Source: Escherichia coli (GTDB taxonomy: Bacteria; Pseudomonadota; Gammaproteobacteria; Enterobacterales; Enterobacteriaceae). Taken from it: a DNA stretch of 64,000 nt. Positions 1 through 64,000 of this stretch are shown here, one piece after another. A program made the position numbers and the translations under genes. Positions within the stretch are counted from its first letter, which is position 1, and every line of letters begins with the position of its first letter. The notes beneath the pieces are model-generated. The model had not been told where the DNA came from. It ran no database searches and worked only from the letters and a program-made list of their open reading frames with translations. The DNA lies in the NCBI RefSeq assembly GCF_013315695.1, contig NZ_CP054353.1. One strand, 5' to 3'.

Positions 1-41
1 TGCTGATGTGAACACCTGCCCAAATGAACCATCCTGACCCA

Positions 42-284
42 CTAGCGCCTGCCATACCCCACCATAAAGCGAATCATCAAGCCACAAGCCGGGGCAAGAA
101 ACATAAATATCCCCGTCACTAGTTCATTACCGCCAGTTAACCACATGGTGAAGTAGTAAATGAGTGCAGCGAGGATCACCATGCCGAAGAAAGAAGAGAC
201 CGCCGAGACCACGTTCAGGACCTGACCGATGTATCCGCTTACGCAGACAATACACAGGGCGAGAAACATCCATAAATAAATCAT
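42..284 (-). CDS. yfdY: small hydrophobic inner-membrane protein, 80 aa (YfdY-like)
   Basis: 80-codon ORF, almost entirely hydrophobic; lies divergently upstream of lpxP as in K-12 gene order. Confidence 0.7.
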   Translation of the reverse strand: MIYLWMFLALCIVCVSGYIGQVLNVVSAVSSFFGMVILAALIYYFTMWLTGGNELVTGIFMFLAPACGLMIRFMVGYGRR

Positions 285-636
285 AGCTCAACCTCCTGCC
301 GCGCTAAAAAACCTGTAACTTCAGTCACTTTAATAGTAAGACAATCCTTAACCTCTGGCAATTTTTGCTAAGCATCAATGAAAACAGCACGTTAAATGCA
401 ACGCTATTGCGTGCGGAAAACTTTTTACTTTGCACGATTAATAATCAGTAGCTGAAAGCCGTCAGCCAGTGATAAAGTAGAGCCACCGCATTCATGCTCC
501 TCGTGGTTATGTCCTGACTAGTCTTTACACTCTTTACAGGAACCATTGTCGTACATGATGGCCTAATCAATTGAGTGTACCGCTGTCGACATGGAATCTT
601 CTGCGATACAACAATTCGTATCTACAGAAGGTAACT

Positions 637-1557
637 ATGTTTCCAAAATGCAAATTTTCCCGCGAGTTTCTGCATCCTCGCTACTGGCTCACATGGTTTG
701 GGCTTGGTGTACTCTGGCTTTGGGTACAACTTCCTTATCCTGTTCTCTGCTTTCTCGGCACGCGTATTGGCGCAATGGCGCGACCATTCCTGAAACGGCG
801 TGAATCTATCGCCCGTAAAAACCTGGAACTTTGTTTCCCGCAGCATTCTGCGGAAGAACGCGAGAAGATGATTGCCGAAAACTTTCGTTCACTCGGCATG
901 GCGCTGGTAGAAACCGGCATGGCGTGGTTCTGGCCCGACAGTCGCGTACGTAAATGGTTTGATGTTGAAGGGTTGGATAACCTTAAACGCGCACAAATGC
1001 AAAATCGCGGCGTAATGGTTGTCGGCGTCCATTTTATGTCGCTGGAACTGGGCGGCCGCGTGATGGGACTGTGCCAACCAATGATGGCTACCTATCGTCC
1101 ACATAATAATCAGCTGATGGAATGGGTGCAGACCCGTGGGCGCATGCGCTCTAACAAAGCGATGATCGGCAGAAATAATCTGCGCGGCATTGTCGGTGCA
1201 CTGAAGAAAGGTGAAGCGGTATGGTTTGCTCCCGATCAGGATTATGGTCGTAAAGGCAGCTCCTTCGCGCCGTTCTTTGCGGTAGAAAATGTCGCCACAA
1301 CCAATGGCACCTATGTCCTCTCTCGTCTCTCTGGCGCAGCCATGTTGACCGTAACGATGGTAAGAAAAGCGGATTACAGCGGATATCGTTTGTACATCAC
1401 CCCAGAGATGGAAGGCTACCCGGCAGATGAAAATCAAGCCGCTGCCTATATGAACAAGATTATCGAAAAAGAGATCATGCGCGCACCGGAGCAGTACCTA
1501 TGGATCCACCGTCGCTTTAAAACGCGCCCGGTGGGAGAATCGTCGCTATACATTTAA
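637..1557 (+). CDS. lpxP: lipid A biosynthesis palmitoleoyl acyltransferase (LpxL/HtrB family), 306 aa
   Basis: ORF 571-1557; chose ATG at 637 (MFPKCKF...) with AAGG about 9 nt upstream; N-terminal TM segment followed by LpxL-family acyltransferase sequence. Confidence 0.9.
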   Translation: MFPKCKFSREFLHPRYWLTWFGLGVLWLWVQLPYPVLCFLGTRIGAMARPFLKRRESIARKNLELCFPQHSAEEREKMIAENFRSLGMALVETGMAWFWPDSRVRKWFDVEGLDNLKRAQMQNRGVMVVGVHFMSLELGGRVMGLCQPMMATYRPHNNQLMEWVQTRGRMRSNKAMIGRNNLRGIVGALKKGEAVWFAPDQDYGRKGSSFAPFFAVENVATTNGTYVLSRLSGAAMLTVTMVRKADYSGYRLYITPEMEGYPADENQAAAYMNKIIEKEIMRAPEQYLWIHRRFKTRPVGESSLYI

Positions 1558-1590
1558 CAAACTGCTCTTACTCTTTCCCTCCTCAAATCA

Positions 1591-1625
1591 GCCATAATAA
1601 CCTCATGGTTTTTATGGCTTTTTTC
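1591..1625 (+). terminator. rho-independent terminator of lpxP
   Basis: Stem GCCATAATAACC / GGTTTTTATGGC (one mismatch) with TCAT loop, followed by TTTTTTC. Confidence 0.6.
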
Positions 1626-1912
1626 TTAAGGTTTTTTCCTTCGCTGAATCTCTAATTATTACCGTCAGAAATTAAACTGTCGCCGATATGAGACACCTGT
1701 AAGTTACTAAAAGTAAATAAGAAAATGCCTCTTGTCTCGTTTCAGTTTTAGGCGTACATTAGCGCCGTCTGGAGCAGTTTAGCTCAGAATTCTGGGGTGA
1801 TGCCCACGGTAAAATACAGGACTTTTAAGGTCGTTTTGCCCGGTGTCAACTCACTGTATCAGGTGTAATGAAGTCATTCAGGCGTAACAGTAATTACGCG
1901 GAGAGATGTAAA

Positions 1913-1984
1913 GTGAAATATTTCTTTATGGGCATTTCTTTTATGGTCATCGTTTGGGCCGGTACTTTTGCCCTGATGATCTAA
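1913..1984 (+). CDS. ypdK: 23-aa single-TM small protein (YpdK-like), GTG start
   Basis: GTG AAA TAT TTC... encodes (M)KYFFMGISFMVIVWAGTFALMI; purine-rich stretch upstream; matches the K-12 small protein at this position (from memory). Confidence 0.55.
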   Translation: MKYFFMGISFMVIVWAGTFALMI

Positions 1985-2003
1985 AAGCAAACTGTGCAAT
2001 GAA

Positions 2004-2029
2004 AAACAGGAGCCATCTGGCTCCTGTTT
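2004..2029. terminator. bidirectional hairpin terminator between ypdK and alaC
   Basis: AAACAGGAGCC-ATCT-GGCTCCTGTTT perfect inverted repeat with A-run on one side and T-run on the other. Confidence 0.6.
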
Positions 2030-2048
2030 GCATTTCTGGCGATGGTGT

Positions 2049-3287
2049 TTATTCCGCGTTTTCGTGAATATGTTTGCTGCTGGCGGGTAGTAAACCGTCG
2101 GCACGGAACATCGCTTTAATTCCACGAATCGCCTGGCGAATACGATCGCGGTTTTCAATCAGTGCAAAGCGAACATGGGTGTCGCCGTAGTCGCCAAAGC
2201 CAATCCCTGGAGAGACACAGACCTTCGCTTCGTTAAGCAATTTCTTGGCAAATTCCAGTGAACCCATGGCCGCATATGGTTCCGGGATTTTCGCCCAGAC
2301 ATACATCGAAGCCTTCGGCATTTCGACCATCCAGCCCGCTTCATGCAGCCCTTTTACCAGTACATCACGGCGGCGTTTGTACTGTTCGGCAATATCGCGC
2401 ACGCACTGTTGATCGCCCTCCAGTGCCGCAATCGCCGCCACCTGCAACGGCGTAAAGGTGCCGTAATCGTGATAGCTTTTAATACGTGCCAACGCGCTGA
2501 CCAGCGTTTTGTTACCGACCATAAAGCCGATACGCCAGCCCGCCATGTTGTAACTTTTCGACAGCGTAAAGAACTCGACCGCCACATCGCGTGCACCTGG
2601 CACCTGCATGATTGACGGCGCTTTCCAGCCATCGTAGACGATATCGGCATAGGCCAGGTCATGGACCACCAGCACATCGTAGCGTTTCGCCAGCGCCACT
2701 ACTTTTTCGAAGAACTCCAGCTCCACGCATTGCGCAGTTGGGTTCGAGGGGAAGCCGAGGATCATCATCTTCGGTTTCGGATAACTTTCGCGAATGGCAC
2801 GTTCCAGTTCGTTGAAGAAATCGACACCTTCCACCAGCGGCACTGAGCGTACCTGCGCCCCGGCAATCACCGCGCCGTAAATATGAATGGGGTAACTTGG
2901 ATTCGGCACCAGCACTGTGTCACCGTGATCCAGCGTCGCCAGCATCAGATGCGCCAGGCCCTCTTTCGAACCAATAGTGACGATGGCTTCTGATTCCGGG
3001 TCGATTTCAACGTCGTAGCGATCCTGATACCAGCGGGAAATGGCGCGACGTAGCCGCGGAATGCCGCGTGAAGTGGAGTAACCATGCGTGTCCGGGCGCT
3101 GGGCCACCGTACATAATTTTTCGACGATATGCGGCGGAGTCGCACCGTCCGGGTTACCCATACTGAAATCGATAATATCTTCGCCGCGCCGACGCGCAGC
3201 CATTTTCAGTTCAGCGGTAATGTTAAAAACGTAGGGCGGGAGACGATCAATACGCGTAAAGCGACGTTCAGGGCGAGTGTCAGCCAT
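2049..3287 (-). CDS. alaC: PLP-dependent aminotransferase (glutamate-pyruvate aminotransferase AlaC), 412 aa
   Basis: 412-aa ORF with class I aminotransferase features, including the [15 protein letters not shown]-lysine region. Confidence 0.9.
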
Positions 3288-3663
3288 AATGTCCTCAGAT
3301 TAACGTTAGCGCCCGGACCGTCCGAGCGACGTCGCCACGATGGTGGCTGTTTTGAAAATAGCCTGATTAATTTCTGTCTGTCCAGCGTTTTAGAACATTT
3401 TTATCAATGGCTTTAAATGAGGAACTCCACTTCAAAAACAGGAAATTTATCTGCGCTAACAAGAAAATTACCACTCATTTTATTAACATTATAATTTCAA
3501 TAAATTTACCAAGCAGATGTGCATTATCAAGAGATGCATTGCTAATACACCATTTATCCTTCAATCCCCTTTTAAAATTGTGGCTTTTCCTCAAAAACGG
3601 CCTGCTGGTCATCAGCCTTCAGGTTACCTATCATAGAGGTTTAATCCTTATTCAGAGTCACCC

Positions 3664-5361
3664 GTGCACGAAATATTCAACATGCTGCTGGCGGTCTTCG
3701 ATCGGGCAGCGTTAATGCTTATCTGCCTGTTTTTTCTCATCCGTATCCGCCTGTTTCGCGAACTGTTGCACAAGTCGGCACACTCACCGAAAGAGCTGCT
3801 CGCCGTTACCGCCATTTTCTCGCTGTTCGCCCTGTTCAGCACCTGGTCCGGCGTTCCCGTAGAAGGCTCGCTGGTGAACGTACGTATTATCGCGGTGATG
3901 TCAGGCGGAATTCTGTTTGGCCCGTGGGTGGGCATCATTACCGGCGTGATTGCGGGTATTCACCGTTATTTAATTGACATCGGCGGCGTGACGGCGATCC
4001 CCTGCTTTATCACCAGCATTCTGGCGGGTTGTATATCGGGCTGGATCAACCTGAAAATCCCTAAAGCGCAGCGTTGGCGCGTCGGTATTCTCGGCGGCAT
4101 GTTGTGTGAAACGTTGACCATGATTCTGGTGATTGTCTGGGCACCAACTACCGCGTTGGGGATCGATATCGTCTCTAAAATCGGCATTCCAATGATCCTC
4201 GGTAGCGTCTGTATCGGCTTTATTGTGCTTCTGGTGCAAAGCGTTGAGGGCGAAAAAGAGGCCAGCGCCGCGCGGCAGGCCAAGCTGGCGCTGGATATCG
4301 CCAACAAAACGCTGCCGCTGTTTCGCCATGTCAATAGCGAGTCATTACGCAAAGTCTGCGAAATTATCCGCGATGACATTCACGCCGATGCGGTGGCGAT
4401 TACTAATACCGATCATGTGCTGGCCTACGTTGGCGTGGGTGAACATAACTATCAGAATGGCGATGACTTCATTAGCCCGACTACCCGTCAGGCGATGAAT
4501 TATGGAAAAATCATCATTAAAAACAATGATGAAGCCCACCGCACACCAGAGATTCATTCCATGCTGGTGATCCCATTGTGGGAGAAAGGCGTTGTGACCG
4601 GAACGCTGAAAATTTACTACTGCCACGCGCATCAGATCACCTCGTCATTACAGGAAATGGCGGTCGGTCTGTCACAAATCATCTCCACGCAACTGGAGGT
4701 TTCGCGCGCTGAGCAGCTGCGTGAAATGGCAAATAAGGCAGAGCTTCGCGCCCTGCAAAGCAAAATTAATCCCCATTTCCTGTTTAACGCTTTGAACGCT
4801 ATTTCATCGTCAATCCGCCTGAATCCGGATACTGCTCGCCAGCTGATCTTTAATTTGTCGCGCTATCTGCTCTATAACATTGAATTAAAAGATGATGAGC
4901 AAATCGATATCAAAAAAGAGCTGTATCAAATTAAAGACTATATTGCCATTGAGCAGGCCCGCTTTGGCGACAAGCTGACAGTTATCTATGATATTGATGA
5001 AGAGGTGAATTGCTGCATTCCCAGCCTGCTGATCCAGCCGTTGGTGGAAAACGCCATTGTCCACGGTATCCAGCCTTGCAAAGGTAAAGGCGTTGTCACC
5101 ATCAGCGTTGCAGAGTGCGGTAATCGGGTACGTATTGCGGTGCGAGATACCGGGCACGGCATCGATCCAAAGGTGATTGAGCGGGTCGAAGCGAATGAAA
5201 TGCCGGGCAATAAAATTGGCCTGCTGAATGTCCATCATCGTGTGAAGTTATTGTATGGCGAGGGGCTGCATATCCGCCGCCTGGAACCAGGAACGGAAAT
5301 TGCGTTTTACATTCCTAACCAACGCACCCCAGTCGCCTCACAGGCTACGTTATTGCTTTGA
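3664..5361 (+). CDS. ypdA: LytS-type sensor histidine kinase, 565 aa (YpdA; pyruvate-responsive two-component sensor in K-12)
   Basis: GTG start at 3664; N-terminal multi-TM region, central GAF-like region, C-terminal kinase with [10 protein letters not shown] motif and ATPase domain. Confidence 0.9.
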
Positions 5362-5375
5362 GCCGGAGTGATATT

Positions 5376-6110
5376 GTGAAAGTCATCATTGTTGAAGACG
5401 AATTCCTGGCACAACAGGAACTGAGCTGGCTAATTAAAGAGCACAGCCAGATGGAGATTGTCGGCACCTTTGACGACGGTCTGGACGTGTTGAAGTTTTT
5501 GCAGCATAACCGCGTCGACGCCATTTTTCTGGATATCAATATTCCGTCGCTGGATGGTGTGTTGCTGGCGCAAAACATCAGCCAGTTCGCCCATAAACCG
5601 TTTATTGTGTTCATCACCGCGTGGAAAGAACATGCGGTAGAAGCGTTTGAACTGGAAGCGTTTGACTACATTCTCAAACCGTATCAGGAGTCACGCATTA
5701 CCGGGATGCTGCAAAAACTGGAAGCAGCCTGGCAACAACAGCAGACCAGCAGTACGCCTGCCGCGACGGTAACGCGTGAGAATGACACCATTAATCTGGT
5801 GAAAGATGAGCGAATCATCGTCACGCCCATTAACGATATCTATTACGCCGAAGCGCATGAGAAAATGACCTTTGTCTATACGCGGCGTGAATCCTACGTA
5901 ATGCCGATGAACATTACCGAGTTTTGCAGCAAGCTGCCGCCGTCGCATTTTTTCCGCTGCCATCGCTCATTTTGTGTCAATCTGAACAAAATCCGCGAGA
6001 TCGAACCGTGGTTTAATAACACCTATATTCTGCGGCTGAAAGATCTGGATTTTGAAGTGCCGGTCAGCCGCAGCAAAGTTAAAGAATTCCGCCAGTTAAT
6101 GCATCTTTAA
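5376..6110 (+). CDS. ypdB: LytTR-family response regulator, 244 aa (YpdB)
   Basis: Chose GTG at 5376 (VKVIIVEDE) with GGAG upstream; receiver domain plus C-terminal LytTR DNA-binding domain; immediately follows ypdA. Confidence 0.9.
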   Translation: MKVIIVEDEFLAQQELSWLIKEHSQMEIVGTFDDGLDVLKFLQHNRVDAIFLDINIPSLDGVLLAQNISQFAHKPFIVFITAWKEHAVEAFELEAFDYILKPYQESRITGMLQKLEAAWQQQQTSSTPAATVTRENDTINLVKDERIIVTPINDIYYAEAHEKMTFVYTRRESYVMPMNITEFCSKLPPSHFFRCHRSFCVNLNKIREIEPWFNNTYILRLKDLDFEVPVSRSKVKEFRQLMHL

Positions 6111-6122
6111 TCGGGAACTTTC

Positions 6123-6980
6123 ATGAAAGCACCAGGCTTGCCCGCCGATCAACAATTTTTCGCCGATCTGTTCAGCGGCCTGGTGCTTAACCCGCAACTA
6201 CTGGGGCGCGTCTGGTTTGCCAGCCAGCCTGCCTCATTGCCAGTGGGCAGTTTATGTATTGATTTTCCCCGTCTGGATATCGTGCTACGCGGCGAATACG
6301 GCAATCTGCTGGAAGCAAAGCAGCAACGTATGGTGGAAGGAGAAATGCTGTTTATTCCGGCACGCGCGGCTAATTTACCGGTCAACAACAAACCGGTGAT
6401 GCTGTTAAGCCTGGTGTTCGCACCGACCTGGCTTGGGTTATCGTTTTACGATAGCCGCACCACGTCGTTGTTGCATCCTGCCCGCCAGATCCAGCTTCCC
6501 AGCCTGCAACGCGGCGAAGGTGAAGCGATGCTTACCGCCCTCACCCATCTTAGCCGTTCGCCGCTGGAGCAGAATATCATTCAGCCACTGGTGTTAAGTT
6601 TGCTGCATCTTTGCCGCAACGTGGTGAATATGCCACCGGGCAATTCGCAGCCGCGCGGCGATTTTCTCTATCACAGCATTTGTAACTGGGTTCAGGATAA
6701 TTATGCCCAGCAGCTCACCCGCGAGAGCGTGGCTCAGTTTTTTAATATCACGCCCAATCATCTGTCAAAACTGTTTGCTCAGCATGGAACAATGCGTTTT
6801 ATCGAGTATGTTCGCTGGGTACGAATGGCAAAGGCAAGGATGATTTTGCAGAAATATCATCTGTCGATTCATGAAGTGGCACAGCGTTGCGGTTTTCCGG
6901 ACAGCGACTATTTTTGTCGCATTTTCCGGCGTCAGTTTGGCCTGACGCCGGGAGAGTACAGCGCCCGTTTTCAGGGCTAA
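6123..6980 (+). CDS. ypdC: AraC/XylS-family transcriptional regulator, 285 aa
   Basis: C-terminal AraC-type HTH region (HLSKLF...RFIEYVRWVRMAKA...); 13 bp downstream of ypdB. Confidence 0.85.
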   Translation: MKAPGLPADQQFFADLFSGLVLNPQLLGRVWFASQPASLPVGSLCIDFPRLDIVLRGEYGNLLEAKQQRMVEGEMLFIPARAANLPVNNKPVMLLSLVFAPTWLGLSFYDSRTTSLLHPARQIQLPSLQRGEGEAMLTALTHLSRSPLEQNIIQPLVLSLLHLCRNVVNMPPGNSQPRGDFLYHSICNWVQDNYAQQLTRESVAQFFNITPNHLSKLFAQHGTMRFIEYVRWVRMAKARMILQKYHLSIHEVAQRCGFPDSDYFCRIFRRQFGLTPGEYSARFQG

Positions 6981-6982
6981 CG

Positions 6983-9478
6983 TCAGAAGGTTAATTCCGT
7001 TTCCAGCAGCGTCAGGATGCTTTGCGCATCTTGCGCGGCGAACAGCGACTGGCGGAAGTTTTTATTCACCAGTTTGCGCGCCAGCTGCGAGAAGACTTTC
7101 ACATGGCTCATCCCTTCGTTAGCACCTAACGTCAGCATGATCACCAGTTCGACTTCGCCCATTTCTGACTGCCAGTCAACCGGTTTCACCAGCCGGGCAA
7201 TGCTGATACTGGAATGACGGATCCACTGAGATTTGGTGTGCGGGATCGCTACGCCAAAACCAACGCCGGTGGTAACAATCTCTTCCCGCTGCCAGACATC
7301 TTCTTCCAGCTCAAACGGATGTTCAGTACGCCCGTTAACGCCGAGGTTACCGCACAGGAACTGGATCGCCTGCTCTTTATTGCTAAAGGCCTGATCAACG
7401 AAGATATTCTCCAGCGCCAGCAGCGGGCGAACGTCTTCTTCCGGCGTAAACGCGGTGAGTAACGCTTCAATCTCCTGCGCGCTGCGGCATTCACATGCCT
7501 GACGCGCCAGTTCCCGACACGCCTCGCTATCCAGTTGACGAAGCTGGCTTTTCACCGCCGGAATGCGCGGGCTACTCATACTCAGCTCGTCCAGGCCCAG
7601 CCCAAGCAGTAGCGGCAGATAACGACTTTCACCGCCCAGTTCACCGCAAATACCTACCCATTTACCCCGCTGATGCGCAGTGGTAACAATCTGCTGCAAC
7701 ATGCGCAGGAACGATGGCGTAATCGGGTTATACAGCGGCGATACGCGCGGGTTATTACGATCGACCGCATACAGATACTGGGTCATATCGTTGGAGCCGA
7801 TACTGAAGAAATCGACCTCATCGCAGAAGTGATCGATGATGTAGCACACCGACGGCACTTCCACCATGATACCCAGCGTAATCGTCTCTGCATGACGCAG
7901 GCCATCGCGCTTAAGCTCAACGATCGCTTTTTGGATCTCGCCCTTCACCCATAAGATCTGATCGAGGCTGTGAACCATCGGGATCATCAACTGGGCGTTG
8001 CCGAAACAGGCAGCACGCAAAATCGCCCGCAGTTGAGTGCGGAACAGGCCAGCAAATTCCGGGTAAATACGTACCGCGCGATAGCCGAGGAACGGGTTCT
8101 CTTCCTGGGGAATATTCAGATAAGGAATGCTTTTATCGCCGCCGATGTCCATCGTGCGGAAGATAATCGGCTTGTCGCCCGCCGCCAGTAGCACCTGCTG
8201 GTAGGCTTCAAATTGCTCCTGCTCGTCCGGCGCGCTGTCGCGATCCATATAGAGCATTTCGGTACGGAACAGCCCGACACCTTCCGCGCCGTTGGCAAAC
8301 GCGCCTGGCGCTTCCAGCGCGGTGCCGATATTCGCCGCAATATCAATACGCTTGTTATCACGGGAATAGGCCAGCTGCGCGGCGGCCTGCGCCTGTTGTT
8401 TTTGGCGTTTATCCGCCAGCGTCTGCGCAACCTGATAATAACCGCTCACCGCGTCATTCGGGTTAATCGCCAGCACGCCGCACTGGGCGTCAAGCACTGC
8501 AGGTTGCCCGGCATAACGGGCAATCGCATCCAGCGGCAGGCCGCTCAGTACCGGGATCGCCGAAGCGCGGGCCAGGATCAGGGTATGCGAGGTGCGCCCG
8601 GTTTTCTCCAGAATCATGCCCGCAAGATTTTTTAAATCGAGGCTCAAAAACTGGCTTGGGGTTAAATCTTCAGCCACCAGAATAGTCGGTTTTTCAAGCA
8701 CCAGATTATTGCGCGGTTTTAGTTCCGGCCAGGTGATATGCAGCAACTGTTCGCTGATATCGCGAATGTCGCTGACCCGCTCGCGCAGATAATCGCTGGC
8801 AGAAGCAGAAAGTTTGGCACAAACCTGCTCCATATTGCTGATGATCGCCGCCCCCAGCCCCTGATGCTGTTCTGCCATCAGGTGACGGATATTGCCTGCA
8901 AATTCATCATCCTGAATCAGCGACAAATGGGCGCTGAGGATAGTTTTGCTTTCGCCGTCACGCTCACGCAATTGCTGGTTCAGTTGCTCGGCAAGCGTTG
9001 CCAGACTGTGCTCCAGCAGGGTGGAATCTTGCGCACTGGCCGGTATTGCCCGATAACTGTCGAGGCTGTCGCTCTGTAACAGGGTCAGCGTACCCACGCC
9101 GACGCCGCTTGCCAGCACATTGCCGTACAGTAAATCAGGATTCAGACGGCTTAATGAACGCGGCAGCGGATGCGCCGTCAGTTCTGCCTGCGTTGGCTGG
9201 ACGCTGTCGCTGTCGATAAAGCGCGCCTGGATGTACTCTTCCAGCACGCGCCGCGCCTGCTCTTCATCGCTGCCGCTAATGTTCAGGCTGCAACTGTCAT
9301 TAAATAGGGTGCCGGTGCCAATCAGCGCCAGCGAGCTTTTCGCATCTGCCTTTGCGTTCTGGCGATGGTTGATGAAGGTGATTTCGCTTTGCCACTGGCT
9401 GCACTGTTCTTTAAGTTCCCACGCCGGACGAGCATGCAGACCGTTAGGCAGAGGACAGAGAAATTGAATCGTTAGCAT
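6983..9478 (-). CDS. fryA: PTS multiphosphoryl transfer protein (EIIA-HPr-EI fusion), 831 aa
   Basis: N-terminal HPr-like domain (GLHARPA), internal EI core and C-terminal EIIA-like domain; last gene of a minus-strand operon. Confidence 0.9.
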   Translation of the reverse strand: MLTIQFLCPLPNGLHARPAWELKEQCSQWQSEITFINHRQNAKADAKSSLALIGTGTLFNDSCSLNISGSDEEQARRVLEEYIQARFIDSDSVQPTQAELTAHPLPRSLSRLNPDLLYGNVLASGVGVGTLTLLQSDSLDSYRAIPASAQDSTLLEHSLATLAEQLNQQLRERDGESKTILSAHLSLIQDDEFAGNIRHLMAEQHQGLGAAIISNMEQVCAKLSASASDYLRERVSDIRDISEQLLHITWPELKPRNNLVLEKPTILVAEDLTPSQFLSLDLKNLAGMILEKTGRTSHTLILARASAIPVLSGLPLDAIARYAGQPAVLDAQCGVLAINPNDAVSGYYQVAQTLADKRQKQQAQAAAQLAYSRDNKRIDIAANIGTALEAPGAFANGAEGVGLFRTEMLYMDRDSAPDEQEQFEAYQQVLLAAGDKPIIFRTMDIGGDKSIPYLNIPQEENPFLGYRAVRIYPEFAGLFRTQLRAILRAACFGNAQLMIPMVHSLDQILWVKGEIQKAIVELKRDGLRHAETITLGIMVEVPSVCYIIDHFCDEVDFFSIGSNDMTQYLYAVDRNNPRVSPLYNPITPSFLRMLQQIVTTAHQRGKWVGICGELGGESRYLPLLLGLGLDELSMSSPRIPAVKSQLRQLDSEACRELARQACECRSAQEIEALLTAFTPEEDVRPLLALENIFVDQAFSNKEQAIQFLCGNLGVNGRTEHPFELEEDVWQREEIVTTGVGFGVAIPHTKSQWIRHSSISIARLVKPVDWQSEMGEVELVIMLTLGANEGMSHVKVFSQLARKLVNKNFRQSLFAAQDAQSILTLLETELTF

Positions 9479-9568
9479 AACCGCTCCGGGTTAATCAGGA
9501 GATCATCTGAAATCCGTCAGTTGAACAACCGTCTCACGCGTAAGACGTTGAATAAGGGCAGATAAAAG

Positions 9569-10540
9569 TTACTGCATCTGCAAAATGTCGCGGCAATCGG
9601 CAATCGATGCCGCGCAATGTCCGTGGCGGGTGGCAGGCCCCATCACCACTGTGGGTACGCCAGTGCCGGTTAAATGCATCGCTCCACCGTCCGTGCCGCC
9701 GTTGCTGAACATATCTGCCTGTAACGGCACGCCAATTTCTGCCGCCACGGTTTCAATCCACGCGGTAAGTTTTGGCGGCGCAATCAGCGATTTATCGCTT
9801 AACACCAGCATCGGGCCGTTACCAATCTGACGATGGTTAGCCGCGCCATAATCAAAGTTTTTCGCCCAGCAGGCGGTATCAAGCACAATGGCGACGTCCG
9901 GCGACACCGCGCGGGTGGCAGTTTGCCCGCCGCGTAATCCCACCTCTTCGCTGGAACTTGCCACCAGCCACACTTCCGCAGGCAGTTCGGCGTCGTGCAG
10001 CTCACGTAGTAACGTCACCAGCAGATAGCAACCGAGGCGATCATCAAAGGCTTTCCCCATCACCCGCTGGTGCGGGAGAACCTGAAAAGTTGTATCAAAG
10101 GTGACGCGATCGCCTGGACGAATTCCCACCTGCATCACTTCGTCATACGAGCGCGCACCAATGTCCACGCGCATGGTGCTGACGTCATTTCCCTGCCGGT
10201 CGCCGTCAAGCAGGCCAGGTATTTTGCACTCTTCACGGGTGGTGATGCGCACCGGCTGAAGCTGTCGGGCAGCCATGCGTACATTGCCAACCGGCAACAC
10301 ATCGATCGCCCCTTCGCGGGAGATGCTGCGCACCATAAATCCCACTTCATCCATATGCGCACAGATCATCACCTTCGGACCTGTCGATTCATTGAGGCGG
10401 ATCAGCACCGATCCCAGGCCGTCAAATCGCACTTCTTTTTGCAGGCGATCCGCTTCTTCCAGCAGGATCTGCCGTACTTCCTGTTCCGAGGAGGCGATCG
10501 CATCTGCCTCGCTCAACGCTTTTAATAGCGATAAATCCAT
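9569..10540 (-). CDS. ypdE: M42-family aminopeptidase
   Basis: 323-aa ORF; its ATG overlaps the ypdF stop (TAATG), indicating translational coupling. Confidence 0.85.
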
Positions 10541-11625
10541 TATGCCTCTCCCGTGAGCAACACTGTTTTCGGCATGGCGTAGAGCACTTCTGCGCCTTGC
10601 GGGGTGACCAGCACAACATCTTCGATGCGCACGCCCCCTTGCCCTGGCAAATAAATCCCCGGCTCCACGGTCAGTAACATGCCTGGCTGTAGCGTCGTGG
10701 TGTCCCGCGGTGAAAAACGCGGATCTTCATGGACTTCAATGCCGATAGCATGACCGGTGTTATGACCGAAATAGTCGCCAAATCCAGCCTCGGTAATCAC
10801 CCGGCGCGCGGCGTCGTCAACCTGCTGGCAGCGCACGCCGGGGCGAATCGCGGAGATTGCCGCGAGCTGTGCCTGCAAAACAATCTGATAGACGTCAAAC
10901 AGCGGGTGAGATTCGGCGCTCACCCCTTCGCCATTCACCAGCAAGGTGCGCGTCATATCAGAGCAGTAGCCCTGATACAGCGCACCAAAATCAAGAGTGA
11001 CAAACTCGCCCGCTGCAACAATCTTGTCGCTGGCTTTACCGTGCGGCAGCACCCCACGCCAGCCACTGGCGACAATGGTATCGAAAGAGGCTTTTTCTGC
11101 GCCCTGCTGGCGCATAAACCACTCCAGTTCAGCGGCTATCTCGCGCTCGCTCATTCCCGCCTGAATAAAGCGGCGAATATGCTCTGCACCGCGATCGGCA
11201 ATCCCACAGGCGAGGCGGATTTTCTCCACCTCCTCTGGCGTTTTGATTTGCCGCAGCACATCCGGCGTGGCGCTTACCAGTTTCGCATTGAGTTCAGACT
11301 GCCAGCGGTGCGCGGTTTCCCAACTCACCTGCTGGCCTTCAAAACCGAGCGTTTGCAACTGCTCATCGGCAATGATTTGCCTGGCGATGGTTGCAAGCGT
11401 GTGCGTCGCGTCAAGCAAATGCAGCTGGTAACCTTGCGTGCGGGCTTCTACATCCGCGTAATAGCGCGAGTCCACCAGAATGTGCGCACTTTCACGGCTA
11501 ATCAGCACATAGCCTGATCCGGTGGAGATCCCCAGATGCGGCTGTTTGTTCTGCCGTGAGGAGAGAAGCACCGCATCCAGTTGTTGCGCCTTAAGCCAGT
11601 CACGCAGCGAAGCGAGTAATGTCAT
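10540..11625 (-). CDS. ypdF: M24-family Xaa-Pro aminopeptidase, 361 aa
   Basis: Creatinase/prolidase N-terminus plus M24 metal-binding core ([13 protein letters not shown]). Confidence 0.85.
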
Positions 11626-11639
11626 CTGGATTTTCCTTC

Positions 11640-12887
11640 TTACAGGCTATCGATTAACAATTTGCCTTTACGGAACATCATCAGACGCAGGAACACCACC
11701 ATCAGCGCAGTAATGACTGCTCCCAGCGCGATCCCCGCCATATAGACGCCCAGGTTAGTGACCAGTGGCCATGCCCAGATAGCGGACTCCGGGAACCATT
11801 GCACTGCGCCCAGCCAGACTGCAGCGGTTGAGCCGACAATCGCGCCAACCATATAGGACGGAATGGCGGTGATGGGACTTTCCAGTGCAAACGGAATCGC
11901 ACCTTCACTGATCCCCATAAACGCCAGGAACATGGCGGTTTTACCCTGCGGATAAAGCTGAGCACTGAACAGACGTTTGCCGGTTAAACGGCGGTCGATA
12001 ATGGTCGCCAGACCCAGACCAATCGGCGGAATAACAATAGCGATGGAACGCGCGGTAACCGGTAATACGTGGTCAGTGGTAAAGCTGAAGGCAACGAAAC
12101 CAGCTGCTTTGTTGATCGGGCCACCAAGGTCGATTGCTGTCGCCGCGGCGATCCCCATCGCGTACATCAGCGCGCCCTTCTCACCTGCGGCAGTCAGCAC
12201 GGTACGGATACCGCCGTTGATCCAGCCACCAAAGGGGGTGATGACGTAGTACATCGCCAGCATGACAAAAATGGCGGAAAGAATCGGTAGCAAAAATGTG
12301 GTTTTGAACGCTAACAGGAAATCCGGTAACTGGATTTTCTGGTTCATCCACTTCACAAGGTAACCAGCAACGATAGAAATAATCAGGGCACCAATGAAGG
12401 TGGACGGCACCGGCGAAGAGGTCGCCCATTGCATAGTGCTGGGATCGAAGTTCAGCAGTTGCGTCGGCTGGGTAGACATCAAGCCGCCGATAAAACCAGC
12501 CGGGAACGCCAGTTTGCCACCGATGGAGTTCGCCACAAAAGCGGCAAACATCGGTATGGCAAAGCCAAACAGCACGCCACCAAAGGACTGTGACAGCCAG
12601 GCAAACTTCAGTAAGGAGAGGTCGAAACCGGAGAATTTCCCGCTATTAAGAGCATCCATGATGCCGATATCAGCAGGAATTTTAAGCCAGCTATAAGCAA
12701 TCAGCTGGCTGAAAGCGAGGATCACACCGCCCATAATTAAGGTCGGCACCATGCGTGAAATCCCTGACATCACATGCTGCGGGAGTTCACCCCAGAAGCT
12801 GGATTTAGAGGCCTGCGGATTCTTAACTGCCGCTGCCGCACCGGATGCGCCAGGCACAACGGTTGCACTGCGTTTTTTAATGGCCAT
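11640..12887 (-). CDS. fryC: PTS fructose-like EIIC permease, 415 aa
   Basis: Polytopic membrane protein of the PTS EIIC (fructose) family. Confidence 0.85.
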
Positions 12888-12908
12888 AACAATTATCCCT
12901 GTCGAATA

Positions 12909-13235
12909 TTACTGTTGTTCAGAGGCAATCATCTCTTCGATTTCTTTGATGATTCCCGCAGCGTTTTTAATTGTGTCCTGCAAAGTGATTTCATAAACGT
13001 CGCGTGATTCGAAACGTTCGTTATCTTCCGGGGTAACTGCCACGGAGTGGATGATGATGGTCGCTTCGGCGATATCCTGCGCCGTCAGGCGATTCTGGAT
13101 ACCGTCCGCGCCCTGGGTTTCAATTTTCACTTCATAACCGGCTTCTACCGCCGCTTCTTCCAGCGCCTGAGCGGCCATAAAAGTGTGAGCCAGGCCCATT
13201 GGGCAGGCACATAAGGCAATCAGTTTCTTACTCAT
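12909..13235 (-). CDS. fryB: PTS fructose-like EIIB, 108 aa
   Basis: Small soluble protein with active-site cysteine motif (ALCACPMGLAHTFMAA); first gene of the fry operon. Confidence 0.85.
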   Translation of the reverse strand: MSKKLIALCACPMGLAHTFMAAQALEEAAVEAGYEVKIETQGADGIQNRLTAQDIAEATIIIHSVAVTPEDNERFESRDVYEITLQDTIKNAAGIIKEIEEMIASEQQ

Positions 13236-13416
13236 CGTTAATTCCTCGTTCAGTGATAGTTAACGAGTGAAATTATGAACGTGCAAAACAAATCGCCGTT
13301 ACCAGACAAATAATGCATTTACTGGAGAATTAATCCCGCTGTACGGAAGTGTGACGCAGGTCGGCCTTGTGAGGGGACACAAAGAAAAATTGAATTAACT
13401 GTATGATTTAAAAGAT

Positions 13417-13440
13417 TATCGGGAGAGTTACCTCCCGATA
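13417..13440 (-). terminator. hairpin terminator downstream of glk
   Basis: TATCGGGAG-AGTTAC-CTCCCGATA perfect 9-bp stem, 14 bp beyond the glk stop, followed on the minus strand by AATCTTTT. Confidence 0.5.
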
Positions 13441-13453
13441 TAACAGGAAGGAT

Positions 13454-14419
13454 TTAGAGAATGTGACCTAAGGTCTGGCGTAAATGTGCACCGGAACCGA
13501 GAAGACCCGGATTGTCATGGACGATGAGATATACCGGAATATCATGGACATATTCCTTAAAGCGCCCTTTATCTTCAAATGCGGCGCGGAAACCAGAGGC
13601 TTTGAAGAACTCAAGGAAGCGCGGCACGATACCACCCGCAATAAACACGCCGCCAAATGTCCCGAGATTGAGCGCCAGATTGCCGCCAAAACGGCCCATA
13701 ATGACGCAAAACAGCGACAACGCGCGGCGGCAATCGGTGCAGCTGTCAGCCAGCGCGCGTTCGGTAATATCTTTTGGCTTGAGATTTTCTGGCAGGCGGT
13801 TGTCGGCTTTAACAATTGCGCGATACAAATTCACCAGCCCAGGGCCAGAAAGCACGCGCTCTGCCGAAACATGACCAATTTCTGCACGCAGTATTTCGAG
13901 GATAATGCCCTCTTCTTCACTATTCGGCGCAAAATCAACGTGACCGCCTTCGCCTGGCAAGCTTACCCAACGCTTATCGACATGGACCAGATGCGCAACC
14001 CCTAGCCCCGTTCCGGCACCGTAAACCGCAATAGGCTTACCTTCTACCGGTTCTGCGCCACCAAACTGAATCAGATGCTCTTTTTTCAGCATCGGGATCG
14101 CCATCGATACAGCAGTAAAATCGTTAATAATTTCCAGATGGCTAAAACCGAGATTCTTTTTCATTTCGGCAATTGAGAACGCCCAGGTATGGTTGGTCAT
14201 TGCCACCCAGTCACCGGTAATTGGGCAAGCGATGGCAATACAGCCGTCTTTCACCTCGACCTTATGTTCTTCAAGATAAACGCGAATGACCGCTTCGAGG
14301 CTGGGGTAATCAAGCCCTGAATAGGTCTTAGCCTGCGAGATTTCACCACTGGCAATATCACACAGAGCAAGACGTGCGTTGGTGCCGCCCACATCACCGA
14401 CTAATGCATACTTTGTCAT
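13454..14419 (-). CDS. glk: glucokinase, 321 aa
   Basis: N-terminal [12 protein letters not shown]-binding motif; full-length glucokinase. Confidence 0.95.
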
Positions 14420-14622
14420 TCTTCAACTGCTCCGCTAAAGTCAAAATAATTCTTTCTCACACTGTAAATACCTGGGGGCATAACAACAACGCCGGAAAGG
14501 CAGGCTCCCTGTAAATATCGATCTGGGTCACACAATTACTTTATCGTTTCAGCACCAATTGCAGCGATGCCTTTTTGCAAGCTGGGCAAACTAAGTATCT
14601 GACCCCGCATAAGGAATAGAAC

Positions 14623-15879
14623 ATGCTCCATCCGCGAGCCAGAACCATGTTGTTATTATCGCTCCCCGCCGTGGCAATTGGGATTGCGTCCAGTCTTATT
14701 CTGATTGTGGTGATGAAAATCGCCTCGGTATTACAGAATTTGCTCTGGCTACGACTGCCGGGAACTCTGGGGATAGCCCAGGATTCACCTTTCTGGATCA
14801 TCGCCATATTAACGCTAACAGGTATTGCGGTGGGGTTGGTTATCCGTTTCAGCCAGGGGCATGCTGGACCAGACCCCGCCTGTGAACCGCTGATCGGCGC
14901 ACCGGTTCCGCCCTCTGCGCTACCAGGACTTATCGTAGCATTAATTCTCGGTCTTGCTGGCGGCGTCAGCCTGGGGCCGGAACATCCGATCATGACCGTC
15001 AATATCGCCCTTGCGGTTGCGATAGGTGCTCGTCTGTTACCGCGCGTCAACCGGATGGAGTGGACAATTTTAGCCTCTGCTGGAACCATCGGCGCGCTGT
15101 TTGGCACACCTGTTGCGGCGGCGTTGATATTTTCGCAAACCTTAAATGGCAGTAGTGAAGTCCCGCTATGGGATCGTCTCTTTGCGCCGTTAATGGCGGC
15201 GGCGGCTGGTGCGCTAACCACCGGATTGTTTTTCCATCCTCATTTTTCACTGCCCATTGCGCATTATGGGCAGATGGAGATGACCGATATTCTCAGCGGT
15301 GCAATTGTGGCGGCGATTGCCATCGCAGCAGGGATGGTTGCCGTATGGTGTCTGCCACGGTTGCACGCGATGATGCATCAGATTAAAAATCCGGTGCTAA
15401 TGCTGGGAGTGGGCGGATTTATTCTCGGTATTCTGGGGGTTATTGCTGGACCAGTTTCGCTATTTAAAGGGCTGGATGAGATGCAGCAGATGGTGGCAAA
15501 TCAGGCTTTCAGCACCAGCGATTACTTTTTGCTGGCCGTGATTAAACTTGCCGCTCTCGTGGTTGCTGCCGCCAGTGGCTTTCGCGGTGGGCGAATCTTC
15601 CCGGCAGTGTTTGTCGGGGTGGCATTAGGGTTGATGCTGCATGAGCACGTTCCCGCCGTTCCAGCGGCAATAACCGTTTCCTGCGCTATTCTCGGCATCG
15701 TGCTGGTGGTAACACGCGATGGCTGGTTAAGTCTTTTTATGGCGGCAGTCGTTGTACCCAATACCACATTGCTACCGCTGCTCTGTATCGTCATGCTTCC
15801 GGCATGGCTGTTATTAGCAGGTAAGCCGATGATGATGGTCAATCGTCCGAAGCAACAGCCACCCCACGATAACGTTTAG
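14623..15879 (+). CDS. yfeO: ClC-family putative ion channel/transporter, 418 aa
   Basis: Polytopic membrane protein with Gly/Ala-rich helices; divergent from glk. Confidence 0.85.
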
Positions 15880-15993
15880 CAAAAAATGCTCTCCTTTATG
15901 ATTTAAGAGTTATGGCGATGATACGGGGCTTTACCTCCCCGTAATATTGCGTTAACAGGCCGCTGACGGCTTCGATCGTGAAGGAGAATAACA

Positions 15994-16320
15994 ATGTTCA
16001 GGTCACTGTTTCTGGCGGCCGCCCTGATGGCATTTACCCCGCTTGCGGCAAACGCAGGTGAAATCACCCTACTGCCATCAATCAAATTACAAATTGGCGA
16101 TCGCGATCATTACGGTAATTACTGGGACGGTGGTCACTGGCGCGACCGTGACTACTGGCATCGCAATTATGAATGGCGTAAGAACCGCTGGTGGCGTCAT
16201 GATAATGGCTACCACCGTGGCTGGGATAAGCGTAAAGCCTATGAGCGTGGCTATCGTGAAGGCTGGCGCGATCGTGACGATCATCGCGGAAAAGGCCGCG
16301 GACATGGGCATCGCCATTAA
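15994..16320 (+). CDS. ypeC: secreted low-complexity Arg/Asp/Trp/His-rich protein, 108 aa (YpeC-like)
   Basis: Signal peptide [21 protein letters not shown] then repetitive RD(R/H)xYW-type motifs ending GRGHGHRH. Confidence 0.8.
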
Positions 16321-16344
16321 ACACATTTGCCAATGGAGCACAAT

Positions 16345-16380
16345 GCCTGATGCGACGCTAGTGCGTCTTATCAGGCCTAC
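16345..16380. repeat. REP (repetitive extragenic palindrome) element
   Basis: GCCTGATGCGACGCTAGTGCGTCTTATCAGGCCTAC, classic enterobacterial REP palindrome in the ypeC-mntH gap. Confidence 0.8.
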
Positions 16381-16398
16381 AAACCGGCTCTTTAACGC

Positions 16399-16433
16399 GT
16401 AGGGCGGATAAGGCGTTTTACGCCGCATCCGCC
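16399..16433. repeat. second REP element (inverted relative to the first)
   Basis: GTAGGGCGGATAAGGCGTTTTACGCCGCATCCGCC; with the previous repeat forms a BIME-like pair. Confidence 0.7.
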
Positions 16434-16461
16434 AGTGGTGCCTGCTCCGACACCAGTTCCA

Positions 16462-17709
<1,248 letters not shown>

Positions 17710-17712
17710 CTA

Positions 17713-17734
17713 AAACATAGCCTTTGCTATGTTT
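17713..17734 (-). promoter_or_regulatory. MntR operator in the mntH promoter
   Basis: AAACATAGC-N4-GCTATGTTT inverted repeat 13 bp upstream of mntH start; matches the published MntR box AAACATAGCAAAGGCTATGTTT read on the minus strand. Confidence 0.6.
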
Positions 17735-17749
17735 CATGCTATGTCAAAC

Positions 17750-17768
17750 GAGAATGATTATCAAATTC
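17750..17768 (-). promoter_or_regulatory. candidate Fur box in the mntH promoter
   Basis: GAGAATGATTATCAAATTC matches the 19-bp Fur consensus GATAATGATAATCATTATC at 14 of 19 positions by eye. Confidence 0.4.
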
Positions 17769-18035
17769 ATTTAAGTGGATTGTGATGATTTCTTTGATAG
17801 ACCAGAATTATGACGACGAAAAGATTGATGACTTGAATGTTGTGATTATGTTTAATGTTAGCACATTTACATAACTTTCAGCTTCCATACACAACATAGC
17901 AGAAATGTATGACAGCTCACTATTTTTGAAGCTTGTCACAGGACGTCATTATAGTGTGTGTCAGATCTCGTTTTCCTTAACCATGTTACATAGAATGTGC
18001 ACGGAAATTTAACCTGCCTCATATTTGGAGCAAAT

Positions 18036-19238
18036 ATGGACCGCGTCCTTCATTTTGTACTGGCACTTGCCGTTGTTGCGATTCTCGCACTGCTGGTAAG
18101 CAGCGACCGCAAAAAAATTCGTATCCGTTATGTTATTCAACTGCTTGTTATCGAAGTGTTACTGGCGTGGTTCTTCCTGAACTCCGACGTTGGTTTAGGC
18201 TTCGTGAAAGGCTTCTCCGAAATGTTCGAAAAACTGCTCGGATTTGCCAACGAAGGGACTAACTTCGTCTTTGGTAGCATGAATGATCAAGGCCTGGCAT
18301 TCTTCTTTCTGAAAGTGCTGTGCCCAATCGTCTTTATCTCTGCATTGATCGGTATTCTCCAGCACATTCGCGTGTTGCCAGTGATTATCCGCGCAATTGG
18401 TTTCCTGCTTTCCAAAGTCAACGGTATGGGCAAACTGGAATCCTTTAACGCCGTCAGCTCCCTGATTCTGGGTCAGTCTGAAAACTTTATTGCCTATAAA
18501 GATATCCTCGGCAAAATCTCCCGCAATCGTATGTACACCATGGCAGCAACGGCGATGTCCACCGTGTCGATGTCCATCGTTGGTGCATACATGACCATGC
18601 TGGAGCCGAAATATGTCGTTGCGGCGCTGGTACTGAACATGTTCAGCACCTTTATCGTGCTGTCGCTGATCAACCCTTACCGTGTTGATGCCAGTGAAGA
18701 AAACATTCAGATGTCCAACCTGCACGAAGGTCAGAGCTTCTTCGAAATGCTGGGTGAATACATTCTGGCAGGTTTCAAAGTTGCCATTATCGTTGCCGCA
18801 ATGCTGATCGGCTTTATCGCCCTGATCGCCGCGCTGAACGCACTGTTTGCTACCGTGACTGGCTGGTTTGGCTACAGCATCTCCTTCCAGGGCATCCTGG
18901 GCTACATCTTCTATCCGATTGCATGGGTGATGGGTGTTCCTTCCAGTGAAGCACTGCAAGTGGGCAGTATCATGGCGACCAAACTGGTTTCCAACGAGTT
19001 CGTTGCGATGATGGATCTGCAGAAAATTGCTTCCACGCTCTCTCCGCGTGCTGAAGGCATCATCTCTGTGTTCCTGGTTTCCTTCGCTAACTTCTCATCA
19101 ATCGGGATTATCGCAGGTGCAGTTAAAGGCCTGAATGAAGAGCAAGGTAACGTGGTTTCTCGCTTCGGTCTGAAACTGGTTTACGGCTCTACCCTGGTGA
19201 GTGTGCTGTCTGCGTCAATCGCAGCACTGGTGCTGTAA
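18036..19238 (+). CDS. nupC: concentrative nucleoside:H+ symporter (CNT family), 400 aa
   Basis: ORF 17997-19238; chose ATG at 18036 (MDRVLHF) with GGAG upstream. Confidence 0.9.
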
Positions 19239-19257
19239 GACCATACATAAAAAAGCC

Positions 19258-19270
19258 GGGGATAATTCCC
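19258..19270. repeat. left 13-bp target-site duplication of IS4
   Basis: GGGGATAATTCCC immediately outside the IS4 end; identical copy at 20697-20709. Confidence 0.75.
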
Positions 19271-20696
19271 TAATGCCAGTCAGTTAAGCAACTGACTGGC
19301 TCTTTTTCGGGGCTGTGGGGTATTTCCAGGGCCTCTCCTTTACCACTCTCGGGAAGGCCCTTTCCCTTCTTGTCGGTAATTTCACAAGTTGTCCCATACT
19401 TGCAAGATCGCGCATCAGCTCCGGTATACGTCCCGGTGAAGCGCCCTGCAATGTCATCAGCATTCTCATCACCATTCCGCATGATTCTGAGAAACTCAGT
19501 TGATTCGGCCAGTAACCTTTCAGATGTTCCGCCATTTTAATCATCTGATATCTCACCAGATTATAAGCCAGTAAGACACCCCACAGCTCTTGCTCCACAA
19601 GCTCCGGTTTTTTACTTCTCAGCGTCAGCCTGCTCAGTTGCATCGTCTGTTTTATCTCCCTGTATCCCAGTTCGATTTCCCAGCGATGACTGTACAGATC
19701 CGCCATTTCTCCTCCGGGGAAGCGCATGGCGTCCGTCATCGACGTCAGCAGATGGCAGACTTTTCCTTTGCGCGTCACGGTCAGCAGGCGGGCTGTCACT
19801 TCATTTCCCAGTCCCGGCCACTTTTTTCGTGCCTGCGGGCTGGTTTTCAGCTTCACCAGATGATCGCCTTTACCCAGTTTTCTGATCTCTTCATATTGCG
19901 CTCCCTTTCTGAGAGGTATCATCCAGTGGCGGTGTTCTCCCGCCAGGCTCCAGGCATTTAACAGTCCCAGTGAGTAATAACCTTTATCCATTAACGTCAG
20001 AGTGTTATCGCCGGTTTGTTCTATAAGTTGCTCAGCAAGCTCATTTTCGCTGTTCTTCATCGTGCCGAAGGCTGCAGCCGTCAGCAGATGGCTGGTCAGT
20101 TCCATCTGGCAGACCATTTTGACCTGCGGGTAGAGCGCCGGGTTCCCGGCATGTGTCTGGCGGGGGAAGGCTGCATCGTTCTCTGGTGTATCCGGTGTGC
20201 GCCAGAACACACCATCGATGGCCAGCAGGGTCAGGCCGCACCAGTGCGGATGCGGCGTGGCGTTATGCCAGAGCTGCGCTGTTTTCGTGAACACGCGGCG
20301 GACAGCCTCACTTCCCAGGCGCTGGCGGGCCTGAATAACGGCACTGGGGGCAACGAAGGGGCGATTGCCCGGCAGCATGATGTCCAGGCGATTCACAATC
20401 TGGTGAAGAGGTTCTTTACGCTCAAGCGCCATGCCAACAATACACCAGACCATCATTTCGAGGGGAAGACGGCGCTTGCGTAGCGTTACAGTACCTGATT
20501 CGGCAAGGCAACGAGAGATGAGTTCGGGGTCGAGGTAATCCCCCAGAGAAGTCAGTGGGTTACGCAGAGAATCGTAACGGGATACCAGATCAAGAGCCTG
20601 TCCAATGTGCATAAAAAAATCCGGAAACAAGTGAGCGTTTCCGGATTCTTACACAGCCACTGGATCGGTCAACTGATCCTTAACTGATCGGCATTA
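19271..20696 (-). mobile_element. IS4 insertion sequence, complete (1426 bp)
   Basis: Terminal inverted repeats TAATGCCAGTCAGTTAAG (19271-19288) and TAATGCCGATCAGTTAAG (reverse complement of 20679-20696), 16 of 18 identical; length exactly 1426 bp; one 442-aa IS4-family transposase ORF; flanked by a 13-bp direct repeat. Confidence 0.85.
19284..20612 (-). CDS. insG: IS4 transposase (DDE, IS4 family), 442 aa
   Basis: ORF 19284-20630; ATG at 20612 gives MHIGQALDL... (442 aa), with an in-frame TTG 6 codons upstream; contains the IS4-family YREK signature ([15 protein letters not shown]). Confidence 0.85.
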
Positions 20697-20709
20697 GGGG
20701 ATAATTCCC
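20697..20709. repeat. right 13-bp target-site duplication of IS4
   Basis: GGGGATAATTCCC; removing IS4 and one copy restores the palindrome AAAAAAGCCGGGGATAATTCCCCGGTTTTTT. Confidence 0.75.
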
Positions 20710-20725
20710 CGGTTTTTTACGCCTG

Positions 20726-22915
20726 TTAATCAGCTAATGGCTGCGGGCGACCAATCAAATACCCTTGCAGATATTGCACCCCGAGCTTATGCAATAGCGC
20801 CTGCTGCTGTTGCGTCTCGACAAACTCAGCGACCACACTCAATGACTTCGCTTTCGCCAGATCGGTAATTGATCTCACAATCATCGCATCCAGCGTATTC
20901 GTGACGATATCTTTCACAAAGACGCCATCAATTTTGATGATATCAGCCTGCAAACGTTTTAACCGTTCGTAGTTGGCATAGCCGGTGCCAAAGTCATCAA
21001 TCGCAATCCGGAAACCAAACTTATGCAGTTGCTCGATGTTGTACATGCTGCTTTCTGCGTTAGAAAACGCCTGCTCCTCGGTGATCTCAAGAATGACCGC
21101 CTGCGGGGAGATGTAATAACGCTTAAACAGACGAATAATCCGCCCGGCAATATTCTTTTGCAGCAGCGTGAGCGGCATTAAATTGACTGAAAATCGTGGA
21201 CCTTTTTTGTCGCAAGGGTGTGTTGCCAGCCATTTCAACAAGGATTCCAGCACTTGCAAATCAAAACGCGCGCTAAGGTTAAACTGAGCAATAAGGGGCA
21301 GAAACTTATCCGGGGTCATAATGCCGCCGTCATACTTCAGTCGCGCGAGGATCTCATCATAACCTTCACCCTCTTTGTTGCGAATTGGCTGGGCGTAGAG
21401 CAGCAAATCACCTTGATCTAACGCCGTGCGAATGGTATTCAGCAATAGCACCTGTTTAGTGGTTTGCCCGGAAACCATCTCCTCTCTGCTATCCAGCGCC
21501 AGCACATGATGATGTGCGCAGGATTGCTCCGCCAGCCAGCTTAACTGCCCCAACAAGGGTTGCAGGGTTTCCTGATTTCCATCAAAATGCCCCCAGGCAG
21601 CACCATAGCCCATATCCAGCCCGGTATTGTTCCAGTGAATTTGCCGACTATTCAGGATGTTAACCATATGCTGGAGTCGCCCTTCCGTTTCCGGTCCACT
21701 CAGCACTAACAGCAGTTCACTACCCGGCAATTGATACAACTTTTCGTTTTCCTGCATCAACGGCAGCAGCGTACGGTAAATTGAGCTGATACAGTGAACG
21801 CGCATCATTAAGCCGTAATGACGACTCATAAACTCAAGATTATCAATGCGCAGGCAACAAAAACTCTTGCCCGCCTCTTGCTCCGGCGCTTGCTCCAACG
21901 CACGAAAGTTGGGTAGGAGCGTTAACGGATCGGTCAGCGCCTGCAAATGCCAGCGGCGGTTAAGCCATTCACTACGATGATAAATACGCACCATATAGAG
22001 CAGGCAAACACTAAAGGAAATCAGTACTGCGAGAATAAATGCCAGCGAATATTCGGTTAGTACCCCTTGCAAAAAGTTCTGGTTATAATTCAGAAGGCAA
22101 AGCGTTGAAACAGCCCAGGTGAGATTTAAAAACGGATAGCGAAGCTTACCGACACCGAGGGTAAAGATGATAAAGAAAACAGGTACCAGGTAACCGGCAA
22201 TAAAGTCATTTTCATACGGTGTGCACATCAGAAGTAGCAGCACGCTAAGAGCTGCCAGCCAGCTTAAGGTAAATGCGCGTTTCTCTTTGCTCAACGACGG
22301 AGCGATATCCCTACGCCACAATATCTGTGCAAAGTGGGGACTTACAATCATGCGGGTGAGATAGTAAAAAAGCATGTTGTAAATCAGCACTGCGGTGAAA
22401 AGGCTTAGCAAATCAACGACCGTGAAAATGGCATCCGCATCGCCGAAAAAGGTAGATATCTTTAGCGGAAAATCAAAGAAATTTCCCACAAGATACATGC
22501 TGCATTTGATGCCAATCGGCGCCACCAAACCAAGCCAGAACAGACGTTGCCAGACGTATCGGCTGGTCAATCCATAACGCCAACGCGTCCCCAATTGCAA
22601 GCGTAATATTGCACAGGCACACAGGACTGCAAACGCCTGGCTGCCGATCATGACGGCGGTCTGTAAAAAAGTGAGATGAAGGTTCCACAGATTGGTGCAA
22701 AACATCCCGCATAAAATGGGAACGACACCACGCCAGCCAAAGATAAACAAGATTGACAGCATTACGCACAGTGGCATCCACGCCAGAAAGATATAATTGG
22801 AATGGATAACAGCAAGTGGCGAAATTAAACGGGATAGCTGAATAAGTACCACGGTGAGCGTAAACGCTAGTGTGAATATCTTGATATTTTTTATCAGGTT
22901 ATGCTCCACAAACAT
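20726..22915 (-). CDS. pdeA: c-di-GMP phosphodiesterase with N-terminal membrane sensor, degenerate GGDEF and EAL domains, 729 aa
   Basis: ORF 20726-22975; chose ATG at 22915 (MFVEHNLIK); multi-TM N-terminus and C-terminal EAL-type sequence (EITEEQAF..., DDFGTGYA). Confidence 0.8.
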   Translation of the reverse strand: MFVEHNLIKNIKIFTLAFTLTVVLIQLSRLISPLAVIHSNYIFLAWMPLCVMLSILFIFGWRGVVPILCGMFCTNLWNLHLTFLQTAVMIGSQAFAVLCACAILRLQLGTRWRYGLTSRYVWQRLFWLGLVAPIGIKCSMYLVGNFFDFPLKISTFFGDADAIFTVVDLLSLFTAVLIYNMLFYYLTRMIVSPHFAQILWRRDIAPSLSKEKRAFTLSWLAALSVLLLLMCTPYENDFIAGYLVPVFFIIFTLGVGKLRYPFLNLTWAVSTLCLLNYNQNFLQGVLTEYSLAFILAVLISFSVCLLYMVRIYHRSEWLNRRWHLQALTDPLTLLPNFRALEQAPEQEAGKSFCCLRIDNLEFMSRHYGLMMRVHCISSIYRTLLPLMQENEKLYQLPGSELLLVLSGPETEGRLQHMVNILNSRQIHWNNTGLDMGYGAAWGHFDGNQETLQPLLGQLSWLAEQSCAHHHVLALDSREEMVSGQTTKQVLLLNTIRTALDQGDLLLYAQPIRNKEGEGYDEILARLKYDGGIMTPDKFLPLIAQFNLSARFDLQVLESLLKWLATHPCDKKGPRFSVNLMPLTLLQKNIAGRIIRLFKRYYISPQAVILEITEEQAFSNAESSMYNIEQLHKFGFRIAIDDFGTGYANYERLKRLQADIIKIDGVFVKDIVTNTLDAMIVRSITDLAKAKSLSVVAEFVETQQQQALLHKLGVQYLQGYLIGRPQPLAD

Positions 22916-23087
22916 GAGTAAACTACTCTCACTGATCGGGGTTTTCAGGCACACAAATAATAAGTTTATTCGCATCGCGAAGCAAACAGGGGCCAGCCTG
23001 TTGCCGATTTTTCATCCAATGATGCTTTCACCAGGCGGCGCTAACCCGGACGTAGACTGTATTACAAAAGCGGCAAAAAGCAGAGAC

Positions 23088-23118
23088 AAAAAACCCCCGC
23101 TTTACAGCGAGGGTTTGA
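23088..23118 (-). terminator. rho-independent terminator after the tRNA-Ala pair
   Basis: Minus-strand reading AAACCCTCGC-TGTAAA-GCGGGGGTTT followed by TTTTTGTC, directly after the tRNA 3' end. Confidence 0.7.
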
Positions 23119-23122
23119 AATT

Positions 23123-23198
<76 letters not shown>

Positions 23199-23237
23199 AC
23201 GAGTCGTTTACGTACCAATTTTGTTGGGTGCAAAATT

Positions 23238-23313
<76 letters not shown>

Positions 23314-23345
23314 GTCACGTAAAGCTTGTCGAGTTGACGGGCGGC

Positions 23346-23374
23346 ATCATATGAATTCCGCCCGAATGTGTCAA
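23346..23374 (-). promoter_or_regulatory. sigma70 promoter of the alaW-alaX tRNA operon
   Basis: Minus-strand TTGACA (-35), 17-bp spacer, TATGAT (-10), then GC-rich discriminator GCCGCCC typical of stringently controlled stable-RNA promoters. Confidence 0.6.
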
Positions 23375-23548
23375 CGGCAAATTGCAACGTGTAGTTTCAA
23401 TCGCTGAAAAATCAGGCAAATGAACAATTTTGGAAAACCGCTCGCATTCAGTAGTTATTCATGTCACGGTTTCCTGTAAAGTGGTGTTATAAAATGAACT
23501 ACTAATAGACCCACATACATTCAGGGAATTGTTATGTTCAAGGAGAGG

Positions 23549-23893
23549 ATGACGCCAGATGAACTTGCCAGACTGACCGGCTATAGCCGCCAGACCATTA
23601 ATAAATGGGTACGCAAGGAAGGCTGGACAACGTCACCAAAACCAGGCGTCCAGGGTGGCAAAGCTCGACTGGTTCACGTCAATGAACAGGTTCGTGAATA
23701 TATTCGCAATGCTGAACGTCCAGAAGGTCAGGGAGAAGCGCCAGCCCTTTCTGGTGATGCGCCGCTTGAAGTGTTGCTGGTGACACTGGCGAAAGAGATG
23801 ACGCCAGTTGAACAAAAACAGTTTACATCCTTGCTTCTGCGGGAAGGGATTATCGGATTATTACAACGCTTAGGGATTCGCGATAGCAAATAA
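23549..23893 (+). CDS. yfeC: small HTH DNA-binding protein (YfeC), 114 aa
   Basis: ORF 23534-23893; chose ATG at 23549 with AAGGAGAGG upstream; N-terminal HTH-like segment (ELARLTGYSRQTINKWVRKEGW). Confidence 0.8.
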   Translation: MTPDELARLTGYSRQTINKWVRKEGWTTSPKPGVQGGKARLVHVNEQVREYIRNAERPEGQGEAPALSGDAPLEVLLVTLAKEMTPVEQKQFTSLLLREGIIGLLQRLGIRDSK

Positions 23894-23894
23894 T

Positions 23895-24287
23895 ATGAAA
23901 AGATTACGCAATAAAATGACCACCGAAGAACTGGCTGAATGCCTCGGTGTGGCTAAACAAACTGTTAACCGTTGGATCAGAGAAAAAGGCTGGAAAACGG
24001 AAAAATTTCCTGGCGTGAAAGGCGGTCGTGCCAGACTTATTCTGGTCGATACGCAAGTTTGCGATTTTATTCAGAACACGCCAGCCTTCCATAACACGCC
24101 GATGCTTCTGGAAGCCGAAGAACCCCTTGCCGAATACGCACCGGGGATTCGCACTCCTGCTTATCGGCAAATCATCAGCGCAATAGACAACATGACTCAC
24201 AGTGAGCAGGAAAAAGTTGCGCAATTTTTGTCACGCGAAGGAATTCGTAATTTCCTTGCTCGTCTCGACATAGATGAATCAGCTTGA
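23895..24287 (+). CDS. yfeD: small HTH DNA-binding protein, paralog of YfeC (YfeD), 130 aa
   Basis: Shares the motif EELA..LG..KQT.N.W.R.KGW.T...PGV.GG.ARL with yfeC; start is 1 bp after the yfeC stop. Confidence 0.8.
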   Translation: MKRLRNKMTTEELAECLGVAKQTVNRWIREKGWKTEKFPGVKGGRARLILVDTQVCDFIQNTPAFHNTPMLLEAEEPLAEYAPGIRTPAYRQIISAIDNMTHSEQEKVAQFLSREGIRNFLARLDIDESA

Positions 24288-24326
24288 CATCCTCCACGCC
24301 CTGAATGACGAGGATCCCTGCTACGT

Positions 24327-25535
24327 TCAGGCTGTCACCTGAATCATTTCGGTGGGTTCCTGCTTCAACGAGCGGCCTGACTGCACCATCTCTCCACAGG
24401 CAAGAACGGCGTGCCCCGCCGCTAAAATGTTACGAGCGCCATTTACATCAGCGTTCGCTGTATATCCACATGCCTGGCATCTGAATTTACTTTGTGACAG
24501 GCGATTTTCTTTCGCTGTATGACCACAGCACGCGCAACGCTGGCTTGTGTACGCTGGCGGAACAGCAAGCACCTGACCGCCACGCCAGAGCTGCTTGTAC
24601 TCAAGCTGGCGGCGCATTTCATACCAGCCCTGATCCAGTATCGAACGGTTTAAACCTGATTTTGCCCGGACATTGCGCCCCGGCTGGCTGACCGTACCCG
24701 CTGCTGACTTTGACATGTTGCTGACCTTCAAATCCTCAATGACTATCATTGCGTGGTTTTTGCTGACGGTCGTTGTGACTTTGTGAAGGTAGTCCCTGCG
24801 GATATTTGCGATACGGGAATGCAGTCGCTGTATTTTGCGTTTCTGCTTCTGCCAGTTATTGCTGAATTCGACCTTGCGGCTTAACTGTCGCTGAAGTCTC
24901 GCCAGCGTCTTCTGGTTTTTCTGAAAACTGTTTACAGGCTCAAAGACTGTGCCATCTGACAGCGTGGCGAGTTTAGCCACGCCAGCATCCAGCCCGACCA
25001 TTGATGCTGAAGGGTGAACCGGAGTGGATACTTCACTTTCTGTCTGAATACTGATGTACCACTTACCGCAGGACTGGCTGACAGTGACATTTTTCACAAC
25101 ACCCGTGACCTGACGGCTGTTCCGGTAGCGCATCCAGCCAAGTTTCGGCAGAAAAATACGGCTGTTTTCCTGATCGAGCTTAACGCCCTGCGGGTAGCGG
25201 AATGCATCATTCTGTCCCCGCTTTTTGAATCGGGGAAAAGCAGCCCGCTTCTGGAAGAAGTTTTTGTAAGCCCGCTCAAGGTCTTTCAGTGACTGTTGCA
25301 ATGGCTGTGAGGGCGAATCTTTAAGCCATTGCATTTCAGTGGCGTTTTTCCACTCAACCAGCCAGGAAGCCATTTTCCCGTAAGGGATGTATTTATTACC
25401 GGCCTCATGATTCTCATTCTGAAGCGCCAGAGCACGATTGAAAACGAAACGACATGCGCCTGCGAAGCGCCTCATTTCACACTCCTGTTGACCACCTGGT
25501 CTTAACTGGAATTTAAATGCCTGTAATCGTTTCAC
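24327..25535 (-). CDS. tnpB: TnpB (OrfB) RNA-guided endonuclease of IS200/IS605 family, 402 aa
   Basis: Conserved N-terminus ([10 protein letters not shown]...[13 protein letters not shown]), RuvC-I VGLDAGV, Ruv[12 protein letters not shown], zinc finger CACCGH...CQACGY, Ruv[17 protein letters not shown] start at 25535 has no SD, internal ATG at 25475 has strong AGGAG and would give 382 aa. Confidence 0.85.
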
Positions 25536-25542
25536 AGGTCAA

Positions 25543-26030
25543 ATGATACTTTGGTCTGTGAAAAAAGAAACCGATATCCGGCGTGGAAGGCATTGTGTTT
25601 TCCTGATGCATGTTCACCTGGTCTTTGTCCCAAATACCGACGCCAGATTTTTGACCATGACGCGACAGAAAAACTACGCACTTACTATTCAAATGTATGT
25701 GCTGATTTTGAAGCTGAACTGGTTGAAATGGATGGCGAACCAGATCACGTCCATTTGTTAATTAACTATCCTCCCAAACTGGCGATATCCAGTCTGGTAA
25801 ACAGCCTCAAAGGCGTATCGGGTAGGTGACTGCGACGAGATCGACCAGATATTGCAGTCAGGTATTACTACAAAGGCGTTTTGTGGAGTCCTGGCTATTT
25901 TGCCAGTAGCTGCGGAGGTGCGCCAATATCCGTCATCCGCCAATACATTGAACAACAGCAAACACCTGGTCAGGTGGAAAACCGCGCCTTATATCCCCGC
26001 CCTGAAGGACGGGGTTTTACGGCGCACCGG
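25543..26030 (+). pseudogene. tnpA: tnpA (IS200/IS605 Y1 HUH transposase), disrupted
   Basis: TnpA-like sequence is split: ...HCVFLMHVHLVFVP in one frame, KYRRQIF...DHVHLLINYPPK...SLKGVSGR in another (about 1-nt loss near 25628-25631), then an in-frame TGA at 25827-25829, then ...WSPGYFASSCGGAPISVIRQYIEQQ. Confidence 0.65.
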
Positions 26031-26040
26031 ATAAATAAAA

Positions 26041-26067
26041 AACGGCAGGGGTATCTCTCCTGCCGTT
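26041..26067. terminator. gltX rho-independent terminator (bidirectional hairpin)
   Basis: AACGGCAGG-loop-CCTGCCGTT 9-bp stem; on the minus strand followed by TTTTTTATTTAT, 18 bp after the gltX stop. Confidence 0.65.
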
Positions 26068-26084
26068 TATCTTTTATGCGCTAA

Positions 26085-27500
26085 TTACTGCTGATTTTCG
26101 CGTTCAGCAATAAAAGCCAGCGCTTTGTTGATACGCTCGATACTGCGGGTCTTACCGATTGCGTGAACGGTAACATCCAGCGCTGGAGACTGCCCCGCAC
26201 CGGTTACGGCGACACGCAGCGGCATACCAACTTTACCCATACCCACTTCCAGCTCATCCGCCGTCGCCTGAATAGCGTGATGAACGTTTTCAGCGGTCCA
26301 GTCAGTAATCGCAGTCAGTTTGTCACGAACCACTTCCAGCGGCTGACGCGCTACCGGACGCAGATGTTTTTTCGCGGCGTCGGCATCGAACTCAGCAAAA
26401 TCTTCGTAGAAATAACGGCAGCTCTGTGCCATCTCTTTCAGCGTCTTGCAGCGTTCGCCCAGCAGTTTCACCAGATCAGCCAGCTGCGGGCCGTTACGGG
26501 TATCGATATTTTCCTGCTCAATGTGCCACTGTAAGTGAGTAGCAACATACTCCGGCGGCAGCGCGTTAATGTAGTGATGGTTCAGCCACAGCAGCTTGTC
26601 GGTGTTGAACGCACTGGCAGATTTGCTGACGGCATTCAGAGTGAAGTATTTGATCATCTCTTCACGAGTGAAGATTTCCTGATCGCCGTGGGACCAGCCC
26701 AGACGCACCAGATAGTTCAGCAGTGCTTCTGGCAGATAACCATCATCACGATACTGCATTACGCTGACCGCCCCGTGACGTTTGGACAGTTTTTTACCGT
26801 CATCGCCGTTGATCATAGAAACGTGCGCGTAAACCGGTACCGGCGCTTTCAGGGCTTTAAGAATGTTGATCTGGCGCGGCGTGTTGTTGATATGGTCTTC
26901 GCCACGGATAACATGGGTGATTTCCATATCCCAGTCATCAACAACCACACAGAAGTTATAGGTTGGGGAACCATCGGTACGGCGAATGATCAGATCATCC
27001 AGCTCCTGGTTGCTGAACTCAATCGGGCCACGGATCTGATCGTCAAAAACAACAGAACCTTCCTGCGGGTTAGCAAAACGTACAACGCACGGTTCATCAT
27101 CAGCATGATGCTCATGGCTGTGGCGGCAGCGACCGTCATAACGCGGCTTCTCACCTTTCGCCATTTGCTCTTCGCGCAGCGCTTCCAGGCGCTCTTTAGA
27201 GCAATAGCATTTATAAGCTGTGCCCTCTTCCAGCATCTGATCGATCACCGCGTTGTAGCGATCAAAACGTTTGGTCTGGTAGTACGGACCTTCATCCCAC
27301 TCCAGGCTCAGCCAGTTCATGCCATCCATAATGGCTTCGATAGCTTCCGGCGTGGAACGCTCAAGATCGGTGTCTTCAATACGCAGCACGAACTCACCGC
27401 CGTGGTTACGTGCAAAAAGCCAGGAGTAAAGAGCAGTACGCGCGCCGCCAACGTGCAGATAGCCTGTTGGGCTTGGCGCGAAGCGAGTTTTGATTTTCAT
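26085..27500 (-). CDS. gltX: glutamate--tRNA ligase, 471 aa
   Basis: Class I aaRS with HVGG-type motif ([18 protein letters not shown]) and KLSKR (KMSKS-type) motif. Confidence 0.95.
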
Positions 27501-27713
27501 GAAATGGCCTTACGTTTAGAAAGATGCCGACAACCGGCAAATCCTGGAAAAATTGAGTGGGCGATATTCTATCACTCCCGCCTGATTCCTCAATGTAGTT
27601 CGGGTTGCAACCTTACGCATTATTGTTTTCGTTGACAAATTGCGCAACACGGTCTGTTTTGCGATCATCTTGCTTAAATTTACGACGAACGAACAATTTC
27701 TTTAGAAAATGCG

Positions 27714-27741
27714 TTGACTCATTTTGAACTCTCCCTATAAT
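27714..27741 (+). promoter_or_regulatory. sigma70 promoter of the tRNA-Val/Lys operon
   Basis: TTGACT (27714-27719), 16-bp spacer, TATAAT (27736-27741), GC-rich discriminator, AT-rich UP-like region upstream; about 18 bp before the first tRNA. Confidence 0.65.
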
Positions 27742-27759
27742 GCGACTCCACACAGCGGG

Positions 27760-27835
27760 GGGTGATTAGCTCAGCTGGGAGAGCACCTCCCTTACAAGGA
27801 GGGGGTCGGCGGTTCGATCCCGTCATCACCCACCA
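27760..27835 (+). tRNA. valU: tRNA-Val (anticodon UAC)
   Basis: 76 nt GGGUGAUUAGCUCAGCUGGGAGAGCACCUCCCUUACAAGGAGGGGGUCGGCGGUUCGAUCCCGUCAUCACCCACCA; anticodon loop CUUACAA; encoded CCA. Confidence 0.92.
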
Positions 27836-27879
27836 ACTACTTTATGTAGTCTCCGCCGTGTAGCAAGAAATTGAGAAGT

Positions 27880-27955
27880 GGGTGATTAGCTCAGCTGGGA
27901 GAGCACCTCCCTTACAAGGAGGGGGTCGGCGGTTCGATCCCGTCATCACCCACCA
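27880..27955 (+). tRNA. valY: tRNA-Val (anticodon UAC), identical second copy
   Basis: Exact duplicate of the previous tRNA after a 44-bp spacer; which K-12 paralog name applies is uncertain. Confidence 0.9.
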
Positions 27956-27959
27956 CTTC

Positions 27960-28035
27960 GGGTCGTTAGCTCAGTTGGTAGAGCAGTTGACTTTTAATCA
28001 ATTGGTCGCAGGTTCGAATCCTGCACGACCCACCA
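27960..28035 (+). tRNA. lysV: tRNA-Lys (anticodon UUU)
   Basis: 76 nt GGGUCGUUAGCUCAGUUGGUAGAGCAGUUGACUUUUAAUCAAUUGGUCGCAGGUUCGAAUCCUGCACGACCCACCA, 4 bp after the preceding tRNA-Val. Confidence 0.92.
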
Positions 28036-28042
28036 ATGTAAA

Positions 28043-28066
28043 AAAGCGCCCTAAAGGCGATTTTTT
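28043..28066 (+). terminator. terminator of the tRNA operon (short stem plus T-run)
   Basis: CGCC-CTAAA-GGCG short hairpin followed by ATTTTTTG right after lysV. Confidence 0.4.
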
Positions 28067-28145
28067 GCTATCTGCAATTTGCGAAATTGCCTGATGCGCT
28101 TCGCTTATCAGACCAACTATGTCCGGCAGTTCCCGTGCCTCTCAT

Positions 28146-29030
28146 CTACTGCGCCAACGCCGCCAGCAGTTTAACCAGCGCGGGCGTCACCTGCTGCGTT
28201 TCATAAACAATATATAAGTCTGCCGGGATGCGTTCTTTGAGCGGACGGAATATGACACCTGGCCAGTTCATCTGCGCGTAACTGTCCGCTATCAATGTGA
28301 TACCAATACCCATACTGACCATGGCGAGTACCGTTTGCGGTTCATTAACTTCGCAAATAACAACCGGTGAAAATCCCACCTGCTGGCAAACTCGCTGCAA
28401 AAAATCCCAGTCAGTGTACACGGGCGGCATTGTAACGAAATACTCGTCACGTAGCGCTTCCAGCGGGACGGTGGAAAATGATGAGAGATGATGCTCTTCA
28501 GGCATCGCCACCACAAACGCCGATTCATGCAACCGTAAGCTGGTAAAACCAGTCGGTGGTTCTGTCGCCATTCGCCAGATCCCGGCATCAAGTTCGCGGC
28601 GTTCCAGCAAGGCCATTTGCATCGCGGGCATCTTTTCGCGAAACAGAACTTCAACGTTAGGATTTTCTCTAAGGAATCGCCGCATAACCGGGCGCATCCG
28701 TCCCCACATTGCCGTTCCCACAACCCCGAGTTCAATCCGCCCTGCTTCTCCCCGACCTATTTGTTCAACCCGAGCCAATACATTATTTGCATTCACCAGC
28801 AATCGACGCGATTCTTCCATCAAGATTTTGCCCGCGTGTGTCAGTACGACGCTGCGCGAATGGCGAATAAAAAGCTGCGTGCCGAGTTGATTTTCCAGCT
28901 CTTTAATATGAATACTGAGCGGAGGCTGAGACATATTTAAACGCGCTGCTGCGCGACCAAAATGCAACTCTTCCGCTACGGCAAGAAAATAACGGAGCAA
29001 CTTAAGATCTGTTCTATATACGCGTTCCAT
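28146..29030 (-). CDS. xapR: LysR-type transcriptional activator of the xanthosine operon, 294 aa
   Basis: ORF 28146-29045; chose ATG at 29030 (MERVYRTDLKLL); N-terminal LysR HTH. Confidence 0.85.
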   Translation of the reverse strand: MERVYRTDLKLLRYFLAVAEELHFGRAAARLNMSQPPLSIHIKELENQLGTQLFIRHSRSVVLTHAGKILMEESRRLLVNANNVLARVEQIGRGEAGRIELGVVGTAMWGRMRPVMRRFLRENPNVEVLFREKMPAMQMALLERRELDAGIWRMATEPPTGFTSLRLHESAFVVAMPEEHHLSSFSTVPLEALRDEYFVTMPPVYTDWDFLQRVCQQVGFSPVVICEVNEPQTVLAMVSMGIGITLIADSYAQMNWPGVIFRPLKERIPADLYIVYETQQVTPALVKLLAALAQ

Positions 29031-29282
29031 AATTAAGTGCTCCATATAAAAAAATATATCGTATTAAATTATCATGGCATAAAGTATTTCACCACCAGAT
29101 ATCCGACATACATAAACACGATGGATAATATACCCGGCAATACATTTGGAACAGGAATAGGTAATCGCACGATTGTAAACAAAGCACCAATGCCAAAACC
29201 AACGCCAGAAGAAAATAAAATATCTTTCACTAATTAACCTTTATCATAAAAGCAGCCCCAAGGAACAGAGCTGCGAATCCTT

Positions 29283-30539
29283 TTAATGTGTAACTGAACG
29301 ATGCGTTATCTTTTCAGGGTCATGGTTATATTTAAACCCAAAGAAAAATATCACTGCGAGGAAAAGAGCATACCCTGCAAACATCAGCCAAATGGTATGC
29401 CAATCTTTTACGCCATCCACCGAGAAGTAATCCACTGCCATACCGCTCAGAATCGAGCCAACCCATGCGCCGACGCCATTTACCATCGTCATAAAAAGGC
29501 CCTGGGCGCTGGCACGAATGCTGGAATCAACTTCCTGTTCGACAAAGACCGAACCAGAAATATTGAAGAAATCGAATGCACAACCGTAAACAATCATCGA
29601 AAGCAGCAGCAAAATAAACCCGGTTGGTGATGGGTCGCCATAGGCAAAGAAGCCAAAGCGCAGCGTCCACGCCACCATACTCATCAGCATGACGGTTTTA
29701 ATACCGAAACGCTTCAAAAAGAACGGTATCGTCAGAATGAAACCGACTTCAGCCATCTGTGAAACTGACAGTAAAATGGACGGATATTTCACCACGAAGC
29801 TATCAGCAAACTCAGGATTACGGGCGAAATCATGCAGGAACGGGTTGCCAAAAACGTTGGTAATTTGCAGCACCGCGCCCAGCATCATGGCGAAGAGGAA
29901 AAAGATAGCCATGCGTGGATTTTTAAACAGCACGAAGGCATCCAGACCCAGCTTGCTGGCAAGCGATGTAGTCGCTTTTTTCTCCGCAACCGGAATCTTC
30001 GGCAAAGTCAGCGCATAAGCCGACAGCAGCAATGACGCACCGGACGCGATATACAGCTGCAGACTACTCAATTCCAGATGCAGCAGGCTTACTGCCCACA
30101 TGGCGACAATGAACCCCACCGTACCAAAAACGCGAATGGGCGGGAAAGCGGTCACCGGGTCAAGCCCTGCCTGGGCAAGACAGGAATAAGAGACGCTGTT
30201 CGATAACGCAATAGTCGGCATAAACGCCATCGCATTGACTAACATCACCCAAAACATCATATCCGGATCAGTTACGGATGCCGCATAAAAAAGTACGCCC
30301 GCACACACCAGGTGACACAGCATGTATGCACGTTCTGCACGCAGCCATTTGTCTGCGATGATCCCCATTATACCAGGCATAATAATCGCGGCGATCCCTT
30401 TGGAACTGTAAACCATGCCAACATTAGCGCCGGTGAAATGAAGGGTATTAATCATGTAAGAACCGAGGGTAACCAGCCAGCTCCCCCAGATAAAATATTG
30501 CAAAAAGGACATTACCTTTAAGCGCAAAGCGATGCTCAT
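29283..30539 (-). CDS. xapB: xanthosine/nucleoside:H+ symporter (MFS, NHS family), 418 aa
   Basis: 12-TM MFS permease between xapA and xapR. Confidence 0.9.
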   Translation of the reverse strand: MSIALRLKVMSFLQYFIWGSWLVTLGSYMINTLHFTGANVGMVYSSKGIAAIIMPGIMGIIADKWLRAERAYMLCHLVCAGVLFYAASVTDPDMMFWVMLVNAMAFMPTIALSNSVSYSCLAQAGLDPVTAFPPIRVFGTVGFIVAMWAVSLLHLELSSLQLYIASGASLLLSAYALTLPKIPVAEKKATTSLASKLGLDAFVLFKNPRMAIFFLFAMMLGAVLQITNVFGNPFLHDFARNPEFADSFVVKYPSILLSVSQMAEVGFILTIPFFLKRFGIKTVMLMSMVAWTLRFGFFAYGDPSPTGFILLLLSMIVYGCAFDFFNISGSVFVEQEVDSSIRASAQGLFMTMVNGVGAWVGSILSGMAVDYFSVDGVKDWHTIWLMFAGYALFLAVIFFFGFKYNHDPEKITHRSVTH

Positions 30540-30598
30540 AATCGTTTCCTTGTCGCATCATATGGCCTCACCCGCGAGGCCGTTTCTTATTGTTTTTC

Positions 30599-31432
30599 TC
30601 AGGCAATTTTGCGCAGAAAGCCACAAATAAGGTTGATGAAGTTCTGCTTAGAGAGCTCCGCAGCCGCCAGCGTTTGCGCATGTGACAATTTCACATCGCT
30701 TAAACCTTCCGCCATATTGGTAATCGCAGAGACCGCAACGACTTTAAGTTCGCAATGGCGAGCAGAAATAACCTCAGGCACCACAGACATACCAACAACA
30801 TCCCCACCAATAATTTGCATCATGCGAATTTCCGCCGCAGTCTCGAAATTCGGACCCGGATACGAGACGAACACGCCCTCCGTCAGAGGGAACCCCTCTT
30901 CTTTCGCCACTTTTTGTAACAGTGCGCGGTATTCCGCATCGTAGGCATTCGCCAGCGAGAAGAAGCGCTCACCAAAACGTTCATCATTAAGACCCACCAT
31001 CGGCGTTCCCGGCATGGTGTTGATATGATCTTTCAATGCGACCAGACTGCCGGCCCCCACTTCAGGACGCAGTGAGCCAGCCGCATTGGTGCTGAACAGC
31101 AACTCGCAGCCCAGCAACTTAAAGGTACGGATTGCATCCGTCATGATGGTCATCCCACGACCTTCGTAGAAATGTCCGCGACCTTTCATGCACACCACTG
31201 GCACCCCCTGGAGATAACCCAGCACCAGCTCACCCGCATGGCCATGTACGGTACTTACCGGGAACCCAGGCAGCTTTTCGTAGGAAATTGCGACCGCGTT
31301 CTCAATCTGATCGGCCAGCGCGCCCAGCCCGGAACCTAAAATAAAGGCCACTCGTGGCGTGAAATCAGGTTTATAAGTCTTGATAATATCTACGCAATAC
31401 AGTGGGTTATGAGAAAACTGAGCCTGATACAT
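30599..31432 (-). CDS. xapA: purine nucleoside phosphorylase II (xanthosine phosphorylase), 277 aa
   Basis: PNP family (trimeric type) sequence. Confidence 0.9.
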   Translation of the reverse strand: MYQAQFSHNPLYCVDIIKTYKPDFTPRVAFILGSGLGALADQIENAVAISYEKLPGFPVSTVHGHAGELVLGYLQGVPVVCMKGRGHFYEGRGMTIMTDAIRTFKLLGCELLFSTNAAGSLRPEVGAGSLVALKDHINTMPGTPMVGLNDERFGERFFSLANAYDAEYRALLQKVAKEEGFPLTEGVFVSYPGPNFETAAEIRMMQIIGGDVVGMSVVPEVISARHCELKVVAVSAITNMAEGLSDVKLSHAQTLAAAELSKQNFINLICGFLRKIA

Positions 31433-31680
31433 ATATATCCTTTTTTTGTAGGGTGGAATCTAACGCCTTTTTATAACGAGATTGCCCTAACTCATACCAA
31501 TACACTTTTTTCATGTATCCGATAGTTATTCGATATCGATATATTTATATTTTTTCACTATTAATAGACTGAAAAAACTGTATTGGTACTCTCCTTTCCA
31601 TTGCATTAACAATATGCCGCTTTTAATCAACCTTTTTATTAAGCAATCAACTAATAACGATCAGCATAGGGAATTATGCT

Positions 31681-32445
31681 ATGAAAAAACATCTTTTTAC
31701 TCTGACACTCTCTTCTGTATTGGCGATACCAGCAGTATCCCATGCAGAATTTAAAGGCGGTTTTGCTGATATAGGTATTCATTATCTTGACTGGACTAGC
31801 AGAACCACTGAGAAATCGTCGACCAAATCACACAAAGATGATTTTGGATATCTGGAACTGGAAGGCGGCGCTAACTTTAGTTGGGGAGAAATGTACGGGT
31901 TCTTCGACTGGGAAAACTTTTATAATAATCGTCATGATAAACCGGGTAGCGAGCAGCGTTACACATTTAAAAATACCAACCGTATTTACCTGGGTGACAC
32001 CGGATTTAATCTCTACTTGCATGCGTATGGCACCTACGGTTCTGCGAATCGTGTGAATTTCCATGACGATATGTTCCTTTACGGGATCGGCTACAATTTC
32101 ACCGGCAGCGGTTGGTGGTTCAAACCGTTCTTTGCAAAACGCTATACAGACCAAACCTATTATACCGGCGATAACGGTTATGTCGCCGGTTGGGTTGCAG
32201 GTTACAGCTTTATGCTGGGCAGTGAGAAATTCACCCTCACCAACTGGAACGAGTACGAGTTTGATCGTGATGCCACCTACGCGGCAGGTAATGGCGGCAA
32301 AGAAGGTCTGAACGGTGCCGTCGCACTTTGGTGGAATGCAACTTCACACATCACCACAGGGATTCAGTATCGTTATGCGGATGACAAACTGGGCGAAGAT
32401 TTTTACCAGGATGCAATAATCTACTCCATCAAATTTAATTTCTGA
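31681..32445 (+). CDS. yfeN: outer-membrane beta-barrel protein, Tsx-like nucleoside channel family (putative), 254 aa
   Basis: Signal peptide MKKHLFTLTLSSVLAIPAVSHA, aromatic-rich alternating beta-strand pattern, C-terminal Phe (IKFNF); divergent from xapA. Confidence 0.8.
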   Translation: MKKHLFTLTLSSVLAIPAVSHAEFKGGFADIGIHYLDWTSRTTEKSSTKSHKDDFGYLELEGGANFSWGEMYGFFDWENFYNNRHDKPGSEQRYTFKNTNRIYLGDTGFNLYLHAYGTYGSANRVNFHDDMFLYGIGYNFTGSGWWFKPFFAKRYTDQTYYTGDNGYVAGWVAGYSFMLGSEKFTLTNWNEYEFDRDATYAAGNGGKEGLNGAVALWWNATSHITTGIQYRYADDKLGEDFYQDAIIYSIKFNF

Positions 32446-32450
32446 TTGAT

Positions 32451-32473
32451 TACTGCCGGGGCTCCCGGCAGTA
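32451..32473. terminator. hairpin between convergent yfeN and yfeR
   Basis: TACTGCCGGG-GCT-CCCGGCAGTA perfect 10-bp stem; flanking T-runs are weak. Confidence 0.5.
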
Positions 32474-32482
32474 TGAATAGCT

Positions 32483-33409
32483 CTATATCTGATACAGCGG
32501 ATCCCCTTCCCGCCCAGCCATTAGCGCACGGCCCTGGCCTCGTACCACGTCCCATAACGCTTGTGCGGCGGTGAAAAGTGAACGGTTCTTCCTGCGCACC
32601 AGCATCAACTGGCGTTCCACCACCGGCGTAATGCGCTTTACCACCAGCGGGCTACCTTCAGGCAATGGTAGCGCCAGTGCGGGAAGAATACTGATGCCGA
32701 TGCCTGCGGCTACCATCGGGAACAGCGTCGCCGGATGTCCAATCTCCTGCACAATATTCGCCTGAATACCATTGCGCGCCAGAGCTGCGTCAATCAGCGG
32801 TCGGCTGCCTGACGCGTAATCCTGCAACACCAATTTCGCTCCCTGTAATGCCTGCCAGGGGACATAATCTTCCGCGGCCAAAGCGCTATCGCGATGGCAA
32901 AGCAAGAAGAAAGGCTCGGAAAGAATCGCTTCACATTGCAGATCGCTCACTGAGCCTGGATCGATGACGATGCCAAAATCGACATCTCCCTGGCGAATAC
33001 TTTCCATCACCCACTGCTGCGGACGATCGTGCAGGACAAACTGAATATCTGGATAGCGGCGATGGCTTTCAGCAATGCATTGCGGAATAAGATGCGCGGA
33101 AATGGTCTGGCTGGCAGCGACCCGAACTTTTCCGCTCAGTTGTTGCCCCATACGCCCGGTATCGCGCAACGTGCTGTTAAGTTCATCCAGCAGTCGCTCA
33201 AGACGCAAAGCCAACTGCTGCCCTGCATCTGTAAGCACCACTTCACGCGTGGTTCTGTCCAGCAGGCGAACACCAGTATGATTTTCCAGCTCCTTCACAC
33301 TGTGACTCACTGCCGACTGGCTCAGGCCGATACGCTCTCCTGCACGACTAAAACTTTTCTCCTGCGCTACTGTGACGAAAACCTTTAATTGCTTTAAAGA
33401 ATAATTCAT
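32483..33409 (-). CDS. yfeR: LysR-type transcriptional regulator, 308 aa
   Basis: N-terminal LysR HTH ([38 protein letters not shown]). Confidence 0.8.
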
Positions 33410-33498
33410 CTGTTTTCTTCATGAATGGATGCAATAAATCAATTTTATTTCTCAAACTGGAAGAAGCACAATAGAACCATCGATCATCTGGAGTCTTT

Positions 33499-34497
33499 AT
33501 GAAACTTTTTCGTATCCTCGATCCTTTCACCTTAACCCTGATCACGGTGGTGTTGCTGGCCTCTTTCTTTCCGGCCAGAGGCGATTTCGTCCCCTTCTTT
33601 GAAAATCTGACCACTGCAGCTATTGCCCTGCTGTTCTTTATGCACGGCGCGAAGTTGTCGCGTGAGGCGATTATTGCTGGCGGTGGTCATTGGCGACTGC
33701 ATTTGTGGGTAATGTGCAGCACCTTCGTGCTGTTCCCAATTTTGGGCGTGCTGTTTGCCTGGTGGAAACCGGTAAATGTCGACCCGATGCTCTATTCCGG
33801 TTTTCTCTACTTGTGCATTCTTCCTGCTACCGTGCAGTCTGCAATCGCCTTCACGTCAATGGCGGGCGGTAACGTCGCGGCGGCGGTTTGTTCTGCGTCA
33901 GCATCCAGCCTGCTGGGGATTTTCCTTTCACCATTGCTGGTTGGTCTGGTGATGAATGTTCACGGTGCAGGGGGCAGCCTTGAGCAGGTCGGTAAAATTA
34001 TGCTGCAACTGCTGCTGCCGTTTGTGTTGGGGCATCTTTCCCGGCCGTGGATTGGTGACTGGGTGTCGCGCAATAAAAAATGGATTGCGAAAACTGACCA
34101 GACGTCCATTCTGTTGGTGGTTTATACGGCATTCAGCGAAGCCGTCGTTAACGGTATCTGGCACAAAGTTGGCTGGGGATCATTGCTGTTTATCGTGGTG
34201 GTCAGTTGCGTTCTTCTGGCTATCGTGATTGTAGTTAACGTCTTTATGGCACGCCGACTGGGCTTCAATAAGGCAGATGAAATTACTATCGTCTTTTGTG
34301 GTTCGAAAAAGAGTCTGGCAAATGGCATCCCGATGGCAAACATTCTGTTCCCCACATCGGTGATCGGTATGATGGTGCTGCCCCTGATGATTTTTCATCA
34401 GATCCAATTGATGGTCTGTGCGGTGCTGGCGCGTCGATACAAACGCCAGACCGAACAGTTACAGGCGCAGCAGGAAAGCAGCGCCGATAAAGCTTAA
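33499..34497 (+). CDS. yfeH: putative Na+-dependent transporter (bile acid:sodium symporter superfamily), 332 aa
   Basis: Polytopic membrane protein; divergent from yfeR. Confidence 0.8.
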   Translation: MKLFRILDPFTLTLITVVLLASFFPARGDFVPFFENLTTAAIALLFFMHGAKLSREAIIAGGGHWRLHLWVMCSTFVLFPILGVLFAWWKPVNVDPMLYSGFLYLCILPATVQSAIAFTSMAGGNVAAAVCSASASSLLGIFLSPLLVGLVMNVHGAGGSLEQVGKIMLQLLLPFVLGHLSRPWIGDWVSRNKKWIAKTDQTSILLVVYTAFSEAVVNGIWHKVGWGSLLFIVVVSCVLLAIVIVVNVFMARRLGFNKADEITIVFCGSKKSLANGIPMANILFPTSVIGMMVLPLMIFHQIQLMVCAVLARRYKRQTEQLQAQQESSADKA

Positions 34498-34712
34498 AGC
34501 GGACGCTTCAGGGGCTGGACCAGTTGCGTCAGCCCCTCGGTTTTAATCAGCAGCGTGATTTGCATTAGCTCACCGAGCTTCCCTGCCGGGAACTCATCTT
34601 TGCGGGCAAACCACAGCAGATACTCCTCCGGCAGGTCGATTAAGCGACGCCCTTTGTACTTGCCAAACGGCATTATCGTATTGGCTATTTCAATCAGCTG
34701 CTCTTTTTCCAT
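34494..34712 (-). CDS. ypeB: small conserved protein (YpeB-like), 72 aa
   Basis: ORF 34494-34805; chose ATG giving MEKEQLIEIANTIMPFGKYKGRRL...; stop codon overlaps the yfeH stop on the opposite strand (TTAA); start 1 bp after the ligA stop. Confidence 0.7.
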   Translation of the reverse strand: MEKEQLIEIANTIMPFGKYKGRRLIDLPEEYLLWFARKDEFPAGKLGELMQITLLIKTEGLTQLVQPLKRPL

Positions 34713-34713
34713 C

Positions 34714-36738
<2,025 letters not shown>

Positions 36739-36799
36739 TCAATGCTAAAAACCCCCGACAAGCGGGGGTTCGAAGAGGAGTTAATTTGCCTTAAGTGTA

Positions 36800-37798
36800 T
36801 CAGGCGTTGGCGTCTTTGACTTCGCGGATGATGTCCTGGTACTCGCGCAATTTCTGCGGAGTCATCATACGGCGCTGATCGTCAAGCACTACACCGCCCA
36901 CTTCATCGGCAATATGCTGCGCAGATTGCAGCATCAGCTTGAAGTTCTGCAGCTCGTCACCGTAAGACGGTACCTGCATAAAGATAGTGACACCCGGAGT
37001 AGTGAAATCCTTCATTTCAGGATCAAAGGTTCCCGGTTTCACCATATTCGCCAGGCTAAATAACGCCGGGCCGCTGCCATCCGGGCTAAGATGACGATGG
37101 TAAATATTCATATCGCCAAAAATGAAGCCCGCTTGTTGAATGCTGTTAAGAAGCAGTTCACCGTTTAGCTCGCTACCGTGATGCGCCGCGACGTTCATGA
37201 TAATCACCGCTTCTTTGCGCTTCGGTTTATCCATAACTGGAGCCGGTTCCGCTACAGGCTCAGGCTGTGGTGCCGCTACAGGCTCTGCAGGCTGGAAAGC
37301 CTGTTGTGCCGGTTGCGGTGCTGAATGCACTGGCTGCGGCGCTGATGCGACCTGTGGCGAAACTGGCTGCTGCAACGGCTGTTCAGGCTGCGGCTGATAG
37401 GCAGGCTGCTGCACGGGTTGCTGCACCGGCTGCGCTGGACGCGGAGCATGTTGCGGCGGTACCTGAGCTTCAGGCGGCTGCTGGACCGGTTGACGCGGCT
37501 GCGCAGACGCATAAGGCGGTTGGTACTGGTGTTGCGGCGACGGACGAGCAGCCTCATGCTCCTGGGCGTTAGCCGGGGCATGATTCACGCGGTGAACTCG
37601 AACCTCACCAACGCCCTCATCATCTTCGACATCCTCGTCATAAGAATCGTCGTCACGTTTTGACTTCATTCGTTTTAATGGCCGATCGCGGAACATAGAA
37701 GATCGTTCTTTACGGCTGGTCCAGAAACCATGTACCAGTAAAGCGATTATGGCGATCGCGCCAACAATGATTAATATCAGACGCAAATCCTGCATCAT
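36800..37798 (-). CDS. zipA: cell division protein ZipA (FtsZ membrane anchor), 332 aa here
   Basis: ORF 36800-37849; chose tandem ATG ATG at 37798 ([15 protein letters not shown] anchor); charged region, long P/Q-rich linker, C-terminal FtsZ-binding domain. Confidence 0.9.
37200..37560 (-). repeat. low-complexity P/Q-rich coding repeat (ZipA linker)
   Basis: Reiterated CAGCCG/CAGCAG-rich units encoding PQ(P/A)VQQP-type repeats; biased composition visible on both strands. Confidence 0.5.
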
Positions 37799-38027
37799 TA
37801 TATTCTCTGTTGTTCTAACACCTTGCCACCACGGCAAACATTTACTCACTAAGAGTATTTGCCGATTACCTCAAGTGCAAGTGCACTATTAACTTTCACA
37901 GCACAAAGATAGATGAAATCGTGCTTTTTGCTGTTTTTTCGAACATATCCTAACTGTCCATTGCGCAATTACCCGGTAAAATACGCAGAATTTTCCTGGG
38001 ATTGGTCAAAAGGAGCTCATCCTGATT

Positions 38028-38789
38028 ATGGTTTCATCATTCACATCTGCCCCACGCAGCGGTTTTTACTATTTTGCGCAAGGCTGGAAGCTCGTCTCGC
38101 AACCTGGGATTCGGCGTTTCGTTATTTTACCGCTGCTGGTCAATATTTTGTTGATGGGGGGCGCATTCTGGTGGCTATTTACGCAGCTCGATGTCTGGAT
38201 CCCGACGCTCATGAGTTATGTTCCGGACTGGTTACAATGGCTGAGCTATCTGTTGTGGCCTCTGGCAGTCATCTCCGTGCTGTTAGTGTTTGGCTATTTC
38301 TTCTCAACGATTGCTAACTGGATTGCCGCTCCGTTCAACGGTTTATTGGCTGAACAACTGGAAGCAAGATTGACTGGCGCTACACCGCCAGATACCGGGA
38401 TTTTCGGTATCATGAAAGATGTGCCGCGAATCATGAAACGCGAATGGCAAAAATTTGCCTGGTATCTGCCGCGCGCAATTGTATTGCTAATTCTTTACTT
38501 CATCCCTGGTATTGGGCAAACCGTCGCGCCGGTACTATGGTTCCTGTTTAGCGCCTGGATGTTAGCCATCCAGTATTGCGATTACCCCTTCGATAACCAC
38601 AAAGTGCCGTTTAAAGAGATGCGCACCGCCCTGCGCACACGCAAAATCACCAATATGCAGTTTGGTGCTTTAACCAGCCTGTTTACGATGATCCCGCTGC
38701 TTAATCTGTTCATTATGCCCGTTGCCGTTTGTGGCGCGACGGCGATGTGGGTCGATTGCTATCGCGATAAACACGCCATGTGGCGGTAA
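38028..38789 (+). CDS. cysZ: sulfate transporter CysZ, 253 aa
   Basis: Polytopic membrane protein immediately upstream of cysK. Confidence 0.9.
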
Positions 38790-38827
38790 CAATCTACCGG
38801 TTATTTTGTAAACCGTTTGTATGAAAC

Positions 38828-38850
38828 AGGGGTGGCTTATGCCGCCCCTT
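38828..38850 (+). terminator. hairpin after cysZ
   Basis: AGGGGTGGC-TTAT-GCCGCCCCT stem (one G-U pair) followed by a T-rich stretch. Confidence 0.45.
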
Positions 38851-38973
38851 ATTCCATCTTGCATGTCATTATTTCCCTTCTGCATATAGATATGCTAAAT
38901 CCTTACTTCCGCATATTCTCTGAGCGGGTATGCTACCTGTTGTATCCCAATTTCATACAGTTAAGGACAGGCC

Positions 38974-39945
38974 ATGAGTAAGATTTTTGAAGATAACTCG
39001 CTGACTATCGGTCACACGCCGCTGGTTCGCCTGAATCGCATCGGTAACGGACGCATTCTGGCGAAGGTGGAATCTCGTAACCCCAGCTTCAGCGTTAAGT
39101 GCCGTATCGGTGCCAACATGATTTGGGATGCCGAAAAGCGCGGCGTGCTGAAACCAGGCGTTGAACTGGTTGAACCAACCAGCGGTAATACCGGGATTGC
39201 ACTGGCCTATGTCGCTGCCGCTCGCGGTTACAAACTTACCCTGACCATGCCAGAAACCATGAGTATTGAACGCCGCAAGCTGCTGAAAGCGTTAGGTGCA
39301 AACCTGGTGCTGACCGAAGGTGCTAAAGGCATGAAAGGCGCAATCCAAAAAGCAGAAGAAATTGTCGCCAGCAATCCAGAGAAATACCTGCTGCTGCAAC
39401 AATTCAGCAATCCGGCAAACCCTGAAATTCACGAAAAAACCACCGGTCCGGAGATCTGGGAAGATACCGACGGTCAGGTTGATGTATTTATTGCTGGCGT
39501 TGGGACTGGCGGTACGCTGACTGGCGTCAGCCGCTACATTAAAGGCACCAAAGGCAAGACCGATCTTATCTCTGTCGCCGTTGAGCCAACCGATTCTCCA
39601 GTTATCGCCCAGGCGCTGGCAGGTGAAGAGATTAAACCTGGCCCGCATAAAATTCAGGGTATTGGCGCTGGTTTTATCCCGGCTAACCTCGATCTCAAGC
39701 TGGTCGACAAAGTCATTGGCATCACCAATGAAGAAGCCATTTCTACCGCACGTCGTCTGATGGAAGAAGAAGGTATTCTTGCTGGTATCTCTTCTGGAGC
39801 AGCTGTTGCCGCGGCGTTGAAACTACAAGAAGATGAAAGCTTTACCAACAAGAATATTGTGGTTATTCTACCATCATCGGGTGAGCGTTATTTAAGCACC
39901 GCATTGTTTGCCGATCTCTTCACTGAGAAAGAACTGCAACAGTAA
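38974..39945 (+). CDS. cysK: cysteine synthase A (O-acetylserine sulfhydrylase A), 323 aa
   Basis: PLP-lysine motif SVKCRIG and GTGGT loop. Confidence 0.95.
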
Positions 39946-39970
39946 TGCCAGCTTGTTAAAAATGCGTAAA

Positions 39971-39996
39971 AAAGCACCTTTTCAGGTGCTTTTTTG
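39971..39996 (+). terminator. cysK rho-independent terminator
   Basis: AGCACCT-TTTC-AGGTGCT stem followed by TTTTTTG. Confidence 0.65.
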
Positions 39997-40328
39997 TGGC
40001 CTGCTTCAAACTTTCGCCCCTCCTGGCATTGATTCAGCCTGTCGGAACTGGTATTTAACCAGACTAATTATTTTGATGCGCGAAATTAATCGTTACAGGA
40101 AAAGCCAAAGCTGAATCGATTTTATGATTTGGTTCAATTCTTCCTTTAGCGGCATAATGTTTAATGACGTACGAAACGTCAGCGGTCAACACCCGCCAGC
40201 AATGGACTGTATTGCGCTCTTCGTGCGTCGCGTCTGTTAAAAACTGGCGCTAACAATACAGGCTAAAGTCGAACCGCCAGGCTAGACTTTAGTTCCACAA
40301 CACTAAACCTATAAGTTGGGGAAATACA

Positions 40329-40586
40329 ATGTTCCAGCAAGAAGTTACCATTACCGCTCCGAACGGTCTGCACACCCGCCCTGCTGCCCAGTTTGTAAAA
40401 GAAGCTAAGGGCTTCACTTCTGAAATTACTGTGACTTCCAACGGCAAAAGCGCCAGCGCGAAAAGCCTGTTTAAACTGCAGACTCTGGGCCTGACTCAAG
40501 GTACCGTTGTGACTATCTCCGCAGAAGGCGAAGACGAGCAGAAAGCGGTTGAACATCTGGTTAAACTGATGGCGGAACTCGAGTAA
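40329..40586 (+). CDS. ptsH: phosphocarrier protein HPr, 85 aa
   Basis: [23 protein letters not shown] with active-site His15. Confidence 0.97.
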
Positions 40587-40630
40587 TTTCCCGGGTTCTT
40601 TTAAAAATCAGTCACAAGTAAGGTAGGGTT

Positions 40631-42358
40631 ATGATTTCAGGCATTTTAGCATCCCCGGGTATCGCTTTCGGTAAAGCTCTGCTTCTGAAAGAAGACGAAA
40701 TTGTCATTGACCGGAAAAAAATTTCTGCCGACCAGGTTGATCAGGAAGTTGAACGTTTTCTGAGCGGTCGTGCCAAGGCATCAGCCCAGCTGGAAACGAT
40801 CAAAACGAAAGCTGGTGAAACGTTCGGTGAAGAAAAAGAAGCCATCTTTGAAGGGCATATTATGCTGCTCGAAGATGAGGAGCTGGAGCAGGAAATCATA
40901 GCCCTGATTAAAGATAAGCACATGACAGCTGACGCAGCTGCTCATGAAGTTATCGAAGGTCAGGCTTCTGCCTTGGAAGAGCTGGATGATGAATACCTGA
41001 AAGAACGTGCGGCTGACGTACGTGATATCGGTAAGCGCCTGCTGCGCAACATCCTGGGCCTGAAGATTATCGACCTGAGCGCCATTCAGGATGAAGTCAT
41101 TCTGGTTGCCGCTGACCTGACGCCGTCCGAAACCGCACAGCTGAACCTGAAGAAGGTGCTGGGTTTCATCACCGACGCGGGTGGCCGTACTTCCCACACC
41201 TCTATCATGGCGCGTTCTCTGGAACTGCCTGCTATCGTGGGTACCGGTAGCGTCACCTCTCAGGTGAAAAATGACGACTATCTGATTCTGGATGCCGTAA
41301 ATAATCAGGTTTACGTCAATCCAACCAACGAAGTTATTGATAAAATGCGCGCTGTTCAGGAGCAAGTGGCTTCTGAAAAAGCAGAGCTTGCTAAACTGAA
41401 AGATCTGCCAGCTATTACGCTGGACGGTCACCAGGTAGAAGTGTGCGCTAACATTGGTACGGTTCGTGACGTTGAAGGTGCAGAGCGTAACGGCGCTGAA
41501 GGCGTTGGTCTGTATCGTACTGAGTTCCTGTTCATGGACCGCGACGCGCTGCCCACTGAAGAAGAACAGTTTGCTGCTTACAAAGCAGTGGCTGAAGCGT
41601 GTGGCTCGCAGGCGGTTATCGTTCGTACCATGGACATCGGCGGCGACAAAGAGCTGCCATACATGAACTTCCCGAAAGAAGAGAACCCGTTCCTCGGCTG
41701 GCGCGCTATCCGTATCGCGATGGATCGTAAAGAGATCCTGCGCGATCAGCTCCGCGCTATCCTGCGTGCCTCGGCTTTCGGTAAATTGCGCATTATGTTC
41801 CCGATGATCATCTCTGTTGAAGAAGTGCGTGCACTGCGCAAAGAGATCGAAATCTACAAACAGGAACTGCGCGACGAAGGTAAAGCGTTTGACGAGTCAA
41901 TTGAAATCGGCGTAATGGTGGAAACACCGGCTGCCGCAACAATTGCACGTCATTTAGCCAAAGAAGTTGATTTCTTTAGTATCGGCACCAATGATTTAAC
42001 GCAGTACACTCTGGCAGTTGACCGTGGTAATGATATGATTTCACACCTTTACCAGCCAATGTCACCGTCCGTGCTGAACTTGATCAAGCAAGTTATTGAT
42101 GCTTCTCATGCTGAAGGCAAATGGACTGGCATGTGTGGTGAGCTTGCTGGCGATGAACGTGCTACACTTCTGTTGCTGGGGATGGGTCTGGACGAATTCT
42201 CTATGAGCGCCATTTCTATCCCGCGCATTAAGAAGATTATCCGTAACACGAACTTCGAAGATGCGAAGGTGTTAGCAGAGCAGGCTCTTGCTCAACCGAC
42301 AACGGACGAGTTAATGACGCTGGTTAACAAGTTCATTGAAGAAAAAACAATCTGCTAA
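40631..42358 (+). CDS. ptsI: PTS enzyme I, 575 aa
   Basis: Full-length EI with phospho-His region ([21 protein letters not shown]) and PEP-utilising domain. Confidence 0.97.
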
Positions 42359-42398
42359 TCCACGAGATGCGGCCCAATTTACTGCTTAGGAGAAGATC

Positions 42399-42908
42399 AT
42401 GGGTTTGTTCGATAAACTGAAATCTCTGGTTTCCGACGACAAGAAGGATACCGGAACTATTGAGATCATTGCTCCGCTCTCTGGCGAGATCGTCAATATC
42501 GAAGACGTGCCGGATGTCGTTTTTGCGGAAAAAATCGTTGGTGATGGCATTGCTATCAAACCAACGGGTAACAAAATGGTCGCGCCTGTAGACGGCACCA
42601 TTGGTAAAATCTTTGAAACCAACCACGCGTTCTCTATCGAATCTGATAGCGGCGTTGAATTGTTCGTCCACTTCGGTATCGACACCGTTGAACTGAAAGG
42701 CGAAGGCTTCAAGCGTATTGCTGAAGAAGGTCAGCGCGTGAAAGTTGGCGATACCGTGATTGAATTCGATCTGCCGCTGCTGGAAGAGAAAGCCAAGTCT
42801 ACCCTGACTCCGGTTGTTATCTCCAACATGGACGAAATCAAAGAACTGATCAAACTGTCCGGTAGCGTAACCGTGGGTGAAACCCCGGTTATCCGCATCA
42901 AGAAGTAA
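42399..42908 (+). CDS. crr: glucose-specific PTS EIIA (Crr), 169 aa
   Basis: EIIA-Glc sequence [39 protein letters not shown]. Confidence 0.97.
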
Positions 42909-42922
42909 TTCTTGCCGCAGTG

Positions 42923-42950
42923 AAAAATGGCGCCCATCGGCGCCATTTTT
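42923..42950. terminator. bidirectional terminator shared by crr and pdxK
   Basis: AAAAATGGCGCC-CATC-GGCGCCATTTTT perfect 12-bp stem with A-run and T-run arms, abutting the pdxK stop. Confidence 0.75.
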
Positions 42951-43802
42951 TTATGCTTCAGCCAGAGGCGGCAAAATCAATTCATCGCTCTCATGCTGCT
43001 GGGTATAGCGCATCACTTCCAGTACGCGCAACCCCGCGCGGTGCACCGCATCGTTTAACGCCTTCCCTTTCAGCAAACCACTGATAAGCTGAGCACAAAA
43101 CAGGTCGCCAGTCCCTTTCAGGTCGGTTTTTACCCGTGAATGGGAAATGACATTCACGCTGTCGGCACTCACCACCACCACCTGCATCTCCTGATTTTCT
43201 TCATTGCCGGAGGCGCTGGTAATCACCACCCATTTTAATGTGTCTGAAAGCAGACTTTTTGCGGCAGCAATGGCACTGTCGAGATCGCGGCAATCTTTAC
43301 CGGTCAGGATTTCCAGCTCAAAGATATTGGGGGTAATTCCCTGTGCCAGCGGCAGTAAATATTGTCGATACGCCTCGGGAAGGTCAGGTTTGACATAAAT
43401 TCCGCTATCAATATCGCCAATCACCGGATCGACCATGATCAATAGGTCAGGATGGTCTTTGCGTAGCGCAGTCAGCCACTCGGCAAGGATTTTGATTTGC
43501 GATGCCGTTCCCATATAGCCCGTGGTTACAGCACGAAGTTGGCGCAGCGCATCACGCTCCTGAAGCGCACGCAAATAACCGCTAAACCATTCATCCGGAA
43601 TCGCACCACCGTAGAAAGTGTCATAATGCGGCGTATTGCTCAGCAATACCGTCGGCACGGCAAAGACATTCAGGCCGTTCTGTTTGATAGCAGGCACCGC
43701 AATGCTGTTGCCTACGCTGCCGTACACTACCTGCGACTGCACGGCAACGATATCCGCCTGCAGTGCCCTGCTCTTATCGTTAAACAACAACAAACTACTC
43801 AT
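42951..43802 (-). CDS. pdxK: pyridoxal/pyridoxine/pyridoxamine kinase, 283 aa
   Basis: PfkB/ribokinase-like fold with PdxK-type sequence. Confidence 0.9.
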
Positions 43803-43815
43803 TTAATTTTTTCTC

Positions 43816-43881
<66 letters not shown>

Positions 43882-43882
43882 C

Positions 43883-44275
<393 letters not shown>

Positions 44276-44277
44276 TC

Positions 44278-45189
44278 TTAAATCCCCGCCCCCTGGCTAA
44301 AATGCTCTTCCCCAAACACCCCGGTAGAAAGGTAGCGATCGCCACGATCGCAGATGATCGCCACCACCACCGCGCCAGGGTTAGCTTTTGCCACCCGCAG
44401 TGCTCCGGCAACCGCGCCGCCGGAGCTGACGCCACAGAATATTCCTTCCCGCGCCGCCAGTTCGCGCATAGTGTTTTCCGCATCGCGCTGATGAATATCC
44501 AGCACCTCATCCACCAGAGAAGCGTTGAAAATCCCCGGCAGATATTCCGCAGGCCAGCGGCGAATGCCTGGAATACTGCTGCCTTCTTCCGGCTGCAGGC
44601 CAACAATCGTCACCGGTTTGGATTGTTCGCGCATAAAGCGTGACACGCCGGTGATAGTGCCGGTTGTTCCCATGCTGGAGACAAAATGGGTAATGCGCCC
44701 GCCGGTTTGCTGCCAGATTTCCGGTCCGGTAGTGGTGTAATGGGCGTAAGGGTTATCGGGATTATTGAACTGATCGAGCAGCTTTCCTTCACCACGATTG
44801 GCCATCTCCAGCGCCAGATCGCGCGCACCTTCCATGCCCTGCTCTTTGGTGACCAGAATCAGTTCCGCACCGTAGGCACGCATTGCCGCACGGCGTTCCT
44901 GGCTCATGTTGTCGGGCATCAGCAATTTCATGCGATAGCCTTTAAGCGCGGCAATCATTGCCAGCGCAATGCCGGTGTTACCACTGGTGGCTTCGATCAG
45001 CACGTCACCCGGTTTAATTTCCCCGCGCTTTTCCGCCTCGACGATCATCGAAAGTGCCGCACGATCTTTTACCGAACCTGCCGGGTTATTGCCTTCCAGT
45101 TTCAACCAGACTTCACTGCCGTTATTCGGCCCCATTCGCTGCAACTTCACCAGAGGCGTATTGCCAATTGTTTGTTCTAATGTACTCAC
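44278..45189 (-). CDS. cysM: cysteine synthase B (O-acetylserine sulfhydrylase B), 303 aa
   Basis: ORF 44278-45267; chose GTG at 45189 giving (M)STLEQTIGNTPLVKL; PLP-lysine motif SVKDRAA. Confidence 0.9.
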   Translation of the reverse strand: MSTLEQTIGNTPLVKLQRMGPNNGSEVWLKLEGNNPAGSVKDRAALSMIVEAEKRGEIKPGDVLIEATSGNTGIALAMIAALKGYRMKLLMPDNMSQERRAAMRAYGAELILVTKEQGMEGARDLALEMANRGEGKLLDQFNNPDNPYAHYTTTGPEIWQQTGGRITHFVSSMGTTGTITGVSRFMREQSKPVTIVGLQPEEGSSIPGIRRWPAEYLPGIFNASLVDEVLDIHQRDAENTMRELAAREGIFCGVSSGGAVAGALRVAKANPGAVVVAIICDRGDRYLSTGVFGEEHFSQGAGI

Positions 45190-45212
45190 GATCTCTGTCC
45201 ATACGTGGTGTT

Positions 45213-45248
45213 GCCTGATGCGACGCTTGCGCGTCTTATCAGGCCTAC
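45213..45248. repeat. REP element between cysA and cysM
   Basis: GCCTGATGCGACGCTTGCGCGTCTTATCAGGCCTAC, near-identical to the REP at 16345-16380. Confidence 0.8.
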
Positions 45249-45322
45249 AGGTTACAAACCTTGCCATTAAAAAGCCCGGATCGCGGGAAGCGCCTCCGGG
45301 CGTTTAACATTCACTCAACCTA

Positions 45323-46420
45323 TCAGGCGCTTTGTGCGAGAGCAAGTTCCTCATCGCGGGTTTCAATACGCTCGTCGCCGTTATACAGCCGCGCATGTTG
45401 CAGACCAACGAATAAACGCTCGCCACGCTGCGGGGCATCGTCGCCATGCATCACAACCGTCAGCGCTTCGTTGTACCACCCCAGCGGCTGCACGACTAAT
45501 TGGGTGTAGTGGCCTTTCGGGCTGGCTTCCAGTACCTGTACCGGCAGCGGCGAATCGAGGCTGGTACGGCGGCTGATATCCACTTCCCACGGACGCAGGA
45601 AGAGATCCACTGGCCCCTGATACGCAGGTGTATAGCCCAGCGGCCAGCGATGTGCGCCAACATGGAACTGCCCGCCGCGAATGGTTCCCTGCAGGCGGTT
45701 CACTTCGCCCATAAATTCGAGTACAAAACGGGTCGCTGGTTCGCGCCATACCTGGTCCGGTGCATCAGCCTGCTCGATATTGCCCTGGCTCATCACCACC
45801 ACACGATCGGCTACTTCGGTCGCTTCTTCCTGATCATGGGTCACAAACACGCTGGTGAATTTCAGCTCTTCATGTAACTGACGCAGCCAGCGACGCAACT
45901 CTTTACGCACCTGCGCATCCAGCGCGCCAAACGGTTCATCAAGCAGCAGAATTTGCGGTTCTACAGCCAGCGCGCGCGCCAGTGCCACACGCTGTTTCTG
46001 GCCGCCGGAAAGCTGTGCTGGATAACGATCCGCCAGATGCGCAAGCTGCACCATCTCCAGCAAGTTTGTCACTTTCGCTTTGATAGCTGCGGCATTCGGG
46101 CGCTCGCGACGCGGCAGCACCGTCAGGCCGAAAGCGATATTGTCGAACACCGTCATATGGCGGAACAGCGCGTAATGCTGAAACACGAAACCGACTTTAC
46201 GATCGCGCGCATGCAGGCGGCTGACGTCGGTGCCGTGGAAGCGAATATGCCCGCTGGTTTGATGCTCCAGCCCGGCGATAATTCGCAGCAGCGTGGTTTT
46301 CCCGGAACCGGACGGCCCCAGCAACGCGACCATCTGACCAGAAGGAATATCCAGTGAGATATCGTTCAGCACCTGGGTGCGACCAAAAGACTTCTTAATA
46401 TTGGCAATCTCAATGCTCAT
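45323..46420 (-). CDS. cysA: sulfate/thiosulfate ABC transporter ATPase, 365 aa
   Basis: Walker [13 protein letters not shown] signature LSGGQKQR, Walker B LLLDEP. Confidence 0.95.
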
Positions 46421-47285
46421 GATGTTCCTCCTGCTGCGCGCGTTTTTCCTGATTCTCCAGACGCCACTGCAACATACTCTTTAAAAACAGGGTGATAATC
46501 GCCATCAGCGTCAACAACGCGGCAGCGGTAAAGGAGCCGACGGTGTTGTAGTCCTGCTCCAGCAATTCAATCTGTAACGGCAGCGAAAGTGTTTCGCCGC
46601 GAATCGAGCCGGAAACCACCGACACCGCACCAAACTCGCCAATCGCGCGGGCGTTGGTCAGCACCACGCCATAAAGCAGCGCCCAGCGGATGTTCGGCAG
46701 CGTGACGCGACGGAACATCTGCCAGCCAGATGCGCCCAGCAAAATCGCTGCTTCGTCTTCCTGGCTGCCCTGGCTTAACATTACCGGCACCAGCTCGCGC
46801 ACCACAAACGGACAGGTCACGAAGATGGTGACCAGCACCATTCCCGGCCAGGAGAACATAATTTGCAGGTTATGCTCATCCAGCCAGCCACCGAGCGGGC
46901 CGTTAGAGCCGTAAAACAGCAGATACACCAGACCGGCAACCACCGGCGACACGGCAAACGGAATGTCCAGCAGCGTCAGCAGCAACTGGCGTCCGGGGAA
47001 GTTAAAGCGCGTCACCAGCCAGGCCAGCAGAATGCCGAACACCAGGTTCACCGGCACGGCAATCAGCGCAATCATCACCGTCAGCCAGATGGCGTGCAGC
47101 ATGTCCGGATCGGCCAGATTCTGTAAAACTGGCATCAGCCCTTTGCTGAATGCCTGCACGAAGATGTAAATCATCGGCACCAGCAGGATGAACGCCGAAA
47201 CCAGCATCCCGATGCCAATCAGAAACCATTTGCCCCAGTTAATCGGGCGCGCGTCATAACGCTTCAATTGGGTAACTTCCGCCAT
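46410..47285 (-). CDS. cysW: sulfate/thiosulfate ABC transporter permease, 291 aa
   Basis: Membrane permease; 11-nt overlap with cysA start. Confidence 0.9.
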
Positions 47286-48118
47286 TAATGACCTACCACA
47301 CGCCGACCAAAGCGACTTTGCAGAGTGTTAATTGAGAACAGCAGCAGCAGGGATGCCGCGAGGATCACCGAAGCAATCGCGCTCGCCGCCGGGTAATCAA
47401 ACTCCTGTAAGCGAACAAAAATCATCAGCGACGTCACTTCCGTCTTCCAGGCAATGTTCCCGGCGATGAAAATCACCGCGCCAAATTCACCAAGACTACG
47501 GGTAAACGACAGCGCCACGCCCGCCACCAGCGCCGGAGAAAGCTCCGGCAGCACCACTTTGCAGAAACTCTGCCAGCGCGTTGCGCCGAGCGTTTCTGCC
47601 GCTTCTTCATATTCCGGGCCTAACTCTTCCAGCACCGGCTGCACGGTACGCACCACAAACGGAATACTGGTAAAAGCCATCGCCACCGCAATCCCCAGCC
47701 AGGTATAGGTAACTTTGATATCAAACTTCGCCAGCCATTCACCGTAAAAACCGTTCACGGAAAAGAGCGAGGCCAGCGTTAAACCGGCCACTGCCGTTGG
47801 CAGCGCAAAGGGTAAATCCATCAGCGCATCGAGCAGCGTGCGGCCCGGAAAGCGATAGCGGGTTAAGATCCACGCCATCAGCAAACCGAAAACGCCGTTA
47901 AAAATCGACGCGACAAACGCTGACAGCAGCGTCACTTTGTAGGCCGCGACCACCTGCGGGTTGGTGATCACCTCCCAGTACTGCGCCCAGCTCATCTGAG
48001 CCAGCTGCATCACCAGCGCGGAGAGCGGCAGCAGCAAAATCAGGCACACAAACAGCAGACTGGTGCCGAGGCTTAAGGTAAAGCCCGGCAGCACGCGTCT
48101 TGATGAAACTGCAAACAT
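47285..48118 (-). CDS. cysU: sulfate/thiosulfate ABC transporter permease, 277 aa
   Basis: Membrane permease; start/stop overlaps with cysP and cysW. Confidence 0.9.
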   Translation of the reverse strand: MFAVSSRRVLPGFTLSLGTSLLFVCLILLLPLSALVMQLAQMSWAQYWEVITNPQVVAAYKVTLLSAFVASIFNGVFGLLMAWILTRYRFPGRTLLDALMDLPFALPTAVAGLTLASLFSVNGFYGEWLAKFDIKVTYTWLGIAVAMAFTSIPFVVRTVQPVLEELGPEYEEAAETLGATRWQSFCKVVLPELSPALVAGVALSFTRSLGEFGAVIFIAGNIAWKTEVTSLMIFVRLQEFDYPAASAIASVILAASLLLLFSINTLQSRFGRRVVGH

Positions 48119-49134
48119 TAATTACGCCCCGCCGCTAACAGCTTGTCTAACTCGCCGCCGCTGGTGAAGTGGGTTTTCATCACTTCCGGCCAGGAGCCAA
48201 ATTTGTCTTCCACGCGGAACAGTTCGGTCTGCGGGAATTTGTCTTTCAGTTTGTCCATAACTTCCGGGTTATTTACGCGGTAGTAATAGTCGGTGATGAT
48301 GGTTTGCGCCTGCGGGCTGTAGAGCCAGTTCAGGTAAGCTTTTGCTGCTTTTTCCGTACCGTTGGCCTGCACGTTTTTATCGACCCACGCCACCGGGAAT
48401 TCCGCCAGAATATTGGTTTTCGGAATCACCACTTCAAAGCCTTGCGCTTCATACTGTTTGCGAATGTTGTTCACTTCCGATTCAAAGCTAATCAGTACAT
48501 CGCCCAGCCCGCGCTCGGCAAAAGTGGTGGTCGCGCCACGACCGCCGGTATCGAACACTTCAACGTTTTTCAGGAACTGGGTCATAAACTGTTCGGTTTT
48601 GGCTTTGTCGCCACCGTCAGCTTTATCCGCTGCGCCCCATGCCGCCAGATAGGTATAACGCGCGTTACCCGACGTTTTCGGATTCGGGAAAATCAGCTTC
48701 ACGTCGGAGCGCACGAGGTCGTTCCAGTCGTGAATATTCTTCGGGTTGCCCTTACGCACCAGGAAGCCCATGGTGGAGTAGAACGGCGAGCTATTATTCG
48801 GCAGGCGCGACTGCCAGTCGGCCGGGATCAGCTTGCCTTTGTCATGCAGGATTTGTACGTCGGTCACCTGGTTATAAGTGACAACGTCGGCTTTTAAGCC
48901 CTGCAAAATCGCCAGCGCCTGTTTTGATGACCCGGCATGAGATTGTTTTATAGTCAGTTTGTCGCCGCCGTTATCTTTTGCCCATTGTTGCTCAAACGGC
49001 GGGTTCAGGGCGGCAAACAGCTCGCGGGAGACGTCATAAGAACTGTTCAGCAGTTCCGTTGCCTGTACATGGCCCGCCAGCAGCAGAGAAGCGACCAGCG
49101 CGAGTGAGTTCTTTTTCAGTAAGTTAACGGCCAT
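48118..49134 (-). CDS. cysP: thiosulfate/sulfate periplasmic binding protein, 338 aa
   Basis: Signal peptide then periplasmic binding protein fold; first gene of cysPUWA. Confidence 0.9.
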
Positions 49135-49291
49135 TGCGCACCCTTATAAATTTAATGACTTTCTAATAGCCATCATATTTATAACGGACGTGAAAGGAGT
49201 AACGGTTTTATATACCGTTTGGTGATTTGGAAGTTGAAAAGGGAATAAGACGAAATCCTCCCCACAAATGCAGGGAGGAAACAGAGGTGAA

Positions 49292-50083
49292 TCAGATGCC
49301 GACGCTGACCGTCTCCGGCAGTGTGCTGCCGCCATCAATCACATTCTGTGTACCGGTTAAATAACTTGATTCATCCGATGCGAGGAAGGCTGCCAGTTCG
49401 CCGACTTCCAGCGGATCGGCGAGGCGACGCATCGGGATTGCTTTTGCCATTTCAGTCAGCACCGATTCTGGATCTTCCGGGTTCGACTGGCGGGCAATGC
49501 TTTCCGCCATTGGCGTGCGTACGTATCCCGGGCAGATGGCGTTAACGCGAATACCAGACTGCGCGTACTCCACCGCCAGCGATTTAGTCAGGCCAACAAT
49601 CGCCGCTTTCGTTAAGGCGTACGCCGTTTCGCCCGGATCGGCCACCATATCGCCAGTGACTGAAGACATCATCACAATGCGGCCATCTTTGCGGGCAATC
49701 ATCTCCGGCAGCACCGCCTTCGTGACGTTCCATACGCCTTTTATATTGATATCAATATGGAAATCGCGATCTTCATCGCTCATATCGAGGAAACTGCCCA
49801 GACGACAAACGCCTGCGTTATTCACCAGAATATCAATGCGCCCTTCTTTTTCCTTAGCGCGCTTGATAGCTGCGGCGACCGACGCCGGGTCACGCACATC
49901 GGCGACAACCGCCGTACAGCGATGACCACGACCACACAGTTCGTCCGCCAGCTTTTCGATCTCAGGGGAGATATCCAGCAAGATTAGGTTTGCGCCATGA
50001 CGCGCAAAAGTTCTGGCAATTCCTTCGCCAATTCCCTGCAATGCGCCCGTAATCAGTGCTGTCTTGCCCGTGAGTTTACCCAT
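49292..50083 (-). CDS. ucpA: short-chain dehydrogenase/reductase (SDR), 263 aa
   Basis: ORF 49292-50149; chose ATG at 50083 (MGKLTGKTALITGA) with AAGGAGAG upstream; TGxxxGIG Rossmann motif. Confidence 0.85.
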   Translation of the reverse strand: MGKLTGKTALITGALQGIGEGIARTFARHGANLILLDISPEIEKLADELCGRGHRCTAVVADVRDPASVAAAIKRAKEKEGRIDILVNNAGVCRLGSFLDMSDEDRDFHIDINIKGVWNVTKAVLPEMIARKDGRIVMMSSVTGDMVADPGETAYALTKAAIVGLTKSLAVEYAQSGIRVNAICPGYVRTPMAESIARQSNPEDPESVLTEMAKAIPMRRLADPLEVGELAAFLASDESSYLTGTQNVIDGGSTLPETVSVGI

Positions 50084-50211
50084 TTTAATGCTCTCCTTGT
50101 TAATACAGAGCGTTACACTCCATTCCCTCTGAAAATACAGGATAAACAAAATATTGCTGCGGATCAGCTCACTAATTCAGGAAAATCTCAATCCAGTCGC
50201 TGCTTTATGCA

Positions 50212-51069
50212 TCATTTCAGGCGTTGTGTTAGCTCACTGCTGCGCTCAATCATTTTCAATGACTCCACATCATTGAGTTGCACAAGGCCAACAAACAGTA
50301 AGTCGGTAACAGAATTTTGCGCCGTGCGGGTAGACATCGACGAGCTACGCCATTCGGTTTCGCCAGAAACGGTATCGAGGGTGTAATGCGCCAGCCGCCG
50401 CAGCGGGGAATCGGTTAATGAGGTAATGGCAATCACCGTTGCCCCCTGCTTTCGCGCTGCCTCGGCGCACAAGACAATCTCTTTTTTACTGCCGCTGTAA
50501 GAGATAGCGATTTGTACATCGCCTTTTTTTAGCGCCTGAGAAACGGTGGCTTGTACGTGCGTGTCGGCTTCACAGGCCACGCGATAGCCAATTTTCATCA
50601 GTTTGAACGACAGATCGCGCCCCACCAGCGCCGACCCGCCCAGGCCCGTTATCTGGATAAGCGGTGCTTTACTGATGGCCTCAATGATTTTTTGCAGCCG
50701 CGCGTAGTCGAACAACGCGCAGGTTTGCTCCAGCGCCAGCTCTTTTTCGCGATTCAGTTTGCGGGCAATCACTTCCAGCGAATCATCACTGGTAATCGAA
50801 CTGTGCAGGTGCAGCGCCGTGGCATTCGTTTTCTCCCGGCTGGCACTGTATTCGCCAATTAACGCCATACGCAATTCAGTAAATCCTTGCGCGCCGAGCT
50901 TCTGGGCAAACTTCACAATACTCGACTGGCTGATGCCGAGCTGTTTCGCCATCTTGCGCGAAGAGACGGATTTCAGCTCACTCACGTTGGCCCGCAGAAA
51001 GTCAGCAATTTTTTGCTCGTTCCCGGTAAATTCACTTTCCGCATTGCGTATTTTCGTCAGGTACAACAT
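50212..51069 (-). CDS. murR: RpiR/MurR-family repressor (HTH plus SIS domain), 285 aa
   Basis: ORF 50212-51324; chose ATG at 51069 ([14 protein letters not shown]) with AGGAGAG upstream; divergent from murQ. Confidence 0.85.
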
Positions 51070-51232
51070 CTTCCACTCTCCTGGGCTGGCAGCAAAAATT
51101 CCGCTTAAGTTCTTATGACGCTCTTCACACTCTGCGAGTGTAGACTCAATGATTCCTTTAAGTCTGTCAATTCGGGATATATGATTCCATACATCTGCAA
51201 TTATTTGATCGTAAATAGTAAGGTCACCACCG

Positions 51233-52129
51233 ATGCAACTTGAAAAGATGATTACCGAAGGCTCGAACGCCGCTTCGGCTGAAATTGACCGCGTATCAAC
51301 GCTGGAAATGTGCCGGATTATCAACGATGAAGATAAAACCGTACCACTCGCCGTTGAGCGCGTACTGCCGGATATCGCCGCAGCGATCGATGTTATCCAC
51401 GCCCAGGTAAGCGGCGGCGGGCGTCTGATTTATCTCGGTGCGGGAACATCAGGTCGTCTGGGGATTCTGGATGCCAGCGAATGTCCGCCGACCTACGGCG
51501 TGAAACCGGGTCTGGTGGTTGGATTAATTGCTGGCGGCGAATATGCCATTCAGCACGCGGTGGAAGGCGCAGAAGATAGCCGGGAAGGCGGCGTTAACGA
51601 TCTGAAAAATATTAATTTAACGGCACAGGATGTGGTGGTTGGCATTGCTGCCAGCGGTCGCACGCCGTATGTGATTGCCGGACTGGAATATGCACGCCAG
51701 CTCGGCTGCCGTACAGTGGGAATTTCCTGTAATCCGGGGAGTGCCGTTTCCACCACCGCTGAGTTTGCCATTACACCGATTGTAGGTGCCGAAGTGGTTA
51801 CCGGTTCTTCACGAATGAAAGCAGGCACAGCGCAGAAACTGGTGCTCAATATGCTCTCCACCGGGCTGATGATTAAATCCGGCAAAGTGTTCGGCAACCT
51901 GATGGTCGATGTGGTCGCCACCAACGAAAAACTGTATGTGCGCCAGGTCAATATCGTCAAAAACGCTACCGGATGTAATGCCGAACAAGCGGAAGCGGCG
52001 TTAATTGCTTGCGAGCGCAACTGTAAAACGGCCATTGTGATGGTACTGAAAAATCTCGATGCCGATGAAGCTAAAAAATGCCTGGATCAACACGGCGGTT
52101 TTATTCGCAAGGCTCTGGAAAAGGAATAA
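51233..52129 (+). CDS. murQ: N-acetylmuramic acid 6-phosphate etherase, 298 aa
   Basis: SIS-domain etherase (GAGTSGRLG). Confidence 0.9.
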
Positions 52130-52132
52130 CCC

Positions 52133-53557
<1,425 letters not shown>

Positions 53558-53561
53558 TAAT

Positions 53562-54866
53562 ATGAAACGGACAATGCTCTATCTTTCTCTGCTGGCTGTC
53601 AGCTGTAGCGTCAGCGCCGCAAAATACCCTGTTCTGACAGAAAGTTCGCCAGAGAAGGCAGGGTTTAACGTCGAACGGCTTAATCAGATGGATCGCTGGA
53701 TAAGCCAGCAAGTTGATGCCGGTTATCCCGGCGTAAACCTGCTGATTATAAAAGATAATCAGATTGTTTATCGCAAAGCCTGGGGCGCGGCGAAAAAGTA
53801 CGATGGCAGCGCGTTAATGGCGCAGCCTGTAAAAGCCACCACCGGGACGCTGTATGATCTGGCCTCAAACACCAAGATGTACGCCACTAACTTCGCGCTG
53901 CAAAAGCTGATGAGCGAAGGCAAACTGCATCCTGACGATCGGATTGCGAAATATATTCCAGGGTTTGCCGACAGCCCGAACGATGCGATCAAAGGCAAAA
54001 ACACGCTGCGGATTTCTGATCTGCTGCATCACAGCGGCGGTTTCCCGGCAGATCCGCAATACCCGAATAAAGCGGTCGCGGGCGCGTTATATTCCCAGGA
54101 TAAAGGCCAGACGCTGGAGATGATCAAGCGCACGCCGCTGGAGTATCAGCCCGGCAGCAAGCATATCTACAGCGATGTCGATTATATGCTGCTTGGATTT
54201 ATCGTCGAGTCGGTTACCGGTCAGCCACTTGACCACTATGTTGAAGAGTCGATTTATCGCCCGCTCGGCCTGACGCATACGGTGTTTAATCCGCTACTGA
54301 AAGGCTTTAAACCGCAACAAATTGCCGCCACGGAACTCAACGGCAATACCCGCGATGGCGTGATCCATTTCCCGAATATCCGCACCTCCACTCTCTGGGG
54401 TCAGGTGCACGATGAAAAAGCCTTTTATTCGATGGGCGGCGTTTCCGGGCACGCAGGTTTGTTTTCCAATACCGGCGATATTGCGGTGTTAATGCAAACG
54501 ATGCTGAACGGCGGTGGCTATGGTGATGTGCAGCTGTTCAGTGCGGAAACGGTGAAGATGTTCACCACCAGCTCTAAGGAAGATGCCACTTTTGGCCTCG
54601 GCTGGCGCGTGAATGGTAATGCCACCATGACGCCGACGTTTGGCACGCTGGCAAGCCCGCAAACCTACGGTCACACTGGCTGGACCGGGACGGTGACCGT
54701 TATCGATCCGGTGAATCATATGGCGATTGTGATGTTAAGCAATAAGCCGCATTCGCCAGTAGCCGATCCGCAAAAGAATCCCAATATGTTCGAAAGCGGT
54801 CAGTTGCCGATTGCAACTTATGGTTGGGTTGTTGATCAGGTATATGCGGCGTTGAAGCAGAAGTAA
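53562..54866 (+). CDS. yfeW: penicillin-binding protein 4B / beta-lactamase-family DD-carboxypeptidase, 434 aa
   Basis: ORF 53475-54866; chose ATG at 53562 (MKRTMLYLSLLAVS signal peptide), 4 bp after murP stop; SxxK motif (ASNTK). Confidence 0.85.
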   Translation: MKRTMLYLSLLAVSCSVSAAKYPVLTESSPEKAGFNVERLNQMDRWISQQVDAGYPGVNLLIIKDNQIVYRKAWGAAKKYDGSALMAQPVKATTGTLYDLASNTKMYATNFALQKLMSEGKLHPDDRIAKYIPGFADSPNDAIKGKNTLRISDLLHHSGGFPADPQYPNKAVAGALYSQDKGQTLEMIKRTPLEYQPGSKHIYSDVDYMLLGFIVESVTGQPLDHYVEESIYRPLGLTHTVFNPLLKGFKPQQIAATELNGNTRDGVIHFPNIRTSTLWGQVHDEKAFYSMGGVSGHAGLFSNTGDIAVLMQTMLNGGGYGDVQLFSAETVKMFTTSSKEDATFGLGWRVNGNATMTPTFGTLASPQTYGHTGWTGTVTVIDPVNHMAIVMLSNKPHSPVADPQKNPNMFESGQLPIATYGWVVDQVYAALKQK

Positions 54867-54870
54867 TAAA

Positions 54871-54904
54871 AAGGCCAGTCAGTAATGTTACTGCCTGGCC
54901 TTTA
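54871..54904. terminator. bidirectional hairpin between yfeW and yfeX
   Basis: AAAGGCCAGTCAGTAA-TG-TTACTGCCTGGCCTTT long stem with one mismatch. Confidence 0.6.
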
Positions 54905-54923
54905 ATCAATGAATCAGAAACGC

Positions 54924-55907
<984 letters not shown>

Positions 55908-55918
55908 TCAGACGCAAA

Positions 55919-56494
55919 TTAACGCCGCCAGATAATTTTACTGACTTTCCAGTTTTTCAGGGTATCGTCCGAAGGCATTAACCCTTCAGGACCACTCCAT
56001 TCCCCGCTGAACTGGTAGCTAATATGTTGACTGCCTTCGGCTTTACATTCGACGGCACGATTATCATCACCATCAGCTTTTTGGCAATTGCCAAATGCTT
56101 TGCTGTAAAGGTCGCTAAACGGTGTACCGATTTTAACACCGGTGTCAGCAGGAATATCGCTATCCAGCACATCAATGCGGCTGATCGTACCCTGATCGCC
56201 GTTAATCACCATCGCCACGTTGTCGCCTTTCATCACTTCAAAAAAGCGCACCACGTTGCCGTTCGCGGTTTTCATTCCGCTGCGCAGGCGATAATCGCCA
56301 TCAAGCGCATCGGCAATGGCTTGTTCTTGCAGTGGTGTGGACGCCGTTAATTCACCCACGCCCTGCTCGCTCACTTTGGTGGACGACCCAAACCAGTTCC
56401 ACGGGTTAGCGGCAGACCAGTTAACTGACGACATCGTGGAACAGCCGGTCAGCATCAACGGCATAGCGCATAACATTAAACGCAGCGATTTCAT
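55919..56494 (-). CDS. yfeY: lipoprotein of unknown function, 191 aa
   Basis: Lipobox LTGC in MKSLRLMLCAMPLMLTGCS. Confidence 0.8.
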   Translation of the reverse strand: MKSLRLMLCAMPLMLTGCSTMSSVNWSAANPWNWFGSSTKVSEQGVGELTASTPLQEQAIADALDGDYRLRSGMKTANGNVVRFFEVMKGDNVAMVINGDQGTISRIDVLDSDIPADTGVKIGTPFSDLYSKAFGNCQKADGDDNRAVECKAEGSQHISYQFSGEWSGPEGLMPSDDTLKNWKVSKIIWRR

Positions 56495-56554
56495 GTCACT
56501 TCCTTTGGTTATTCAATAACGTTGCTTGGAGTGCAAATTCACCAAAAAGTGCCG

Positions 56555-57004
56555 TTATTCTTTTTCTTCATTAAAACAAGCGCGTAAACGTCGATTGGTC
56601 AGCAGCCAGATTAACGCCACGATATCCGCCACTACCAGCGCCAGACCGATACCGCTAACGGATTCACCGTTCAGCCACAGCCACGGTTGCCAGCAAAGTA
56701 AAACCACCTGCGCCAACAGCAACAGAAAATAGAGCACATGCCAGATACGGGGAAATGAAGCCCGCCGACCACTCAGCAAAAATGCCAGCACCGCCGGAAT
56801 ACCGGGAATCAACCCCAGCCAGAAATTATCGTGATCGGGATAAAACAGATTTAGCAGTGCAGTACCCTGCTCGCGCGACGCACCGGCAATGACAAACAGC
56901 ACCCAGGTTCGCGCCTGAAGCAATAGCACAAGCCAGAAGAGCAAGGGTAAACGCAGGCGACCGTGCGCATCATAATGGACAGGATGAAACTCAGTACTCT
57001 TCAT
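56555..57004 (-). CDS. yfeZ: inner-membrane protein of unknown function, 149 aa
   Basis: ORF 56555-57010; chose ATG at 57004 (MKSTEF); four hydrophobic segments. Confidence 0.75.
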
Positions 57005-57416
57005 CTTCAATCAAACGCTTACCCAGACTCAGTACGTCGGCGTGTTCATATCCCAGGCGTTCATACATTCCGAGCACCATGTCGTTATCTTCCGGCACGT
57101 TGATCTGAATTTTCGGACAGCCGCGAGCAATCAGCTTTTTCTCCAACCGATTAAGCAACGCATTAGCAATCCCACGCCCACGAAACTCTGGATGCACGCC
57201 AAGATAATAAGCAGACCCGCGATGCCCGTCATAACCGCCCATCACCGTTCCGACCACTTCACCGTTTACCTCAGCGACCAGAAACAAACTGACGTCATGG
57301 TTCATCTTACGCTCGATGTCCATTTCCGGATCGTTCCACGGACGCAGCAAGTCGCAACGCTCCCAAAGGGTGATGACCTCTTCGAAATCTTCCTGGCGAA
57401 ATACGCGTATCTCCAT
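56991..57416 (-). CDS. ypeA: GNAT-family N-acetyltransferase, 141 aa
   Basis: ORF 56991-57527; chose ATG at 57416 ([14 protein letters not shown]); acetyl-CoA motif RGRGIANAL; 3' end overlaps yfeZ start by 14 nt. Confidence 0.8.
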
Positions 57417-57629
57417 GGTATTCGTTACCTTTTTGCGGGTTAAAAGGCTGATTATGGCGTGAACGGTCGAATTAGCCAATATCTGACGAAAATCGGTTGA
57501 AAAAGTGGCATAATGGGGAGTTGTCAACTATTGAAATGAAAAGTAAAACAATTCTCAACAGCAAACGGTCGTAACGGATTACGCGATACGATATAACATC
57601 TGGAACTTTATTATTACAACTCAGGCCGT

Positions 57630-58499
57630 ATGAGCACTTTTAAACCACTAAAAACACTCACTTCGCGCCGCCAGGTGCTGAAAGCCGGTTTGGCTGCCCT
57701 GACGTTGTCAGGAATGTCGCAAGCCATCGCCAAAGACGAACCTTTAAAAACCAGCAACGGACACAGCAAGCCGAAAGCCAAAAAATCTGGCGGCAAACGT
57801 GTCGTTGTTCTCGATCCAGGCCACGGCGGGATTGATACCGGAGCGATCGGACGCAACGGTTCGAAAGAAAAACATGTGGTGCTGGCGATTGCTAAAAACG
57901 TCCGTTCCATTTTGCGTAATCATGGCATTGATGCGCGTTTAACGCGTTCTGGCGATACGTTTATCCCACTATACGATCGCGTTGAAATCGCCCATAAACA
58001 TGGCGCAGATCTGTTTATGTCAATTCATGCCGATGGCTTTACCAACCCGAAAGCTGCCGGTGCTTCGGTATTTGCCCTCTCTAACCGCGGTGCTAGTAGC
58101 GCAATGGCGAAATACCTGTCTGAACGCGAAAACCGCGCTGATGAAGTTGCCGGTAAAAAGGCGACTGACAAGGATCACCTATTGCAGCAAGTGCTGTTTG
58201 ATCTGGTGCAAACCGATACTATTAAAAACAGCCTGACGCTCGGCTCGCATATTCTGAAGAAGATTAAGCCGGTGCATAAACTGCACAGCCGCAACACCGA
58301 ACAAGCCGCGTTTGTGGTGTTGAAATCGCCGTCGGTTCCGTCGGTGCTGGTGGAAACCTCGTTTATCACCAACCCGGAAGAAGAGCGGCTGTTAGGCACG
58401 GCGGCGTTTCGCCAGAAAATCGCCACAGCGATTGCCGAAGGCGTGATCAGTTATTTCCACTGGTTTGACAACCAGAAAGCACACTCGAGAAAGCGATAA
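57630..58499 (+). CDS. amiA: N-acetylmuramoyl-L-alanine amidase AmiA, 289 aa
   Basis: Twin-arginine signal peptide (TSRRQVLKAGLAALTLSGMSQA) and Amidase_3 domain. Confidence 0.9.
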   Translation: MSTFKPLKTLTSRRQVLKAGLAALTLSGMSQAIAKDEPLKTSNGHSKPKAKKSGGKRVVVLDPGHGGIDTGAIGRNGSKEKHVVLAIAKNVRSILRNHGIDARLTRSGDTFIPLYDRVEIAHKHGADLFMSIHADGFTNPKAAGASVFALSNRGASSAMAKYLSERENRADEVAGKKATDKDHLLQQVLFDLVQTDTIKNSLTLGSHILKKIKPVHKLHSRNTEQAAFVVLKSPSVPSVLVETSFITNPEEERLLGTAAFRQKIATAIAEGVISYFHWFDNQKAHSRKR

Positions 58500-59402
<903 letters not shown>

Positions 59403-59407
59403 CTCCC

Positions 59408-60460
59408 TCACCCCCACTCCCGCATCCGCTGATGCAGCGTCAGTGACGGCTTCTCGGCAAACAGTTGCTGATAATCCGTAGCAAATTGCCCAAGATGCCA
59501 GAATCCCCACTGCATGGCGGCGTCTTTTACCGTCATACTTTGCGACCACGGGCTTATCAGTTCGCGGCGCACGGCGTTCAGGCGAATGCGTTTCAGCCAC
59601 GCGTTTGGGCCAATGCCTAAAATAGCGTGAAAAGCGTTTTGTAGCGTGCGGCGGCTGACATGTAGTTGATTACACAAGTCCAGCACCGTCACCGGTTCGG
59701 ACATGTTTTCCAGCACATATTCACGGGCGCGGGAAAGCAATCGACGGTAACTCTGATGACTGATGCTTTCCGCCGTCACCATTGGCTGCGCTTCTTCCAG
59801 CATCGCCCCCATCGCCATTAGCAAGTTATCCCCCAGCACTTTTCGCACTGCAGGCTGATGGAGATTTTCCGGGTTCTCGCAAAACGTCGCCAGCGCCTGT
59901 TGGACAAAGCCCCACAGAGCGGCTTTATGCTGCTCTTTCACTTCCAGCGCCGACTGGCTACGCAGCATATGTAATACCCGATCCGGATTATGCAAAAAGT
60001 TAGCCTGACGAGTGATGACATCTTCAGAAAGCACTACGCCCAGGATCGTGTAATCGTCCGGCGTACTTAATTCAAACTCGGTTCCACCCGGGCGCGTCGC
60101 AATTTCTGCGCTTCCCAGACATTGCGAACCGATAAATCCCTGCTCACCGCGCGTCGCCGGAATGCCAAACCAGAACGAGTTCGGCCAGACCAGGCACGAC
60201 TGACGCAGCGCCAGACCGGTGTATTCACGAAAAACCTGAATATCATCGAGTAGAATTTCCGTAAATTCACCATGAAACTTGCCCGGATGCAGCTGATCGT
60301 AAATCTGCTGCCAGGCGGTAATCGTCAAAGCATGTTCATAGACATCCGTTGTCTGTCGTTGATGAACATTATCCACTTCGACCTTCGGCGTGAGCTTCAG
60401 GTTTTCGGGTAAGGGTTCATGATAAAGATGGTGCAAATTGGCTGTACGGGTCTTTTTCAT
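59408..60460 (-). CDS. eutR: AraC-family activator of the ethanolamine operon, 350 aa
   Basis: C-terminal AraC HTH; last gene of the minus-strand eut operon; stop 5 bp from the hemF stop. Confidence 0.9.
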
Positions 60461-60505
60461 GATGTTAATGCCGGGTGTTGTAGGACACCCGGCACCTCCG
60501 ACAGG

Positions 60506-61006
60506 TTAATGGGGCTTGAGACGGTAACGACTACTGCGTTTACGTAACGTCCCGGCAGAAAAGAGCTGTTCGAGCGCATTTCTGGCTTTTTCCAGCGGCC
60601 AGCCAAAGTGGGCAGCCACTTCTCCTGCCGTCATTCCCTGACGTACTGATGTTAACAGCGCCAACAACTCGTCAGCAGATTCCGCGTCGATAACTGGCGC
60701 GTCGGGTTCCTTTACGGGTTGCTTCGGCTGGCGGTTAAAGCCAGTAACCAGCCACTGGGTGTCATCGTCTGGCCGACCGATCTCCTTACGGCTGATGACA
60801 CGCCCGGTACGCATCGCGGCAGCACAACCTGCGTCCAGCGCCGCACGACACGCCGCCAGATCGCCTTCCACCACCAGCGTTAGGCGACCAGGGTCAAGCA
60901 CTTCATGGCTGAGCAGACGAACGTTAGCTGCTTTGAGCATGGCATCCGCTGCATCTATCGCGGCGACCATGCCGTCAACTTCCAGCAATCCCAGTGCATT
61001 GATCAT
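60506..61006 (-). CDS. eutK: ethanolamine microcompartment shell protein EutK, 166 aa
   Basis: ORF 60506-61012; chose ATG at 61006 (MINALGLLEV) with GGAGG upstream; BMC domain plus C-terminal extension. Confidence 0.85.
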   Translation of the reverse strand: MINALGLLEVDGMVAAIDAADAMLKAANVRLLSHEVLDPGRLTLVVEGDLAACRAALDAGCAAAMRTGRVISRKEIGRPDDDTQWLVTGFNRQPKQPVKEPDAPVIDAESADELLALLTSVRQGMTAGEVAAHFGWPLEKARNALEQLFSAGTLRKRSSRYRLKPH

Positions 61007-61018
61007 CGGCAACCTCCG

Positions 61019-61678
61019 TTACGCACGCTGGATTGGATTACGCGCGATTTCCAGCACTGCATCGGTAAAGGCGTTACAGGCTGCTTTACACGCGGCCTGG
61101 CTACCGGTTAAAAATGCTGCCGAGTAGTTGGTTTCAGACGGTGGCGGGACATAGGTCACCAGCTGCACGTCGGCAGATTTCAACGCTGCATCAATGCCGT
61201 AGGTCGCTTCCAGCGGCGGTGCCACCAGATACGCCATCGGATCGCCAAGCGTGATCCCGGCGGTTGATGAGAGATAAGAACCGGTACGCGAAACGACATG
61301 TGCCAGGAAGGCTGTATTTTCTGCGTCATTAGCCCACTGGAAAGCAGCGCCATTTTCAATATGCGCAACCATCGCATCCAGACCAGCACGCACTTCCGCC
61401 GGGTTTGGCCCACCCAGCATAATCAGCACTTCACCGGCAGTCGGTGACGGGCCGTGTGCGGCTCCCGCATACAGCGAGCGGCCATACACCACTTCCACCA
61501 TCGCCTGCTTGGTCGCTTCGTCAGCCGCAATGTAGGTGACGTCATCTGAATCAGCAGAAATCAGCCCGAGGCTACGAATATGCGGCGGCAATTTCAGTTC
61601 ACGTGCAAATTCGGCGTTAACGGAGGCAATCACCCGCATGGCGGTTACCGACGGTCGAATCAAATCTAAAGCTGGCAT
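61019..61678 (-). CDS. eutL: ethanolamine microcompartment shell protein EutL, 219 aa
   Basis: Tandem BMC-domain protein. Confidence 0.9.
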
Positions 61679-61687
61679 GATGCCTCC

Positions 61688-62575
61688 TTATCGGGTCATG
61701 TTGATGCCGGATGCTTTCTGCTCCAGCATACGTTTCGCCAAATCCACAATGACGGCTGCGGCTTCAACCGGCGGCGTGCCGCCCTGGTGAATGTTAGAGA
61801 TACAGGTGCGATCGGCCTCAACGGTGGTCGCCATACGCGGCGAGTAAACGGCGTAGCAGGAGAGGCTTTCTGACTGCCCCAACCCCGGACGTTCGCCCAC
61901 CAGCAGGATCACCACTTTCGCACCGAGGATCTCACCGATCTGATCTTCAATCTTCACGCGACCATAACGAACAAAGAATGGCGTACCAACTTTCAGCCCG
62001 GCCTGTTTCAGGCCCGCCATCAGCGGCGGCAGGATCTCTTCGTAGTTCACGGTGATCGCATCAGTTGACAGGCCATCAGAAATAACGACCTGCACGTCCG
62101 GATTAGCAACACACTGTGCTTTCAGCGCTTCAACAGCTTCTGCACACAGGCGGCGGCCCATATCCGGGCGAGTCAGGTAGAGATTTTTGTCGCTGATTTC
62201 GGAGCGGACTTCCAGCAAGCCCTGCGCTTTCACCCACTCTTCCGGCACTTCTTTCAGTACAGTATCTTTCGAACGAGAGTGATCGGCCAGGAAACGCAGC
62301 AACGCCTGGGTACGCGGACGCGGACCGGCACGACCGGTACAAACGCGGGCCACGGTGCTGCGACGCAGTTCTGTTAATACGTCTGCGCGATGCGGGTTTT
62401 CAACACCAATCCACGCTTTTGCTTCCGCAGAGCCTAAATCCAGCGCGCAGCTTTCCGAGGTCACCGGTGCCGCACAGGTGGTGGTGGCGCACTTTGCTTC
62501 TGACGGCGCGGGGGCCGCTTGTCCCATTGACGCCATCACGCTGCGTACAATTTCTTCAATCTGTTTTTGATCCAT
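61688..62575 (-). CDS. eutC: ethanolamine ammonia-lyase small subunit, 295 aa
   Basis: EutC family, follows eutB. Confidence 0.9.
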
Positions 62576-62595
62576 GATGTGTTATCTCCGCGTCA

Positions 62596-63957
62596 TCAGA
62601 AGAACAGTGACGGATCGCCCGCCCGTTTGGTCAGGCGACCGTTTGCCATAATGCCCATGCTTTCCAGCCAGCGTTCAAACTCCGGTGACGGGCGCAGGTT
62701 GAGTAACTGACGCACAGTGGCAGTGTCGTGGAATGCGGTGGTCTGATAGTTGAGCATGATGTCATCACCCAGCGGCATCCCCATGATGTAGTTGCAGCCT
62801 GCGGTGGCGAGCAGGATCATCAGGTTTTCGTTGAGGTTCTGGTCAGCGTCAGCGTGGTTGGTGTAGCAGCAGTCACAGCCCATAGAGATGCCGCTCAGCT
62901 TGCCCATAAAGTGATCTTCTAAGCCCGCGCGGATAATCTGGCGGTCGTTGTAGAGATACTCCGGCCCAATAAAACCGACCACGGTGTTGACGATAAACGG
63001 ATCGTAATGACGCGCCAGCCCATAGTTACGCGCTTCCATCGTCACCTGGTCAGCGCCGAAGTTAGCGCCAGCAGACAGCGCCGAACCTTGTCCGGTTTCG
63101 AAGTAGAGGCAGTTTTCCCCAGCGATACGGTTAAACTCTGCACCCACTGCGCGCGCTTCGTCGAGCATCGCCAGCTCCACGCCAAACTCTTTCAGCCCTT
63201 TTTCGCTGCCGCAAATACTCTGGAAAATCAGCCCGCCCGGTGCGCCGCGACGAATCGCTTCGATCTGGGTGGTGACGTGCGCCAGTACGCAGCCCTGAGT
63301 TGGGATGTTGAATTTGTCGATCACGCCATAGATGGTATCCAACACGCGGCTTAAGTTTTCCACGTCGTCCGTCACCGGGTTAACGCCGATCACCGCATCG
63401 CCCACCCCGAAGGAAAGCCCTTCGTAGATTTGCGCGGCGATACTTTGCACATCGTCACGGGTATCGTTTGGCTGCAAGCGGGCGCTAAAGGTGCCCGGAA
63501 TACCGATGGTGGTATTGGCCTTTTTGATCACCGGCATTTTCTTCGCGCCGTAGATCAGGTCCGCGTTAGAACTGATCTTCGCCACCGCCGCGACCACTTC
63601 CGAGGTCAGCCCTTTGCGGGTAAAGGCAATGTCGTCAACGCTGGTTTCGTCGCTCAGGACGTATTCACGCAGTTCGCTGATGCTCCAGTTTTTAATCTGG
63701 TTGTAGGCCGTTTCGTTAACATCGTCCTGAATCAGCCGCGTCACGCAGTCATCTTCATAGGCAATCACCGGATTATTGCGGATGTCCGCTACGGTCATTT
63801 CCGACAACACCTGCTTTGCCGCCACGCGCTCCTGTGAACTTGCCGCTGCAACGCCTGCCAGCACATCCCCCGAACGCAGTTCGTTGGCTTTAGCCAGCAC
63901 CTCTTTTACATCCTTAAACTGATATACATTGCCGAACAATGTGGTCTTTAGTTTCAT
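62596..63957 (-). CDS. eutB: ethanolamine ammonia-lyase large subunit, 453 aa
   Basis: Full-length EutB; ATG at 63957 with GAGGGA upstream. Confidence 0.95.
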   Translation of the reverse strand: MKLKTTLFGNVYQFKDVKEVLAKANELRSGDVLAGVAAASSQERVAAKQVLSEMTVADIRNNPVIAYEDDCVTRLIQDDVNETAYNQIKNWSISELREYVLSDETSVDDIAFTRKGLTSEVVAAVAKISSNADLIYGAKKMPVIKKANTTIGIPGTFSARLQPNDTRDDVQSIAAQIYEGLSFGVGDAVIGVNPVTDDVENLSRVLDTIYGVIDKFNIPTQGCVLAHVTTQIEAIRRGAPGGLIFQSICGSEKGLKEFGVELAMLDEARAVGAEFNRIAGENCLYFETGQGSALSAGANFGADQVTMEARNYGLARHYDPFIVNTVVGFIGPEYLYNDRQIIRAGLEDHFMGKLSGISMGCDCCYTNHADADQNLNENLMILLATAGCNYIMGMPLGDDIMLNYQTTAFHDTATVRQLLNLRPSPEFERWLESMGIMANGRLTKRAGDPSLFF

Positions 63958-63969
63958 AAGTCGTTCCCT

Positions 63970-64000
63970 CAGGAAGGAAATGCGAGTGATTTCACCGTCA
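63970..64000 (-). CDS. eutA: 3' end of an upstream minus-strand gene (probably eutA), partial
   Basis: Minus-strand frame open from the window edge to a TGA at 63972-63970, 12 bp before the eutB start; identity inferred only from eut operon order. Confidence 0.3.

Follow-up and report, generated by a model that had tools for sequence, protein, structure and literature searches.

The element at the yfeD-gltX junction

We analyzed a 64,000-nucleotide stretch of Escherichia coli DNA (the window), in which an IS609-type element is inserted between yfeD and the gltX terminator, with its tnpA and tnpB genes in divergent orientation (Table 1). To place its ends, we used the empty-site allele of E. 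coli LF82, which reads GAATCAGC followed directly by ATAAATAAAA; in the occupied allele, the element lies between both halves. Together with the other insertion sites, this comparison, which the sequence-only reading had proposed as a check, resolved the right end (RE) to a single base, 24284. The RE thus falls 4 nt outside the interval 24288-24326 in which it had been predicted. The further statement that the stops of tnpB and yfeD are about 40 bp apart agreed with the measured gap of 39 bp (24288-24326), and the tnpB stop codon (24329-24327) was correctly placed.

The element junctions show no target duplication, with TTAT at the left end (LE) and TCAA at the RE, and the ends at other E. coli insertion sites are the same as at the yfeD site. 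With its two subterminal hairpins, TTAT, TCAA and a Y1 tnpA (a pseudogene), the element belongs to the IS609 type of the IS200/IS605 family. The LE hairpin also aligned with the LE of relatives when the window LE was used as a blastn query, whereas a regular-expression search for the LE ends of relatives found none. At the RE, the terminal four bases of the element, TCAA (TTGA on the plus strand), complete the last yfeD codon with its third base and provide the stop codon. The YfeD protein WP_000826499.1 is annotated in both one empty and one occupied genome, its sequence being unchanged. In the empty allele, yfeD is followed by a terminator shared by yfeD and gltX, which in the occupied allele is found at ~26040-26075.

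The site is empty in ~90% of complete E. coli genomes and occupied in ~10%; this is a natural E. coli system, present in the O157 lineage and others. IS609 is the sole IS200/IS605 element listed for K-12 MG1655 (PMC5009759).

Judged from its sequence, TnpB is intact and keeps both the RuvC D-E-D triad and the zinc-finger cysteines. The product scored 390.9 bits against NF040570 (cutoff 100) and matched the ISDra2 TnpB structures 8h1j and 8exa with E ~1e-53, while the D183/E267/D363 triad and two CxxC pairs (C334/C337/C353/C356) were invariant in TnpB alignment A1. The tnpA fragments, on the other hand, cover positions 17-84 and 90-126 of transpos_IS200 (NF033573), and the tnpA of the near-identical MS 21-1 copy is annotated as "frameshifted; internal stop." To call tnpA dead in every E. 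coli copy would nevertheless be too strong: in the ECCRA-119 copy (L086), the gene is open in one frame, though PGAP flags it as incomplete.

Table 1. Coordinates of the features at the yfeD-gltX junction, in window positions.
Feature	Position	Strand	Remarks
yfeD	23895-24287	+	stop TGA 24285-24287
yfeD stop TGA derived from element RE	24285-24287	+	empty allele ends GCA TAA, occupied allele GCT TGA
Predicted 16-nt guide 5'-GCUGAUUCAUCUAUGU-3'	24268-24283 (20-nt version to 24264)	-	directly 3' of RE, tnpB strand
IS609-type IS200/IS605 element, 1747 bp	24284-26030	-	LE 26030 to RE 24284; empty-allele comparison
Omega-RNA (reRNA) scaffold, ~141 nt (predicted)	24284-24424	-	covariance model and covariation; RE terminal ...GGAGGAUGUCAA
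Invariant 3' tail GAGGAUGUCAA	24284-24294	-	ends in TnpA cleavage site TCAA
Helix 6, terminal hairpin, UUCA loop 24305-24302	24293-24314	-	RE subterminal hairpin; ISDra2 stem 4 analogue
Helix 5	24347-24338 with 24331-24323	-	ISDra2 stem 3 analogue; inverted repeat I4
Helix 4 (CC 24352-24351 with GG 24318-24317), around helix 5	24317-24352	-	ISDra2 stem 2 analogue
Helices 2 and 3, RAGATH-18-like module	24359-24400	-	basal CCUG/CAGG; internal loop UGGAG/UGAAG; upper stem 24385-24391 with 24371-24376
Helix 1, 5 bp, loop GGGCA 24416-24412	24407-24421	-	ISDra2 stem 1 analogue
Candidate pseudoknot, 5' strand (helix 1 loop)	24412-24415	-	partner 24286-24289 in 3' tail
tnpB, intact, 402 aa	24327-25535	-	stop 24329-24327; NCBIfam guided_TnpB NF040570
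tnpA (Y1/HUH transposase) pseudogene	25543-26030	+	frames split; in-frame TGA 25827-25829
LE subterminal hairpin CCCCGUCC-UUCA-GGGCGGGG	25995-26014	-	second, weak R1 match, to its hairpin positions, 14.1 bits
TAM / TnpA target TTAT (plus strand ATAA)	26031-26034	-	adjoins LE

A conserved scaffold at the 3' end of tnpB

A protein homologue search returned only near-identical E. coli TnpBs, which were of no use for covariation. Relatives were collected via a related-locus search with the published IS609/ISAba30 proteins as seed alignment, and a covariance model (R1) was trained on 33 of them, all non-E. coli and from other genera. R1 matched positions 24284-24435 of the minus strand over its full length (148.5 bits, E 1.4e-46), with a 3' limit exactly at the RE. 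The tail plus its preceding G, GGAGGATGTCAA, was found without change in 55 of 80 related loci, although their TnpBs are only 60-85% identical, while the sequence beyond it was unrelated among these 55 loci and at 5 E. coli sites. The Rfam (release 15) scan of 22500-27000 reported two tRNAs alone above threshold and no family at its gathering score on the scaffold; in nine relatives, again no family attained its gathering score. The covariance-model search suggested by the sequence-only reading gave a strong match with R1, whereas the Rfam families all remained below their gathering scores. Alignments A2 and A3, together with R1, represent an IS609/ISAba30-type omega-RNA family of Gamma- and Betaproteobacteria.

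The consensus fold of 37 distinct scaffolds comprises 32 pairs, 21 of which show compensatory changes. Pairing cells amounted to 96.2% in these scaffolds, as compared to 83.1% in shuffles (none of 500 was as high) and 36-52% when partners were slid. In helix 1, compensatory changes affect four of the five pairs (GCGGC/GCCGU, GAGCG/CGCUU, and GGGCG/CGCCC), and they were likewise found in 5 of 10 pairs of helices 2 and 3, in all six scored pairs of helix 5, whose stem length varies among relatives, and in six of the nine pairs between the arms of helix 6 (24314-24306 with 24301-24293). The tnpB reading frame covers helices 1 to 3 as well as the 5' arm of helix 5, and the changes that keep the pairs alter the encoded residues; those in helix 1 recode A-A-G-H-A-V to E-R-G-Y-R-L. 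The tnpB stop codon itself sits in the 3' arm of helix 5.

A pseudoknot between the tail, next to the guide, and an upstream loop is conserved in TnpB and Cas12 guide RNAs, and the 3' tail studied here probably pairs in a similar manner with the loop of helix 1, an assignment made by analogy with the ISDra2 pseudoknot (PMC10097598), which has an equivalent position. Loop (GGRYA) and tail (UGUCA) were complementary in each of 148 cells, where variation is confined to A/G facing U and C/U facing G, the invariant tail precluding double changes. The single-sequence fold of the window scaffold was no better than that of shuffles (z -1.2), and its minimum-energy structure lacked the terminal hairpin; its 5' half is at odds with the covariation structure, and the fold was set aside as structural evidence either way.

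The window copy carries a variant of helix 6, CCUCGUCA...GGGCGUGG, with two non-pairs (U24311/U24296 and A24306/G24301). The predicted energy of its terminal hairpin is -8.5 kcal/mol, as compared to -15.4 kcal/mol in K-12, whose variant pairs fully, and -11.8 to -18.3 kcal/mol in ten scored relatives. In the same region, the sequence-only reading had noticed that ATCCTC (24289-24294) could pair with GAGGAT (24310-24315). This pairing is present as a perfect inverted repeat of 6 nt whose arms are separated by 15 nt; it is, however, an alternative to the register in which the conserved terminal hairpin pairs. Five further 6-nt inverted-repeat pairs occur in the same 221 nt, and one such repeat is within chance, whereas the entire region, judged by its R1 match, is far outside it. 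As a functional helix, the pairing was rejected because covariation supports the other register and because the analogous pairing, predicted for ISDra2, is not formed there (PMC10097598). It was also rejected as a terminator, since a T-run is absent and the scan for rho-independent terminators found no site on either strand of 24288-24326.

These observations bear on two explanations that dispense with a guide RNA. The ATCCTC/GAGGAT hairpin follows directly 3' of the yfeD stop codon and might be a host signal, either an intrinsic terminator or an element of the yfeD 3'-UTR. The chance of this is practically negligible, given that the hairpin sequence is part of the insertion and missing from the empty allele, that it lacks a T-run and was negative in the terminator scan, and that it offers another register of a hairpin kept in unrelated genomic contexts. 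Alternatively, the conservation could reflect DNA signals, namely the RE hairpin and TCAA used by TnpA on single-stranded DNA, combined with coding constraint on the TnpB C terminus, and involve no functional RNA. The terminal hairpin indeed doubles as the TnpA-binding RE hairpin, a similar hairpin is present at the LE, and helices 1 to 3 are within coding sequence; thus, the covariation of helix 6 cannot separate DNA from RNA function. However, helices 1, 3, and 5 covary strongly at 30-140 nt from the end, and the compensating changes in helix 1 alter the protein. Furthermore, the C-terminal domain of ISDra2 TnpB, which overlaps the RNA, shows little conservation and is disordered in cryo-EM (PMC10097598), and homologous scaffolds have been given to TnpB as RNA in vitro (PMC12781874). 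We therefore regard an explanation by DNA and coding signals as extremely unlikely.

We consider it very likely that this IS609-type IS200/IS605 insertion sequence has its omega-RNA (reRNA) gene in the interval. The scaffold proposed by the sequence-only reading, in tnpB sense, spanning the tnpB 3' end up to the RE and followed by a guide into yfeD, was borne out by homology, covariation, end mapping on the empty allele and mapping of the TAM. It is an ordinary guide RNA of an IS609-type TnpB from a catalogued insertion sequence, and as such of a known kind and not new. TnpB guide-RNA loci of this type can be called from sequence alone, and the discovery value is small.

Guide, TAM and the empty allele

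The predicted guide is antisense to the final 16 nt of the yfeD coding sequence (24268-24283). Of the two placements that had been envisaged, complementarity to the yfeD 3' end or to its downstream flank, it is the last yfeD codons that apply and not the flank. The guide sequence is unique within the window, and the flank at this position is unrelated at each other insertion site and in each relative. On the opposite side, the LE follows TTAT at three E. coli sites and in 11 relatives, and a motif inside the LE covaries with the TAM among relatives; TTAT is also the TAM used for IS609 TnpB (PMC12781874, Table S2). On its minus strand, the empty allele reads TTAT followed directly by GCTGATTCATCTATGT, and TAM and target are recreated only there. 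In the occupied allele, the target is instead preceded by TCAA, and the element would thus spare itself.

In the mechanism that we propose, the omega-RNA would be made in tnpB sense (minus strand), probably from the tnpB transcript and possibly with the help of read-through from the co-oriented gltX. The ~140-nt scaffold (24424-24284) would adopt six helices and the probable pseudoknot, with its 3' limit at the RE (...GGAGGAUGUCAA), and transcription past the RE would turn the next ~16 nt (24283-24268) into the guide. TnpB and the omega-RNA could then cut DNA carrying TTAT followed by GCTGATTCATCTATGT, which is present only at the unoccupied yfeD-gltX junction, and cleavage of this empty junction would favor repair from the occupied copy, leading to element retention or homing. 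For the window copy, transcription, processing, pseudoknot formation and cleavage activity are all steps that we infer. Because tnpA is a pseudogene here, a target-creating excision would need transposase in trans. Omega-RNAs can arise by processing of tnpB mRNA, which makes a scan for sigma-70-like promoters on the minus strand of 24000-25700, in which none was found, uninformative. Sense transcripts that overlap the tnpB 3' end have been reported from RNA-seq of E. coli K-12 (PMC4615843); the literature we searched contained no mapped native IS609 omega-RNA. Another study compared nine TnpBs, among which the one of IS609 type did not show the highest activity (PMC12781874).

The position of the guide raises the question of whether the transcript acts mainly on yfeD, through pairing of its 3' extension with the yfeD mRNA end and through interference from convergent transcription. 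The perfect match of the guide to the last 16 nt of yfeD would fit such antisense regulation, as would the displacement of the yfeD terminator beyond the element, with yfeD and tnpB/omega-RNA transcription converging, and a minus-strand hairpin with T-run (24236-24219) that resembles a terminator and would permit a longer antisense tail. The flank, however, differs at each insertion site, implying that any antisense effect is a by-product of the landing place, and the YfeD protein is unchanged; as the main role, antisense regulation thus appears very unlikely. A different concern is that the scaffold, while genuine by descent, belongs to a decaying copy whose TnpB-RNA complex is nonfunctional or idle. 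The frameshift and in-frame stop in tnpA and the two mismatches of the terminal hairpin, with their cost in predicted energy relative to K-12, point in this direction, as do the internal stop in tnpB of the KOr019 copy at the yfeD site and the zero transposition of the K-12 IS609 copy in mutation-accumulation lines (PMC5009759). Against this, tnpB is a full 402-aa open reading frame with its catalytic residues present, its dN/dS among E. coli copies is below 1 (0.19-0.72, a figure resting on few changes), and the remaining scaffold scores as a family member with R1. Moreover, the same mismatched hairpin occurs at a second site, yeaQ/DUF1869 (L086), indicating that elements with this variant have spread. 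We therefore judge decay to be unlikely and favor a guide RNA that serves its TnpB.

For this omega-RNA, the analysis yields an exact, testable prediction, comprising scaffold 24424-24284, guide GCUGAUUCAUCUAUGU, TAM TTAT and, as target, the empty yfeD-gltX allele. A more speculative extension, to which we assign a low probability, starts from the persistence of the IS609 tnpB-omega-RNA module, intact and mildly constrained, at fixed E. coli sites, with tnpA broken in several copies. The module at yfeD-gltX might have left transposition for allele protection or drive, cutting the incoming empty allele (TTAT plus GCTGATTCATCTATGT), and its 3' extension might dampen yfeD by antisense. If the drive reading were true, the empty allele of the other ~90% of genomes would be cut on entry by conjugation or transduction.

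Relation to known TnpB-associated RNAs

The closest published counterpart is the IS609 TnpB scaffold of 205 nt (PMC12781874, Table S3), which was predicted bioinformatically and used in vitro, as distinct from a native RNA that has been mapped. It is identical over 170 compared nt to that of one of our relatives, L014, which is a Pantoea agglomerans plasmid locus. The window scaffold can be aligned with it through every helix and the invariant tail GGAGGAUGUCAA, and the TAM TTAT is shared. In contrast, the window TnpB is 85% identical to its counterpart, and the scaffold carries substitutions, two of which unpair the terminal hairpin.

Similarly to the omega-RNA of ISDra2 from Deinococcus radiodurans (cryo-EM structures 8H1J/8EXA; PMC10097598), the window scaffold occupies the 3' end of tnpB and the sequence onward through the RE. 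In both, the 3' region reads ...GAAUC-[7-9 bp stem, UUYA loop]-GAGGxUxCAA, stem 3 is located within stem 2, and the loop of a 5' stem (GGAAU in ISDra2, GGRYA in the window family) is complementary to positions -6 to -2 of the tail. Both also have a guide of 16 nt and a TAM identical to the TnpA target at the LE. The differences concern the TAM, which is TTGAT in ISDra2 and TTAT in the window element; the extra helices 2 and 3, which the IS609 type has between the analogues of stems 1 and 2; the helix 1 loop, which in the IS609 type is only 5 nt; the TnpB match, which is at the level of E ~1e-53; and the divergent arrangement of tnpA and tnpB in the window.

Helices 2 and 3 resemble RAGATH-18 (RF03064), the core of IS607 TnpB reRNAs (PMC11061315), the basal stem and internal loop (CCUGUGGAG...CGUUGAAGCAGGAA) agreeing nearly base for base. 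The match at 24357-24400 (29.5 bits, E 0.013) is below the gathering score of 44.9, and none was found at E <= 0.1 in nine relatives. The internal part of the window module is 17 nt as compared to 44 nt in RAGATH-18. Furthermore, unlike IS607, the window element has a Y1/HUH tnpA remnant and no serine recombinase, and its module lies within the tnpB coding sequence, whereas the IS607 reRNA is outside the tnpB frame (PMC11061315). Owing to the sub-threshold score, the Y1 tnpA and the location of the RNA inside tnpB, membership in RAGATH-18 was rejected, and the resemblance was treated as a shared-module lead.

The scaffold also shares features with the sotRNAs (sense-overlapping transcripts) of IS1341-type tnpB and HgcC, which overlap the tnpB 3' end, have an RE-like hairpin with a UUCA/UUUA tetraloop, and are reported for E. 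coli K-12 as well, in work that antedates the guide-RNA model (PMC4615843). HgcC (RF00062) had no match in the window at E <= 1, while the scaffolds of L014, L027, and L038 gave full-length matches of 25-32 bits, below its gathering score of 50.

Ends of the element and its insertion in yfeD

A megablast search for copies of the element in 5,426 complete E. coli genomes revealed that about 24284-26035 is mobile, occupying numerous positions on the chromosome with differing neighbour genes, and that yfeD directly adjoins gltX in some genomes. Comparison with the empty allele of LF82 (GAATCAGC/ATAAATAAAAAACGG, the slash marking the junction) and with the copy that lies next to ydcO in K-12 delimited the element precisely (see table). 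In the tnpB sense, the layout is TTAT / CCGGTGCGCC... (left end, LE) ... GGAGGATGTCAA (right end, RE) / GCTGATTCATC.... The element lies 3' of TTAT, ends in TCAA, carries similar subterminal hairpins at LE and RE, and lacks a target duplication at its junctions, features that at the sequence level are those of the IS200/IS605 family. It is of the IS609 type. In K-12, its copy carries the annotation insQ, and IS609 is the sole IS200/IS605 element listed for K-12 MG1655 (PMC5009759).

The sequence-only reading had confined RE to 24288-24326; the empty-allele mapping instead puts it at 24284, four bases outside. The proposed spacing of about 40 bp between the tnpB and yfeD stop codons agreed with the measured 39 bp. 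The yfeD stop codon is made from the element's TCAA: the insertion splits the last sense codon, which is rebuilt by the terminal TTGA, and the gene ends in GCT TGA (24282-24287, plus) as compared to GCA TAA in the empty allele. Thus, the YfeD protein is unchanged, and WP_000826499.1 is annotated in both empty LF82 and occupied O157 AR-0429. The common terminator of the convergent genes yfeD and gltX now lies beyond the far side of the element. Without its terminator, yfeD should transcribe antisense into the omega-RNA and tnpB, while gltX read-through would run into the element in the tnpB sense. In E. coli ECO_1_S (related copy L087, 2048-2051), where the element sits at yfaV, there is a four-base overlap between the annotated start codon of yfaV and the tnpB stop codon; therefore, the annotated yfaV 5' end is inside the element's RE. 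A pair of identical tRNA genes, scoring 63 bits each, is located upstream of yfeC, and a "permuted tmRNA" match across the pair was sub-threshold and most likely spurious.

The tnpB product scored 390.9 bits against NCBIfam guided_TnpB (cut-off 100), matched the solved TnpB of Deinococcus radiodurans ISDra2 with an E of about 1e-53, and kept D183/E267/D363 and four zinc-finger cysteines. Among six E. coli tnpB copies, dN/dS was 0.19-0.72, a figure underlain by few changes. The tnpA gene is a pseudogene; the near-identical MS 21-1 copy has the same broken annotation, those of K-12 and C9 are likewise flagged, and ECCRA-119 tnpA is one open frame without a stop before the LE end, annotated by PGAP as incomplete. 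K-12 IS609 showed zero transpositions in mutation-accumulation lines (PMC5009759).

Coordinates of the element, its neighbours, and the predicted RNA in the window
Feature	Position	Strand	Remark
tRNA genes	23126-23198; 23241-23313	minus	
yfeD	23895-24287	plus	stop TGA 24285-24287
Terminator-like hairpin	24219-24236	minus	GCGTGACAAAAATTGCGC and T-rich run
Predicted guide	24283-24268	minus	GCUGAUUCAUCUAUGU
Element	24284-26030		
Scaffold model match	24284-24435	minus	148.5 bits, E 1.4e-46
Helix 1	24421-24417 with 24411-24407	minus	loop GGGCA
Helix 2	24400-24396 with 24363-24359	minus	basal stem, UGGAG/UGAAG internal loop
Helix 3	24391-24385 with 24376-24371	minus	
Helix 4	24352-24351 with 24318-24317	minus	CC with GG
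Helix 5	24347-24338 with 24331-24323	minus	includes tnpB stop codon
Helix 6	24314-24306 with 24301-24293	minus	terminal hairpin, UUCA loop
Invariant tail	24294-24284	minus	GAGGAUGUCAA
RAGATH-18 match	24357-24400	minus	29.5 bits
tnpB	24327-25535	minus	402-aa ORF, stop 24329-24327
tnpA	25543-26030	plus	divergent from tnpB; frameshift near 25600, in-frame TGA 25827-25829
yfeD/gltX terminator	26040-26075		hairpin and T-run
gltX	26085-27500	minus	

Conserved scaffold at the tnpB 3' end

Because no Rfam family matched the locus at threshold, we collected relatives through the TnpB protein. A seed alignment of the window TnpB and four published IS609/ISAba30 TnpBs (PMC12781874) retrieved 80 related loci, whose hosts are Gamma- and Betaproteobacteria together with members of a few further phyla, with TnpBs 60-85% identical to that of the window. 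In 55 of the 80, the 12-mer GGAGGATGTCAA lay 40-140 nt beyond the end of the protein match, followed by flanks that differed between loci and were unrelated. In Streptomyces mutabilis JCM 4400 (L012), an IS609-type element stands alone on a 2,057-bp contig, and its TnpB shares 81% identity with that of E. coli; this actinomycete element suggests contamination or very recent transfer.

We aligned 37 distinct scaffolds and folded them with RNAalifold. The consensus comprised six helices and 32 pairs in total, and compensatory changes were seen in 21 of these pairs. Standard pairs filled 96.2% of cells, as compared to 83.1% after shuffling (0 of 500 shuffles reached the observed value) and 36-52% with partners slid by 1-3 columns; the corresponding covariation scores were 0.41, 0.17, and 0.06-0.12. 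The tnpB reading frame contains helices 1-3 together with the 5' arm of helix 5. The helix 1 pairs GCGGC/GCCGU, GAGCG/CGCUU, and GGGCG/CGCCC were kept while the encoded residues changed from A-A-G-H-A-V to E-R-G-Y-R-L. Pairing kept at the expense of residues argues that the constraint acts on the RNA and not on the protein.

A covariance model (R1) built from 33 scaffolds, with E. coli sequences excluded, found one full-length match in the window, which terminated exactly at the mapped RE; its sole other match there was the LE hairpin. The covariance-model check proposed by the sequence-only reading was run, and its result, together with the covariation and the mapped RE, bore out the predicted omega-RNA scaffold reaching from the tnpB 3' end through RE. 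Relatives L021, L022, L036, L043, L044, L062, L067-L069, L075, and L081 were left out of the structure analysis. This subgroup keeps the tail GGAGGATGTCAA, and in its last 60 nt before TCAA a longer, different arrangement (e.g., ...GGCGAGCGTTAGCGAGAGGTGGGGGAGGATGTCAA) replaces the AGGAAUC-hairpin region.

At two positions of helix 6, U24311/U24296 and A24306/G24301, the window copy does not pair. The hairpin has a predicted energy of -8.5 kcal/mol, as compared to -15.4 in K-12 and a range of -11.8 to -18.3 across ten scored relatives, and the single-sequence minimum-energy fold has other pairings in its place. The variant is shared by copies at yfeD from O157 and MS 21-1 and by a copy at a different site, yeaQ/DUF1869. 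The ATCCTC (24289-24294)/GAGGAT (24310-24315) pairing suggested earlier is indeed an exact inverted repeat; as a conserved helix it was rejected, being an alternative register of helix 6, and it corresponds to the ISDra2 "predicted" pairing that is unformed in the ISDra2 structure (PMC10097598). A minus-strand terminator-like hairpin, antisense to yfeD and 48-65 nt beyond RE, could be the end of the primary omega-RNA transcript. In RNA-seq of E. coli K-12, Gomes-Filho et al. reported transcripts in sense orientation that overlap the 3' end of tnpB (PMC4615843).

Relation to known guide RNAs

Over the 170 nt compared, relative L014 is identical to the IS609 omega-RNA scaffold published in PMC12781874 (Table S3), and this published scaffold aligns throughout with that of the window. 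In the cryo-EM structure of the ISDra2 omega-RNA (PMC10097598), stem 1 is the counterpart of helix 1, stem 2 enclosing stem 3 that of helix 4 enclosing helix 5, and stem 4 that of helix 6; the stem 4 region reads GAAUC-ACGCGAC-UUUA-GUCGUGU-GAGGUUCAA, as compared to GGAAUC-CCCGUCC-UUUA-GGGCGGG-GAGGAUGUCAA in the IS609-type family consensus. The loop of helix 1 (G-G-R-Y-A) shows complementarity with UGUCA at positions -6 to -2 of the tail, which parallels the pairing of GGAAU with GUUCA in the ISDra2 pseudoknot. These positions pair in 148 of 148 cells of the 37-scaffold alignment, and the sole variation is in the loop, with A or G facing U and C or U facing G. Because the tail never varies, the loop-tail pairing is consistent with a candidate pseudoknot and is no proof of one. 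By every sequence-level test, the window RNA belongs with the TnpB omega-RNAs and should work like them; on these tests, the omega-RNA locus is genuine, though of an ordinary kind, and belongs to a catalogued insertion sequence.

In contrast to ISDra2, the IS609-type scaffold additionally contains helices 2 and 3. A match to the consensus of Rfam RAGATH-18, under the family threshold, lies at the base of these two helices, in the basal stem and its internal loop. RAGATH-18 is the core of IS607 reRNAs, its co-occurrence reported solely with IS607 TnpBs (PMC11061315); the sub-threshold match sits within an IS200/IS605 tnpB. The archaeal Rfam family HgcC (RF00062) gave full-length sub-threshold matches (25-32 bits versus a gathering score of 50) that coincide exactly with bacterial omega-RNA scaffolds (L014, 3642-3765; L027, 1995-2150; L038, 3648-3801), and its 3' consensus GGaaCCccCGcccUUuAgggCGggGAGGAGGUCAG nearly equals the IS609 tail. 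HgcC itself is probably a TnpB guide RNA; PMC4615843 describes a link with the 3' ends of tnpB genes.

Guide, TAM, and target

The predicted 16-nt guide after RE runs antisense to the final codons of yfeD and occurs once in the window. The expectation of a guide to the yfeD 3' end or downstream flank thus held for the coding sequence (24268-24283) and not for the flank. The minus-strand empty allele reads TTAT/GCTGATTCATCTATGT, the TAM plus the predicted target, while the occupied allele has TCAA at the TAM position; TTAT is the TAM used for IS609 TnpB (PMC12781874). With a 240-bp probe spanning the yfeD/RE junction (counted if at least 80% covered), we found the occupied junction in 535 of 5,426 complete E. 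coli genomes, most of the remainder matching the yfeD half alone, up to the junction. These counts suggest that the predicted target is present in about 90% of E. coli genomes.

TTAT precedes LE at three E. coli sites and in 11 relatives, and other relatives have TTAC, TGAT, or TGAC. Across LE junctions (L006-L083), this tetranucleotide covaried with an LE-internal motif that precedes the LE hairpin on its 5' side: TTAT with GTAAAAC, TTAC with TAAAGC, TGAT with GGCAAAC, and TGAC with G(G/A)CAAGC. Such pairing is expected under IS608-like TnpA target recognition, a mechanism well established for this family, and the LE motif looks like an IS608-type internal "guide" for TnpA cleavage-site choice. 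The motif predicts the TAM of each TnpB.

Follow-up and report, generated by a model that had tools for sequence, protein, structure and literature searches.

The stretch of DNA analysed here, 64,000 nucleotides of an Escherichia coli contig (NZ_CP054353.1, assembly GCF_013315695.1) and hereafter called the window, carries one copy of the insertion sequence IS609. The best explanation for the state of this copy, with a probability of about 0.85, is that it is a resident, non-autonomous element with a dead tnpA and the rest intact, that its lesions have moved mainly by gene conversion, and that its tnpB is under weak-to-moderate selection. The feature itself is already known and ordinary, as K-12 and hundreds of RefSeq genomes carry annotations of an IS609 with a tnpA pseudogene and an undamaged insQ/tnpB. 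Mildly new are the allele frequencies in the E. coli population, which may be of modest use for the study of TnpB persistence without a transposase, and the clear evidence for conversion as the route by which lesions and tnpB sequence pass from copy to copy. In addition, the analysis identifies the lesions as genuine shared alleles, revises how the frameshift arose and brings the number of lesions to three.

Identity and boundaries of the element

The element lies in the intergenic region between yfeD and gltX, 3' of the tetranucleotide TTAT, and its limits were set by comparison with strain 536, in which the same site is empty (Table 1). The empty site reads ...AATCAGC followed by ATAAATAAAA (also written ...GATGAATCAGC followed by ATAAATAAAAAACGG); at this junction 1,747 bp are inserted in the window, and comparison of the occupied with the empty site reveals no target duplication. 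The top strand of the element is the tnpB-sense strand, corresponding to the minus strand of the window, and on this strand the element ends in ...GGATGTCAA. TTAT flanked the left end at all nine of the distinct IS609 insertion sites sampled. When positions 24100-26100 were compared by megablast with 5,426 complete E. coli genomes, the central ~1.75 kb was recovered near full length in 4,307, with the matches annotated as IS200/IS605 tnpA plus 'RNA-guided endonuclease InsQ/TnpB', and intact relatives bear the PGAP label 'IS609 family transposase'. Identity to 24 other IS609 copies ranges from 97.4 to 99.3%, and is 98.1% over 1,747 bp to the K-12 copy.

The copy displays the features by which members of the IS605 group of IS200/IS605 elements are recognised, namely a gene for a Y1 HUH TnpA (here with three lesions), a TnpB with a RuvC-like nuclease and zinc ribbon, insertion 3' of a short specific sequence without duplication or terminal inverted repeats, and an imperfect subterminal palindrome near each end, both on one strand (the right-end fold taken alone being non-significant, z = -0.8). 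Its near-identity to the reference E. coli element assigns it to IS609 by name. The intact transposase frame of an autonomous IS is lacking (frameshift at codon 30, TGA at codon 96 and stop-loss). At every point on which sequence can be judged, membership of IS609 and of IS200/IS605 holds, and autonomy alone fails.

The GC skew of the plus strand (-0.04) places the top strand of IS609 on the lagging-strand template, which is the expected orientation for the IS200/IS605 family and may be read as an indirect sign of replication-coupled, single-strand peel-and-paste transposition. The GTG start of tnpB (25535, minus strand) and the ATG start of tnpA (25543, plus strand) are divergent and only 7 bp apart (25536-25542), and the promoter of each gene must therefore lie within the coding sequence of the other. 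A promoter and terminator scan was uninformative (one promoter-like site versus 1.7 expected), and region-by-region diversity across IS609 revealed no clearly constrained non-coding segment.

Table 1 Coordinates of the IS609 copy, its parts and its lesions within the window
Feature	Coordinates	Strand	Remarks
Complete IS609 element	24284..26030	-	1,747 bp; boundaries from the empty yfeD-gltX site of strain 536
TTAT target / transposon-adjacent motif	26031..26034	-	directly 5' of left end; single copy
Left-end subterminal hairpin	25984..26025	-	core CCCCGTCC-TTCA-GGGCGGGG at 25995-26014; presumed TnpA binding site
Right end	24284..24317	-	imperfect palindrome GGATCCTCGTCATTCAGGGCGTGGAGGAT, then terminal GTCAA
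Expected omega-RNA scaffold region	24284..24480	-	tnpB 3' end plus right end; extent inferred
Flank 3' of right end	24264..24283	-	GCTGATTCATCTATGTCGAG; would-be omega-RNA guide sequence, by analogy
tnpB	24327-25535	-	402 aa, full length; GTG start and length as in RefSeq annotation
Gene-conversion tract	24441..25369	-	inside tnpB; holds all 13 differences from nearest relative MS 21-1
tnpA codons 1-29	25543..25629	+	native frame; ATG start kept
Lesion 1, 1-nt deletion (A)	25629..25630	+	frameshift at codon 30; from alignment to L004, L003 and others
Lesion 2, TGA for TTA (Leu96)	25827..25829	+	T to G at 25828
Lesion 3, CAG for canonical TAG stop (codon 144)	25971..25973	+	stop-loss

Lesions in tnpA

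Lesions were located by translating the three plus-strand frames of the window and aligning them to the intact IS609 tnpA of strain B1S11 (L004; WP_024203870, 143 aa), as well as to L003 and others. The fragments are TnpA-derived, as the intact relative reaches 143 bits against NF033573, for which the cut-off is 55, and both breaks of the reading frame that had been claimed in the original prediction were recovered, together with a third lesion. The prediction had ascribed the frameshift to the loss of one nucleotide from a run of C. The 1-nt loss and the switch of frame between HLVFV(P) and KYRRQIF stand, but the run did not contract: intact copies read GTC ACC A(A/G)A TAC (V-T-K/R-Y) where the window reads GTC CCA AAT ACC, so that GTCACC has become GTCCC and the base lost is an A. 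Because it was an A that was lost, the CCC run at 25629-25631 is the product of the deletion and not its cause, and the implied slippage or sequencing error in a C-run is wrong. The in-frame TGA lies exactly where it had been placed, at a codon that is TTA (Leu96) in intact copies. The end of the span previously given for the finding, 25543-26030, turns out to be the boundary of the element and not the end of tnpA, and within that span the replacement of the TAG stop by CAG had been missed. Without its stop, the tnpA frame extends across the left end as far as 26084. The same CAG is found in the window and in 20 of the 25 sampled copies, and 'open' tnpA alleles with the stop-loss would be extended by residues that the left end and the flank encode.

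The catalytic Tyr135 (in RQYIEQQ) and the HUH motif H69-V-H71, placed by homology to the IS608 and ISDra2 TnpA structures, are both downstream of the frameshift at codon 30. The alignment supports the view that frameshift and TGA both inactivate TnpA; tnpA is here a pseudogene, its native frame being truncated by the TGA at codon 96, and this copy cannot make TnpA.

The frequency of each allele was determined in complete E. coli genomes with 40-41-nt queries centred on the diagnostic base, designed such that any 28-base megablast seed must include it. This gave 327 places for the frameshift allele (deletion of A, delA), distributed over 240 genomes. At codon 96, TGA occupied 3,371 places (2,726 genomes) and TTA 4,481 (2,532 genomes), and the canonical TAG stop was present at 1,582 places (1,410 genomes). 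With roughly 7,800-7,850 IS609 copies in the 5,426 genomes, TGA accounts for 43% of the copies typed at codon 96, and the canonical tnpA stop is present in only about 20% of copies. A tnpA pseudogene described in RefSeq as 'frameshifted; internal stop' occurs at yfeD-gltX in MS 21-1, CUVET16-465, RM14723 and SC516. Counts of junction 41-mers place the element at this site in at least 535 genomes and show the site empty in at least 1,032, both being lower bounds because flanking SNPs break the 28-base seed in most genomes. The lesions are genuine, old alleles that circulate in the E. coli IS609 population.

These numbers bear directly on whether tnpA might after all be functional. That the lesions are artefacts of sequencing or assembly and the gene is really intact is practically inconceivable, even though the frameshift coincides with a short run of C: what is missing is an A and not a C, MS 21-1 carries the same lesions between flanks 100% identical to those of the window, and the recurrence of delA in 240 independent complete genomes and of TGA in 2,726 already refutes the idea and excludes the sequencing error in the C-run that the original prediction had asked to be checked. 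Exceedingly improbable, too, is a trickle of TnpA made by recoding, that is, by a -1 slip at the frameshift site combined with a leaky TGA. The sequence at 25629-25635 does read C CCA AAT in the zero frame, which fits the X XXY YYZ pattern of -1 slippery heptamers, a slip there would restore the native frame (..VFVPNYRRQIF..; the arithmetic was checked directly), and the TGA has a C after it, which is a leaky context. However, slippage with AAU in the A site is inefficient in E. coli, two recoding events on top of a stop-loss would give a negligible yield, and further lesions have accumulated in the same haplotype family, for example ATG to ATT in four copies. As tnpA in lesioned copies shows no constraint (pN/pS 1.30), the slippery heptamer is probably a coincidence.

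Gene conversion between IS609 copies

IS609 copies are heavily mosaic and do not cluster by chromosomal site. In a four-gamete test of the first 15 copies, 731 of 1,540 informative site pairs failed, giving a minimum of 23 recombination events (Rm >= 23) in 1.75 kb. Exchange has also left a mark within the window copy. Relative to its nearest relative, MS 21-1, the element differs by 13 SNPs, all in tnpB, versus ~9 SNPs in ~38 kb of flank (Poisson P 4e-19), and 12 of the 13 window alleles in this tract are present in IS609 copies at other chromosomal sites. The tract is, on this evidence, the product of a recent ectopic gene conversion, with the second IS609 copy of MS 21-1 as the likely donor.

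Elsewhere in the window, further differences from MS 21-1 were observed. A ~1.43-kb segment between nupC and pdeA (19271-20696) is absent from MS 21-1; it contains an ORF (19284-20630) for an IS4-family transposase (NF033592 at 304 bits), and the segment therefore represents an IS4-family insertion polymorphism. Downstream of gltX, positions 27760-28033 contain two tRNA-Val genes and a tRNA-Lys gene where MS 21-1, RM14723 and SC516 have three tRNA-Val genes, which reads as a copy-number change in a tandem valU-type array. Positions 1-7415 gave no alignment with the MS 21-1 counterpart, which has Mu-like prophage genes (Mor, Gam and a DDE transposase).

TnpB and selection on its gene

The open tnpB of the original prediction was confirmed as a 402-aa frame with the start and length given in RefSeq. 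The protein scores 390.9 bits on NF040570 (NCBIfam 'guided_TnpB'; cut-off 100) and matches the ISDra2 TnpB structures 8h1j/8exa with an E-value of 1e-53. It retains the RuvC residues D183, E267 and D363 and the zinc-finger cysteines C334/C337/C353/C356, and thus has the RuvC D-E-D triad and CxxC...CxxC zinc finger of OMEGA nucleases. Among its amino acid changes, T68M is private to the window, and K223E and V355A are rare.

The comparison of dN/dS between tnpB and tnpA remnants that had been proposed was carried out as pN/pS over 25 copies at nine sites, which were picked partly by allele, so that the frequencies given for this sample are biased. Over all copies, tnpB has 69 nonsynonymous and 48 synonymous changes (pN/pS 0.41, P=5e-6 versus neutrality) and tnpA has 30 and 8 (pN/pS 1.11, not different from neutral), a difference with a Fisher p=0.03, although the counts are not independent samples because the copies recombine and were chosen by allele. 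Within copies that have an intact tnpB, the tnpB ratio is 0.44 where tnpA is dead (43 nonsynonymous and 28 synonymous; P=0.0009) and 0.24 where tnpA is open (25 and 30; P=3e-7). Intact tnpB genes are present in 21 of the 25 copies, compared with three copies that have a canonical intact tnpA and six in which tnpA is open with only the stop-loss. The remaining four copies have a broken or truncated tnpB, including two at yfeD-gltX (CUVET16-465 and SC516), and selection on the gene must therefore be weak or episodic.

Lesions that disrupt tnpB are each confined to one copy within the 25-copy sample, whereas tnpA lesions are common to many copies and sites. S386* departs from this rule, since the truncation was met again in two more copies at yajI that do not belong to the sample. 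In L009, L027 and L028, all at yajI, TnpB is cut at S386 (385 aa; WP_071779335 in two strains) and annotated as an intact CDS. The last 17 residues of TnpB may be dispensable. Together, the polymorphism data moderately support, for the family and not for this copy individually, the suggestion that tnpB has been kept by selection, which would be weak-to-moderate and purifying.

Origin of the shared lesions and of the open tnpB

The combination of delA and TGA seen in the window is also present at a second site, inside yajI, in an identical haplotype in SMS-3-5, EFF60, 98210 and YL03. The frameshift allele occupies up to three places in some genomes. Six sites are known to harbour the TGA allele, and at least five of them carry TTA at the same insertion point in other strains. 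Examples of such unlesioned tnpA alleles are those at yfeD-gltX in RM19259 and O157:H7 and at yajI in ECSC054. Since the lesions sit at sites that are unlesioned elsewhere, either the insertions predate the lesions or alleles were exchanged later. No third site peculiar to the frameshift allele came to light, as the two further matches examined both lay at yajI. A different pair of tnpA lesions, a 1-nt deletion at the equivalent of 25584 together with E62*, is shared by L014/L023 (yidH) and L020 (ydcO-ydcL) and parallels the delA+TGA pattern.

Two processes could have carried the lesions between sites. Mobilisation of the doubly lesioned element in trans, by the TnpA of another copy after the death of its own tnpA, would fit with the haplotype at yajI in four strains, the several places per genome occupied by the frameshift allele and the six sites of the TGA allele, and is favoured by the intact ends and by the presence of TTA-bearing copies in 2,532 genomes. 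It nevertheless appears rather unlikely, as the same insertion points are unlesioned in RM19259, O157:H7 and ECSC054, no site was found with the lesioned allele only, the copies are heavily mosaic without clustering by site, and the window itself shows a conversion tract directly. For these reasons the yajI haplotype was not accepted as proof of trans-mobilisation. Because IS609 copies exchange sequence by conversion, the sharing of lesions across sites is no evidence of trans-mobilisation here; conversion between copies, along with ordinary recombination between strains, is enough to explain it. Viewed in isolation, the recurrence of the lesions at other sites resembles movement of dead copies, but the pattern points to gene conversion as the main and better explanation of how they moved. 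A separate doubt concerns the asymmetry between the genes, which would be meaningless for this copy if the whole element were decaying neutrally and tnpB were open merely by chance and recency. Two lesions falling on targets of 432 and 1,209 nt would both strike tnpA by chance with a probability of ~0.07, in CUVET16-465 and SC516 tnpB is already a pseudogene at the same site, its pN/pS is higher in tnpA-dead than in tnpA-open copies, and the K-12 IS609 is transpositionally silent (PMC5009759), which would leave homing with nothing to act on. Against this, the tnpB ratio departs from neutrality and differs from that of tnpA, and tnpB lesions, S386* excepted, are single-copy within the sample while tnpA lesions are widely shared; neutral decay of the whole element is accordingly judged unlikely. 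The reading retained is that of a resident element whose tnpA lesions spread mainly by conversion and whose tnpB is under weak-to-moderate selection.

Element ends, putative guide RNA and proposed function

The left-end hairpin has a DNA fold of -17.3 kcal/mol (z = -2.6) and, from what is known of IS608 and ISDra2, is presumed to be the TnpA binding site. It has the motif GTC(C/A)TTCAGGGCG in common with the right end. Neither the TTAT target nor the hairpin at the left end, the palindrome at the right end or the terminal TCAA has been damaged in the window copy, which makes the description of the element as 'immobile' in the original prediction an overstatement; 'non-autonomous' is accurate. 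On sequence grounds the copy is non-autonomous yet a candidate for mobilisation by TnpA made elsewhere.

RAGATH-18 RNAs are known to guide TnpBs (PMC11061315). A RAGATH-18-like Rfam match (E = 0.014; 29.5 bits, below the gathering score of 44.9) was found on the minus strand at 24357-24400. These positions belong to the 3' end of tnpB, the expected place of a TnpB guide-RNA scaffold, and the sub-threshold match weakly indicates the presence of a guide RNA. The RNA fold of the tnpB 3' region gave no significant signal (z = -1.4), and the copies are too alike for covariation. The window contains no TTAT-adjacent copy of GCTGATTCATCTATGTCGAG elsewhere, and in the occupied state TTAT and the GCTGATTCATCTATGTCGAG target are kept apart by the element.

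Following the TnpB homing model of Meers et al. (preprint, 10.1101/2023.03.14.532601), TnpA from an autonomous IS609 copy would excise the top strand directly after TTAT and after TCAA, leaving a seamless joint of TTAT and GCTGATTCATC (written as TTAT followed by GCTGATTC). TnpB would load an RNA made from the 3' end of tnpB and the right end and reading into the flank (ending in GCUGAUUCAUCUAUGUCGAG), and this complex, guided by GCTGATTCATCTATGTCGAG to its match next to TTAT, would cut the site left empty, after which recombination with the sister chromosome would restore the element. The excised copy could re-insert with TnpA supplied by another IS609 copy. For the window copy, we infer guide-RNA production, TnpB activity, homing and mobilisability in trans by analogy with such systems.

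A more far-reaching idea is that IS609 persists as anciently fixed copies, mostly with a dead tnpA but a live tnpB, whose nuclease genes stay open through purifying selection and frequent conversion between copies, and that double-strand breaks made by TnpB and its guide RNA could be what triggers this conversion. The extreme mosaicism, the lesion haplotypes that cross sites and a fresh tract exactly within tnpB are compatible with it. If true, TnpB would thereby preserve its own gene family and keep the members alike even after transposition had ceased; as an account of IS609 it is nonetheless considered very unlikely.

Comparison with known systems

The closest known counterpart of the resident, tnpA-dead copy described here is the K-12 IS609 (ydcO-ydcL; tnpA pseudogene plus insQ/ydcM), which is 98.1% identical, has the same divergent tnpA and tnpB with an intact 402-aa tnpB, and shares both the TGA at codon 96 and the stop-loss. 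It differs from the window copy in lacking the 1-nt deletion at codon 30 and in lying at another site, hence with another flanking guide. The parallel drawn in the original prediction with K-12, an insP pseudogene beside an intact insQ, is therefore essentially right, except that the frameshift is absent there. The absence of new IS609 insertions in K-12 mutation-accumulation lines (0 observed; PMC5009759) fits the single tnpA-dead copy of that strain.

IS608 of Helicobacter pylori (TnpA structures 2a6m/2vjv) resembles IS609 in its homologous Y1 HUH TnpA (E 2e-18), its insertion 3' of a tetranucleotide without duplication, its TCAA right end and its subterminal hairpins on one strand. Its target is TTAC and its tnpA and tnpB are co-directional. 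In contrast, the window IS609 has TTAT as target, divergent genes 7 bp apart from start to start, and a dead tnpA. The ISDra2 TnpB-omegaRNA (8h1j, 8exa) is similar to the window TnpB in full-length homology, RuvC D/E/D residues and zinc finger. Its transposon-adjacent motif is TTGAT, whereas that of the window TnpB is predicted to be TTAT, and the guide RNA of the window copy is putative. Others have already purified an IS609 TnpB, treated as a canonical TnpB, for interference or cleavage assays (PMC12781874).

Non-autonomous, tnpB-only IS605-family elements such as those of Geobacillus stearothermophilus likewise combine a tnpB and guide-RNA module and conserved ends with the lack of a working tnpA, and are presumed to move in trans and to owe their retention to homing (Meers et al., 10.1101/2023.03.14.532601). 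Unlike these elements, the window IS609 has a tnpA that is a recognisable pseudogene and not deleted, and IS609 copies occupy fixed, anciently shared chromosomal sites. About three quarters of tnpB genes have no tnpA nearby, and their mobilisation is believed to occur in trans (Meers et al., 10.1101/2023.03.14.532601), and the asymmetry between tnpA and tnpB seen in the window is therefore the norm for the family.

Follow-up and report, generated by a model that had tools for sequence, protein, structure and literature searches.

A valU operon allele of Escherichia coli with two tRNA-Val(UAC) genes, probably derived from a three-gene array by a 122-bp deletion

In Escherichia coli K-12 MG1655, the valU operon consists of three tRNA-Val(UAC) genes followed by one tRNA-Lys(UUU) gene, arranged as valU, a 44-bp spacer, valX, a 46-bp spacer, valY, a 4-bp spacer and lysV (b2401-b2404). 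The valY-lysV spacer has been described as CUUC for K-12, and maturation of the precursor begins with removal of the terminator by RNase P, which then frees the tRNAs in the 3'-to-5' direction (PMC4176162). Salmonella Typhimurium also carries valU-valX-valY-lysV (PMC5400242). The recombination described for metT/metU is of the same class as the change studied here, with tandem identical tRNA genes changing in copy number by unequal recombination (PMC5400242). Repeat-driven change in tRNA gene copy number is also described in two reports on Pseudomonas fluorescens (PMC7661048, PMC10954465). Those cases involve large-scale duplications obtained under laboratory selection, whereas the present case concerns a unit of about 120 bp within one operon. 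A literature search for valX/valY deletions found no specific published description.

We analysed a 64,000-nt stretch of an E. coli genome (contig NZ_CP054353.1; hereafter the window), in which a shorter array was found (Table 1). The preliminary description of this DNA had reported two identical 76-nt tRNA-Val(UAC) genes 44 bp apart and a tRNA-Lys(UUU) gene 4 bp further on, downstream of a near-consensus promoter, TTGACT-16-TATAAT. ARAGORN, Rfam and the sequence itself all agreed with this gene arrangement. The scores against Rfam RF00005 were 65.9 bits for each Val gene and 79.2 bits for the Lys gene, compared with a gathering score of 29. The promoter was also found as described, with 11 of the 12 sigma-70 consensus positions matched, and its activity is predicted from these hexamers. 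The two Val genes matched one another, and K-12 valU, valX and valY, at 76 of 76 positions. Back-calculation from the K-12 transcript, predicted to be ~438 nt long (PMC4176162), would place the transcription start at A27750.

Table 1. Features of the valU operon region in the window
Feature	Position	Strand	Evidence or remark
gltX	26085-27500	-	divergent from the operon; 259 bp upstream of tRNA-Val copy 1
-35 hexamer TTGACT, valU operon promoter	27714-27719	+	identical in K-12, SaT040 and GF131
-10 hexamer TATAAT	27736-27741	+	16-nt spacer after the -35 hexamer; followed by the GC-rich stretch GCGACTCC
tRNA-Val(UAC) copy 1, valU orthologue	27760-27835	+	ARAGORN (tac), Rfam; 76/76 vs K-12 valU
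sp1, 44-bp spacer	27836-27879	+	same as the K-12 valU-valX spacer; small inverted repeat ACTAC...GTAGT inside
84-bp segment, GAAGT + Val + CTT	27875-27958	+	occurs twice in K-12; the deletion junction falls somewhere within it and is not placeable more finely
tRNA-Val(UAC) copy 2, equivalent to valX and valY fused	27880-27955	+	ARAGORN (tac), Rfam, K-12 alignment
Val-Lys junction CTTC, 4 nt	27956-27959	+	
tRNA-Lys(UUU), lysV orthologue	27960-28035	+	ARAGORN (ttt), Rfam; identical to K-12 lysV in alignment
Predicted Rho-independent terminator: A-run, GCGCC-CTAAA-GGCGA, T-run	28040-28066	+	hairpin prediction (detected on the - strand)
LysR-type regulator gene, corresponding to xapR	28146-29045	-	downstream of the operon

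The locus is an allele of the valU operon and not a separate locus. As in K-12, it lies divergent from gltX and next to xapR, and it has the same promoter hexamers, the same tRNA sequences and the same 44-bp first spacer. The order of tRNA-Val(UAC), CTTC and tRNA-Lys(UUU) was also preserved, and the operon ends in a homologous terminator with a weakened hairpin. The difference lies within the array. The K-12 operon has three Val genes separated by the 44-bp spacer (sp1) and the 46-bp valX-valY spacer (sp2), whereas the window has two Val genes and sp1 only.

Three valine copies (valU, valX and valY) had been supposed for K-12 in the preliminary description, which had further proposed recombination between direct repeats as the cause of the shorter array. 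MG1655 does have three copies, not two. In a three-way alignment, the window and the ST131 strain SaT040 were each short of exactly 122 bp relative to K-12, comprising one Val gene and the 46-bp sp2 (CTTTCTCGCCAGCTAAATTTCTTG). In K-12, the valX and valY units share an 84-bp perfect direct repeat, which consists of the 76-nt Val gene with the 5 nt before it (GAAGT) and the 3 nt after it (CTT). The missing segment corresponds to exactly one repeat period, and it is bounded in K-12 by these perfect repeats, so the window form is the product expected of an exchange between them. The clean loss of 122 bp would most likely have come about between the identical repeats of valX and valY, either by unequal homologous recombination or by slippage during replication. 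RecA-dependent exchange and slippage would give the same product, because the deletion leaves no scar. The unit length and the 84-bp repeat support the proposed cause, and the recurrent events and reciprocal expansions described below are also as expected of deletion between direct repeats. Overall, it is highly probable that the window carries a valU operon allele without one of three ancestral Val genes, after a clean 122-bp deletion that probably arose by recombination or slippage and was probably nearly neutral.

It had been asked whether this strain had lost a repeat unit or had never gained it. We searched one genome of each species for the exact Val-CTTC-Lys junction, which gave 68 Enterobacteriaceae loci; none from E. 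albertii, E. fergusonii or S. enterica subsp. enterica was among those returned. Among the approximately 53 complete loci linked to gltX, about 42 had three Val genes, five had two, a few had one, and that of Intestinirhabdus alba had five (the counts for two loci, L036 and L041, are ARAGORN values of three each). Spacers orthologous to both sp1 and sp2 were found in Escherichia species, Salmonella, Citrobacter, Klebsiella, Raoultella, Kluyvera, Pseudocitrobacter and Kosakonia. Since gltX-linked three-copy arrays with orthologous spacers span the Enterobacteriaceae, three copies are ancestral and the window carries a derived deletion; the unit was lost. The opposite polarity, in which two copies were ancestral and K-12-like strains acquired a third by duplication, draws some support from the four- and five-copy arrays, which indicate that duplications do happen at this locus. 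However, sp2 is no copy of sp1 and so could not have been created by a recent duplication, about 90% of E. coli genomes have three copies, and the three-copy array with both orthologous spacers recurs in the genera listed above and in others. On this comparison of sequences, we regard the two-copy ancestor as effectively refuted and give it next to no credence.

The outgroup arrays also displayed features of their own. E. coli, Kluyvera and Pseudocitrobacter share the 44-nt sp1 without any difference, and only slight differences separate it from that of Salmonella, Citrobacter and Klebsiella. Its inverted repeat ACTAC...GTAGT was kept in Intestinirhabdus even with a different loop. This conservation of a spacer between tRNA genes was unexpected, and it suggests that the spacer may have a role in processing or structure. 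In the five-copy array of I. alba (locus L044), the spacers followed the order sp1, sp2, sp1, sp2, corresponding to a duplicated two-unit block. In Franconibacter helveticus (locus L052), the order of the spacers was reversed, with sp2 preceding sp1. As judged from their spacer orders, these two arrays indicate that unequal exchange has taken place repeatedly in other genera as well.

To count copies within the species, 5,426 complete E. coli genomes were searched with queries specific to the spacers and junctions. A whole-locus BLAST search was unreadable as copy number, because the best place in a three-copy genome covered either gltX-valU-valX or valX-valY-lysV, each of which reads as two tRNA-Val genes. 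The diagnostic queries were counted as BLAST places at 80% coverage; the two-copy counts are accurate to a few genomes, with about 5 to 6 per class unaccounted for. With these queries, sp2 was detected in 5,182 genomes and was absent in 244, while sp1 was detected in 5,261 and absent in 165. The junction typical of the window, sp1-Val-CTTC-Lys, occurred in 213 genomes, or about 4%. The other two-copy form, in which sp2 is kept (leader-Val-sp2), occurred in 133, and the single-copy form (leader-Val-CTTC-Lys) in 26. These diagnostic counts were mutually consistent to about 5 to 6 genomes. There were also extra places for the spacers, about 72 for sp1 and about 75 for sp2, suggesting that roughly 150 genomes may carry four or five Val copies. 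The one genome of this kind that was checked, NR3736, had four Val genes with spacers of 44, 44 and 46 bp. Overall, about 90% of E. coli genomes had three copies, about 6.4% had two, 0.5% had one and about 3% had four or more, so that the products of reciprocal gain and loss are both present in E. coli populations, and about 10% of genomes have deviant counts.

The variant in the window is thus an ordinary tRNA copy-number polymorphism that is already catalogued, being annotated in 213 RefSeq genomes. The two-copy RefSeq alleles of SaT040, APEC IMT5155, O103:H2 12009 and GF131 have the same arrangement of Val, 44 bp, Val, 4 bp and Lys, and PGAP annotates two tRNA-Val genes in them. They depart from the window only in point differences within the flanks; the highest overall match is 99.0% over 7 kb.

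The form seen in the window was not restricted to one lineage. It was found in unrelated backgrounds, including the ST131 strains SaT040 and 4224, APEC IMT5155, O103:H2 12009, O157:H7 FRIK944 and UMNF18. Within ST131, SaT040 had two copies and JJ1887 had three, although 1,720 nt of flanking sequence showed 0 mismatches between them. The laboratory strain J53 is derived from K-12; in more than 15 assemblies of it or of its transconjugants, the two-copy form of the sp2 type was found, compared with three copies in MG1655. The difference within the ST131 clone and that between J53 and MG1655 imply that such deletions are real, heritable and recent.

The seven closest relatives of the window (GF131, 1517k, P19_598, KOr019, "20", FHI_NMBU_03 and Q5) all had two copies and were colinear with it across the array. 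They come from different projects and share with the window a rare IS200/IS605 insertion beside gltX. On these grounds we read the allele of the window as inherited, although shared descent of the deletion in this group would look the same as independent events, because the deletion leaves no scar. The two-copy allele has persisted across 8 or more genomes with 1 to 2% divergence at the locus. A best match of only 99.0% over 7 kb could have pointed to a species other than E. coli, but the differences between the window and GF131 were mostly substitutions clustered in two short stretches, a pattern consistent with a less-sampled E. coli lineage. Of the 69 differences, 26 fell within 28000-28500, a region that covers the lysV-xapR intergenic segment and the 3' end of xapR, and these included four indel positions. 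The clustering suggests a possible recombination patch or local hypervariability.

Tandem repeats can also be shortened by the assembler, and the preliminary description had cautioned against assembly collapse. This caution is justified in general. The O157:H7 strain Xuzhou21 has one Val gene in the older assembly NC_017906.1 and three in the newer CP173109.1, with identical flanks, which is a documented collapse of a tandem tRNA repeat in a "complete" genome. Similar artefacts may account for part of the 213, 133 and 26 genomes with deviant counts. For the window, an artefact would mean that the strain really has three copies and that the assembler collapsed the repeat and dropped the sp2 unit. 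A difference of 1 nt in the length of a G-run beside the array, seen in the window alone, could hint at an imperfect consensus. However, the same two-copy structure was seen in single colinear alignments in seven of the seven closest relatives, all from independent projects. Moreover, sp1 and sp2 differ in sequence, so that the array can be resolved by any read of more than about 100 nt, and the repeated finding of the other two-copy form among J53 assemblies argues that such deletions are real genotypes. Given that all seven closest relatives are also two-copy, the caution probably does not apply here, and we consider a collapse in the window very improbable. At the level of the species, counts at this locus range from 1 to about 5 among E. 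coli genomes, vary within clones and are partly assembly artefacts. With recurrence within clones and some artefacts, the valU array is unfit as a lineage marker and should not be trusted without read support.

Turning back to the deletion allele, the strong promoter would drive a single polycistronic precursor of about 317 nt, compared with about 438 nt in K-12. This size was obtained by subtracting 122 nt from the K-12 value (PMC4176162) and adding 1 nt for an extra G in the leader. From each transcript, cleavage by RNase P would then release one tRNA-Lys and two tRNA-Val. Apart from that G, no change was seen in the promoter, the leader, sp1, the CTTC junction or either tRNA sequence, and processing should therefore be normal. 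Deletion of the whole valUXY-lysV unit is tolerated in MG1655 and is absent from the tRNA deletions reported as growth-defective (PMC11480407). Because the whole unit can be deleted, the loss of one tRNA-Val(UAC) gene is probably nearly neutral. The biological weight of the change is correspondingly small: one redundant gene fewer, in an operon that is wholly deletable in K-12 without a reported growth defect.

Selection for the two-copy allele might also be considered, with the dosage of tRNA-Val(UAC) tuned to codon usage or growth strategy; this would be compatible with the recombination mechanism. The allele persists in the group of related genomes described above, copy-number changes are frequent in both directions, and valY/lysV figured in an evolution experiment among the regions whose mutation histories were biased, although not significantly so after correction (PMC10195153). 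On the other hand, the scatter of the allele over unrelated clones, laboratory strains among them, is what high mutational input and not selection would produce, and deletion of the whole operon has little reported effect on growth. An adaptive deletion is therefore improbable, and near neutrality is the reading that we prefer. The family-wide retention of three copies nevertheless suggests some weak purifying selection. A more speculative picture, to which we attach a small but somewhat larger probability, is that the valU array is a small, hypermutable locus whose copy number purifying selection keeps at three across the Enterobacteriaceae, with two copies stably fixed in some lineages, including that of the window. 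If true, the supply of tRNA-Val(UAC) would be tuned differently from lineage to lineage. The long retention of three copies and the conserved spacers hint at mild selection on the structure of the array, which would pose a modest question in population genetics.

Several smaller differences from K-12 were noted around the array. In the leader (27755-27762), the G-run directly 5' of Val copy 1 had one G more than in K-12, SaT040 and GF131. Either the leader truly varies at the RNase P site or the length of the homopolymer is in error. In the stem of the lysV terminator, GGCGC was replaced by GGCGA, a C-to-A change that leaves G28046 and A28060 mismatched. The predicted hairpin energy was -12.4 kcal/mol in the window, compared with -19 to -21 kcal/mol in K-12 and GF131 and -16.7 kcal/mol in SaT040, which has a T at the changed position. 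Downstream of lysV, K-12 and many other strains have an element of about 156 bp before xapR, annotated by PGAP as "RtT sRNA", after which the lysV 3' end and terminator are repeated. It lies at about 1860-2015 in the K-12 locus (L001), and the corresponding empty site in the window is at about 28067-28094. The element was missing in the window, SaT040 and GF131, and it represents a second structural polymorphism at the locus.

On the other side of the operon, the IS200/IS605 insertion sits just past the 3' end of gltX. It contains an intact gene for a 402-aa TnpB/InsQ protein (24327-25535, - strand), with Pfam OrfB_IS605, Cas12f1-like TNB and HTH domains, beside a degenerate tnpA remnant at about 25540-26000. 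Only 7 of the 5,426 complete E. coli genomes were colinear with the window in this region, and the copy in GF131 is annotated as frameshifted. Further along, ARAGORN identified two tandem tRNA-Ala(GGC) genes on the - strand (23123-23198 and 23238-23313). These are presumably alaX and alaW, which we take to be present in two copies in K-12 as well, with no apparent change in copy number.

Follow-up and report, generated by a model that had tools for sequence, protein, structure and literature searches.

Substrate-specific porins encoded beside catabolic operons are a familiar theme, and two of the channels relevant to nucleosides are also known from phage work, Tsx as the receptor of T6 and OmpK as that of KVP40. 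General porins should themselves pass a 284-Da nucleoside when it is present at millimolar levels. The xap system, with its XapR regulon, has served as a minimal model for bistable genetic switches driven by a transporter. At the regulatory level, tsx is under the control of CytR and CRP (PMC3454398) and ompK of V. cholerae is repressed by CytR, as are udp, cdd and nupC (PMC4581735). The xapAB promoter carries two XapR sites, one lying partly over the -35 and a second further upstream, the removal of which cripples xapAB induction and nearly abolishes the response (PMC7205307). In E. coli, the xap genes are accessory, being absent from phylogroups B2, D and E (PMC9602453), and have been horizontally transferred more than once (PMC2395238).

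The product of the neighboring gene yfeN was described as a Tsx-family protein in 2020 (PMC7797564). It appears in RefSeq as 'OmpK', 'outer membrane protein OmpK' or 'Tsx family protein' and in the K-12 annotation as 'putative outer membrane porin', and its assignment to the Tsx family is already public knowledge. A yfeN S121P mutation has been reported to have no phenotype, and other papers that mention the gene (cellobiose evolution, phage-receptor screens, carbamazepine, Y. pestis Crp) contain no functional information on it; the Reg-Seq paper holds no data for either xap or yfeN. In the literature searched, we found neither a link between yfeN and xanthosine nor a proposal that YfeN is the entry route for xanthosine or other purine nucleosides.

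The xap-yfeN locus and its outer-membrane protein

The window analyzed here is a stretch of 64,000 nucleotides of E. coli DNA (contig NZ_CP054353.1), in which the genes occur in the order gltX, three tRNAs, xapR (-), xapB (-), xapA (-), a 248-bp spacer, yfeN (+), yfeR (-), yfeH (+), ypeB and ligA, with the xap-yfeN block located directly after the tRNA-Val/Lys array. K-12 displays the same order, with the four genes annotated as xapR, xapB, xapA and yfeN and a spacer that is likewise of 248 bp. The features of this locus are the following:

28146..29030, minus strand: xapR, LysR-type activator (K-12 start, 294 aa; the mechanical ORF extends to 29045)
29283..30539, minus strand: xapB, xanthosine:H+ symporter of the NHS family (PF03825, E=4e-189; TIGR00889; annotation)
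30599..31432, minus strand: xapA, xanthosine phosphorylase (TIGR01699 XAPA, 531 bits; annotation)
31433..31680, no strand: divergent control region common to xapA and yfeN, 248 bp
31668..31672, plus strand: Shine-Dalgarno-like AGGGA, 8 nt 5' of the yfeN ATG, read from the sequence
31681..32445, plus strand: yfeN CDS, Tsx-family OmpK-like 12-stranded outer-membrane channel, 254 aa plus stop
31681..31746, plus strand: predicted signal peptide, residues 1-22 MKKHLFTLTLSSVLAIPAVSHA, read from the translation
32452..32472, no strand: G+C-rich hairpin between the convergent yfeN and yfeR, -18.6 kcal/mol, z=-2.9

A sequence-only reading of this DNA had placed xapB and xapR next to xapA, with which both the profile matches and the K-12 annotation agree (xapR also matches PRK09986, and NF007439 with E=8.7e-160), and its 248-bp region divergent from xapA proved exact to the nucleotide. 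The 1.5 kb around yfeN are 100% identical to the corresponding sequence of E. coli strain MSB1_4I, and 5,416 of the 5,426 complete E. coli genomes contain a match to all or part of that stretch. Downstream, yfeR runs towards yfeN and away from yfeH. YfeR was considered as the main regulator of yfeN and rejected, given this arrangement and the presence of yfeN without an accompanying yfeR in Phytobacter and Budviciaceae. The hairpin lying between yfeN and yfeR is likely to act as terminator for both genes; it is missed by the terminator scan because it has no T-run.

The same reading had described YfeN as a signal-peptide outer-membrane protein ending in Phe, a description borne out by the 254-aa ORF, which starts with MKKHLFTLTLSSVLAIPAVSHA and ends with ...IKFNF, the last Phe being retained by all orthologues checked. 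The N-terminus, in which MKKHLFTLTLSSVLAIPAVSHA is followed by EF, displays an S-H-A cleavage motif typical of signal peptides, the cleavage site having been placed by rule rather than with a predictor. In the structure model (pLDDT 89.7), residues 2-20 form a helix of low pLDDT, and residue 24 marks the start of a 12-stranded antiparallel beta-barrel, to which the Tsx crystal structure is the nearest. The Tsx nucleoside-channel family, to which that reading had assigned the protein, was also recovered, since YfeN matches Pfam PF03502 Channel_Tsx with E=3.8e-44 and 151.7 bits (cut-off 27.2), residues 34-254 aligning on profile positions 2-244; NCBIfam PRK11528 covers residues 1-254. Invariant aromatic and charged residues occur in the YfeN family. 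When the window allele of yfeN is compared to that of K-12, dN/dS is 0.028, a low value indicating a real gene under strong purifying selection.

YfeN and Tsx are only remotely related. On PF03502, E. coli Tsx reaches 292 bits; BLASTP of YfeN against it returned E=0.02 over 33 residues, and identity between the two proteins is 13%. Searches of PDB sequences did not retrieve Tsx either by phmmer with YfeN or with a 38-sequence YfeN-family profile, which gave only a weak match to NanC (E=0.04), while hhalign of the YfeN family against the Tsx family alignment gave 85% probability and E=6e-6 for the N-terminal half only. By these comparisons YfeN is placed in a distant, OmpK-like branch of the Tsx family and is not a Tsx orthologue; both tsx and yfeN are found together in E. 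coli and in Pragia. OmpK-like relatives with 55-64% identity, 252-259 aa and the same Pfam domain occur between ampG and cyoA in Yersinia, Xenorhabdus, Proteus and Morganella. Others, with 43-44% identity, are located inside nupC-deoCABD operons: in Vreelandella, a DeoR-type regulator is divergent from a cluster composed of the ompK-like gene, nupC, deoC, deoA, deoB, deoD and cdd, and in Shewanella the order is nupC, ompK-like, deoCABD. Because such distant relatives sit in nucleoside operons and V. cholerae ompK is CytR-repressed, a nucleoside-channel role is likely for the whole OmpK-like branch, and that YfeN is itself a nucleoside channel is a claim we make with considerable confidence.

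Distribution of the block across species and within E. coli

A YfeN scan with one genome per species returned 18 loci, onto which the proteins of the window were then mapped. The arrangement in which xapR-xapB-xapA is divergent from yfeN was found in three chromosomal settings. One is the gltX-tRNA...yfeR site, which is occupied in Escherichia, Pseudocitrobacter, three Citrobacter and Entomohabitans and, by exact-protein look-up, also in a Salmonella, Kluyvera and an Enterobacter. Another is that of Phytobacter ursingii, in which unrelated genes, for a peptidase M24 and an iron alcohol dehydrogenase, occur downstream and neither gltX nor yfeR is nearby. The last is found in Budviciaceae (Pragia and two Limnobaculum), in which the block reads xapR-deoC-xapB-xapA / deoB-yfeN and, in Pragia, where the flanks were identified, is bordered by modE and a modF-like ABC gene. 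As the same core recurs in three settings, xapR, xapB, xapA and yfeN move together and can gain nucleoside-catabolic genes. XapR is the sole regulator that accompanies the block in all contexts.

The conserved adjacency to transporter and catabolic genes across lineages, by which specific porins can be recognized, is thus found for yfeN, with Klebsiella and Atlantibacter as exceptions. In Klebsiella (oxytoca group) and Atlantibacter, xapA-xapB-xapR occur at the same chromosomal site and yfeN is absent, indicating that YfeN is dispensable for the pathway. In Buttiauxella, xapRBA have been lost and the remaining yfeN is frameshifted, a single case that is consistent with yfeN losing its value when the xap genes are gone.

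Among complete E. coli genomes, xapA plus yfeN were detected in 4,096 of 5,426 (ca. 75%), the other 1,330 having no match to the pair. The O157:H7 locus, which was examined in full, consists of the tRNA-Lys, a 113-aa FlxA-like gene and then yfeR, with xapR, xapB, xapA and yfeN all missing; the same features were observed in ten more low-coverage E. coli rows that were sampled. Since these are neighboring genes, the absence of all four within the species is a single event and by itself weak evidence of a functional link, so that more weight is given to the conservation of the block across families. In one E. coli lineage, a second nucleoside:H+ symporter gene and a nucleoside 2-deoxyribosyltransferase-like gene are found between xapA and yfeN. 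Comparison of the window and K-12 alleles of yfeN gave a dS of 0.56, when the flanking gltX and yfeR gave 0.07, indicating that the yfeN alleles are unusually old. Together with the spacer, yfeN is the most diverged part of the locus among E. coli strains (83-94% identity), and the conserved motifs of the spacer, described below, persist despite this allelic divergence.

Mirrored motifs in the xapA-yfeN spacer

The sequence-only reading had pointed to positions 31433-31680 as the place in which XapR-binding repeats should be sought. A 19-nt inverted repeat does occur there, its assignment to XapR being suggested by its position. The elements of the spacer are the following:

31470..31475, minus strand: xapA -10 hexamer TATAAA, assigned from its spacing to the proximal arm
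31495..31513, minus strand: proximal arm of the inverted repeat, TGAAAAAAGTGTATTGGTA when read towards xapA; probable XapR site over the xapA -35
31520..31538, no strand: central dyad CGATA-N9-TATCG, a LysR-type T-N11-A box, ca. 60-65 bp upstream of the predicted xapA start
31570..31588, plus strand: distal arm of the inverted repeat, TGAAAAAACTGTATTGGTA when read towards yfeN; proposed XapR site for the yfeN promoter
31579-31586: distal-arm segment TGTATTGG
31608..31613, plus strand: proposed yfeN -10 hexamer AACAAT, 19 nt past the distal arm, assigned from this spacing

The two arms are 95% complementary and 56 nt apart, or 75 bp centre to centre, which corresponds to about seven helical turns. 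The proximal arm reads TACCAATACACTTTTTTCA on the plus strand; the distal arm, which is its mirror image, agrees with it at all but one of the 19 positions. With up to three mismatches allowed, the arm motif matches the 64-kb window only twice, at the two arms themselves, against 0.03 matches expected. The position of the proximal arm fits that of the XapR site known to overlap the -35, and the central dyad is a probable upstream XapR recognition site; position likewise designates either arm as a candidate XapR operator. Transcription is predicted to begin near 31463 for xapA and near 31620 for yfeN.

Alignments of 11 and 13 spacer sequences revealed five conserved blocks in an otherwise diverged spacer. 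From xapA to yfeN, these are TTTATA(A/G)CG, which corresponds to TATAAA in the direction of xapA; the invariant proximal core CCAATAC; ATCGAT-like central boxes that include the dyad at 31520-31538 and are conserved in all species, the yfeN-less Klebsiella and Atlantibacter included; the distal core GTATTGG, in which TATTGG is invariant upstream of yfeN in the 13 aligned sequences; and a TAnnAT-like hexamer on the yfeN side. In addition, GGGAA or GGAA is conserved at the Shine-Dalgarno position of yfeN, and an A-tract is found 5' of each arm. A simple 10-mer scan across loci gives many one-mismatch matches by chance, and only a position- and spacing-specific analysis is informative. In 17 of 18 loci, a spacing of exactly 19 nt separates the 10-mer nGTATTGGnn from TATAA(A/C) in the direction of xapA. 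Towards yfeN, this 10-mer and 19 nt lead to a hexamer with at least 4/6 matches to TATAAT in 14 of 16 loci, Kluyvera and the Enterobacter being those in which the hexamer is not kept at this distance. E. coli has AACAAT as its hexamer, a weak -10; Budviciaceae and Entomohabitans share AATAAT, and TAAAAT, TATTAT, TAACAT or TACCAT occur elsewhere. A generic promoter scan, which returned nothing in the spacer, did not even recover the xapA promoter known from experiment and carries no information on promoters that depend on an activator. A search of 31300-32600 against Rfam detected no RNA family at E<=1, so that the spacer gives no sign of a riboswitch or sRNA.

Which of the two genes the distal arm serves is best addressed by comparing species in which the layout differs. 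In Budviciaceae, deoB and several hundred bp separate the xapA promoter from yfeN. The distal arm, together with its A-tract, an ATCGAT-like half-site and the hexamer, is found there ca. 120-130 bp upstream of the yfeN ATG and ca. 2 kb from the xapA promoter, and the xapA-deoB spacer retains only the -10, the proximal arm and a perfect ATCGATAT-N7-ATATCGAT dyad. Conversely, in Klebsiella and Atlantibacter, the region upstream of xapA contains the -10, the proximal arm and the central dyad, and both the distal arm and its hexamer are absent. These layouts indicate that the distal arm goes with yfeN and not with xapA, and the simplest reading would be that yfeN, too, is activated by XapR, through a mirror-image promoter of lesser strength. 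If the upstream site defined experimentally (PMC7205307) is the distal arm, then in E. coli the arm takes part in activating xapA too, a role compatible with the one proposed at yfeN.

The xapABR deletion made in the promoter study also takes out the whole spacer up to the yfeN ATG (PMC7205307) and is therefore not a clean test of yfeN. A peak of HusR (YnfL) binding was recorded at xapA/yfeN; in LB stationary phase, HusR changes the expression of xapA more than five-fold, yfeN not being among the responsive genes (PMC12844172). As HusR affects xapA and not yfeN, the two genes are not always co-expressed.

Proposed role of YfeN, alternatives and known systems

The data suggest that yfeN is the fourth gene of a xanthosine-utilization cassette, switched on by XapR. 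In the mechanism proposed, YfeN would be a monomeric 12-stranded channel with the Tsx fold, belonging to the OmpK-like branch, and xapR, xapB, xapA and yfeN would form a four-gene cassette for the utilization of purine nucleosides, xanthosine in particular. Xanthosine would cross the outer membrane via YfeN, chiefly at low concentrations at which general porins become limiting, would be carried across the inner membrane by XapB and would then be cleaved by XapA through phosphorolysis. The yfeN gene would be transcribed from a weak activator-dependent promoter having its -10 at 31608-31613, with the distal arm at 31570-31588 as upstream element mirroring the XapR site at the xapA -35, and XapR together with xanthosine would switch on both divergent transcription units. 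For this model taken as a whole, with YfeN as a XapR-activated nucleoside channel that is coupled in function to xap, we see the chances as evenly balanced. The broader picture of the spacer as a bidirectional XapR-dependent region made of two mirrored modules, and of the block as a self-contained, horizontally mobile cassette whose outer-membrane part has been overlooked, is put forward tentatively, as slightly less likely than not.

Part of the evidence can also be accommodated if YfeN is a channel for nucleosides or small solutes whose expression is independent of XapR (constitutive, under catabolite control or dependent on another factor) and which has no special role for xanthosine, its adjacency to the xap genes reflecting co-inheritance on an island. 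The block is located after a tRNA-Val/Lys array and is variable in E. coli, as is typical of islands with hitch-hiking genes; Klebsiella and Atlantibacter xapABR works without yfeN, homologues located between ampG and cyoA have no nucleoside neighbors, and HusR co-regulation of yfeN with xapA was not seen. Hitch-hiking would predict otherwise, however, than four genes that recur with three sets of flanks and with extra deo genes, and it sits poorly with a yfeN that retains the activator-site module of xapA even when 2 kb away from it and that decays where xapRBA are lost. Overall, we consider this explanation rather unlikely, though to be taken seriously. A different possibility concerns the spacer only: the distal arm would be the upstream XapR site of xapA alone, acting by cooperative binding or looping, with E. 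coli yfeN expressed weakly or not at all. The two XapR sites reported at xapAB and the near-abolished response upon upstream deletion (PMC7205307) are in line with this, as are the near-perfect inverted repeat with its arms some seven helical turns apart, the weak -10 of E. coli yfeN and the empty promoter scan. Yet the xapA promoter, proximal arm and central dyad are kept in Klebsiella and Atlantibacter when the distal arm is not, the arm has remained with yfeN in Budviciaceae far from the xapA promoter, a conserved -10-like hexamer is found 19 nt past the arm on the yfeN side, and strong purifying selection argues for yfeN being expressed, so that we hold an arm serving xapA alone to be improbable.

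YfeN could finally be mainly a surface receptor for phage or colicin, or a structural protein, in which case transport would be irrelevant and its allelic divergence phage-driven. Other members of the family are phage receptors, and yfeN with its promoter region is the most divergent part of the locus. This divergence is nearly all synonymous, unlike that expected from an arms race; moreover, none of the BASEL collection phages had a growth phenotype on a yfeN knockout (PMC8594841), and the conserved linkage to nucleoside catabolic genes points to transport. A receptor or structural role as the main function is accordingly regarded as very improbable. Returning to the XapR-activated channel, the sequence-only reading had suggested YfeN as an entry route for xanthosine. 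The conserved synteny and the promoter motifs lend this comparative support, and the presence of xapABR without yfeN in Klebsiella and Atlantibacter, as well as the HusR data, tell against YfeN being a necessary part of the pathway or one that always follows xapA. At the usual laboratory concentrations, a yfeN phenotype, if there is one, would probably be hidden by general porins and Tsx.

If the proposed model is true, an uncharacterized outer-membrane protein of E. coli would gain both a substrate and a regulator, YfeN being a purine-nucleoside (xanthosine) channel distinct from Tsx, and E. coli would have two nucleoside channels under separate regulation, Tsx by CytR/CRP and YfeN by XapR. 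The xap switch model would then have to be extended by a fourth component and by another promoter under XapR control. Since ca. 75% of complete E. coli genomes carry it, the cassette could also help to make strains differ in how they scavenge purine nucleosides, in the gut or the urinary tract. The advance is incremental, with the XapR control of yfeN standing as a modest and testable prediction.

When compared to known systems, YfeN differs from Tsx (PDB 1TLY/1TLW/1TLZ), a nucleoside-specific outer-membrane channel, in being 40 residues shorter, and in its genomic situation: tsx is found beside yajD and yajI, away from catabolic genes, whereas yfeN adjoins xapA and is preceded by XapR-type motifs. 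The OmpK-like genes located between ampG and cyoA have a fixed position with neither nucleoside genes nor xapR nearby and look like a vertically inherited version of the gene, in contrast to the xap-linked yfeN which moves within a cassette. Those associated with deo and nupC are co-directional members of pyrimidine or general nucleoside operons with repressors of the DeoR or CytR type, whereas yfeN stands singly and divergent from its neighbor, a purine-nucleoside (xanthosine) operon with an activator of the LysR type. Finally, specific porins such as LamB with mal, ScrY with scr, BglH with bgl, NanC with nan, ChiP with chb, and KdgM belong to other protein families and their co-regulation was demonstrated experimentally, whereas that proposed for yfeN is inferred from conserved synteny and from the mirrored motifs of its spacer.

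Divergence of xapA-yfeN within E. coli and its surroundings

For the xapA-yfeN segment, E. coli carries two old haplotype classes. Divergence from K-12 (L001) is mosaic across window positions 29190-32588, in which some segments of xapB, the 5' portion of xapA, the xapA-yfeN spacer and yfeN itself display 83-94% identity to K-12; the flanks are at 97-100%. For yfeN, the comparison of the window with K-12 gives a dS of 0.56 and a dN/dS of 0.028, with a dS of 0.07 for gltX and yfeR. Identity to the window over xapA-yfeN is at least 95% in 1,506 records and 90-95% in 2,575 records. Import from another species and balancing selection are both candidate origins of this divergence.

The window has the following features between yfeD and xapB:

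24327-25535, minus strand: TnpB-type ORF of 402 aa (IS605 OrfB with a Cas12f1-like TNB domain), between yfeD and gltX
27760-28035: tRNA array preceding xapR, three genes (Val-UAC, Val-UAC and Lys-UUU)
29046-29282: xapR-xapB spacer, 237 bp

The tRNA array has four genes in K-12 (valU, valX, valY and lysV) versus three in the window, which represents a copy-number difference adjoining the variable xap/yfeN block. The window has no alignment to K-12 upstream of 26069, and sequence homologous to the TnpB-type ORF region is absent from K-12 at that place. Finally, the interval separating xapB from xapR contains a predicted 52-codon ORF in Salmonella, in Kluyvera and in an Enterobacter (L020, 5384-5542; L033, 6792-6950; L034, 6791-6949), with no Pfam match.

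Absent, variant and disrupted cassettes

A match to xapA-yfeN is absent in about one quarter of complete E. coli genomes. Loci that depart from the arrangement of the window include the following, each in its own coordinates:

L028 (E. coli O157:H7), 2703-4156: FlxA-like gene (113 aa) replacing xapR-xapB-xapA-yfeN between tRNA-Lys and yfeR
L004 (E. coli SCPM-O-B-8794), 7506-9745: insert between xapA and yfeN
L029 (E. coli strain 200088), 4159-6309, and hit H27: ISKpn26 (IS5-family) insertions
L017 (Buttiauxella massiliensis), 10001-10751: frameshifted yfeN pseudogene

At the one locus examined in full, that of O157:H7, the FlxA-like gene overlaps the 3' end of yfeR; the replacement is also seen in ten low-coverage rows sampled from the genome ranking. 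Since yfeN and the FlxA-like gene coexist in Kluyvera and an Enterobacter, the two arrangements in E. coli appear to be alternative deletions.

The L004 insert encodes a nucleoside 2-deoxyribosyltransferase-like product of 308 aa and a second nucleoside:H+ symporter having 62% identity to XapB, and this locus has three promoter regions (at 7354, 9799 and 9889) with the arm, the 19-nt repeat half proposed as a XapR site. ISKpn26 has disrupted the cassette in some strains: in one, xapR and yfeN are truncated and xapB and xapA deleted; another carries a copy between xapA and yfeN. In B. massiliensis, the gltX...yfeR site is without xapRBA. A 149-aa protein from a JGI metagenome (P0060), 98% identical to part of YfeN, matches both Nuc_H_symport and Channel_Tsx in Pfam and may stem either from a deletion that fused xapB to yfeN or from a chimeric assembly.

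Published xapABR deletion and HusR motifs

The primer "xapABR <> P1" (PMC7205307, S1 Text) has its homology in the first yfeN codons (window ca. 31681-31737), so that the deletion removes the entire xapA-yfeN spacer, including any yfeN promoter. Loss of yfeN expression may be among the phenotypes of that strain (PMC7205307). HusR (YnfL) has a published binding peak at xapA/yfeN, and the gSELEX motifs given for it (PMC12844172) fall at two positions in the window:

31474-31489: motif 1, in the interval from the xapA -10 to the proximal arm, K-12 form TAGCGAGGTTGTCCCG
31883-31898: motif 2, within the yfeN coding sequence, GGGGAGAAATGTACGG

At motif 1, the window departs from the K-12 form at several bases.

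Follow-up and report, generated by a model that had tools for sequence, protein, structure and literature searches.

Introduction

ZipA binds the C-terminal peptide of FtsZ and is essential for cell division. Its gene is textbook knowledge, as are its proline- and glutamine-rich (P/Q) tether and the domain that binds FtsZ. Two kinds of described systems come close to the variation reported here. One is the low-complexity unstructured spacer of other division or envelope proteins, exemplified by the C-terminal linker of FtsZ, whose length and sequence vary between species while the flanking folded or binding modules are conserved. FtsZ is a different protein from ZipA. The other is the simple-sequence-repeat contingency locus, which has in common with zipA a change of length by misaligned repeats inside a coding region. 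Unlike contingency loci, zipA is devoid of a homogeneous tandem tract, its length changes are rare and in frame, and the gene is not switched off.

The domain map of ZipA from Escherichia coli K-12 comprises a transmembrane segment (residues 7-28), a charged domain (29-85), a P/Q domain (86-185) and an FtsZ-binding domain (186-328) (PMC6904479). The same article, citing Ohashi et al. 2002, describes the P/Q domain as a tether that is flexible and unstructured (PMC6904479). In the literature library searched, no description of length polymorphism of zipA was retrieved. Length alleles of the gene are already present in public annotation, and polymorphism is expected of a disordered linker.

The zipA gene of the window

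The window analysed here is a stretch of 64,000 nucleotides of E. coli DNA. An open reading frame on its minus strand extends from a tandem ATGATG (37793-37798) to a stop codon (36800-36802) and translates into 332 amino acids, exactly as the first-pass annotation had counted. Its DNA is 100% identical to the annotated zipA of the E. coli type strain ATCC 11775, and the gene is an ordinary E. coli zipA in its type-strain form of 332 aa. The protein matches the Pfam family PF04354 (ZipA_C) over residues 198-321 (E=3.2e-46, 156.8 bits against a cutoff of 23 bits), the ZipA chains 1F46, 1F47 and 1F7W of the PDB match residues 189-332, and the 328-aa PDB chain 9iue is a full-length match. The gene is flanked by cysZ and ligA, the same pair as in every E. 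coli locus examined. The gene and its domains are laid out as follows.

36800..37798, minus strand: zipA coding sequence, 999 nt including the stop codon, 332 aa counted from the first ATG of the tandem pair
37715..37780, minus strand: N-terminal transmembrane anchor (aa 7-28), placed by the domain map of PMC6904479, with the residues of the K-12-type allele
37544..37714, minus strand: charged domain (aa 29-85), placed by the domain map of PMC6904479
37232..37543, minus strand: P/Q-rich linker (aa 86-189), delimited by composition, repeat statistics and mapping of insertions and deletions
36803..37231, minus strand: C-terminal globular FtsZ-binding domain (aa 190-332), placed by the Pfam PF04354 and PDB matches

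Anchor and charged region are both present, residues 1-119 being those of the K-12-type protein, and the C-terminal domain is identical to that of the K-12-type protein. Binding of the FtsZ C-terminal peptide and an essential role in division are predicted for the window allele as well. A 349-aa reading frame from an upstream GTG was considered as an alternative start and rejected, as the ATG is the start given by RefSeq in all loci examined. The N-terminus from the annotated ATG is conserved in 82 of 84 loci scanned; the remaining two showed no such start. A promoter and terminator scan of 36650-38100 yielded nothing bearing on the linker.

Two principal length alleles

The K-12-type zipA measures 987 nt and encodes 328 aa (as in DH10B, ET12567 and PDB chain 9iue), the K-12 length with which the first-pass annotation had contrasted the 332 aa of the window. 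Gene position and the order of transmembrane, charged, P/Q and FtsZ-binding segments are the same in both proteins, and the amino-acid differences are confined to the linker: one extra PVQQ unit in the window protein and two substitutions (R120 in the window versus H, S152 versus P). Across the gene there are 12 other nucleotide differences. The sole difference in length resides in one 12-nt unit, where CCG GTG CAG CAA CCC GTG CAG CAG of the window stands against CCG GTG CAG CAG of K-12. Alignments place the imperfect tandem pair as follows.

37406..37429, minus strand: imperfect tandem pair of 12-nt units encoding PVQQ-PVQQ, made up of CCGGTGCAGCAA (37418-37429) and CCCGTGCAGCAG (37406-37417)

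The exact position of the 12-nt deletion is ambiguous across the 8-nt repeat GTGCAGCA, an exact copy of which lies at either end of the lost segment.

The distribution of the two forms was determined in complete E. coli genomes, zipA being found in 5,425 of 5,426 (5,427 records). A 201-nt query from the window across the PVQQ site and a reciprocal K-12-type query were used, and short and long forms were told apart by the footprint of the matches in the 90-95% identity band. With the window query, 3048 records fell into this band, all with a 189-nt footprint among the matches listed; at higher identity the matches listed had 201-nt footprints, bar two partial matches. With the K-12-type query, 2313 records fell into the band and, among the matches listed, the footprints were of 201 nt, bar one of 199 nt (strain FCI5) and a partial one of 198 nt. 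The short form makes up about 56% of the records, the long form about 43% and other forms 1.2%. Long alleles occur in strains that we take to belong to phylogroups B2 (ATCC 11775, CFT073) and E (O157:H7, O55:H7), short alleles in strains presumably of phylogroups A (K-12, a BL21 derivative) and B1 (H19).

All long alleles examined share a CAA-CC[C/T] internal structure, which argues for their descent from one form and against repeated duplications of the short allele. The site is occupied in E. albertii and in two further Escherichia lineages by 18-nt QPVQQP units, of which there are two or three, and the first unit ends with CAA. The lineage MOD1-EC7003 carries a single unit of different sequence, and for this reason the argument on polarity is not unanimous. 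Judged from these four Escherichia lineages, in a scan of species representatives that comprised neither the main E. coli representative nor E. fergusonii and E. marmotae, the two-unit (long) state was probably the original one in E. coli, and the K-12 form would be a derived 12-nt deletion. K-12 thus appears to be the shortened form and not the reference state. For the most part, the contrast of 332 with 328 aa reflects an old split into two alleles along lineages and not a freely varying repeat number.

Rare alleles and their junctions

Alignment across the linker failed for 64 of the 5427 records. Junction-specific 45-47-mers and direct inspection allowed the assignment of 59 of these atypical records to the following deletion alleles.

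300 aa: 84-nt deletion, 30 genomes from human, bovine and fly sources, including the O103 strain ML775
309 aa: 69-nt deletion on the long background, 22 genomes, including an O25:H4 strain, ZH063 and SaT040
305 aa: 69-nt deletion with the same junction as in the 309-aa allele, on the short background, 2 genomes
308 aa: 60-nt deletion, 3 genomes
314 aa: 54-nt deletion, 1 genome (strain GF43)
295 aa: 111-nt deletion, 1 genome (strain EM10-18-28)

The O25:H4 strain is presumably a member of ST131. The zipA gene of FCI5 is annotated as frameshifted; within its second PVQQ unit 2 nt are missing and neighbouring bases are substituted, probably through an error in the consensus. In the protein database, in-frame variants of 301, 303, 304, 305, 310, 323, 333, 335, 349, 351, 354, 355 and 375 aa are labelled as E. 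coli, draft assemblies extending the range of ZipA alleles up to 375 aa. There, 827 contigs carry the exact 309-aa sequence and 371 carry that of 308 aa. The singleton alleles of 295, 314, 354 and 375 aa may include assembly errors.

All large length variants found map to the P/Q linker. Linker length is not identical across E. coli strains, and the polymorphism proposed in the first-pass annotation stands in this respect; in place of a freely varying repeat number there is mostly an old two-allele split, with rare larger in-frame insertions and deletions. Every analysed indel is a multiple of 3 nt. Six of the seven analysed deletions are bounded by exact direct repeats of 7-9 nt, and all four analysed insertion alleles are tandem duplications. 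The repeats involved in the junctions are all present in the window sequence, where those of the larger events lie at these positions.

37476..37483, 37404-37411 and 37365-37372, minus strand: three copies of CAGCAGCC, end points of the 60-nt and 111-nt deletions
37496..37504 and 37427..37435, minus strand: two copies of the 9-nt repeat GCGCAGCCG, end points of the 69-nt deletion
37428..37434 and 37332-37338, minus strand: two copies of the 7-nt CGCAGCC, end points of the 84-nt deletion
37530..37539 and 37449-37458, minus strand: pair of CGCCGCAACA, bounding the 81-nt segment duplicated in the natural 355-aa allele
37365..37374 and 37404-37413, minus strand: pair of TGCAGCAGCC, bounding the 39-nt unit of the natural 354-aa allele and including the third CAGCAGCC copy

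The 60-nt (308 aa) and 111-nt (295 aa) deletions both end in an exact 8-nt repeat, CAGCAGCC, and the 69-nt deletion of the 309-aa and 305-aa alleles in the exact 9-nt repeat. The 84-nt deletion of the 300-aa allele amounts to 96 nt when compared with the window allele. At the 54-nt deletion of GF43 there are 2 exact nt of homology within an imperfect 14-nt repeat. The insertions of 51, 81 and 141 nt each repeat a segment perfectly in tandem, the homology at their boundaries being 6, 10 and 0 nt, respectively, and the 78-nt insertion of the 354-aa allele consists of two extra copies of the 39-nt unit, which is thus present three times.

Repeat content of the linker

The 104 residues of the linker include 31 P, 26 Q, 16 A and 10 V (30% Pro, 25% Gln), and the commonest of its 104 codons are CAG (19) and CCG (16). 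The first-pass annotation had seen in 37200-37560 a low-complexity linker encoded by reiterated CAGCCG/CAGCAG units. The P/Q-rich, low-complexity coding and its position were confirmed, and the tandem hexamers were not. Tandem Repeats Finder detected no array in 36800-37800 with the score lowered to 30, the lowest allowed, and the picture of tandem hexamers was dropped on this ground. CAGCCG occurs five times and CAGCAG three times in the linker, dispersed, and the longest unbroken run of CAG-(CCN/CAR) hexamers counts 2 units.

Short exact repeats are nevertheless abundant. The linker contains 25 exact 8-mer pairs, compared to a mean of 1.3 (maximum 7) in windows of equal length from ligA and 0 in the C-terminal domain of ZipA. 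Codon shuffles of the linker gave 13.7 +/- 6.3 pairs, 55 of 1000 reaching the observed 25, which is borderline; redrawing synonymous codons for the same protein gave 21 +/- 8.6 pairs, from which the observed 25 does not differ significantly. The excess of 8-mer repeats is mostly due to amino-acid composition and, as it does not significantly surpass the level dictated by the protein, gives no sign of a DNA built for instability.

The linker is not a microsatellite in the sense of a head-to-tail array of a 1-6-nt unit, nor does it behave as a phase-variable contingency locus: the analysed alleles differ by multiples of 3, and 98.8% of the records fall into two alleles. Of a minisatellite-like coding repeat, with a unit of 10 nt or more, there are minimal traces only: the units of variable copy number are the 12-nt PVQQ (two or one in E. 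coli), the 18-nt QPVQQP (one to three in other Escherichia) and the 39-nt unit (one, or three in one isolate). Most alleles are deletions between dispersed repeats and not changes in the count of a unit.

ZipA linkers in other species

In representatives of 79 Enterobacteriaceae species, the linker measures 75-127 aa, with 29 distinct lengths and a median of 101, compared to 85-89 aa for the N-terminal part and 143-144 aa for the C-terminal domain. Mean identity to the window ZipA is 59% in the linker and 85-88% in the N-terminal part and the C-terminal domain. As in the window, ZipA of other Escherichia and Enterobacteriaceae combines a conserved N-terminal anchor and C-terminal domain with a linker of a median P+Q fraction of 0.55. 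Other Escherichia have 1, 2 or 3 copies of the 18-nt QPVQQP where E. coli has the PVQQ pair, and Intestinirhabdus has a longer run. Constant termini and a variable linker fit the published view of the P/Q domain as a flexible tether that does not depend on an exact length (PMC6904479).

Origin of the length variation

The length polymorphism is very probably best explained by the misalignment of short dispersed repeats, combined with an in-frame filter and a tolerant linker. Because the peptide consists of about 55% Pro+Gln, the linker DNA is crowded with direct repeats of 7-10 nt in codon register. Judging by the junctions, which bear the classic mark of misaligned short direct repeats, two such repeats would misalign, by replication slippage or short-homology recombination, and the intervening stretch would be removed or duplicated. 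Since zipA is essential, only in-frame products would survive and out-of-frame products would be lost. A wide range of lengths would be tolerated because the P/Q domain acts as an unstructured tether that joins the membrane anchor to the FtsZ-binding domain, and some variants, if nearly neutral, may persist in whole lineages. The smallest such event would be the loss of 12 nt between two copies of GTGCAGCA, which turns PVQQ-PVQQ into PVQQ. The spectrum of surviving alleles suggests that the linker may be a hot spot of slippage. Of the slippage-prone tract described in the first-pass annotation, the origin by misalignment is upheld by the repeats at six of seven deletions and by the four tandem duplications; its hexamer unit is not, and there is no microsatellite.

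That the variants are not real alleles but errors in sequencing or assembling a low-complexity tract can hardly be maintained. Certainly the 2-nt loss in FCI5 resembles a consensus error, several of the extreme alleles occur once each and the 375-aa form lies on a contig of 3.5 kb. The two main alleles, however, are each found in thousands of finished genomes. The 300-aa form is carried by 30 complete genomes and the 309-aa form by 22; these were deposited by different submitters and come from human, bovine and fly sources, the exact 309-aa protein being found on hundreds of contigs (827). All changes are in frame, and repeats of 7-10 nt are far too short to mislead an assembler. A microsatellite-type slippage that changes the number of units in a CAGCCG/CAGCAG hexamer array is very improbable too. 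Linker length does differ among strains, CAG and CCG are the commonest codons (19 and 16 of 104) and both hexamers recur (five and three times), but Tandem Repeats Finder found no array and no run goes beyond 2 units. Moreover, no analysed E. coli allele has gained or lost 6 nt; the changes are of 12, 51, 54, 60, 69, 78, 81, 84, 111 and 141 nt and occur between dispersed repeats or as long duplications.

The alternative to be taken most seriously, possible albeit on the doubtful side, is that each indel arose once and that homologous recombination moved short zipA patches between lineages (NY1601, 19-5, and the 305 versus 309 and 308-aa pairs). The 69-nt and 60-nt junctions were each found on both long-type and K-12-type SNP backgrounds, a sign of recurrence or of exchange. 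In its flanks, strain 19-5 differs from H19 and O8:H28 by a single nucleotide on either side, over 2121 nt upstream and over 1790 nt downstream; it is nevertheless long and has the CAA-CCC of other long alleles, which suits import or retention and not a fresh duplication. The short allele of NY1601, found in about 5 genomes, sits on a SNP background that is closer to a long allele (2 differences) than to K-12 (6). The nearest discriminating SNPs on either side of its indel, 139 nt upstream and about 90 nt downstream, are both in the non-K-12 state, so that import would require a patch of less than about 240 nt that carries only the indel. The junctions shared across SNP backgrounds, 19-5 and NY1601 could reflect short recombination tracts instead of repeated mutation. 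At least 12 distinct indel alleles exist, and repeated mutation in the linker tract is established regardless. Misalignment of dispersed repeats in a tolerant linker also has to be set against adaptation of linker length, by which lineages would keep tether lengths that alter the positioning or bundling of FtsZ. The persistence of short alleles in apparently successful clones (30 genomes including the O103 strain, 22 including the O25:H4 strain) and a species range of 75-127 aa around a median of 101, a hint that length is under some constraint, speak for it. Yet the variants occur in 1.2% of genomes and differ in both place and size without a common pattern, as expected for nearly neutral indels that hitch-hike in clones, and ZipA is cytoplasmic according to the domain map and therefore no obvious target of diversifying selection. 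Adaptation of this kind is unlikely. Linkers of natural E. coli would range from about 67 to 147 residues, roughly twofold, and it is slightly less likely still that some of these alleles, such as the 23-aa deletion of the O25:H4-containing clone or the 28-aa deletion of the O103-containing clone, are maintained through a fitness-relevant effect on Z-ring-to-membrane spacing or division timing.

Implications

The value of these data as a discovery is small and their uses are modest. The length of 328 aa is not the norm of the species. The K-12 length is probably a derived deletion, and pipelines for annotation or target conservation in which it serves as the ZipA standard would flag 43% of genomes as different. 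The in-frame series of 295, 300, 305, 308, 309, 314, 328, 332, 349, 351, 354, 355 and 375 aa represents a ready set for tether-length tests of Z-ring anchoring. The 300-aa and 309-aa deletions could act as PCR-size markers of their clones.

Sequence variation outside the P/Q-rich linker

Length variation of ZipA extends beyond the P/Q-rich linker. One database protein of 333 aa (P0008), found on 11 contigs, one of them a 4.7-Mb genome, carries an additional E in AQEEHE, and another of 335 aa (P0010) has a duplicated VED within the charged domain, in its acidic DEDVEDDE segment. Both are small in-frame insertions located outside the linker, and the charged region is therefore also subject to short-repeat indels. 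A larger, hydrophobic insertion of 16 residues, resembling RISLFFFVVLFSPPSR, was found directly after the transmembrane helix, likewise outside the linker, in a 348-aa protein from an ENA metagenome contig (P0013). This variant is represented by a single metagenomic contig, which may be chimeric or erroneous.

Atypical zipA records

Among the 5,426 complete E. coli genomes searched, zipA was present in two copies in one genome and without a match in one other, and two full-length matches fell on records whose replicon type is given as plasmid. These cases could be explained by replicons assigned the wrong type, by duplications, or by assemblies that are incomplete or carry the wrong label. The annotation of strain FCI5 (NZ_CM172810.1) lists zipA (positions 622-1618 of the extracted locus) as a pseudogene with a frameshift. 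The lesion, a change of GTGCAGCAGCC to GTGCG--CGCC, lies within the second PVQQ unit; as the gene is essential, an error in the consensus sequence is the probable cause.

Reading frames and spacer around zipA

Three features of the window were considered in and around the zipA reading frame:

37267-37581, both strands: two 101-aa ORFs overlapping the linker, the first on the plus strand, the second in a different frame of the minus strand
37799-37849, minus strand: upstream extension of zipA by 17 codons to a GTG, 349 aa in the mechanical ORF list
36745-36772, minus strand: G+C-rich hairpin followed by a U run, between the zipA stop (36800) and the ligA start (36729)

Long spurious ORFs are to be expected in G+C-rich low-complexity coding DNA, and nothing suggests that the two 101-aa frames over the linker are genes. 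The GTG start was rejected, the RefSeq start of zipA being the ATG; that the extended frame equals in length a real 349-aa allele, which arises from a 17-aa duplication in the linker, is mere coincidence. The hairpin in the zipA-ligA spacer, AACCCCCGC-UUGUC-GGGGGUU followed by the U run, looks in its sequence like an intrinsic terminator. It was left unflagged by a simple terminator scan of positions 36650-38100, and the entire 68-nt spacer folds with an energy of -19.2 kcal/mol and a z-score of just -1.85.

Mosaic and divergent loci

In strain 19-5 (NZ_CP047010.1), which was isolated from swine, the flanking cysK-cysZ and ligA regions each differ by 1 nt from those of strains H19 and O8:H28. 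Its zipA is the long allele with two PVQQ units, and the encoded protein is the same as that of O157:H7 SS17. Judged from these sequence comparisons, the zipA region of strain 19-5 is a local mosaic.

The ZipA protein of a genome labelled 'Escherichia coli strain SCPM-O-B-8794' (NZ_JAATUR010000016.1) has 320 aa and is just 93% identical, and its gene shows the arrangement of two 18-nt QPVQQP units seen in Escherichia other than E. coli. This strain is probably a member of one of the cryptic lineages of Escherichia. The run is longer in the linker of Intestinirhabdus alba, which contains at least four consecutive QPVQQP units, a genuine tandem repeat at the peptide level; the corresponding position in E. 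coli is occupied by one or two PVQQ units.

Follow-up and report, generated by a model that had tools for sequence, protein, structure and literature searches.

The yfeK/cysM junction of an Escherichia coli genome, a probable empty site of the yfeS-REP cassette found in K-12

Introduction

In Escherichia coli K-12, 704 convergent gene pairs have been counted, about 30% of which carry REP sequences, and 306 bidirectional terminators are on record, according to a preprint (10.64898/2026.03.23.713779). Part of the termination at convergent pairs comes from head-on collisions of RNA polymerases, the place of which is set by a nascent stem-loop (bioRxiv 10.1101/2022.10.23.513370). The core backbone of the Enterobacteriaceae also receives small insertions of accessory genes, known as indel “islets”. 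The locus described here touches on both subjects. In K-12 BW2952 the gene order is pdxK(-), yfeK(+), yfeS(+), cysM(-), and the literature contains incidental mentions of yfeS only, among them its listing with the K-12 hypothetical proteins that lack a function (PMC12356324) and the inclusion of a yfeS mutant in a screen of the Keio deletion collection (PMC11502571). In the stretch of DNA analyzed here (64,000 nt of the E. coli contig NZ_CP054353.1, hereafter the window), yfeK and cysM abut directly. We compare this junction with the K-12 locus, with complete E. coli genomes and with related species, and consider which of the two arrangements is the older one and how the facing transcripts may end.

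The yfeK/cysM junction in the window

The coding sequence of yfeK occupies 43907-44275 on the plus strand (122 aa), as given by the list of open reading frames, Pfam and the RefSeq annotation of strain MS 21-1, and ends with a TAA stop codon at 44273-44275. Its product has a signal-peptide-like N-terminus and belongs to the DUF5329/YfeK family (Pfam PF17263, 108.7 bits against a cut-off of 27, E=1.8e-31, residues 24-115); it is 95% identical to K-12 YfeK. On the minus strand, cysM (cysteine synthase B, 303 aa as annotated) occupies 44278-45189 according to tblastn and annotation, with its stop codon at 44278-44280, and its product is 98.7% identical to K-12 CysM over 303 aa (tblastn). It is the final gene of the cysP-cysT(cysU)-cysW-cysA-cysM cluster; upstream of it, also on the minus strand, come cysA, cysW, cysT and cysP. 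The pdxK gene, identified from the open reading frame list and annotation, lies at 42951-43802 on the same strand as cysM. The longest reading frame of cysM (44278-45267) has 26 more codons ahead of the annotated GTG start (45190-45267; 329 versus 303 aa); these reach into the cysA-cysM spacer and are probably not translated.

The initial annotation had described the two stop codons as convergent and 2 bp apart, with no gene, terminator or hairpin between them. Direct reading of 44262-44300 (...GTG CCT GCG CAA TAA tc TTA AAT CCC CGC...) bears out the arrangement of the stops, which are separated by the dinucleotide TC at 44276-44277, a gap in which no open reading frame fits. The RefSeq annotation of MS 21-1, whose 1.2-kb locus is 100% identical to that of the window, places the ends of the yfeK and cysM coding sequences identically, 2 bp apart. 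A tblastn search of window positions 40001-48000 with K-12 YfeS gave no match, and no REP sequence is present at the yfeK/cysM junction of the window. Pairwise and three-way alignments, together with comparison of junctions, delimit an unoccupied insertion site, CAATAATC, at 44270-44277.

Statistically, such close spacing does not stand out. The annotation of MS 21-1 shows 11 convergent pairs in the 50 kb around the locus, and three of them are separated by 5 bp or less; tight or overlapping convergent ends are common in the genome, and thus nothing singles out the yfeK/cysM pair. Of the other two close pairs, the convergent ends of eutR and hemF lie 5 bp apart (59402-59408, annotation of the identical strain), and the coding sequences of ypeB and yfeH overlap by 4 bp at their convergent ends (34494-34497, RefSeq annotation of MS 21-1). 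An element of the IS200/IS605 family, consisting of a frameshifted tnpA pseudogene and an intact “transposase” gene, lies between gltX and yfeD in MS 21-1 (window 24206-25846). Over the segment 43700-44900 the window shows an unusual divergence from most E. coli, and only 55 genomes reach an identity of at least 99%. Identity at the locus is approximately 97.6% to ST131, 96% to O157:H7 and 95.3% to K-12, and the local haplotype may be recombinant or belong to a rare lineage.

The occupied allele of K-12

The statement in the initial annotation that K-12 has a WGR-domain gene of roughly 0.7 kb between yfeK and cysM proved accurate. The stop codons of the two genes are 955 bp apart in K-12, and the interval consists of yfeS (735 bp, 244 aa) and two REP hairpins; the segment lengthens the span of the K-12 record by 959 bp. 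The juxtaposition seen in the window is not that of K-12: BW2952, MG1655 and others all contain yfeS and the REP pair, and alignment to K-12 defines the junction as 2 bp in the window against 955 bp, with yfeS absent from the window. The two REP hairpins make up the last ~190 bp of the K-12 segment, and each E. coli genome contains dozens of sequences that match them. The C-terminal tail of YfeK also differs, reading ...KTVPAQ* in the window and ...KTVPAEGN* in K-12.

K-12 YfeS matches the Pfam WGR domain (PF05406, 65.1 bits, E=6.1e-18) over residues 9-71 only, and the C-terminal ~170 aa have no Pfam match; the PDB relative 2ra8 likewise matches the N-terminus only. A role of yfeS as a defense or mobile-element gene was considered and set aside: YfeS matched none of the PADLOC defense models, no phage copies were found beyond weak partial matches in Listeria phage records, and plasmid matches were few. 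A single plasmid copy was found in E. coli, an unannotated paralogue 70% identical to YfeS on the 50-kb, non-mobilizable plasmid pZ0117EC0005-3 (NZ_CP098226.1; L029 4001-4702). Full-length homologues of ~40% identity occur in records filed as Fusobacterium plasmids, and the distribution of the family is therefore patchy and crosses phyla.

In 300-nt sliding windows, the G+C content of the yfeS coding region is 0.36-0.42; that of pdxK/yfeK on the left is ~0.44-0.53 and that of cysM on the right 0.51-0.60. One copy of the 8-bp repeat ATTAATCC lies at each end of the cassette, at 2078-2085 and 3030-3037 of the K-12 locus, 952 bp apart. Taken alone, a repeat of this kind is at the level of chance, since twelve two-copy families of direct repeats (8-15 nt) are found in the same 1 kb, and the weight of ATTAATCC rests only on its position. 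In strain FCI29 the empty allele reads CAATAATCC|TTA, one base from the ATTAATCC repeat; as judged from the sequence, this allele fits an origin resembling a target duplication, with the yfeK stop codon of K-12 lying in the left copy of the repeat. The left junction of the K-12 cassette contains seven extra bases (GAAGGAA) that are not explained by simple target duplication. Examination of the K-12 cassette for the features of insertion sequences and transposons found yfeS as its sole open reading frame, no transposase, no terminal inverted repeats and only the 8-bp direct repeat.

Distribution of the two alleles and polarity of the difference

A 100-nt query spanning the junction was compared with complete E. 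coli genomes, and contiguous matches were counted. The empty, contiguous junction was found in 4,038 of 5,426 genomes, or about three quarters, and 1,381 of the 5,426 contain the yfeS segment; these two classes cover all but approximately seven genomes. O157:H7, ST131 and O111:H8 are examples of the empty class, and derivatives of K-12 and BL21 belong to the occupied class. The junction sequence is highly conserved among the empty genomes, and some carriers of yfeS have an IS1 or ISVsa5 insertion within the gene. The proposal that yfeS is dispensable accessory content therefore holds, given its presence in 1,381 of the 5,426 genomes, its interruption in some of them and the existence of a Keio mutant. 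The statement that the gene is missing needs to be divided: yfeS is accessory and is missing relative to K-12, but its absence does not appear to represent a loss, because the empty junction is the majority state and apparently the ancestral one, with the insertion on the side of K-12.

For the comparison with other species, species-representative genomes were scanned for yfeK, which yielded 22 loci; loci of Salmonella and E. fergusonii were not returned, as the peptide patterns probably missed them. The distance between the two stop codons is 1 in Enterobacteriaceae UBA5654, 2 in a divergent species representative named “E. coli” and in Pseudocitrobacter faecalis, 31-32 in Citrobacter amalonaticus and a Superficieibacter species, and 57 in Entomohabitans. 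In Escherichia sp. E1V33 it is -12, where yfeK, with the YfeK tail ...TTVPSNP*, and cysM overlap tail-to-tail by 12 nt (L003 1417-1428); the junction can thus be even tighter than that of the window. Nearly every base of the empty site of the window (…CTGCGCAATAATCTTAAATCC…) recurs in that of P. faecalis (…CTGCGCAATAAACTTAAATCC…). Among the surveyed outgroup loci, yfeS is absent except in an uncultured Pseudocitrobacter metagenome-assembled genome (MAG).

Other sequences are found between the two genes in some of these relatives. The stop-to-stop distance is 516 in Superficieibacter electus, which contains a DUF4440/SnoaL-like reading frame of 140 aa (L013 3473-3895) whose stop overlaps the stop codon of cysM (3′-ends at 3895 and 3892). 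In E. albertii the distance is 1,819 (NBRC 107761, L010 3331-5149, 1.8 kb), and the interval contains two minus-strand reading frames without a firm Pfam match. The longer encodes 280 aa and matches nothing in Pfam; the shorter encodes 175 aa, with a lipoprotein-like N-terminus, and has a sub-threshold match to DKNYY only. A G+C-rich hairpin lies directly 3′ of yfeK in E. albertii. The tail of YfeK varies freely among species; on the right, every insertion ends flush with the stop codon of cysM, which is what selection on cysM would require. We entertain, as a doubtful but conceivable extension, that the 3′-3′ junction of yfeK and cysM is a recurrent slot for small low-G+C cargo across the Enterobacteriaceae, that cassettes are exchanged there between genera via the conserved ends of cysM and yfeK, and that the hairpin at the empty site could also stop both transcripts in a collision-type manner.

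The insertion site carries a yfeS+REP cassette of ~0.95 kb in K-12, BL21 and the Pseudocitrobacter MAG, with identical boundaries and ~95-96% identity among the three. The YfeS protein of the MAG has 94% amino acid identity, and its cassette (L006 3408-4320) has the exact K-12 boundaries and REP hairpins of the E. coli type. The flanks of E. coli and Pseudocitrobacter are only ~85-90% identical, and homology ends upstream of yfeK. At the level of sequence, a cassette closer to that of K-12 than its flanks are suggests either transfer between genera or a chimeric MAG, and the ~5% divergence between the cassettes of K-12 and BL21 may reflect several imports or a polymorphism of long standing. 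A recombination tract that would mark the donor of the cassette was sought by sliding identity along the flanks of the window, K-12, the divergent Escherichia and two Pseudocitrobacter loci, which gave no clear breakpoint.

It could be argued instead that the ancestor of E. coli possessed yfeS, and that the lineage of the window and most other lineages have deleted it, for example by way of the ATTAATCC repeats. The direct repeats flanking the cassette could support such a deletion, the presence of yfeS at the same site in the Pseudocitrobacter MAG is readable as an old presence, and decay of the gene by IS insertion is seen in some strains. However, not one of the 5,426 complete E. coli genomes contains a clean product of recombination between the ATTAATCC repeats (…CTGCGGAAGGAAATTAATCCTTAA…); at 94.1%, the closest contiguous match is the standard empty allele aligned with a gap. 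Deletion through these repeats was rejected as the origin of the empty site for this reason. Moreover, the empty site of E. coli is nearly base-for-base that of P. faecalis and of the divergent Escherichia lineage, no empty site retains a remnant of REP or yfeS, the G+C content of the cassette is low, and the greater likeness of the cassette than of the flanks between genera points to transfer rather than vertical descent. We regard an ancestral yfeS with widespread loss as very unlikely.

The most economical reading of these sequences is that the tight junction is ancestral and that yfeS and the REP pair form an acquired cassette, which has been moved by homologous recombination across the conserved flanks. 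We are highly confident that the window contains the uninterrupted ancestral junction and that the K-12-type locus arose when a low-G+C yfeS+REP cassette of ~0.95 kb was inserted at the yfeK stop and later spread by recombination; what we infer about the ends of the two transcripts forms part of the same account. The cassette would have entered exactly at the yfeK stop of the tight junction, replacing the last codons of yfeK (PAQ* to PAEGN*), leaving ATTAATCC on both sides and ending flush with the stop codon of cysM. It would then have spread by recombination through the conserved flanks to a part of E. coli and to at least one Pseudocitrobacter. A cassette that was inserted and spread in this manner would be a dispensable accessory gene, and its absence from the window would be the default state.

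Ends of the convergent transcripts

The statement that no hairpin is present at the junction needs qualification, although the accompanying claim that there is no terminator stands. A perfect 9-bp inverted repeat, ATTGCGCAG-N16-CTGCGCAAT, lies at 44240-44273 in the 3′-end of yfeK, its last base being the first of the stop codon, and is a candidate stem-loop in both transcripts. The predicted energy of the hairpin is -13.0 kcal/mol in the plus-strand RNA and -15.8 kcal/mol in the minus-strand RNA. The hairpin is followed by AAUCUUAAAU on the plus strand and by UAACGCAUGU on the minus strand, neither of which is the U-tract of an intrinsic terminator, and a consensus scan of 43700-45400 found no promoter-like or terminator-like site. 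Of the features of a bidirectional terminator, a stem-loop is present at the junction and the A- and U-tracts are absent.

These properties bear on the possibility that the abutment is itself functional, with the stem-loop at 44240-44273 serving as a shared, collision-type bidirectional terminator that couples yfeK and cysM, and with the yfeS/REP insertion of K-12 rewiring this coupling. The hairpin is stable and lies within 5 nt of both stops, the junction is conserved among the empty E. coli genomes as described above, and a nascent stem-loop is needed to position head-on RNA polymerase collisions at convergent pairs (bioRxiv 10.1101/2022.10.23.513370). REPs between convergent genes are reported to correlate with higher expression (preprint 10.64898/2026.03.23.713779). 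The window also contains 33 perfect 9-bp inverted repeats, compared with ~6 in Markov-shuffled sequence, an excess of about fivefold, which is in keeping with a role for such structures; by these numbers alone, however, the hairpin is shown to be neither functional nor accidental. Against a function stand the missing tracts on either side and the negative terminator scan, as well as fold z-scores for the 121-nt region (-0.33 and +0.38) that are not significant. The stem is explained by coding, being formed by two Ala-Gln codon pairs around a palindromic GCGC. In addition, E1V33, E. albertii, Citrobacter, UBA5654 and K-12 lack its 3′ arm, the repeat being lost or truncated in the first three of these and in K-12. 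A T>C substitution in the stem of one lineage is not compensated on the other side, and no covariation was seen. Folding of both strands and comparison across loci, which revealed no U-tract, conservation or covariation, led us to reject the hairpin as a supported terminator; it is probably incidental, and a shared terminator that couples the two genes is, in our judgment, extremely unlikely.

How transcription ends at an ancestral junction of this type may be considered from base composition. Past the yfeK stop, the next 280 nt have a C/G ratio of 1.4-1.9; past the end of cysM the ratio is ~1.2. C-rich, G-poor RNA is the composition preferred by Rho. Read-through RNA from yfeK would be untranslated, antisense to cysM, C-rich and G-poor, and would thus most likely be stopped by Rho. 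Read-through from cysM would cross yfeK in antisense toward pdxK and, at a C/G ratio of ~1.2, appears less obviously prone to Rho. The suggestion that the head-on abutment could allow the two transcription units to interfere finds no specific support here. Head-on encounters of RNA polymerases would be possible when yfeK and cysM are both active, and polymerases arriving from either side might in principle pause at the hairpin at 44240-44273.

Comparison with described systems

The difference between the window and K-12 is an ordinary presence/absence polymorphism that is already visible in existing annotations. Its significance is small, and it touches no surprising biology or open question. 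It provides a clean case, resolved to the single base, of an accessory cassette with one gene together with its empty site, and the natural pair of alleles, abutting or separated by yfeS and the REP pair, could be used for studying convergent gene ends without a terminator. It also illustrates that K-12 should not be taken for the default E. coli: its allele here is a minority insertion, and “missing relative to K-12” is not equivalent to loss.

The K-12 yfeK-yfeS-cysM locus (b2419-b2421) is similar to that of the window in its flanking genes, their order and their orientation (ptsHI-crr, pdxK, yfeK, cysM, cysA and so on), with 95.3% nucleotide identity in the flanks. It is unlike the window in the distance between the stops (955 versus 2 bp) and in the tail of YfeK (...PAEGN versus ...PAQ). 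With respect to the REP/BIME sequences found between convergent genes, the yfeS-cysM spacer of K-12, with its two REP hairpins, is typical of the ~30% of convergent pairs that have such elements (preprint 10.64898/2026.03.23.713779), whereas the yfeK/cysM junction of the window has no REP. The junction in the window resembles the bidirectional terminators of convergent E. coli genes in having a stem-loop near both 3′-ends (Ju et al. 2019; Wang et al., bioRxiv 10.1101/2022.10.23.513370). By contrast with them, its candidate hairpin is part of the yfeK coding sequence, has neither an A- nor a U-tract beside it and shows no conservation. The likeness to the accessory indel “islets” is of another kind. 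The K-12 cassette differs from these in having no integrase, tRNA, transposase or terminal inverted repeats, a short flanking direct repeat being its sole signature. On the other hand, it shares with the islets a single low-G+C cargo gene placed between conserved core genes and a polymorphism for presence or absence, and, as in the islets, the slot holds different cargo in relatives, namely two reading frames in E. albertii and a DUF4440 reading frame in S. electus.

Follow-up and report, generated by a model that had tools for sequence, protein, structure and literature searches.

Our analysis indicates that ypeA and yfeZ of Escherichia coli very probably form a two-gene operon in which yfeZ is translated from an AUG lying within a 14-nt overlap of the two coding regions, probably for the most part by reinitiation. 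The overlap is an ordinary operon junction that is already contained in the reference annotation. It lies in a stretch of 64,000 nucleotides (NCBI RefSeq assembly GCF_013315695.1, contig NZ_CP054353.1), here called the window. A first-pass annotation, made from the sequence alone, had stated that ypeA ends 14 nt inside yfeZ on the same strand, which agrees with the sequence, the list of open reading frames (ORFs), and RefSeq. The overlap is correct as called, because RefSeq carries the same gene pair with the same 14-nt overlap: both coding sequences (CDSs) are annotated with an identical junction in strains MS 21-1, BL21(DE3), and K-12 MG1655 (Table 1).

Table 1. Features of the ypeA-yfeZ locus and other gene junctions (window coordinates unless another genome is named)
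Feature	Coordinates	Strand	Remarks
ypeA CDS	57416..56991	minus	141 aa; ATG 57416-57414; stop TGA 56993-56991
yfeZ CDS	57004..56555	minus	149 aa; start ATG 57004-57002
14-nt overlap ATGAAGAGTACTGA	56991..57004	minus	YpeA (D)EEY-stop and YfeZ MKST(E)
yfeZ start ATG	57002..57004	minus	made by ypeA codons GAT and GAA (D138-E139)
ypeA stop TGA	56991..56993	minus	G and A also serve as positions 1 and 2 of yfeZ codon 5
In-frame TTG	57008..57010	minus	two codons 5' of the ATG; opens the program-made ORF; overlaps the ypeA Ile136 codon
Weak Shine-Dalgarno-like CTGGGTAAG	57018..57026	minus	spacing of 13 nt to the ATG and 7 nt to the TTG
Sigma-70 promoter-like TTGGCT-17-CATAAT	57451..57479	minus	consensus scan; 5' of ypeA
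yfeZ, b2433 (K-12 MG1655, RefSeq)	2551277-2551726
ypeA, b2434 (K-12 MG1655, RefSeq)	2551713-2552138
cysP/cysU			TAATG, 1-nt overlap
cysU/cysW			TAATG, 1-nt overlap
cysW/cysA ATGAGCATTGA	46410-46420	minus	11-nt overlap; RefSeq annotated
ypdF/ypdE			TAATG, 1-nt overlap
ypeB/yfeH			convergent; TTAA, 4 nt shared

On the minus strand, the ypeA frame ends with ATT GAA GAT GAA GAG TAC TGA. The yfeZ frame, which is +1 relative to that of ypeA, reads TTG (57010-57008) AAG ATG (57004-57002) AAG AGT ACT GAG and then TTT, and its AUG lies 11 nt before the ypeA UGA; the figure of 14 nt counts the ypeA stop codon. Since yfeZ starts 5' of the ypeA stop and the two genes share a strand but not a frame, they are a co-directional overlapping pair. 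Both are genuine coding genes, as judged from their Pfam domains, their orthologues in 80 species, and variation that is dominated by third positions in each gene's own frame. YpeA belongs to the GNAT acetyltransferase family (Pfam PF00583, E=1.9e-21), and YfeZ is a DUF2919 inner-membrane protein (PF11143, E=8e-50, residues 6-145 of 149) that scores 169.4 bits against a Pfam gathering cutoff of 27.2. The overlap touches only the tails of the two proteins, namely, the last residues of the conserved YpeA C terminus and the MKSTE of YfeZ, which lies N-terminal to the DUF2919 domain.

The program-made ORF containing ypeA reaches 37 codons further upstream, to a TTG at 57527 (window 57417-57527, minus strand), across the ypeA promoter region. 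This extension is an artifact of ORF listing and does not mean that the gene is longer, since every record examined starts ypeA at the annotated ATG at 57416. Within ypeA, Supplementary Table S3 of the INRI-seq study (PMC9825163) lists an alternative initiation site in frame at +111 nt; the position (K-12 coordinate 2552026) corresponds to the internal Met38 codon (window 57305, minus strand).

The first-pass annotation had left a choice between ATG 57004 and TTG 57010 as the start of yfeZ, and comparison across species settles it in favor of the ATG. One genome per species was scanned, which yielded 80 Enterobacteriaceae loci whose YpeA proteins are 90 to 100% identical. At 74 of these loci, the last ypeA codon ends 10 nt past the first base of the yfeZ ATG, i.e., the same 14-nt overlap is present, and all 74 carry both the ATG and the junction motif GAAG-ATG-AAG-ArT-AyT-GA. 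Nearly all YfeZ orthologues are 149 aa long, with the N terminus MK(S/N)(T/I)(E/D).

The imprint of the second frame can be read from synonymous sites of ypeA. In the ungapped ypeA CDSs of 72 species, 121 degenerate codon columns encode an amino acid that is at least 90% conserved. The third base is invariant in only four of them (Glu137 GAA, Asp138 GAT, Glu139 GAA, and the stop codon TGA), all within the last six codons; the hypergeometric probability of this arrangement, C(6,4)/C(121,4) = 15/8,495,410, is about 2e-6, which puts the conservation beyond chance, with the reservation that the 72 to 74 species are related and the counts are not independent events. At Asp138, the third base, which doubles as the second position of the yfeZ ATG, is T in 72/72 sequences, whereas the other six conserved Asp codons all use both T and C there. 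Likewise, the second position of yfeZ Lys2 is supplied by the A of Glu139. The ypeA stop is TGA in all 72 overlapping loci, and yfeZ codon 5 always encodes Glu or Asp. The changes that are seen inside the overlap are silent in ypeA yet alter YfeZ (Ser/Asn3 and Thr/Ile4), and YpeA therefore dominates the constraint in the overlap.

If yfeZ started at TTG 57010-57008, its product would have 151 aa (MKMKSTE...) and the overlap would be 20 nt long. In its favor, the program-made ORF begins with this in-frame TTG, the weak Shine-Dalgarno (SD)-like CTGGGTAAG of E. coli is better spaced for it (7 nt), and some gene callers pick the equivalent TTG for a paralogue (P0182). However, the site coincides with a free synonymous position of ypeA: the Ile136 codon is ATT in 36, ATC in 28, and ATA in 8 of 72 sequences, which in the yfeZ frame corresponds to TTG, TCG, or a TAG stop, so that in some species a stop directly precedes the ATG. 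Because this third base varies freely, the TTG cannot be the conserved yfeZ start. The ATG, in contrast, is invariant and is the start that RefSeq uses, and we regard the TTG start as quite improbable. A minor, E. coli-specific TTG proteoform of YfeZ is possible.

It could also be argued that yfeZ starts 3' of the ypeA stop, in which case there would be no coding overlap and the annotated ATG would be an artifact of gene calling. Two observations are in line with this reading: relatives in which the two genes are separated make a protein that is five residues shorter, and the Pfam domain begins at residue 6. The yfeZ-frame coding signal, however, begins right after the ypeA stop, with summed entropies of 14.0, 6.6, and 31.9 at positions 1, 2, and 3 of codons 6 to 30. 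Codons 6 to 16 are under purifying selection in this frame: Asp12 and Gly15 are the same in all sequences, with free third bases, and Pro8 is near-invariant (71/74). No ATG, GTG, or TTG before yfeZ codon 17 occurs in more than 1 of the 74 sequences, none is universal, and in the window the next in-frame ATG, GTG, or TTG is codon 22. Since no other conserved start precedes codon 17, the ATG inside ypeA is the sole start able to explain the yfeZ-frame signal. Its T is, in addition, the sole fully invariant Asp third base in ypeA. A downstream start is thus extremely improbable and, like the TTG start, was rejected on the comparative evidence. By the sequence comparison, the start of yfeZ is ATG 57004-57002. 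The literature and supplements that we searched contained no start-site, N-terminal peptide, or coupling data for yfeZ. Likewise, the supplements of the TRAINSPOTTER N-terminomics, TetRP, and INRI-seq studies, some of whose tables were incomplete, contained no yfeZ entry; INRI-seq Table S2, in its incomplete form, does not list yfeZ, an absence that is uninformative.

Within E. coli, the ypeA-yfeZ locus was found in 5,425 of 5,426 complete genomes, and the 46-nt junction is unchanged in 3,817 of the 5,425. Alignment to the window covered three variant strains, two with substitutions and CP057580.1 with a deletion. All substitutions fall outside the 14-nt overlap, and among the three only the deletion in CP057580.1 reaches it. 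In this strain (L089, positions 780-830; corresponding to window position 56992), the ypeA TGA is without its A (TACTGAGTTT becomes TACTGGTTC), and ypeA is predicted to read in frame into yfeZ, giving a YpeA::YfeZ fusion. Either a true mutation or an error in the assembly could account for the deletion. A database protein of 151 aa (P0007, MEDEEYWFHPV...) is called from an ATT.

Such a fusion raises the question of whether YpeA-YfeZ is made by programmed +1 frameshifting at the junction. The position of yfeZ in the +1 frame of ypeA and the 1-nt deletion in the TGA of CP057580.1, which fuses both frames, would be compatible with it. However, the junction GAG UAC UGA G contains neither a slippery or shift-prone motif nor a well-placed stimulatory SD, independent initiation explains the invariant ATG and Lys2, and the fusion occurs in only 1 of 5,425 assemblies. 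Programmed frameshifting is therefore very unlikely, and it was rejected for the missing slippery motif and because the lone fusion allele is a 1-nt deletion in one genome.

Strain MS 21-1 is 99.98% identical to the window over positions 31960-64000. Several differences elsewhere were recorded. Between nupC and pdeA, the window carries a 448-aa transposase-like ORF (19284-20630, minus strand), presumably of the IS4 family, and this segment of about 1.4 kb is absent from the otherwise near-identical MS 21-1. Conversely, MS 21-1 carries a Mu-like prophage (L084, positions 23428-32160; Mor, gp16, Gam, an ExeA-family protein, and a DDE transposase) that splits a phosphotransferase gene beside ypdE; window positions 1-7415 hold a different sequence, without this prophage. 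Downstream of yfeZ, the yfeY-yfeZ spacer is 60 nt long in the window (56495-56554) and in K-12, whereas BL21(DE3) (L002, positions 1596-1801) and some other strains have about 146 additional bases there. No inverted repeats were detected in this 146-bp insertion of BL21(DE3).

The sigma-70 promoter-like sequence 5' of ypeA (Table 1) is likely the promoter of the operon. In PMC3946193, ypeA-yfeZ is given as one unit, with the same promoter hexamers as those at window 57479-57451, and the overlap leaves no space for a terminator between the genes. The consensus scan gave another promoter-like match inside ypeA (57232-57204), which is weak (9/12 matches); a separate yfeZ transcript from this site is possible.

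We propose that ypeA and yfeZ would be cotranscribed from the promoter at about 57479-57451 (minus strand) and that yfeZ would be translated from AUG 57004-57002 within the last ypeA codons. By the sequence and standard ribosome geometry, a ribosome terminating at the ypeA UGA would cover the yfeZ AUG, which would be 8 nt 5' of the ribosomal P site. After completing ypeA, ribosomes may then shift a few bases backwards and restart at the yfeZ AUG, which would account for most YfeZ synthesis; SD-independent de novo initiation at the same AUG would be a second route. Termination-reinitiation is probably the main route because the AUG has no well-placed SD, is situated in unstructured, purine-rich RNA, and would lie under the terminating ribosome.

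The best SD match of yfeZ, CUGGGUAAG, forms a duplex of -3.7 kcal/mol with the 3' end of 16S rRNA and lies 13 nt 5' of the ATG, compared with -10.3 kcal/mol for cysA and yfeX in the same window. The median of the best yfeZ match over 74 species is likewise -3.7 kcal/mol, and the third base of a Gly codon within the SD-like stretch varies between species. A weak ribosome-binding site of its own, as found here (-3.7 kcal/mol, 13-nt spacing), is what is looked for in the downstream gene of a coupled pair, though it is not specific to such pairs. In species with separated genes, the SD of yfeZ is mostly weak too (-2.5 to -5.3 kcal/mol, with one of -8.8). Thus, a weak SD is not by itself a sign of coupling, and SD strength does not discriminate coupled from uncoupled starts. 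The 100 nt around the yfeZ start have a minimum free energy of -18.1 kcal/mol against a mean of -24.7 kcal/mol for shuffled sequences (z=+2.05), i.e., the region is less structured than the shuffles. Accordingly, the model in which an occluding RNA structure has to be unfolded by ribosomes translating ypeA was rejected.

There is a plausible, if less than probable, alternative: the overlap is real but a frozen accident without a role in coupling, and free 30S subunits initiate yfeZ de novo at its SD-poor AUG. The junction would then be conserved only by the constraint of two frames and because phase-1 overlaps are hard to shorten. Three lines of evidence accord with this explanation, in addition to the low structure of the start region. 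(i) Separated yfeZ genes are mostly weak in SD too. (ii) Saito et al. 2020 (PMC7043885) describe correct start-site choice without a need for SD pairing. (iii) Coupling efficiency drops with longer overlap: in the work of Tian and Salis, as summarized in a review (PMC12548453), coupling falls as the overlap grows from -4 to -25 nt and is absent at -25 nt. Moreover, Huber et al. 2023 (PMC10666635) took only distances of -8 to +10 nt as predictive of termination-reinitiation, and the -14 nt of ypeA/yfeZ lies outside this range. On the other side, the AUG would be covered by a ribosome terminating on ypeA, so that de novo binding would compete with ypeA translation, and separated yfeZ genes are preceded by a TATAAT-like element and by an SD-like AGGYGGG that is closer to the start. 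The presence of such signals in the separated form suggests that the overlapped form does not rely on them. Neither point is decisive. The proposal that coupling contributes substantially to YfeZ synthesis is plausible, with a slightly better than even chance.

The ypeA/yfeZ overlap is of a known, unremarkable kind, since -14 nt belongs to the common phase-1 class. Huber et al. [quoted passage not shown] There is no essential difference between this class and ypeA/yfeZ, which is a conserved instance fixed in the core Enterobacteriaceae. Stop-start pairs of the ATGA (-4) and TAATG/TGATG (-1) types, such as cysP/cysU/cysW, ypdF/ypdE, and the pairs tested by Huber et al. 2019 (PMC6728339), are similar in that the genes are co-directional operon neighbors, the start is within reach of the terminating ribosome, and coupling is likely. 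They differ in that the yfeZ start lies 11 nt before the ypeA stop and a ribosome would have to go back about 8 nt, and the literature points to lower coupling at overlaps such as this one. A counterpart in the window is cysW/cysA, also a phase-1 long overlap. Here, cysA has a strong, well-spaced SD (CAGGAGGA, -10.3 kcal/mol), whereas that of yfeZ is weak and badly spaced, and CysW and CysA are subunits of one ABC transporter, whereas no complex of YpeA and YfeZ is known.

The other tight junctions (Table 1), which the first-pass annotation took to suggest widespread translational coupling, are real and can all be read in the sequence. About two dozen co-directional pairs are annotated in 32 kb; four of them overlap, and several more are 1 to 4 nt apart. 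Genome-wide, about 24% of the co-directional pairs of E. coli lie between -8 and +6 nt (PMC10666635). The tight junctions of the window match this baseline and are therefore typical of E. coli rather than special to the region. In MS 21-1, RefSeq has a 14-codon ORF (L084, positions 13106-13150; approximately window 17737-17693) whose end overlaps the mntH start by 8 nt, again in phase 1, and that may encode a leader peptide.

Six of the 80 loci depart from the junction pattern (L030, L048, L067, L072, L078, and L079). In five of these six loci with a displaced yfeZ orthologue, the ypeA stop is TAA; Phytobacter massiliensis (L079) retains TGA. In Atlantibacter (L078), ypeA ends with GAG GAC GAA GAG TAT TAA and a hairpin comes next; yfeZ has an ATG of its own there, 552 nt further downstream. 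Of the four constrained ypeA bases, three are altered, as expected where a second frame no longer has to be preserved. The yfeZ orthologue is also separate in L048, L067, L072, and L079, in most cases with a lipoprotein gene of the opposite strand inserted before it. YfeZ begins with M-YFPSDYD in the first three of these four loci, five residues shorter than in E. coli, and starts at a TTG as M-SPADYD in L079. The first five residues of YfeZ are therefore dispensable, which fits the start of the Pfam domain at residue 6.

At two of these loci, Pseudocitrobacter vendiensis (L030, positions 1998-2474) and L048 (positions 853-1329), a diverged DUF2919 paralogue of 158 aa that starts at a TTG (MKMKSTKPLLF...) fills the 14-nt-overlapping position after ypeA, whose stop is TAA there; the closer yfeZ orthologue lies beyond it and has a separate start. 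In two other genera (L067 and L072), ypeA is followed by truncated remnants of this paralogue.

More distant relatives keep the amiA<->ypeA-yfeZ-yfeY neighborhood but not the overlap. In L085, ypeA ends with TAA and is followed, after 6 nt, by a GTG in the same frame, and the YpeA tail IEDREY provides no ATG; in L087, a gap of 137 nt separates the two genes. Because the neighborhood persists without the overlap in these relatives, the overlap is a derived state of the core Enterobacteriaceae. It was created when the Asp-Glu pair GAT-GAA in the conserved YpeA tail supplied the ATG.

Both ypeA and yfeZ are genes of unknown function. A further reading is that the -14 overlap ties YfeZ synthesis to that of YpeA because the proteins work together, for instance, with YfeZ as a membrane anchor or partner of the GNAT acetyltransferase. 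The amiA<->ypeA-yfeZ-yfeY adjacency persists where YfeZ is only 40 to 50% identical to the E. coli protein, overlapping gene pairs are enriched for subunits of complexes (PMC10666635), and a single-base deletion yields an in-frame YpeA-YfeZ fusion in one strain. We consider this role of the overlap unlikely, and the persistent linkage of ypeA and yfeZ is a mild hint that the two genes act together. Point changes that are silent in ypeA exist for both candidate starts: GAT to GAC destroys the yfeZ ATG, and ATT to ATC destroys the TTG. The value of our findings lies mainly in annotation quality, in that the comparison confirms the reference start of yfeZ (ATG, 149 aa), whereas the nearby TTG is not conserved.
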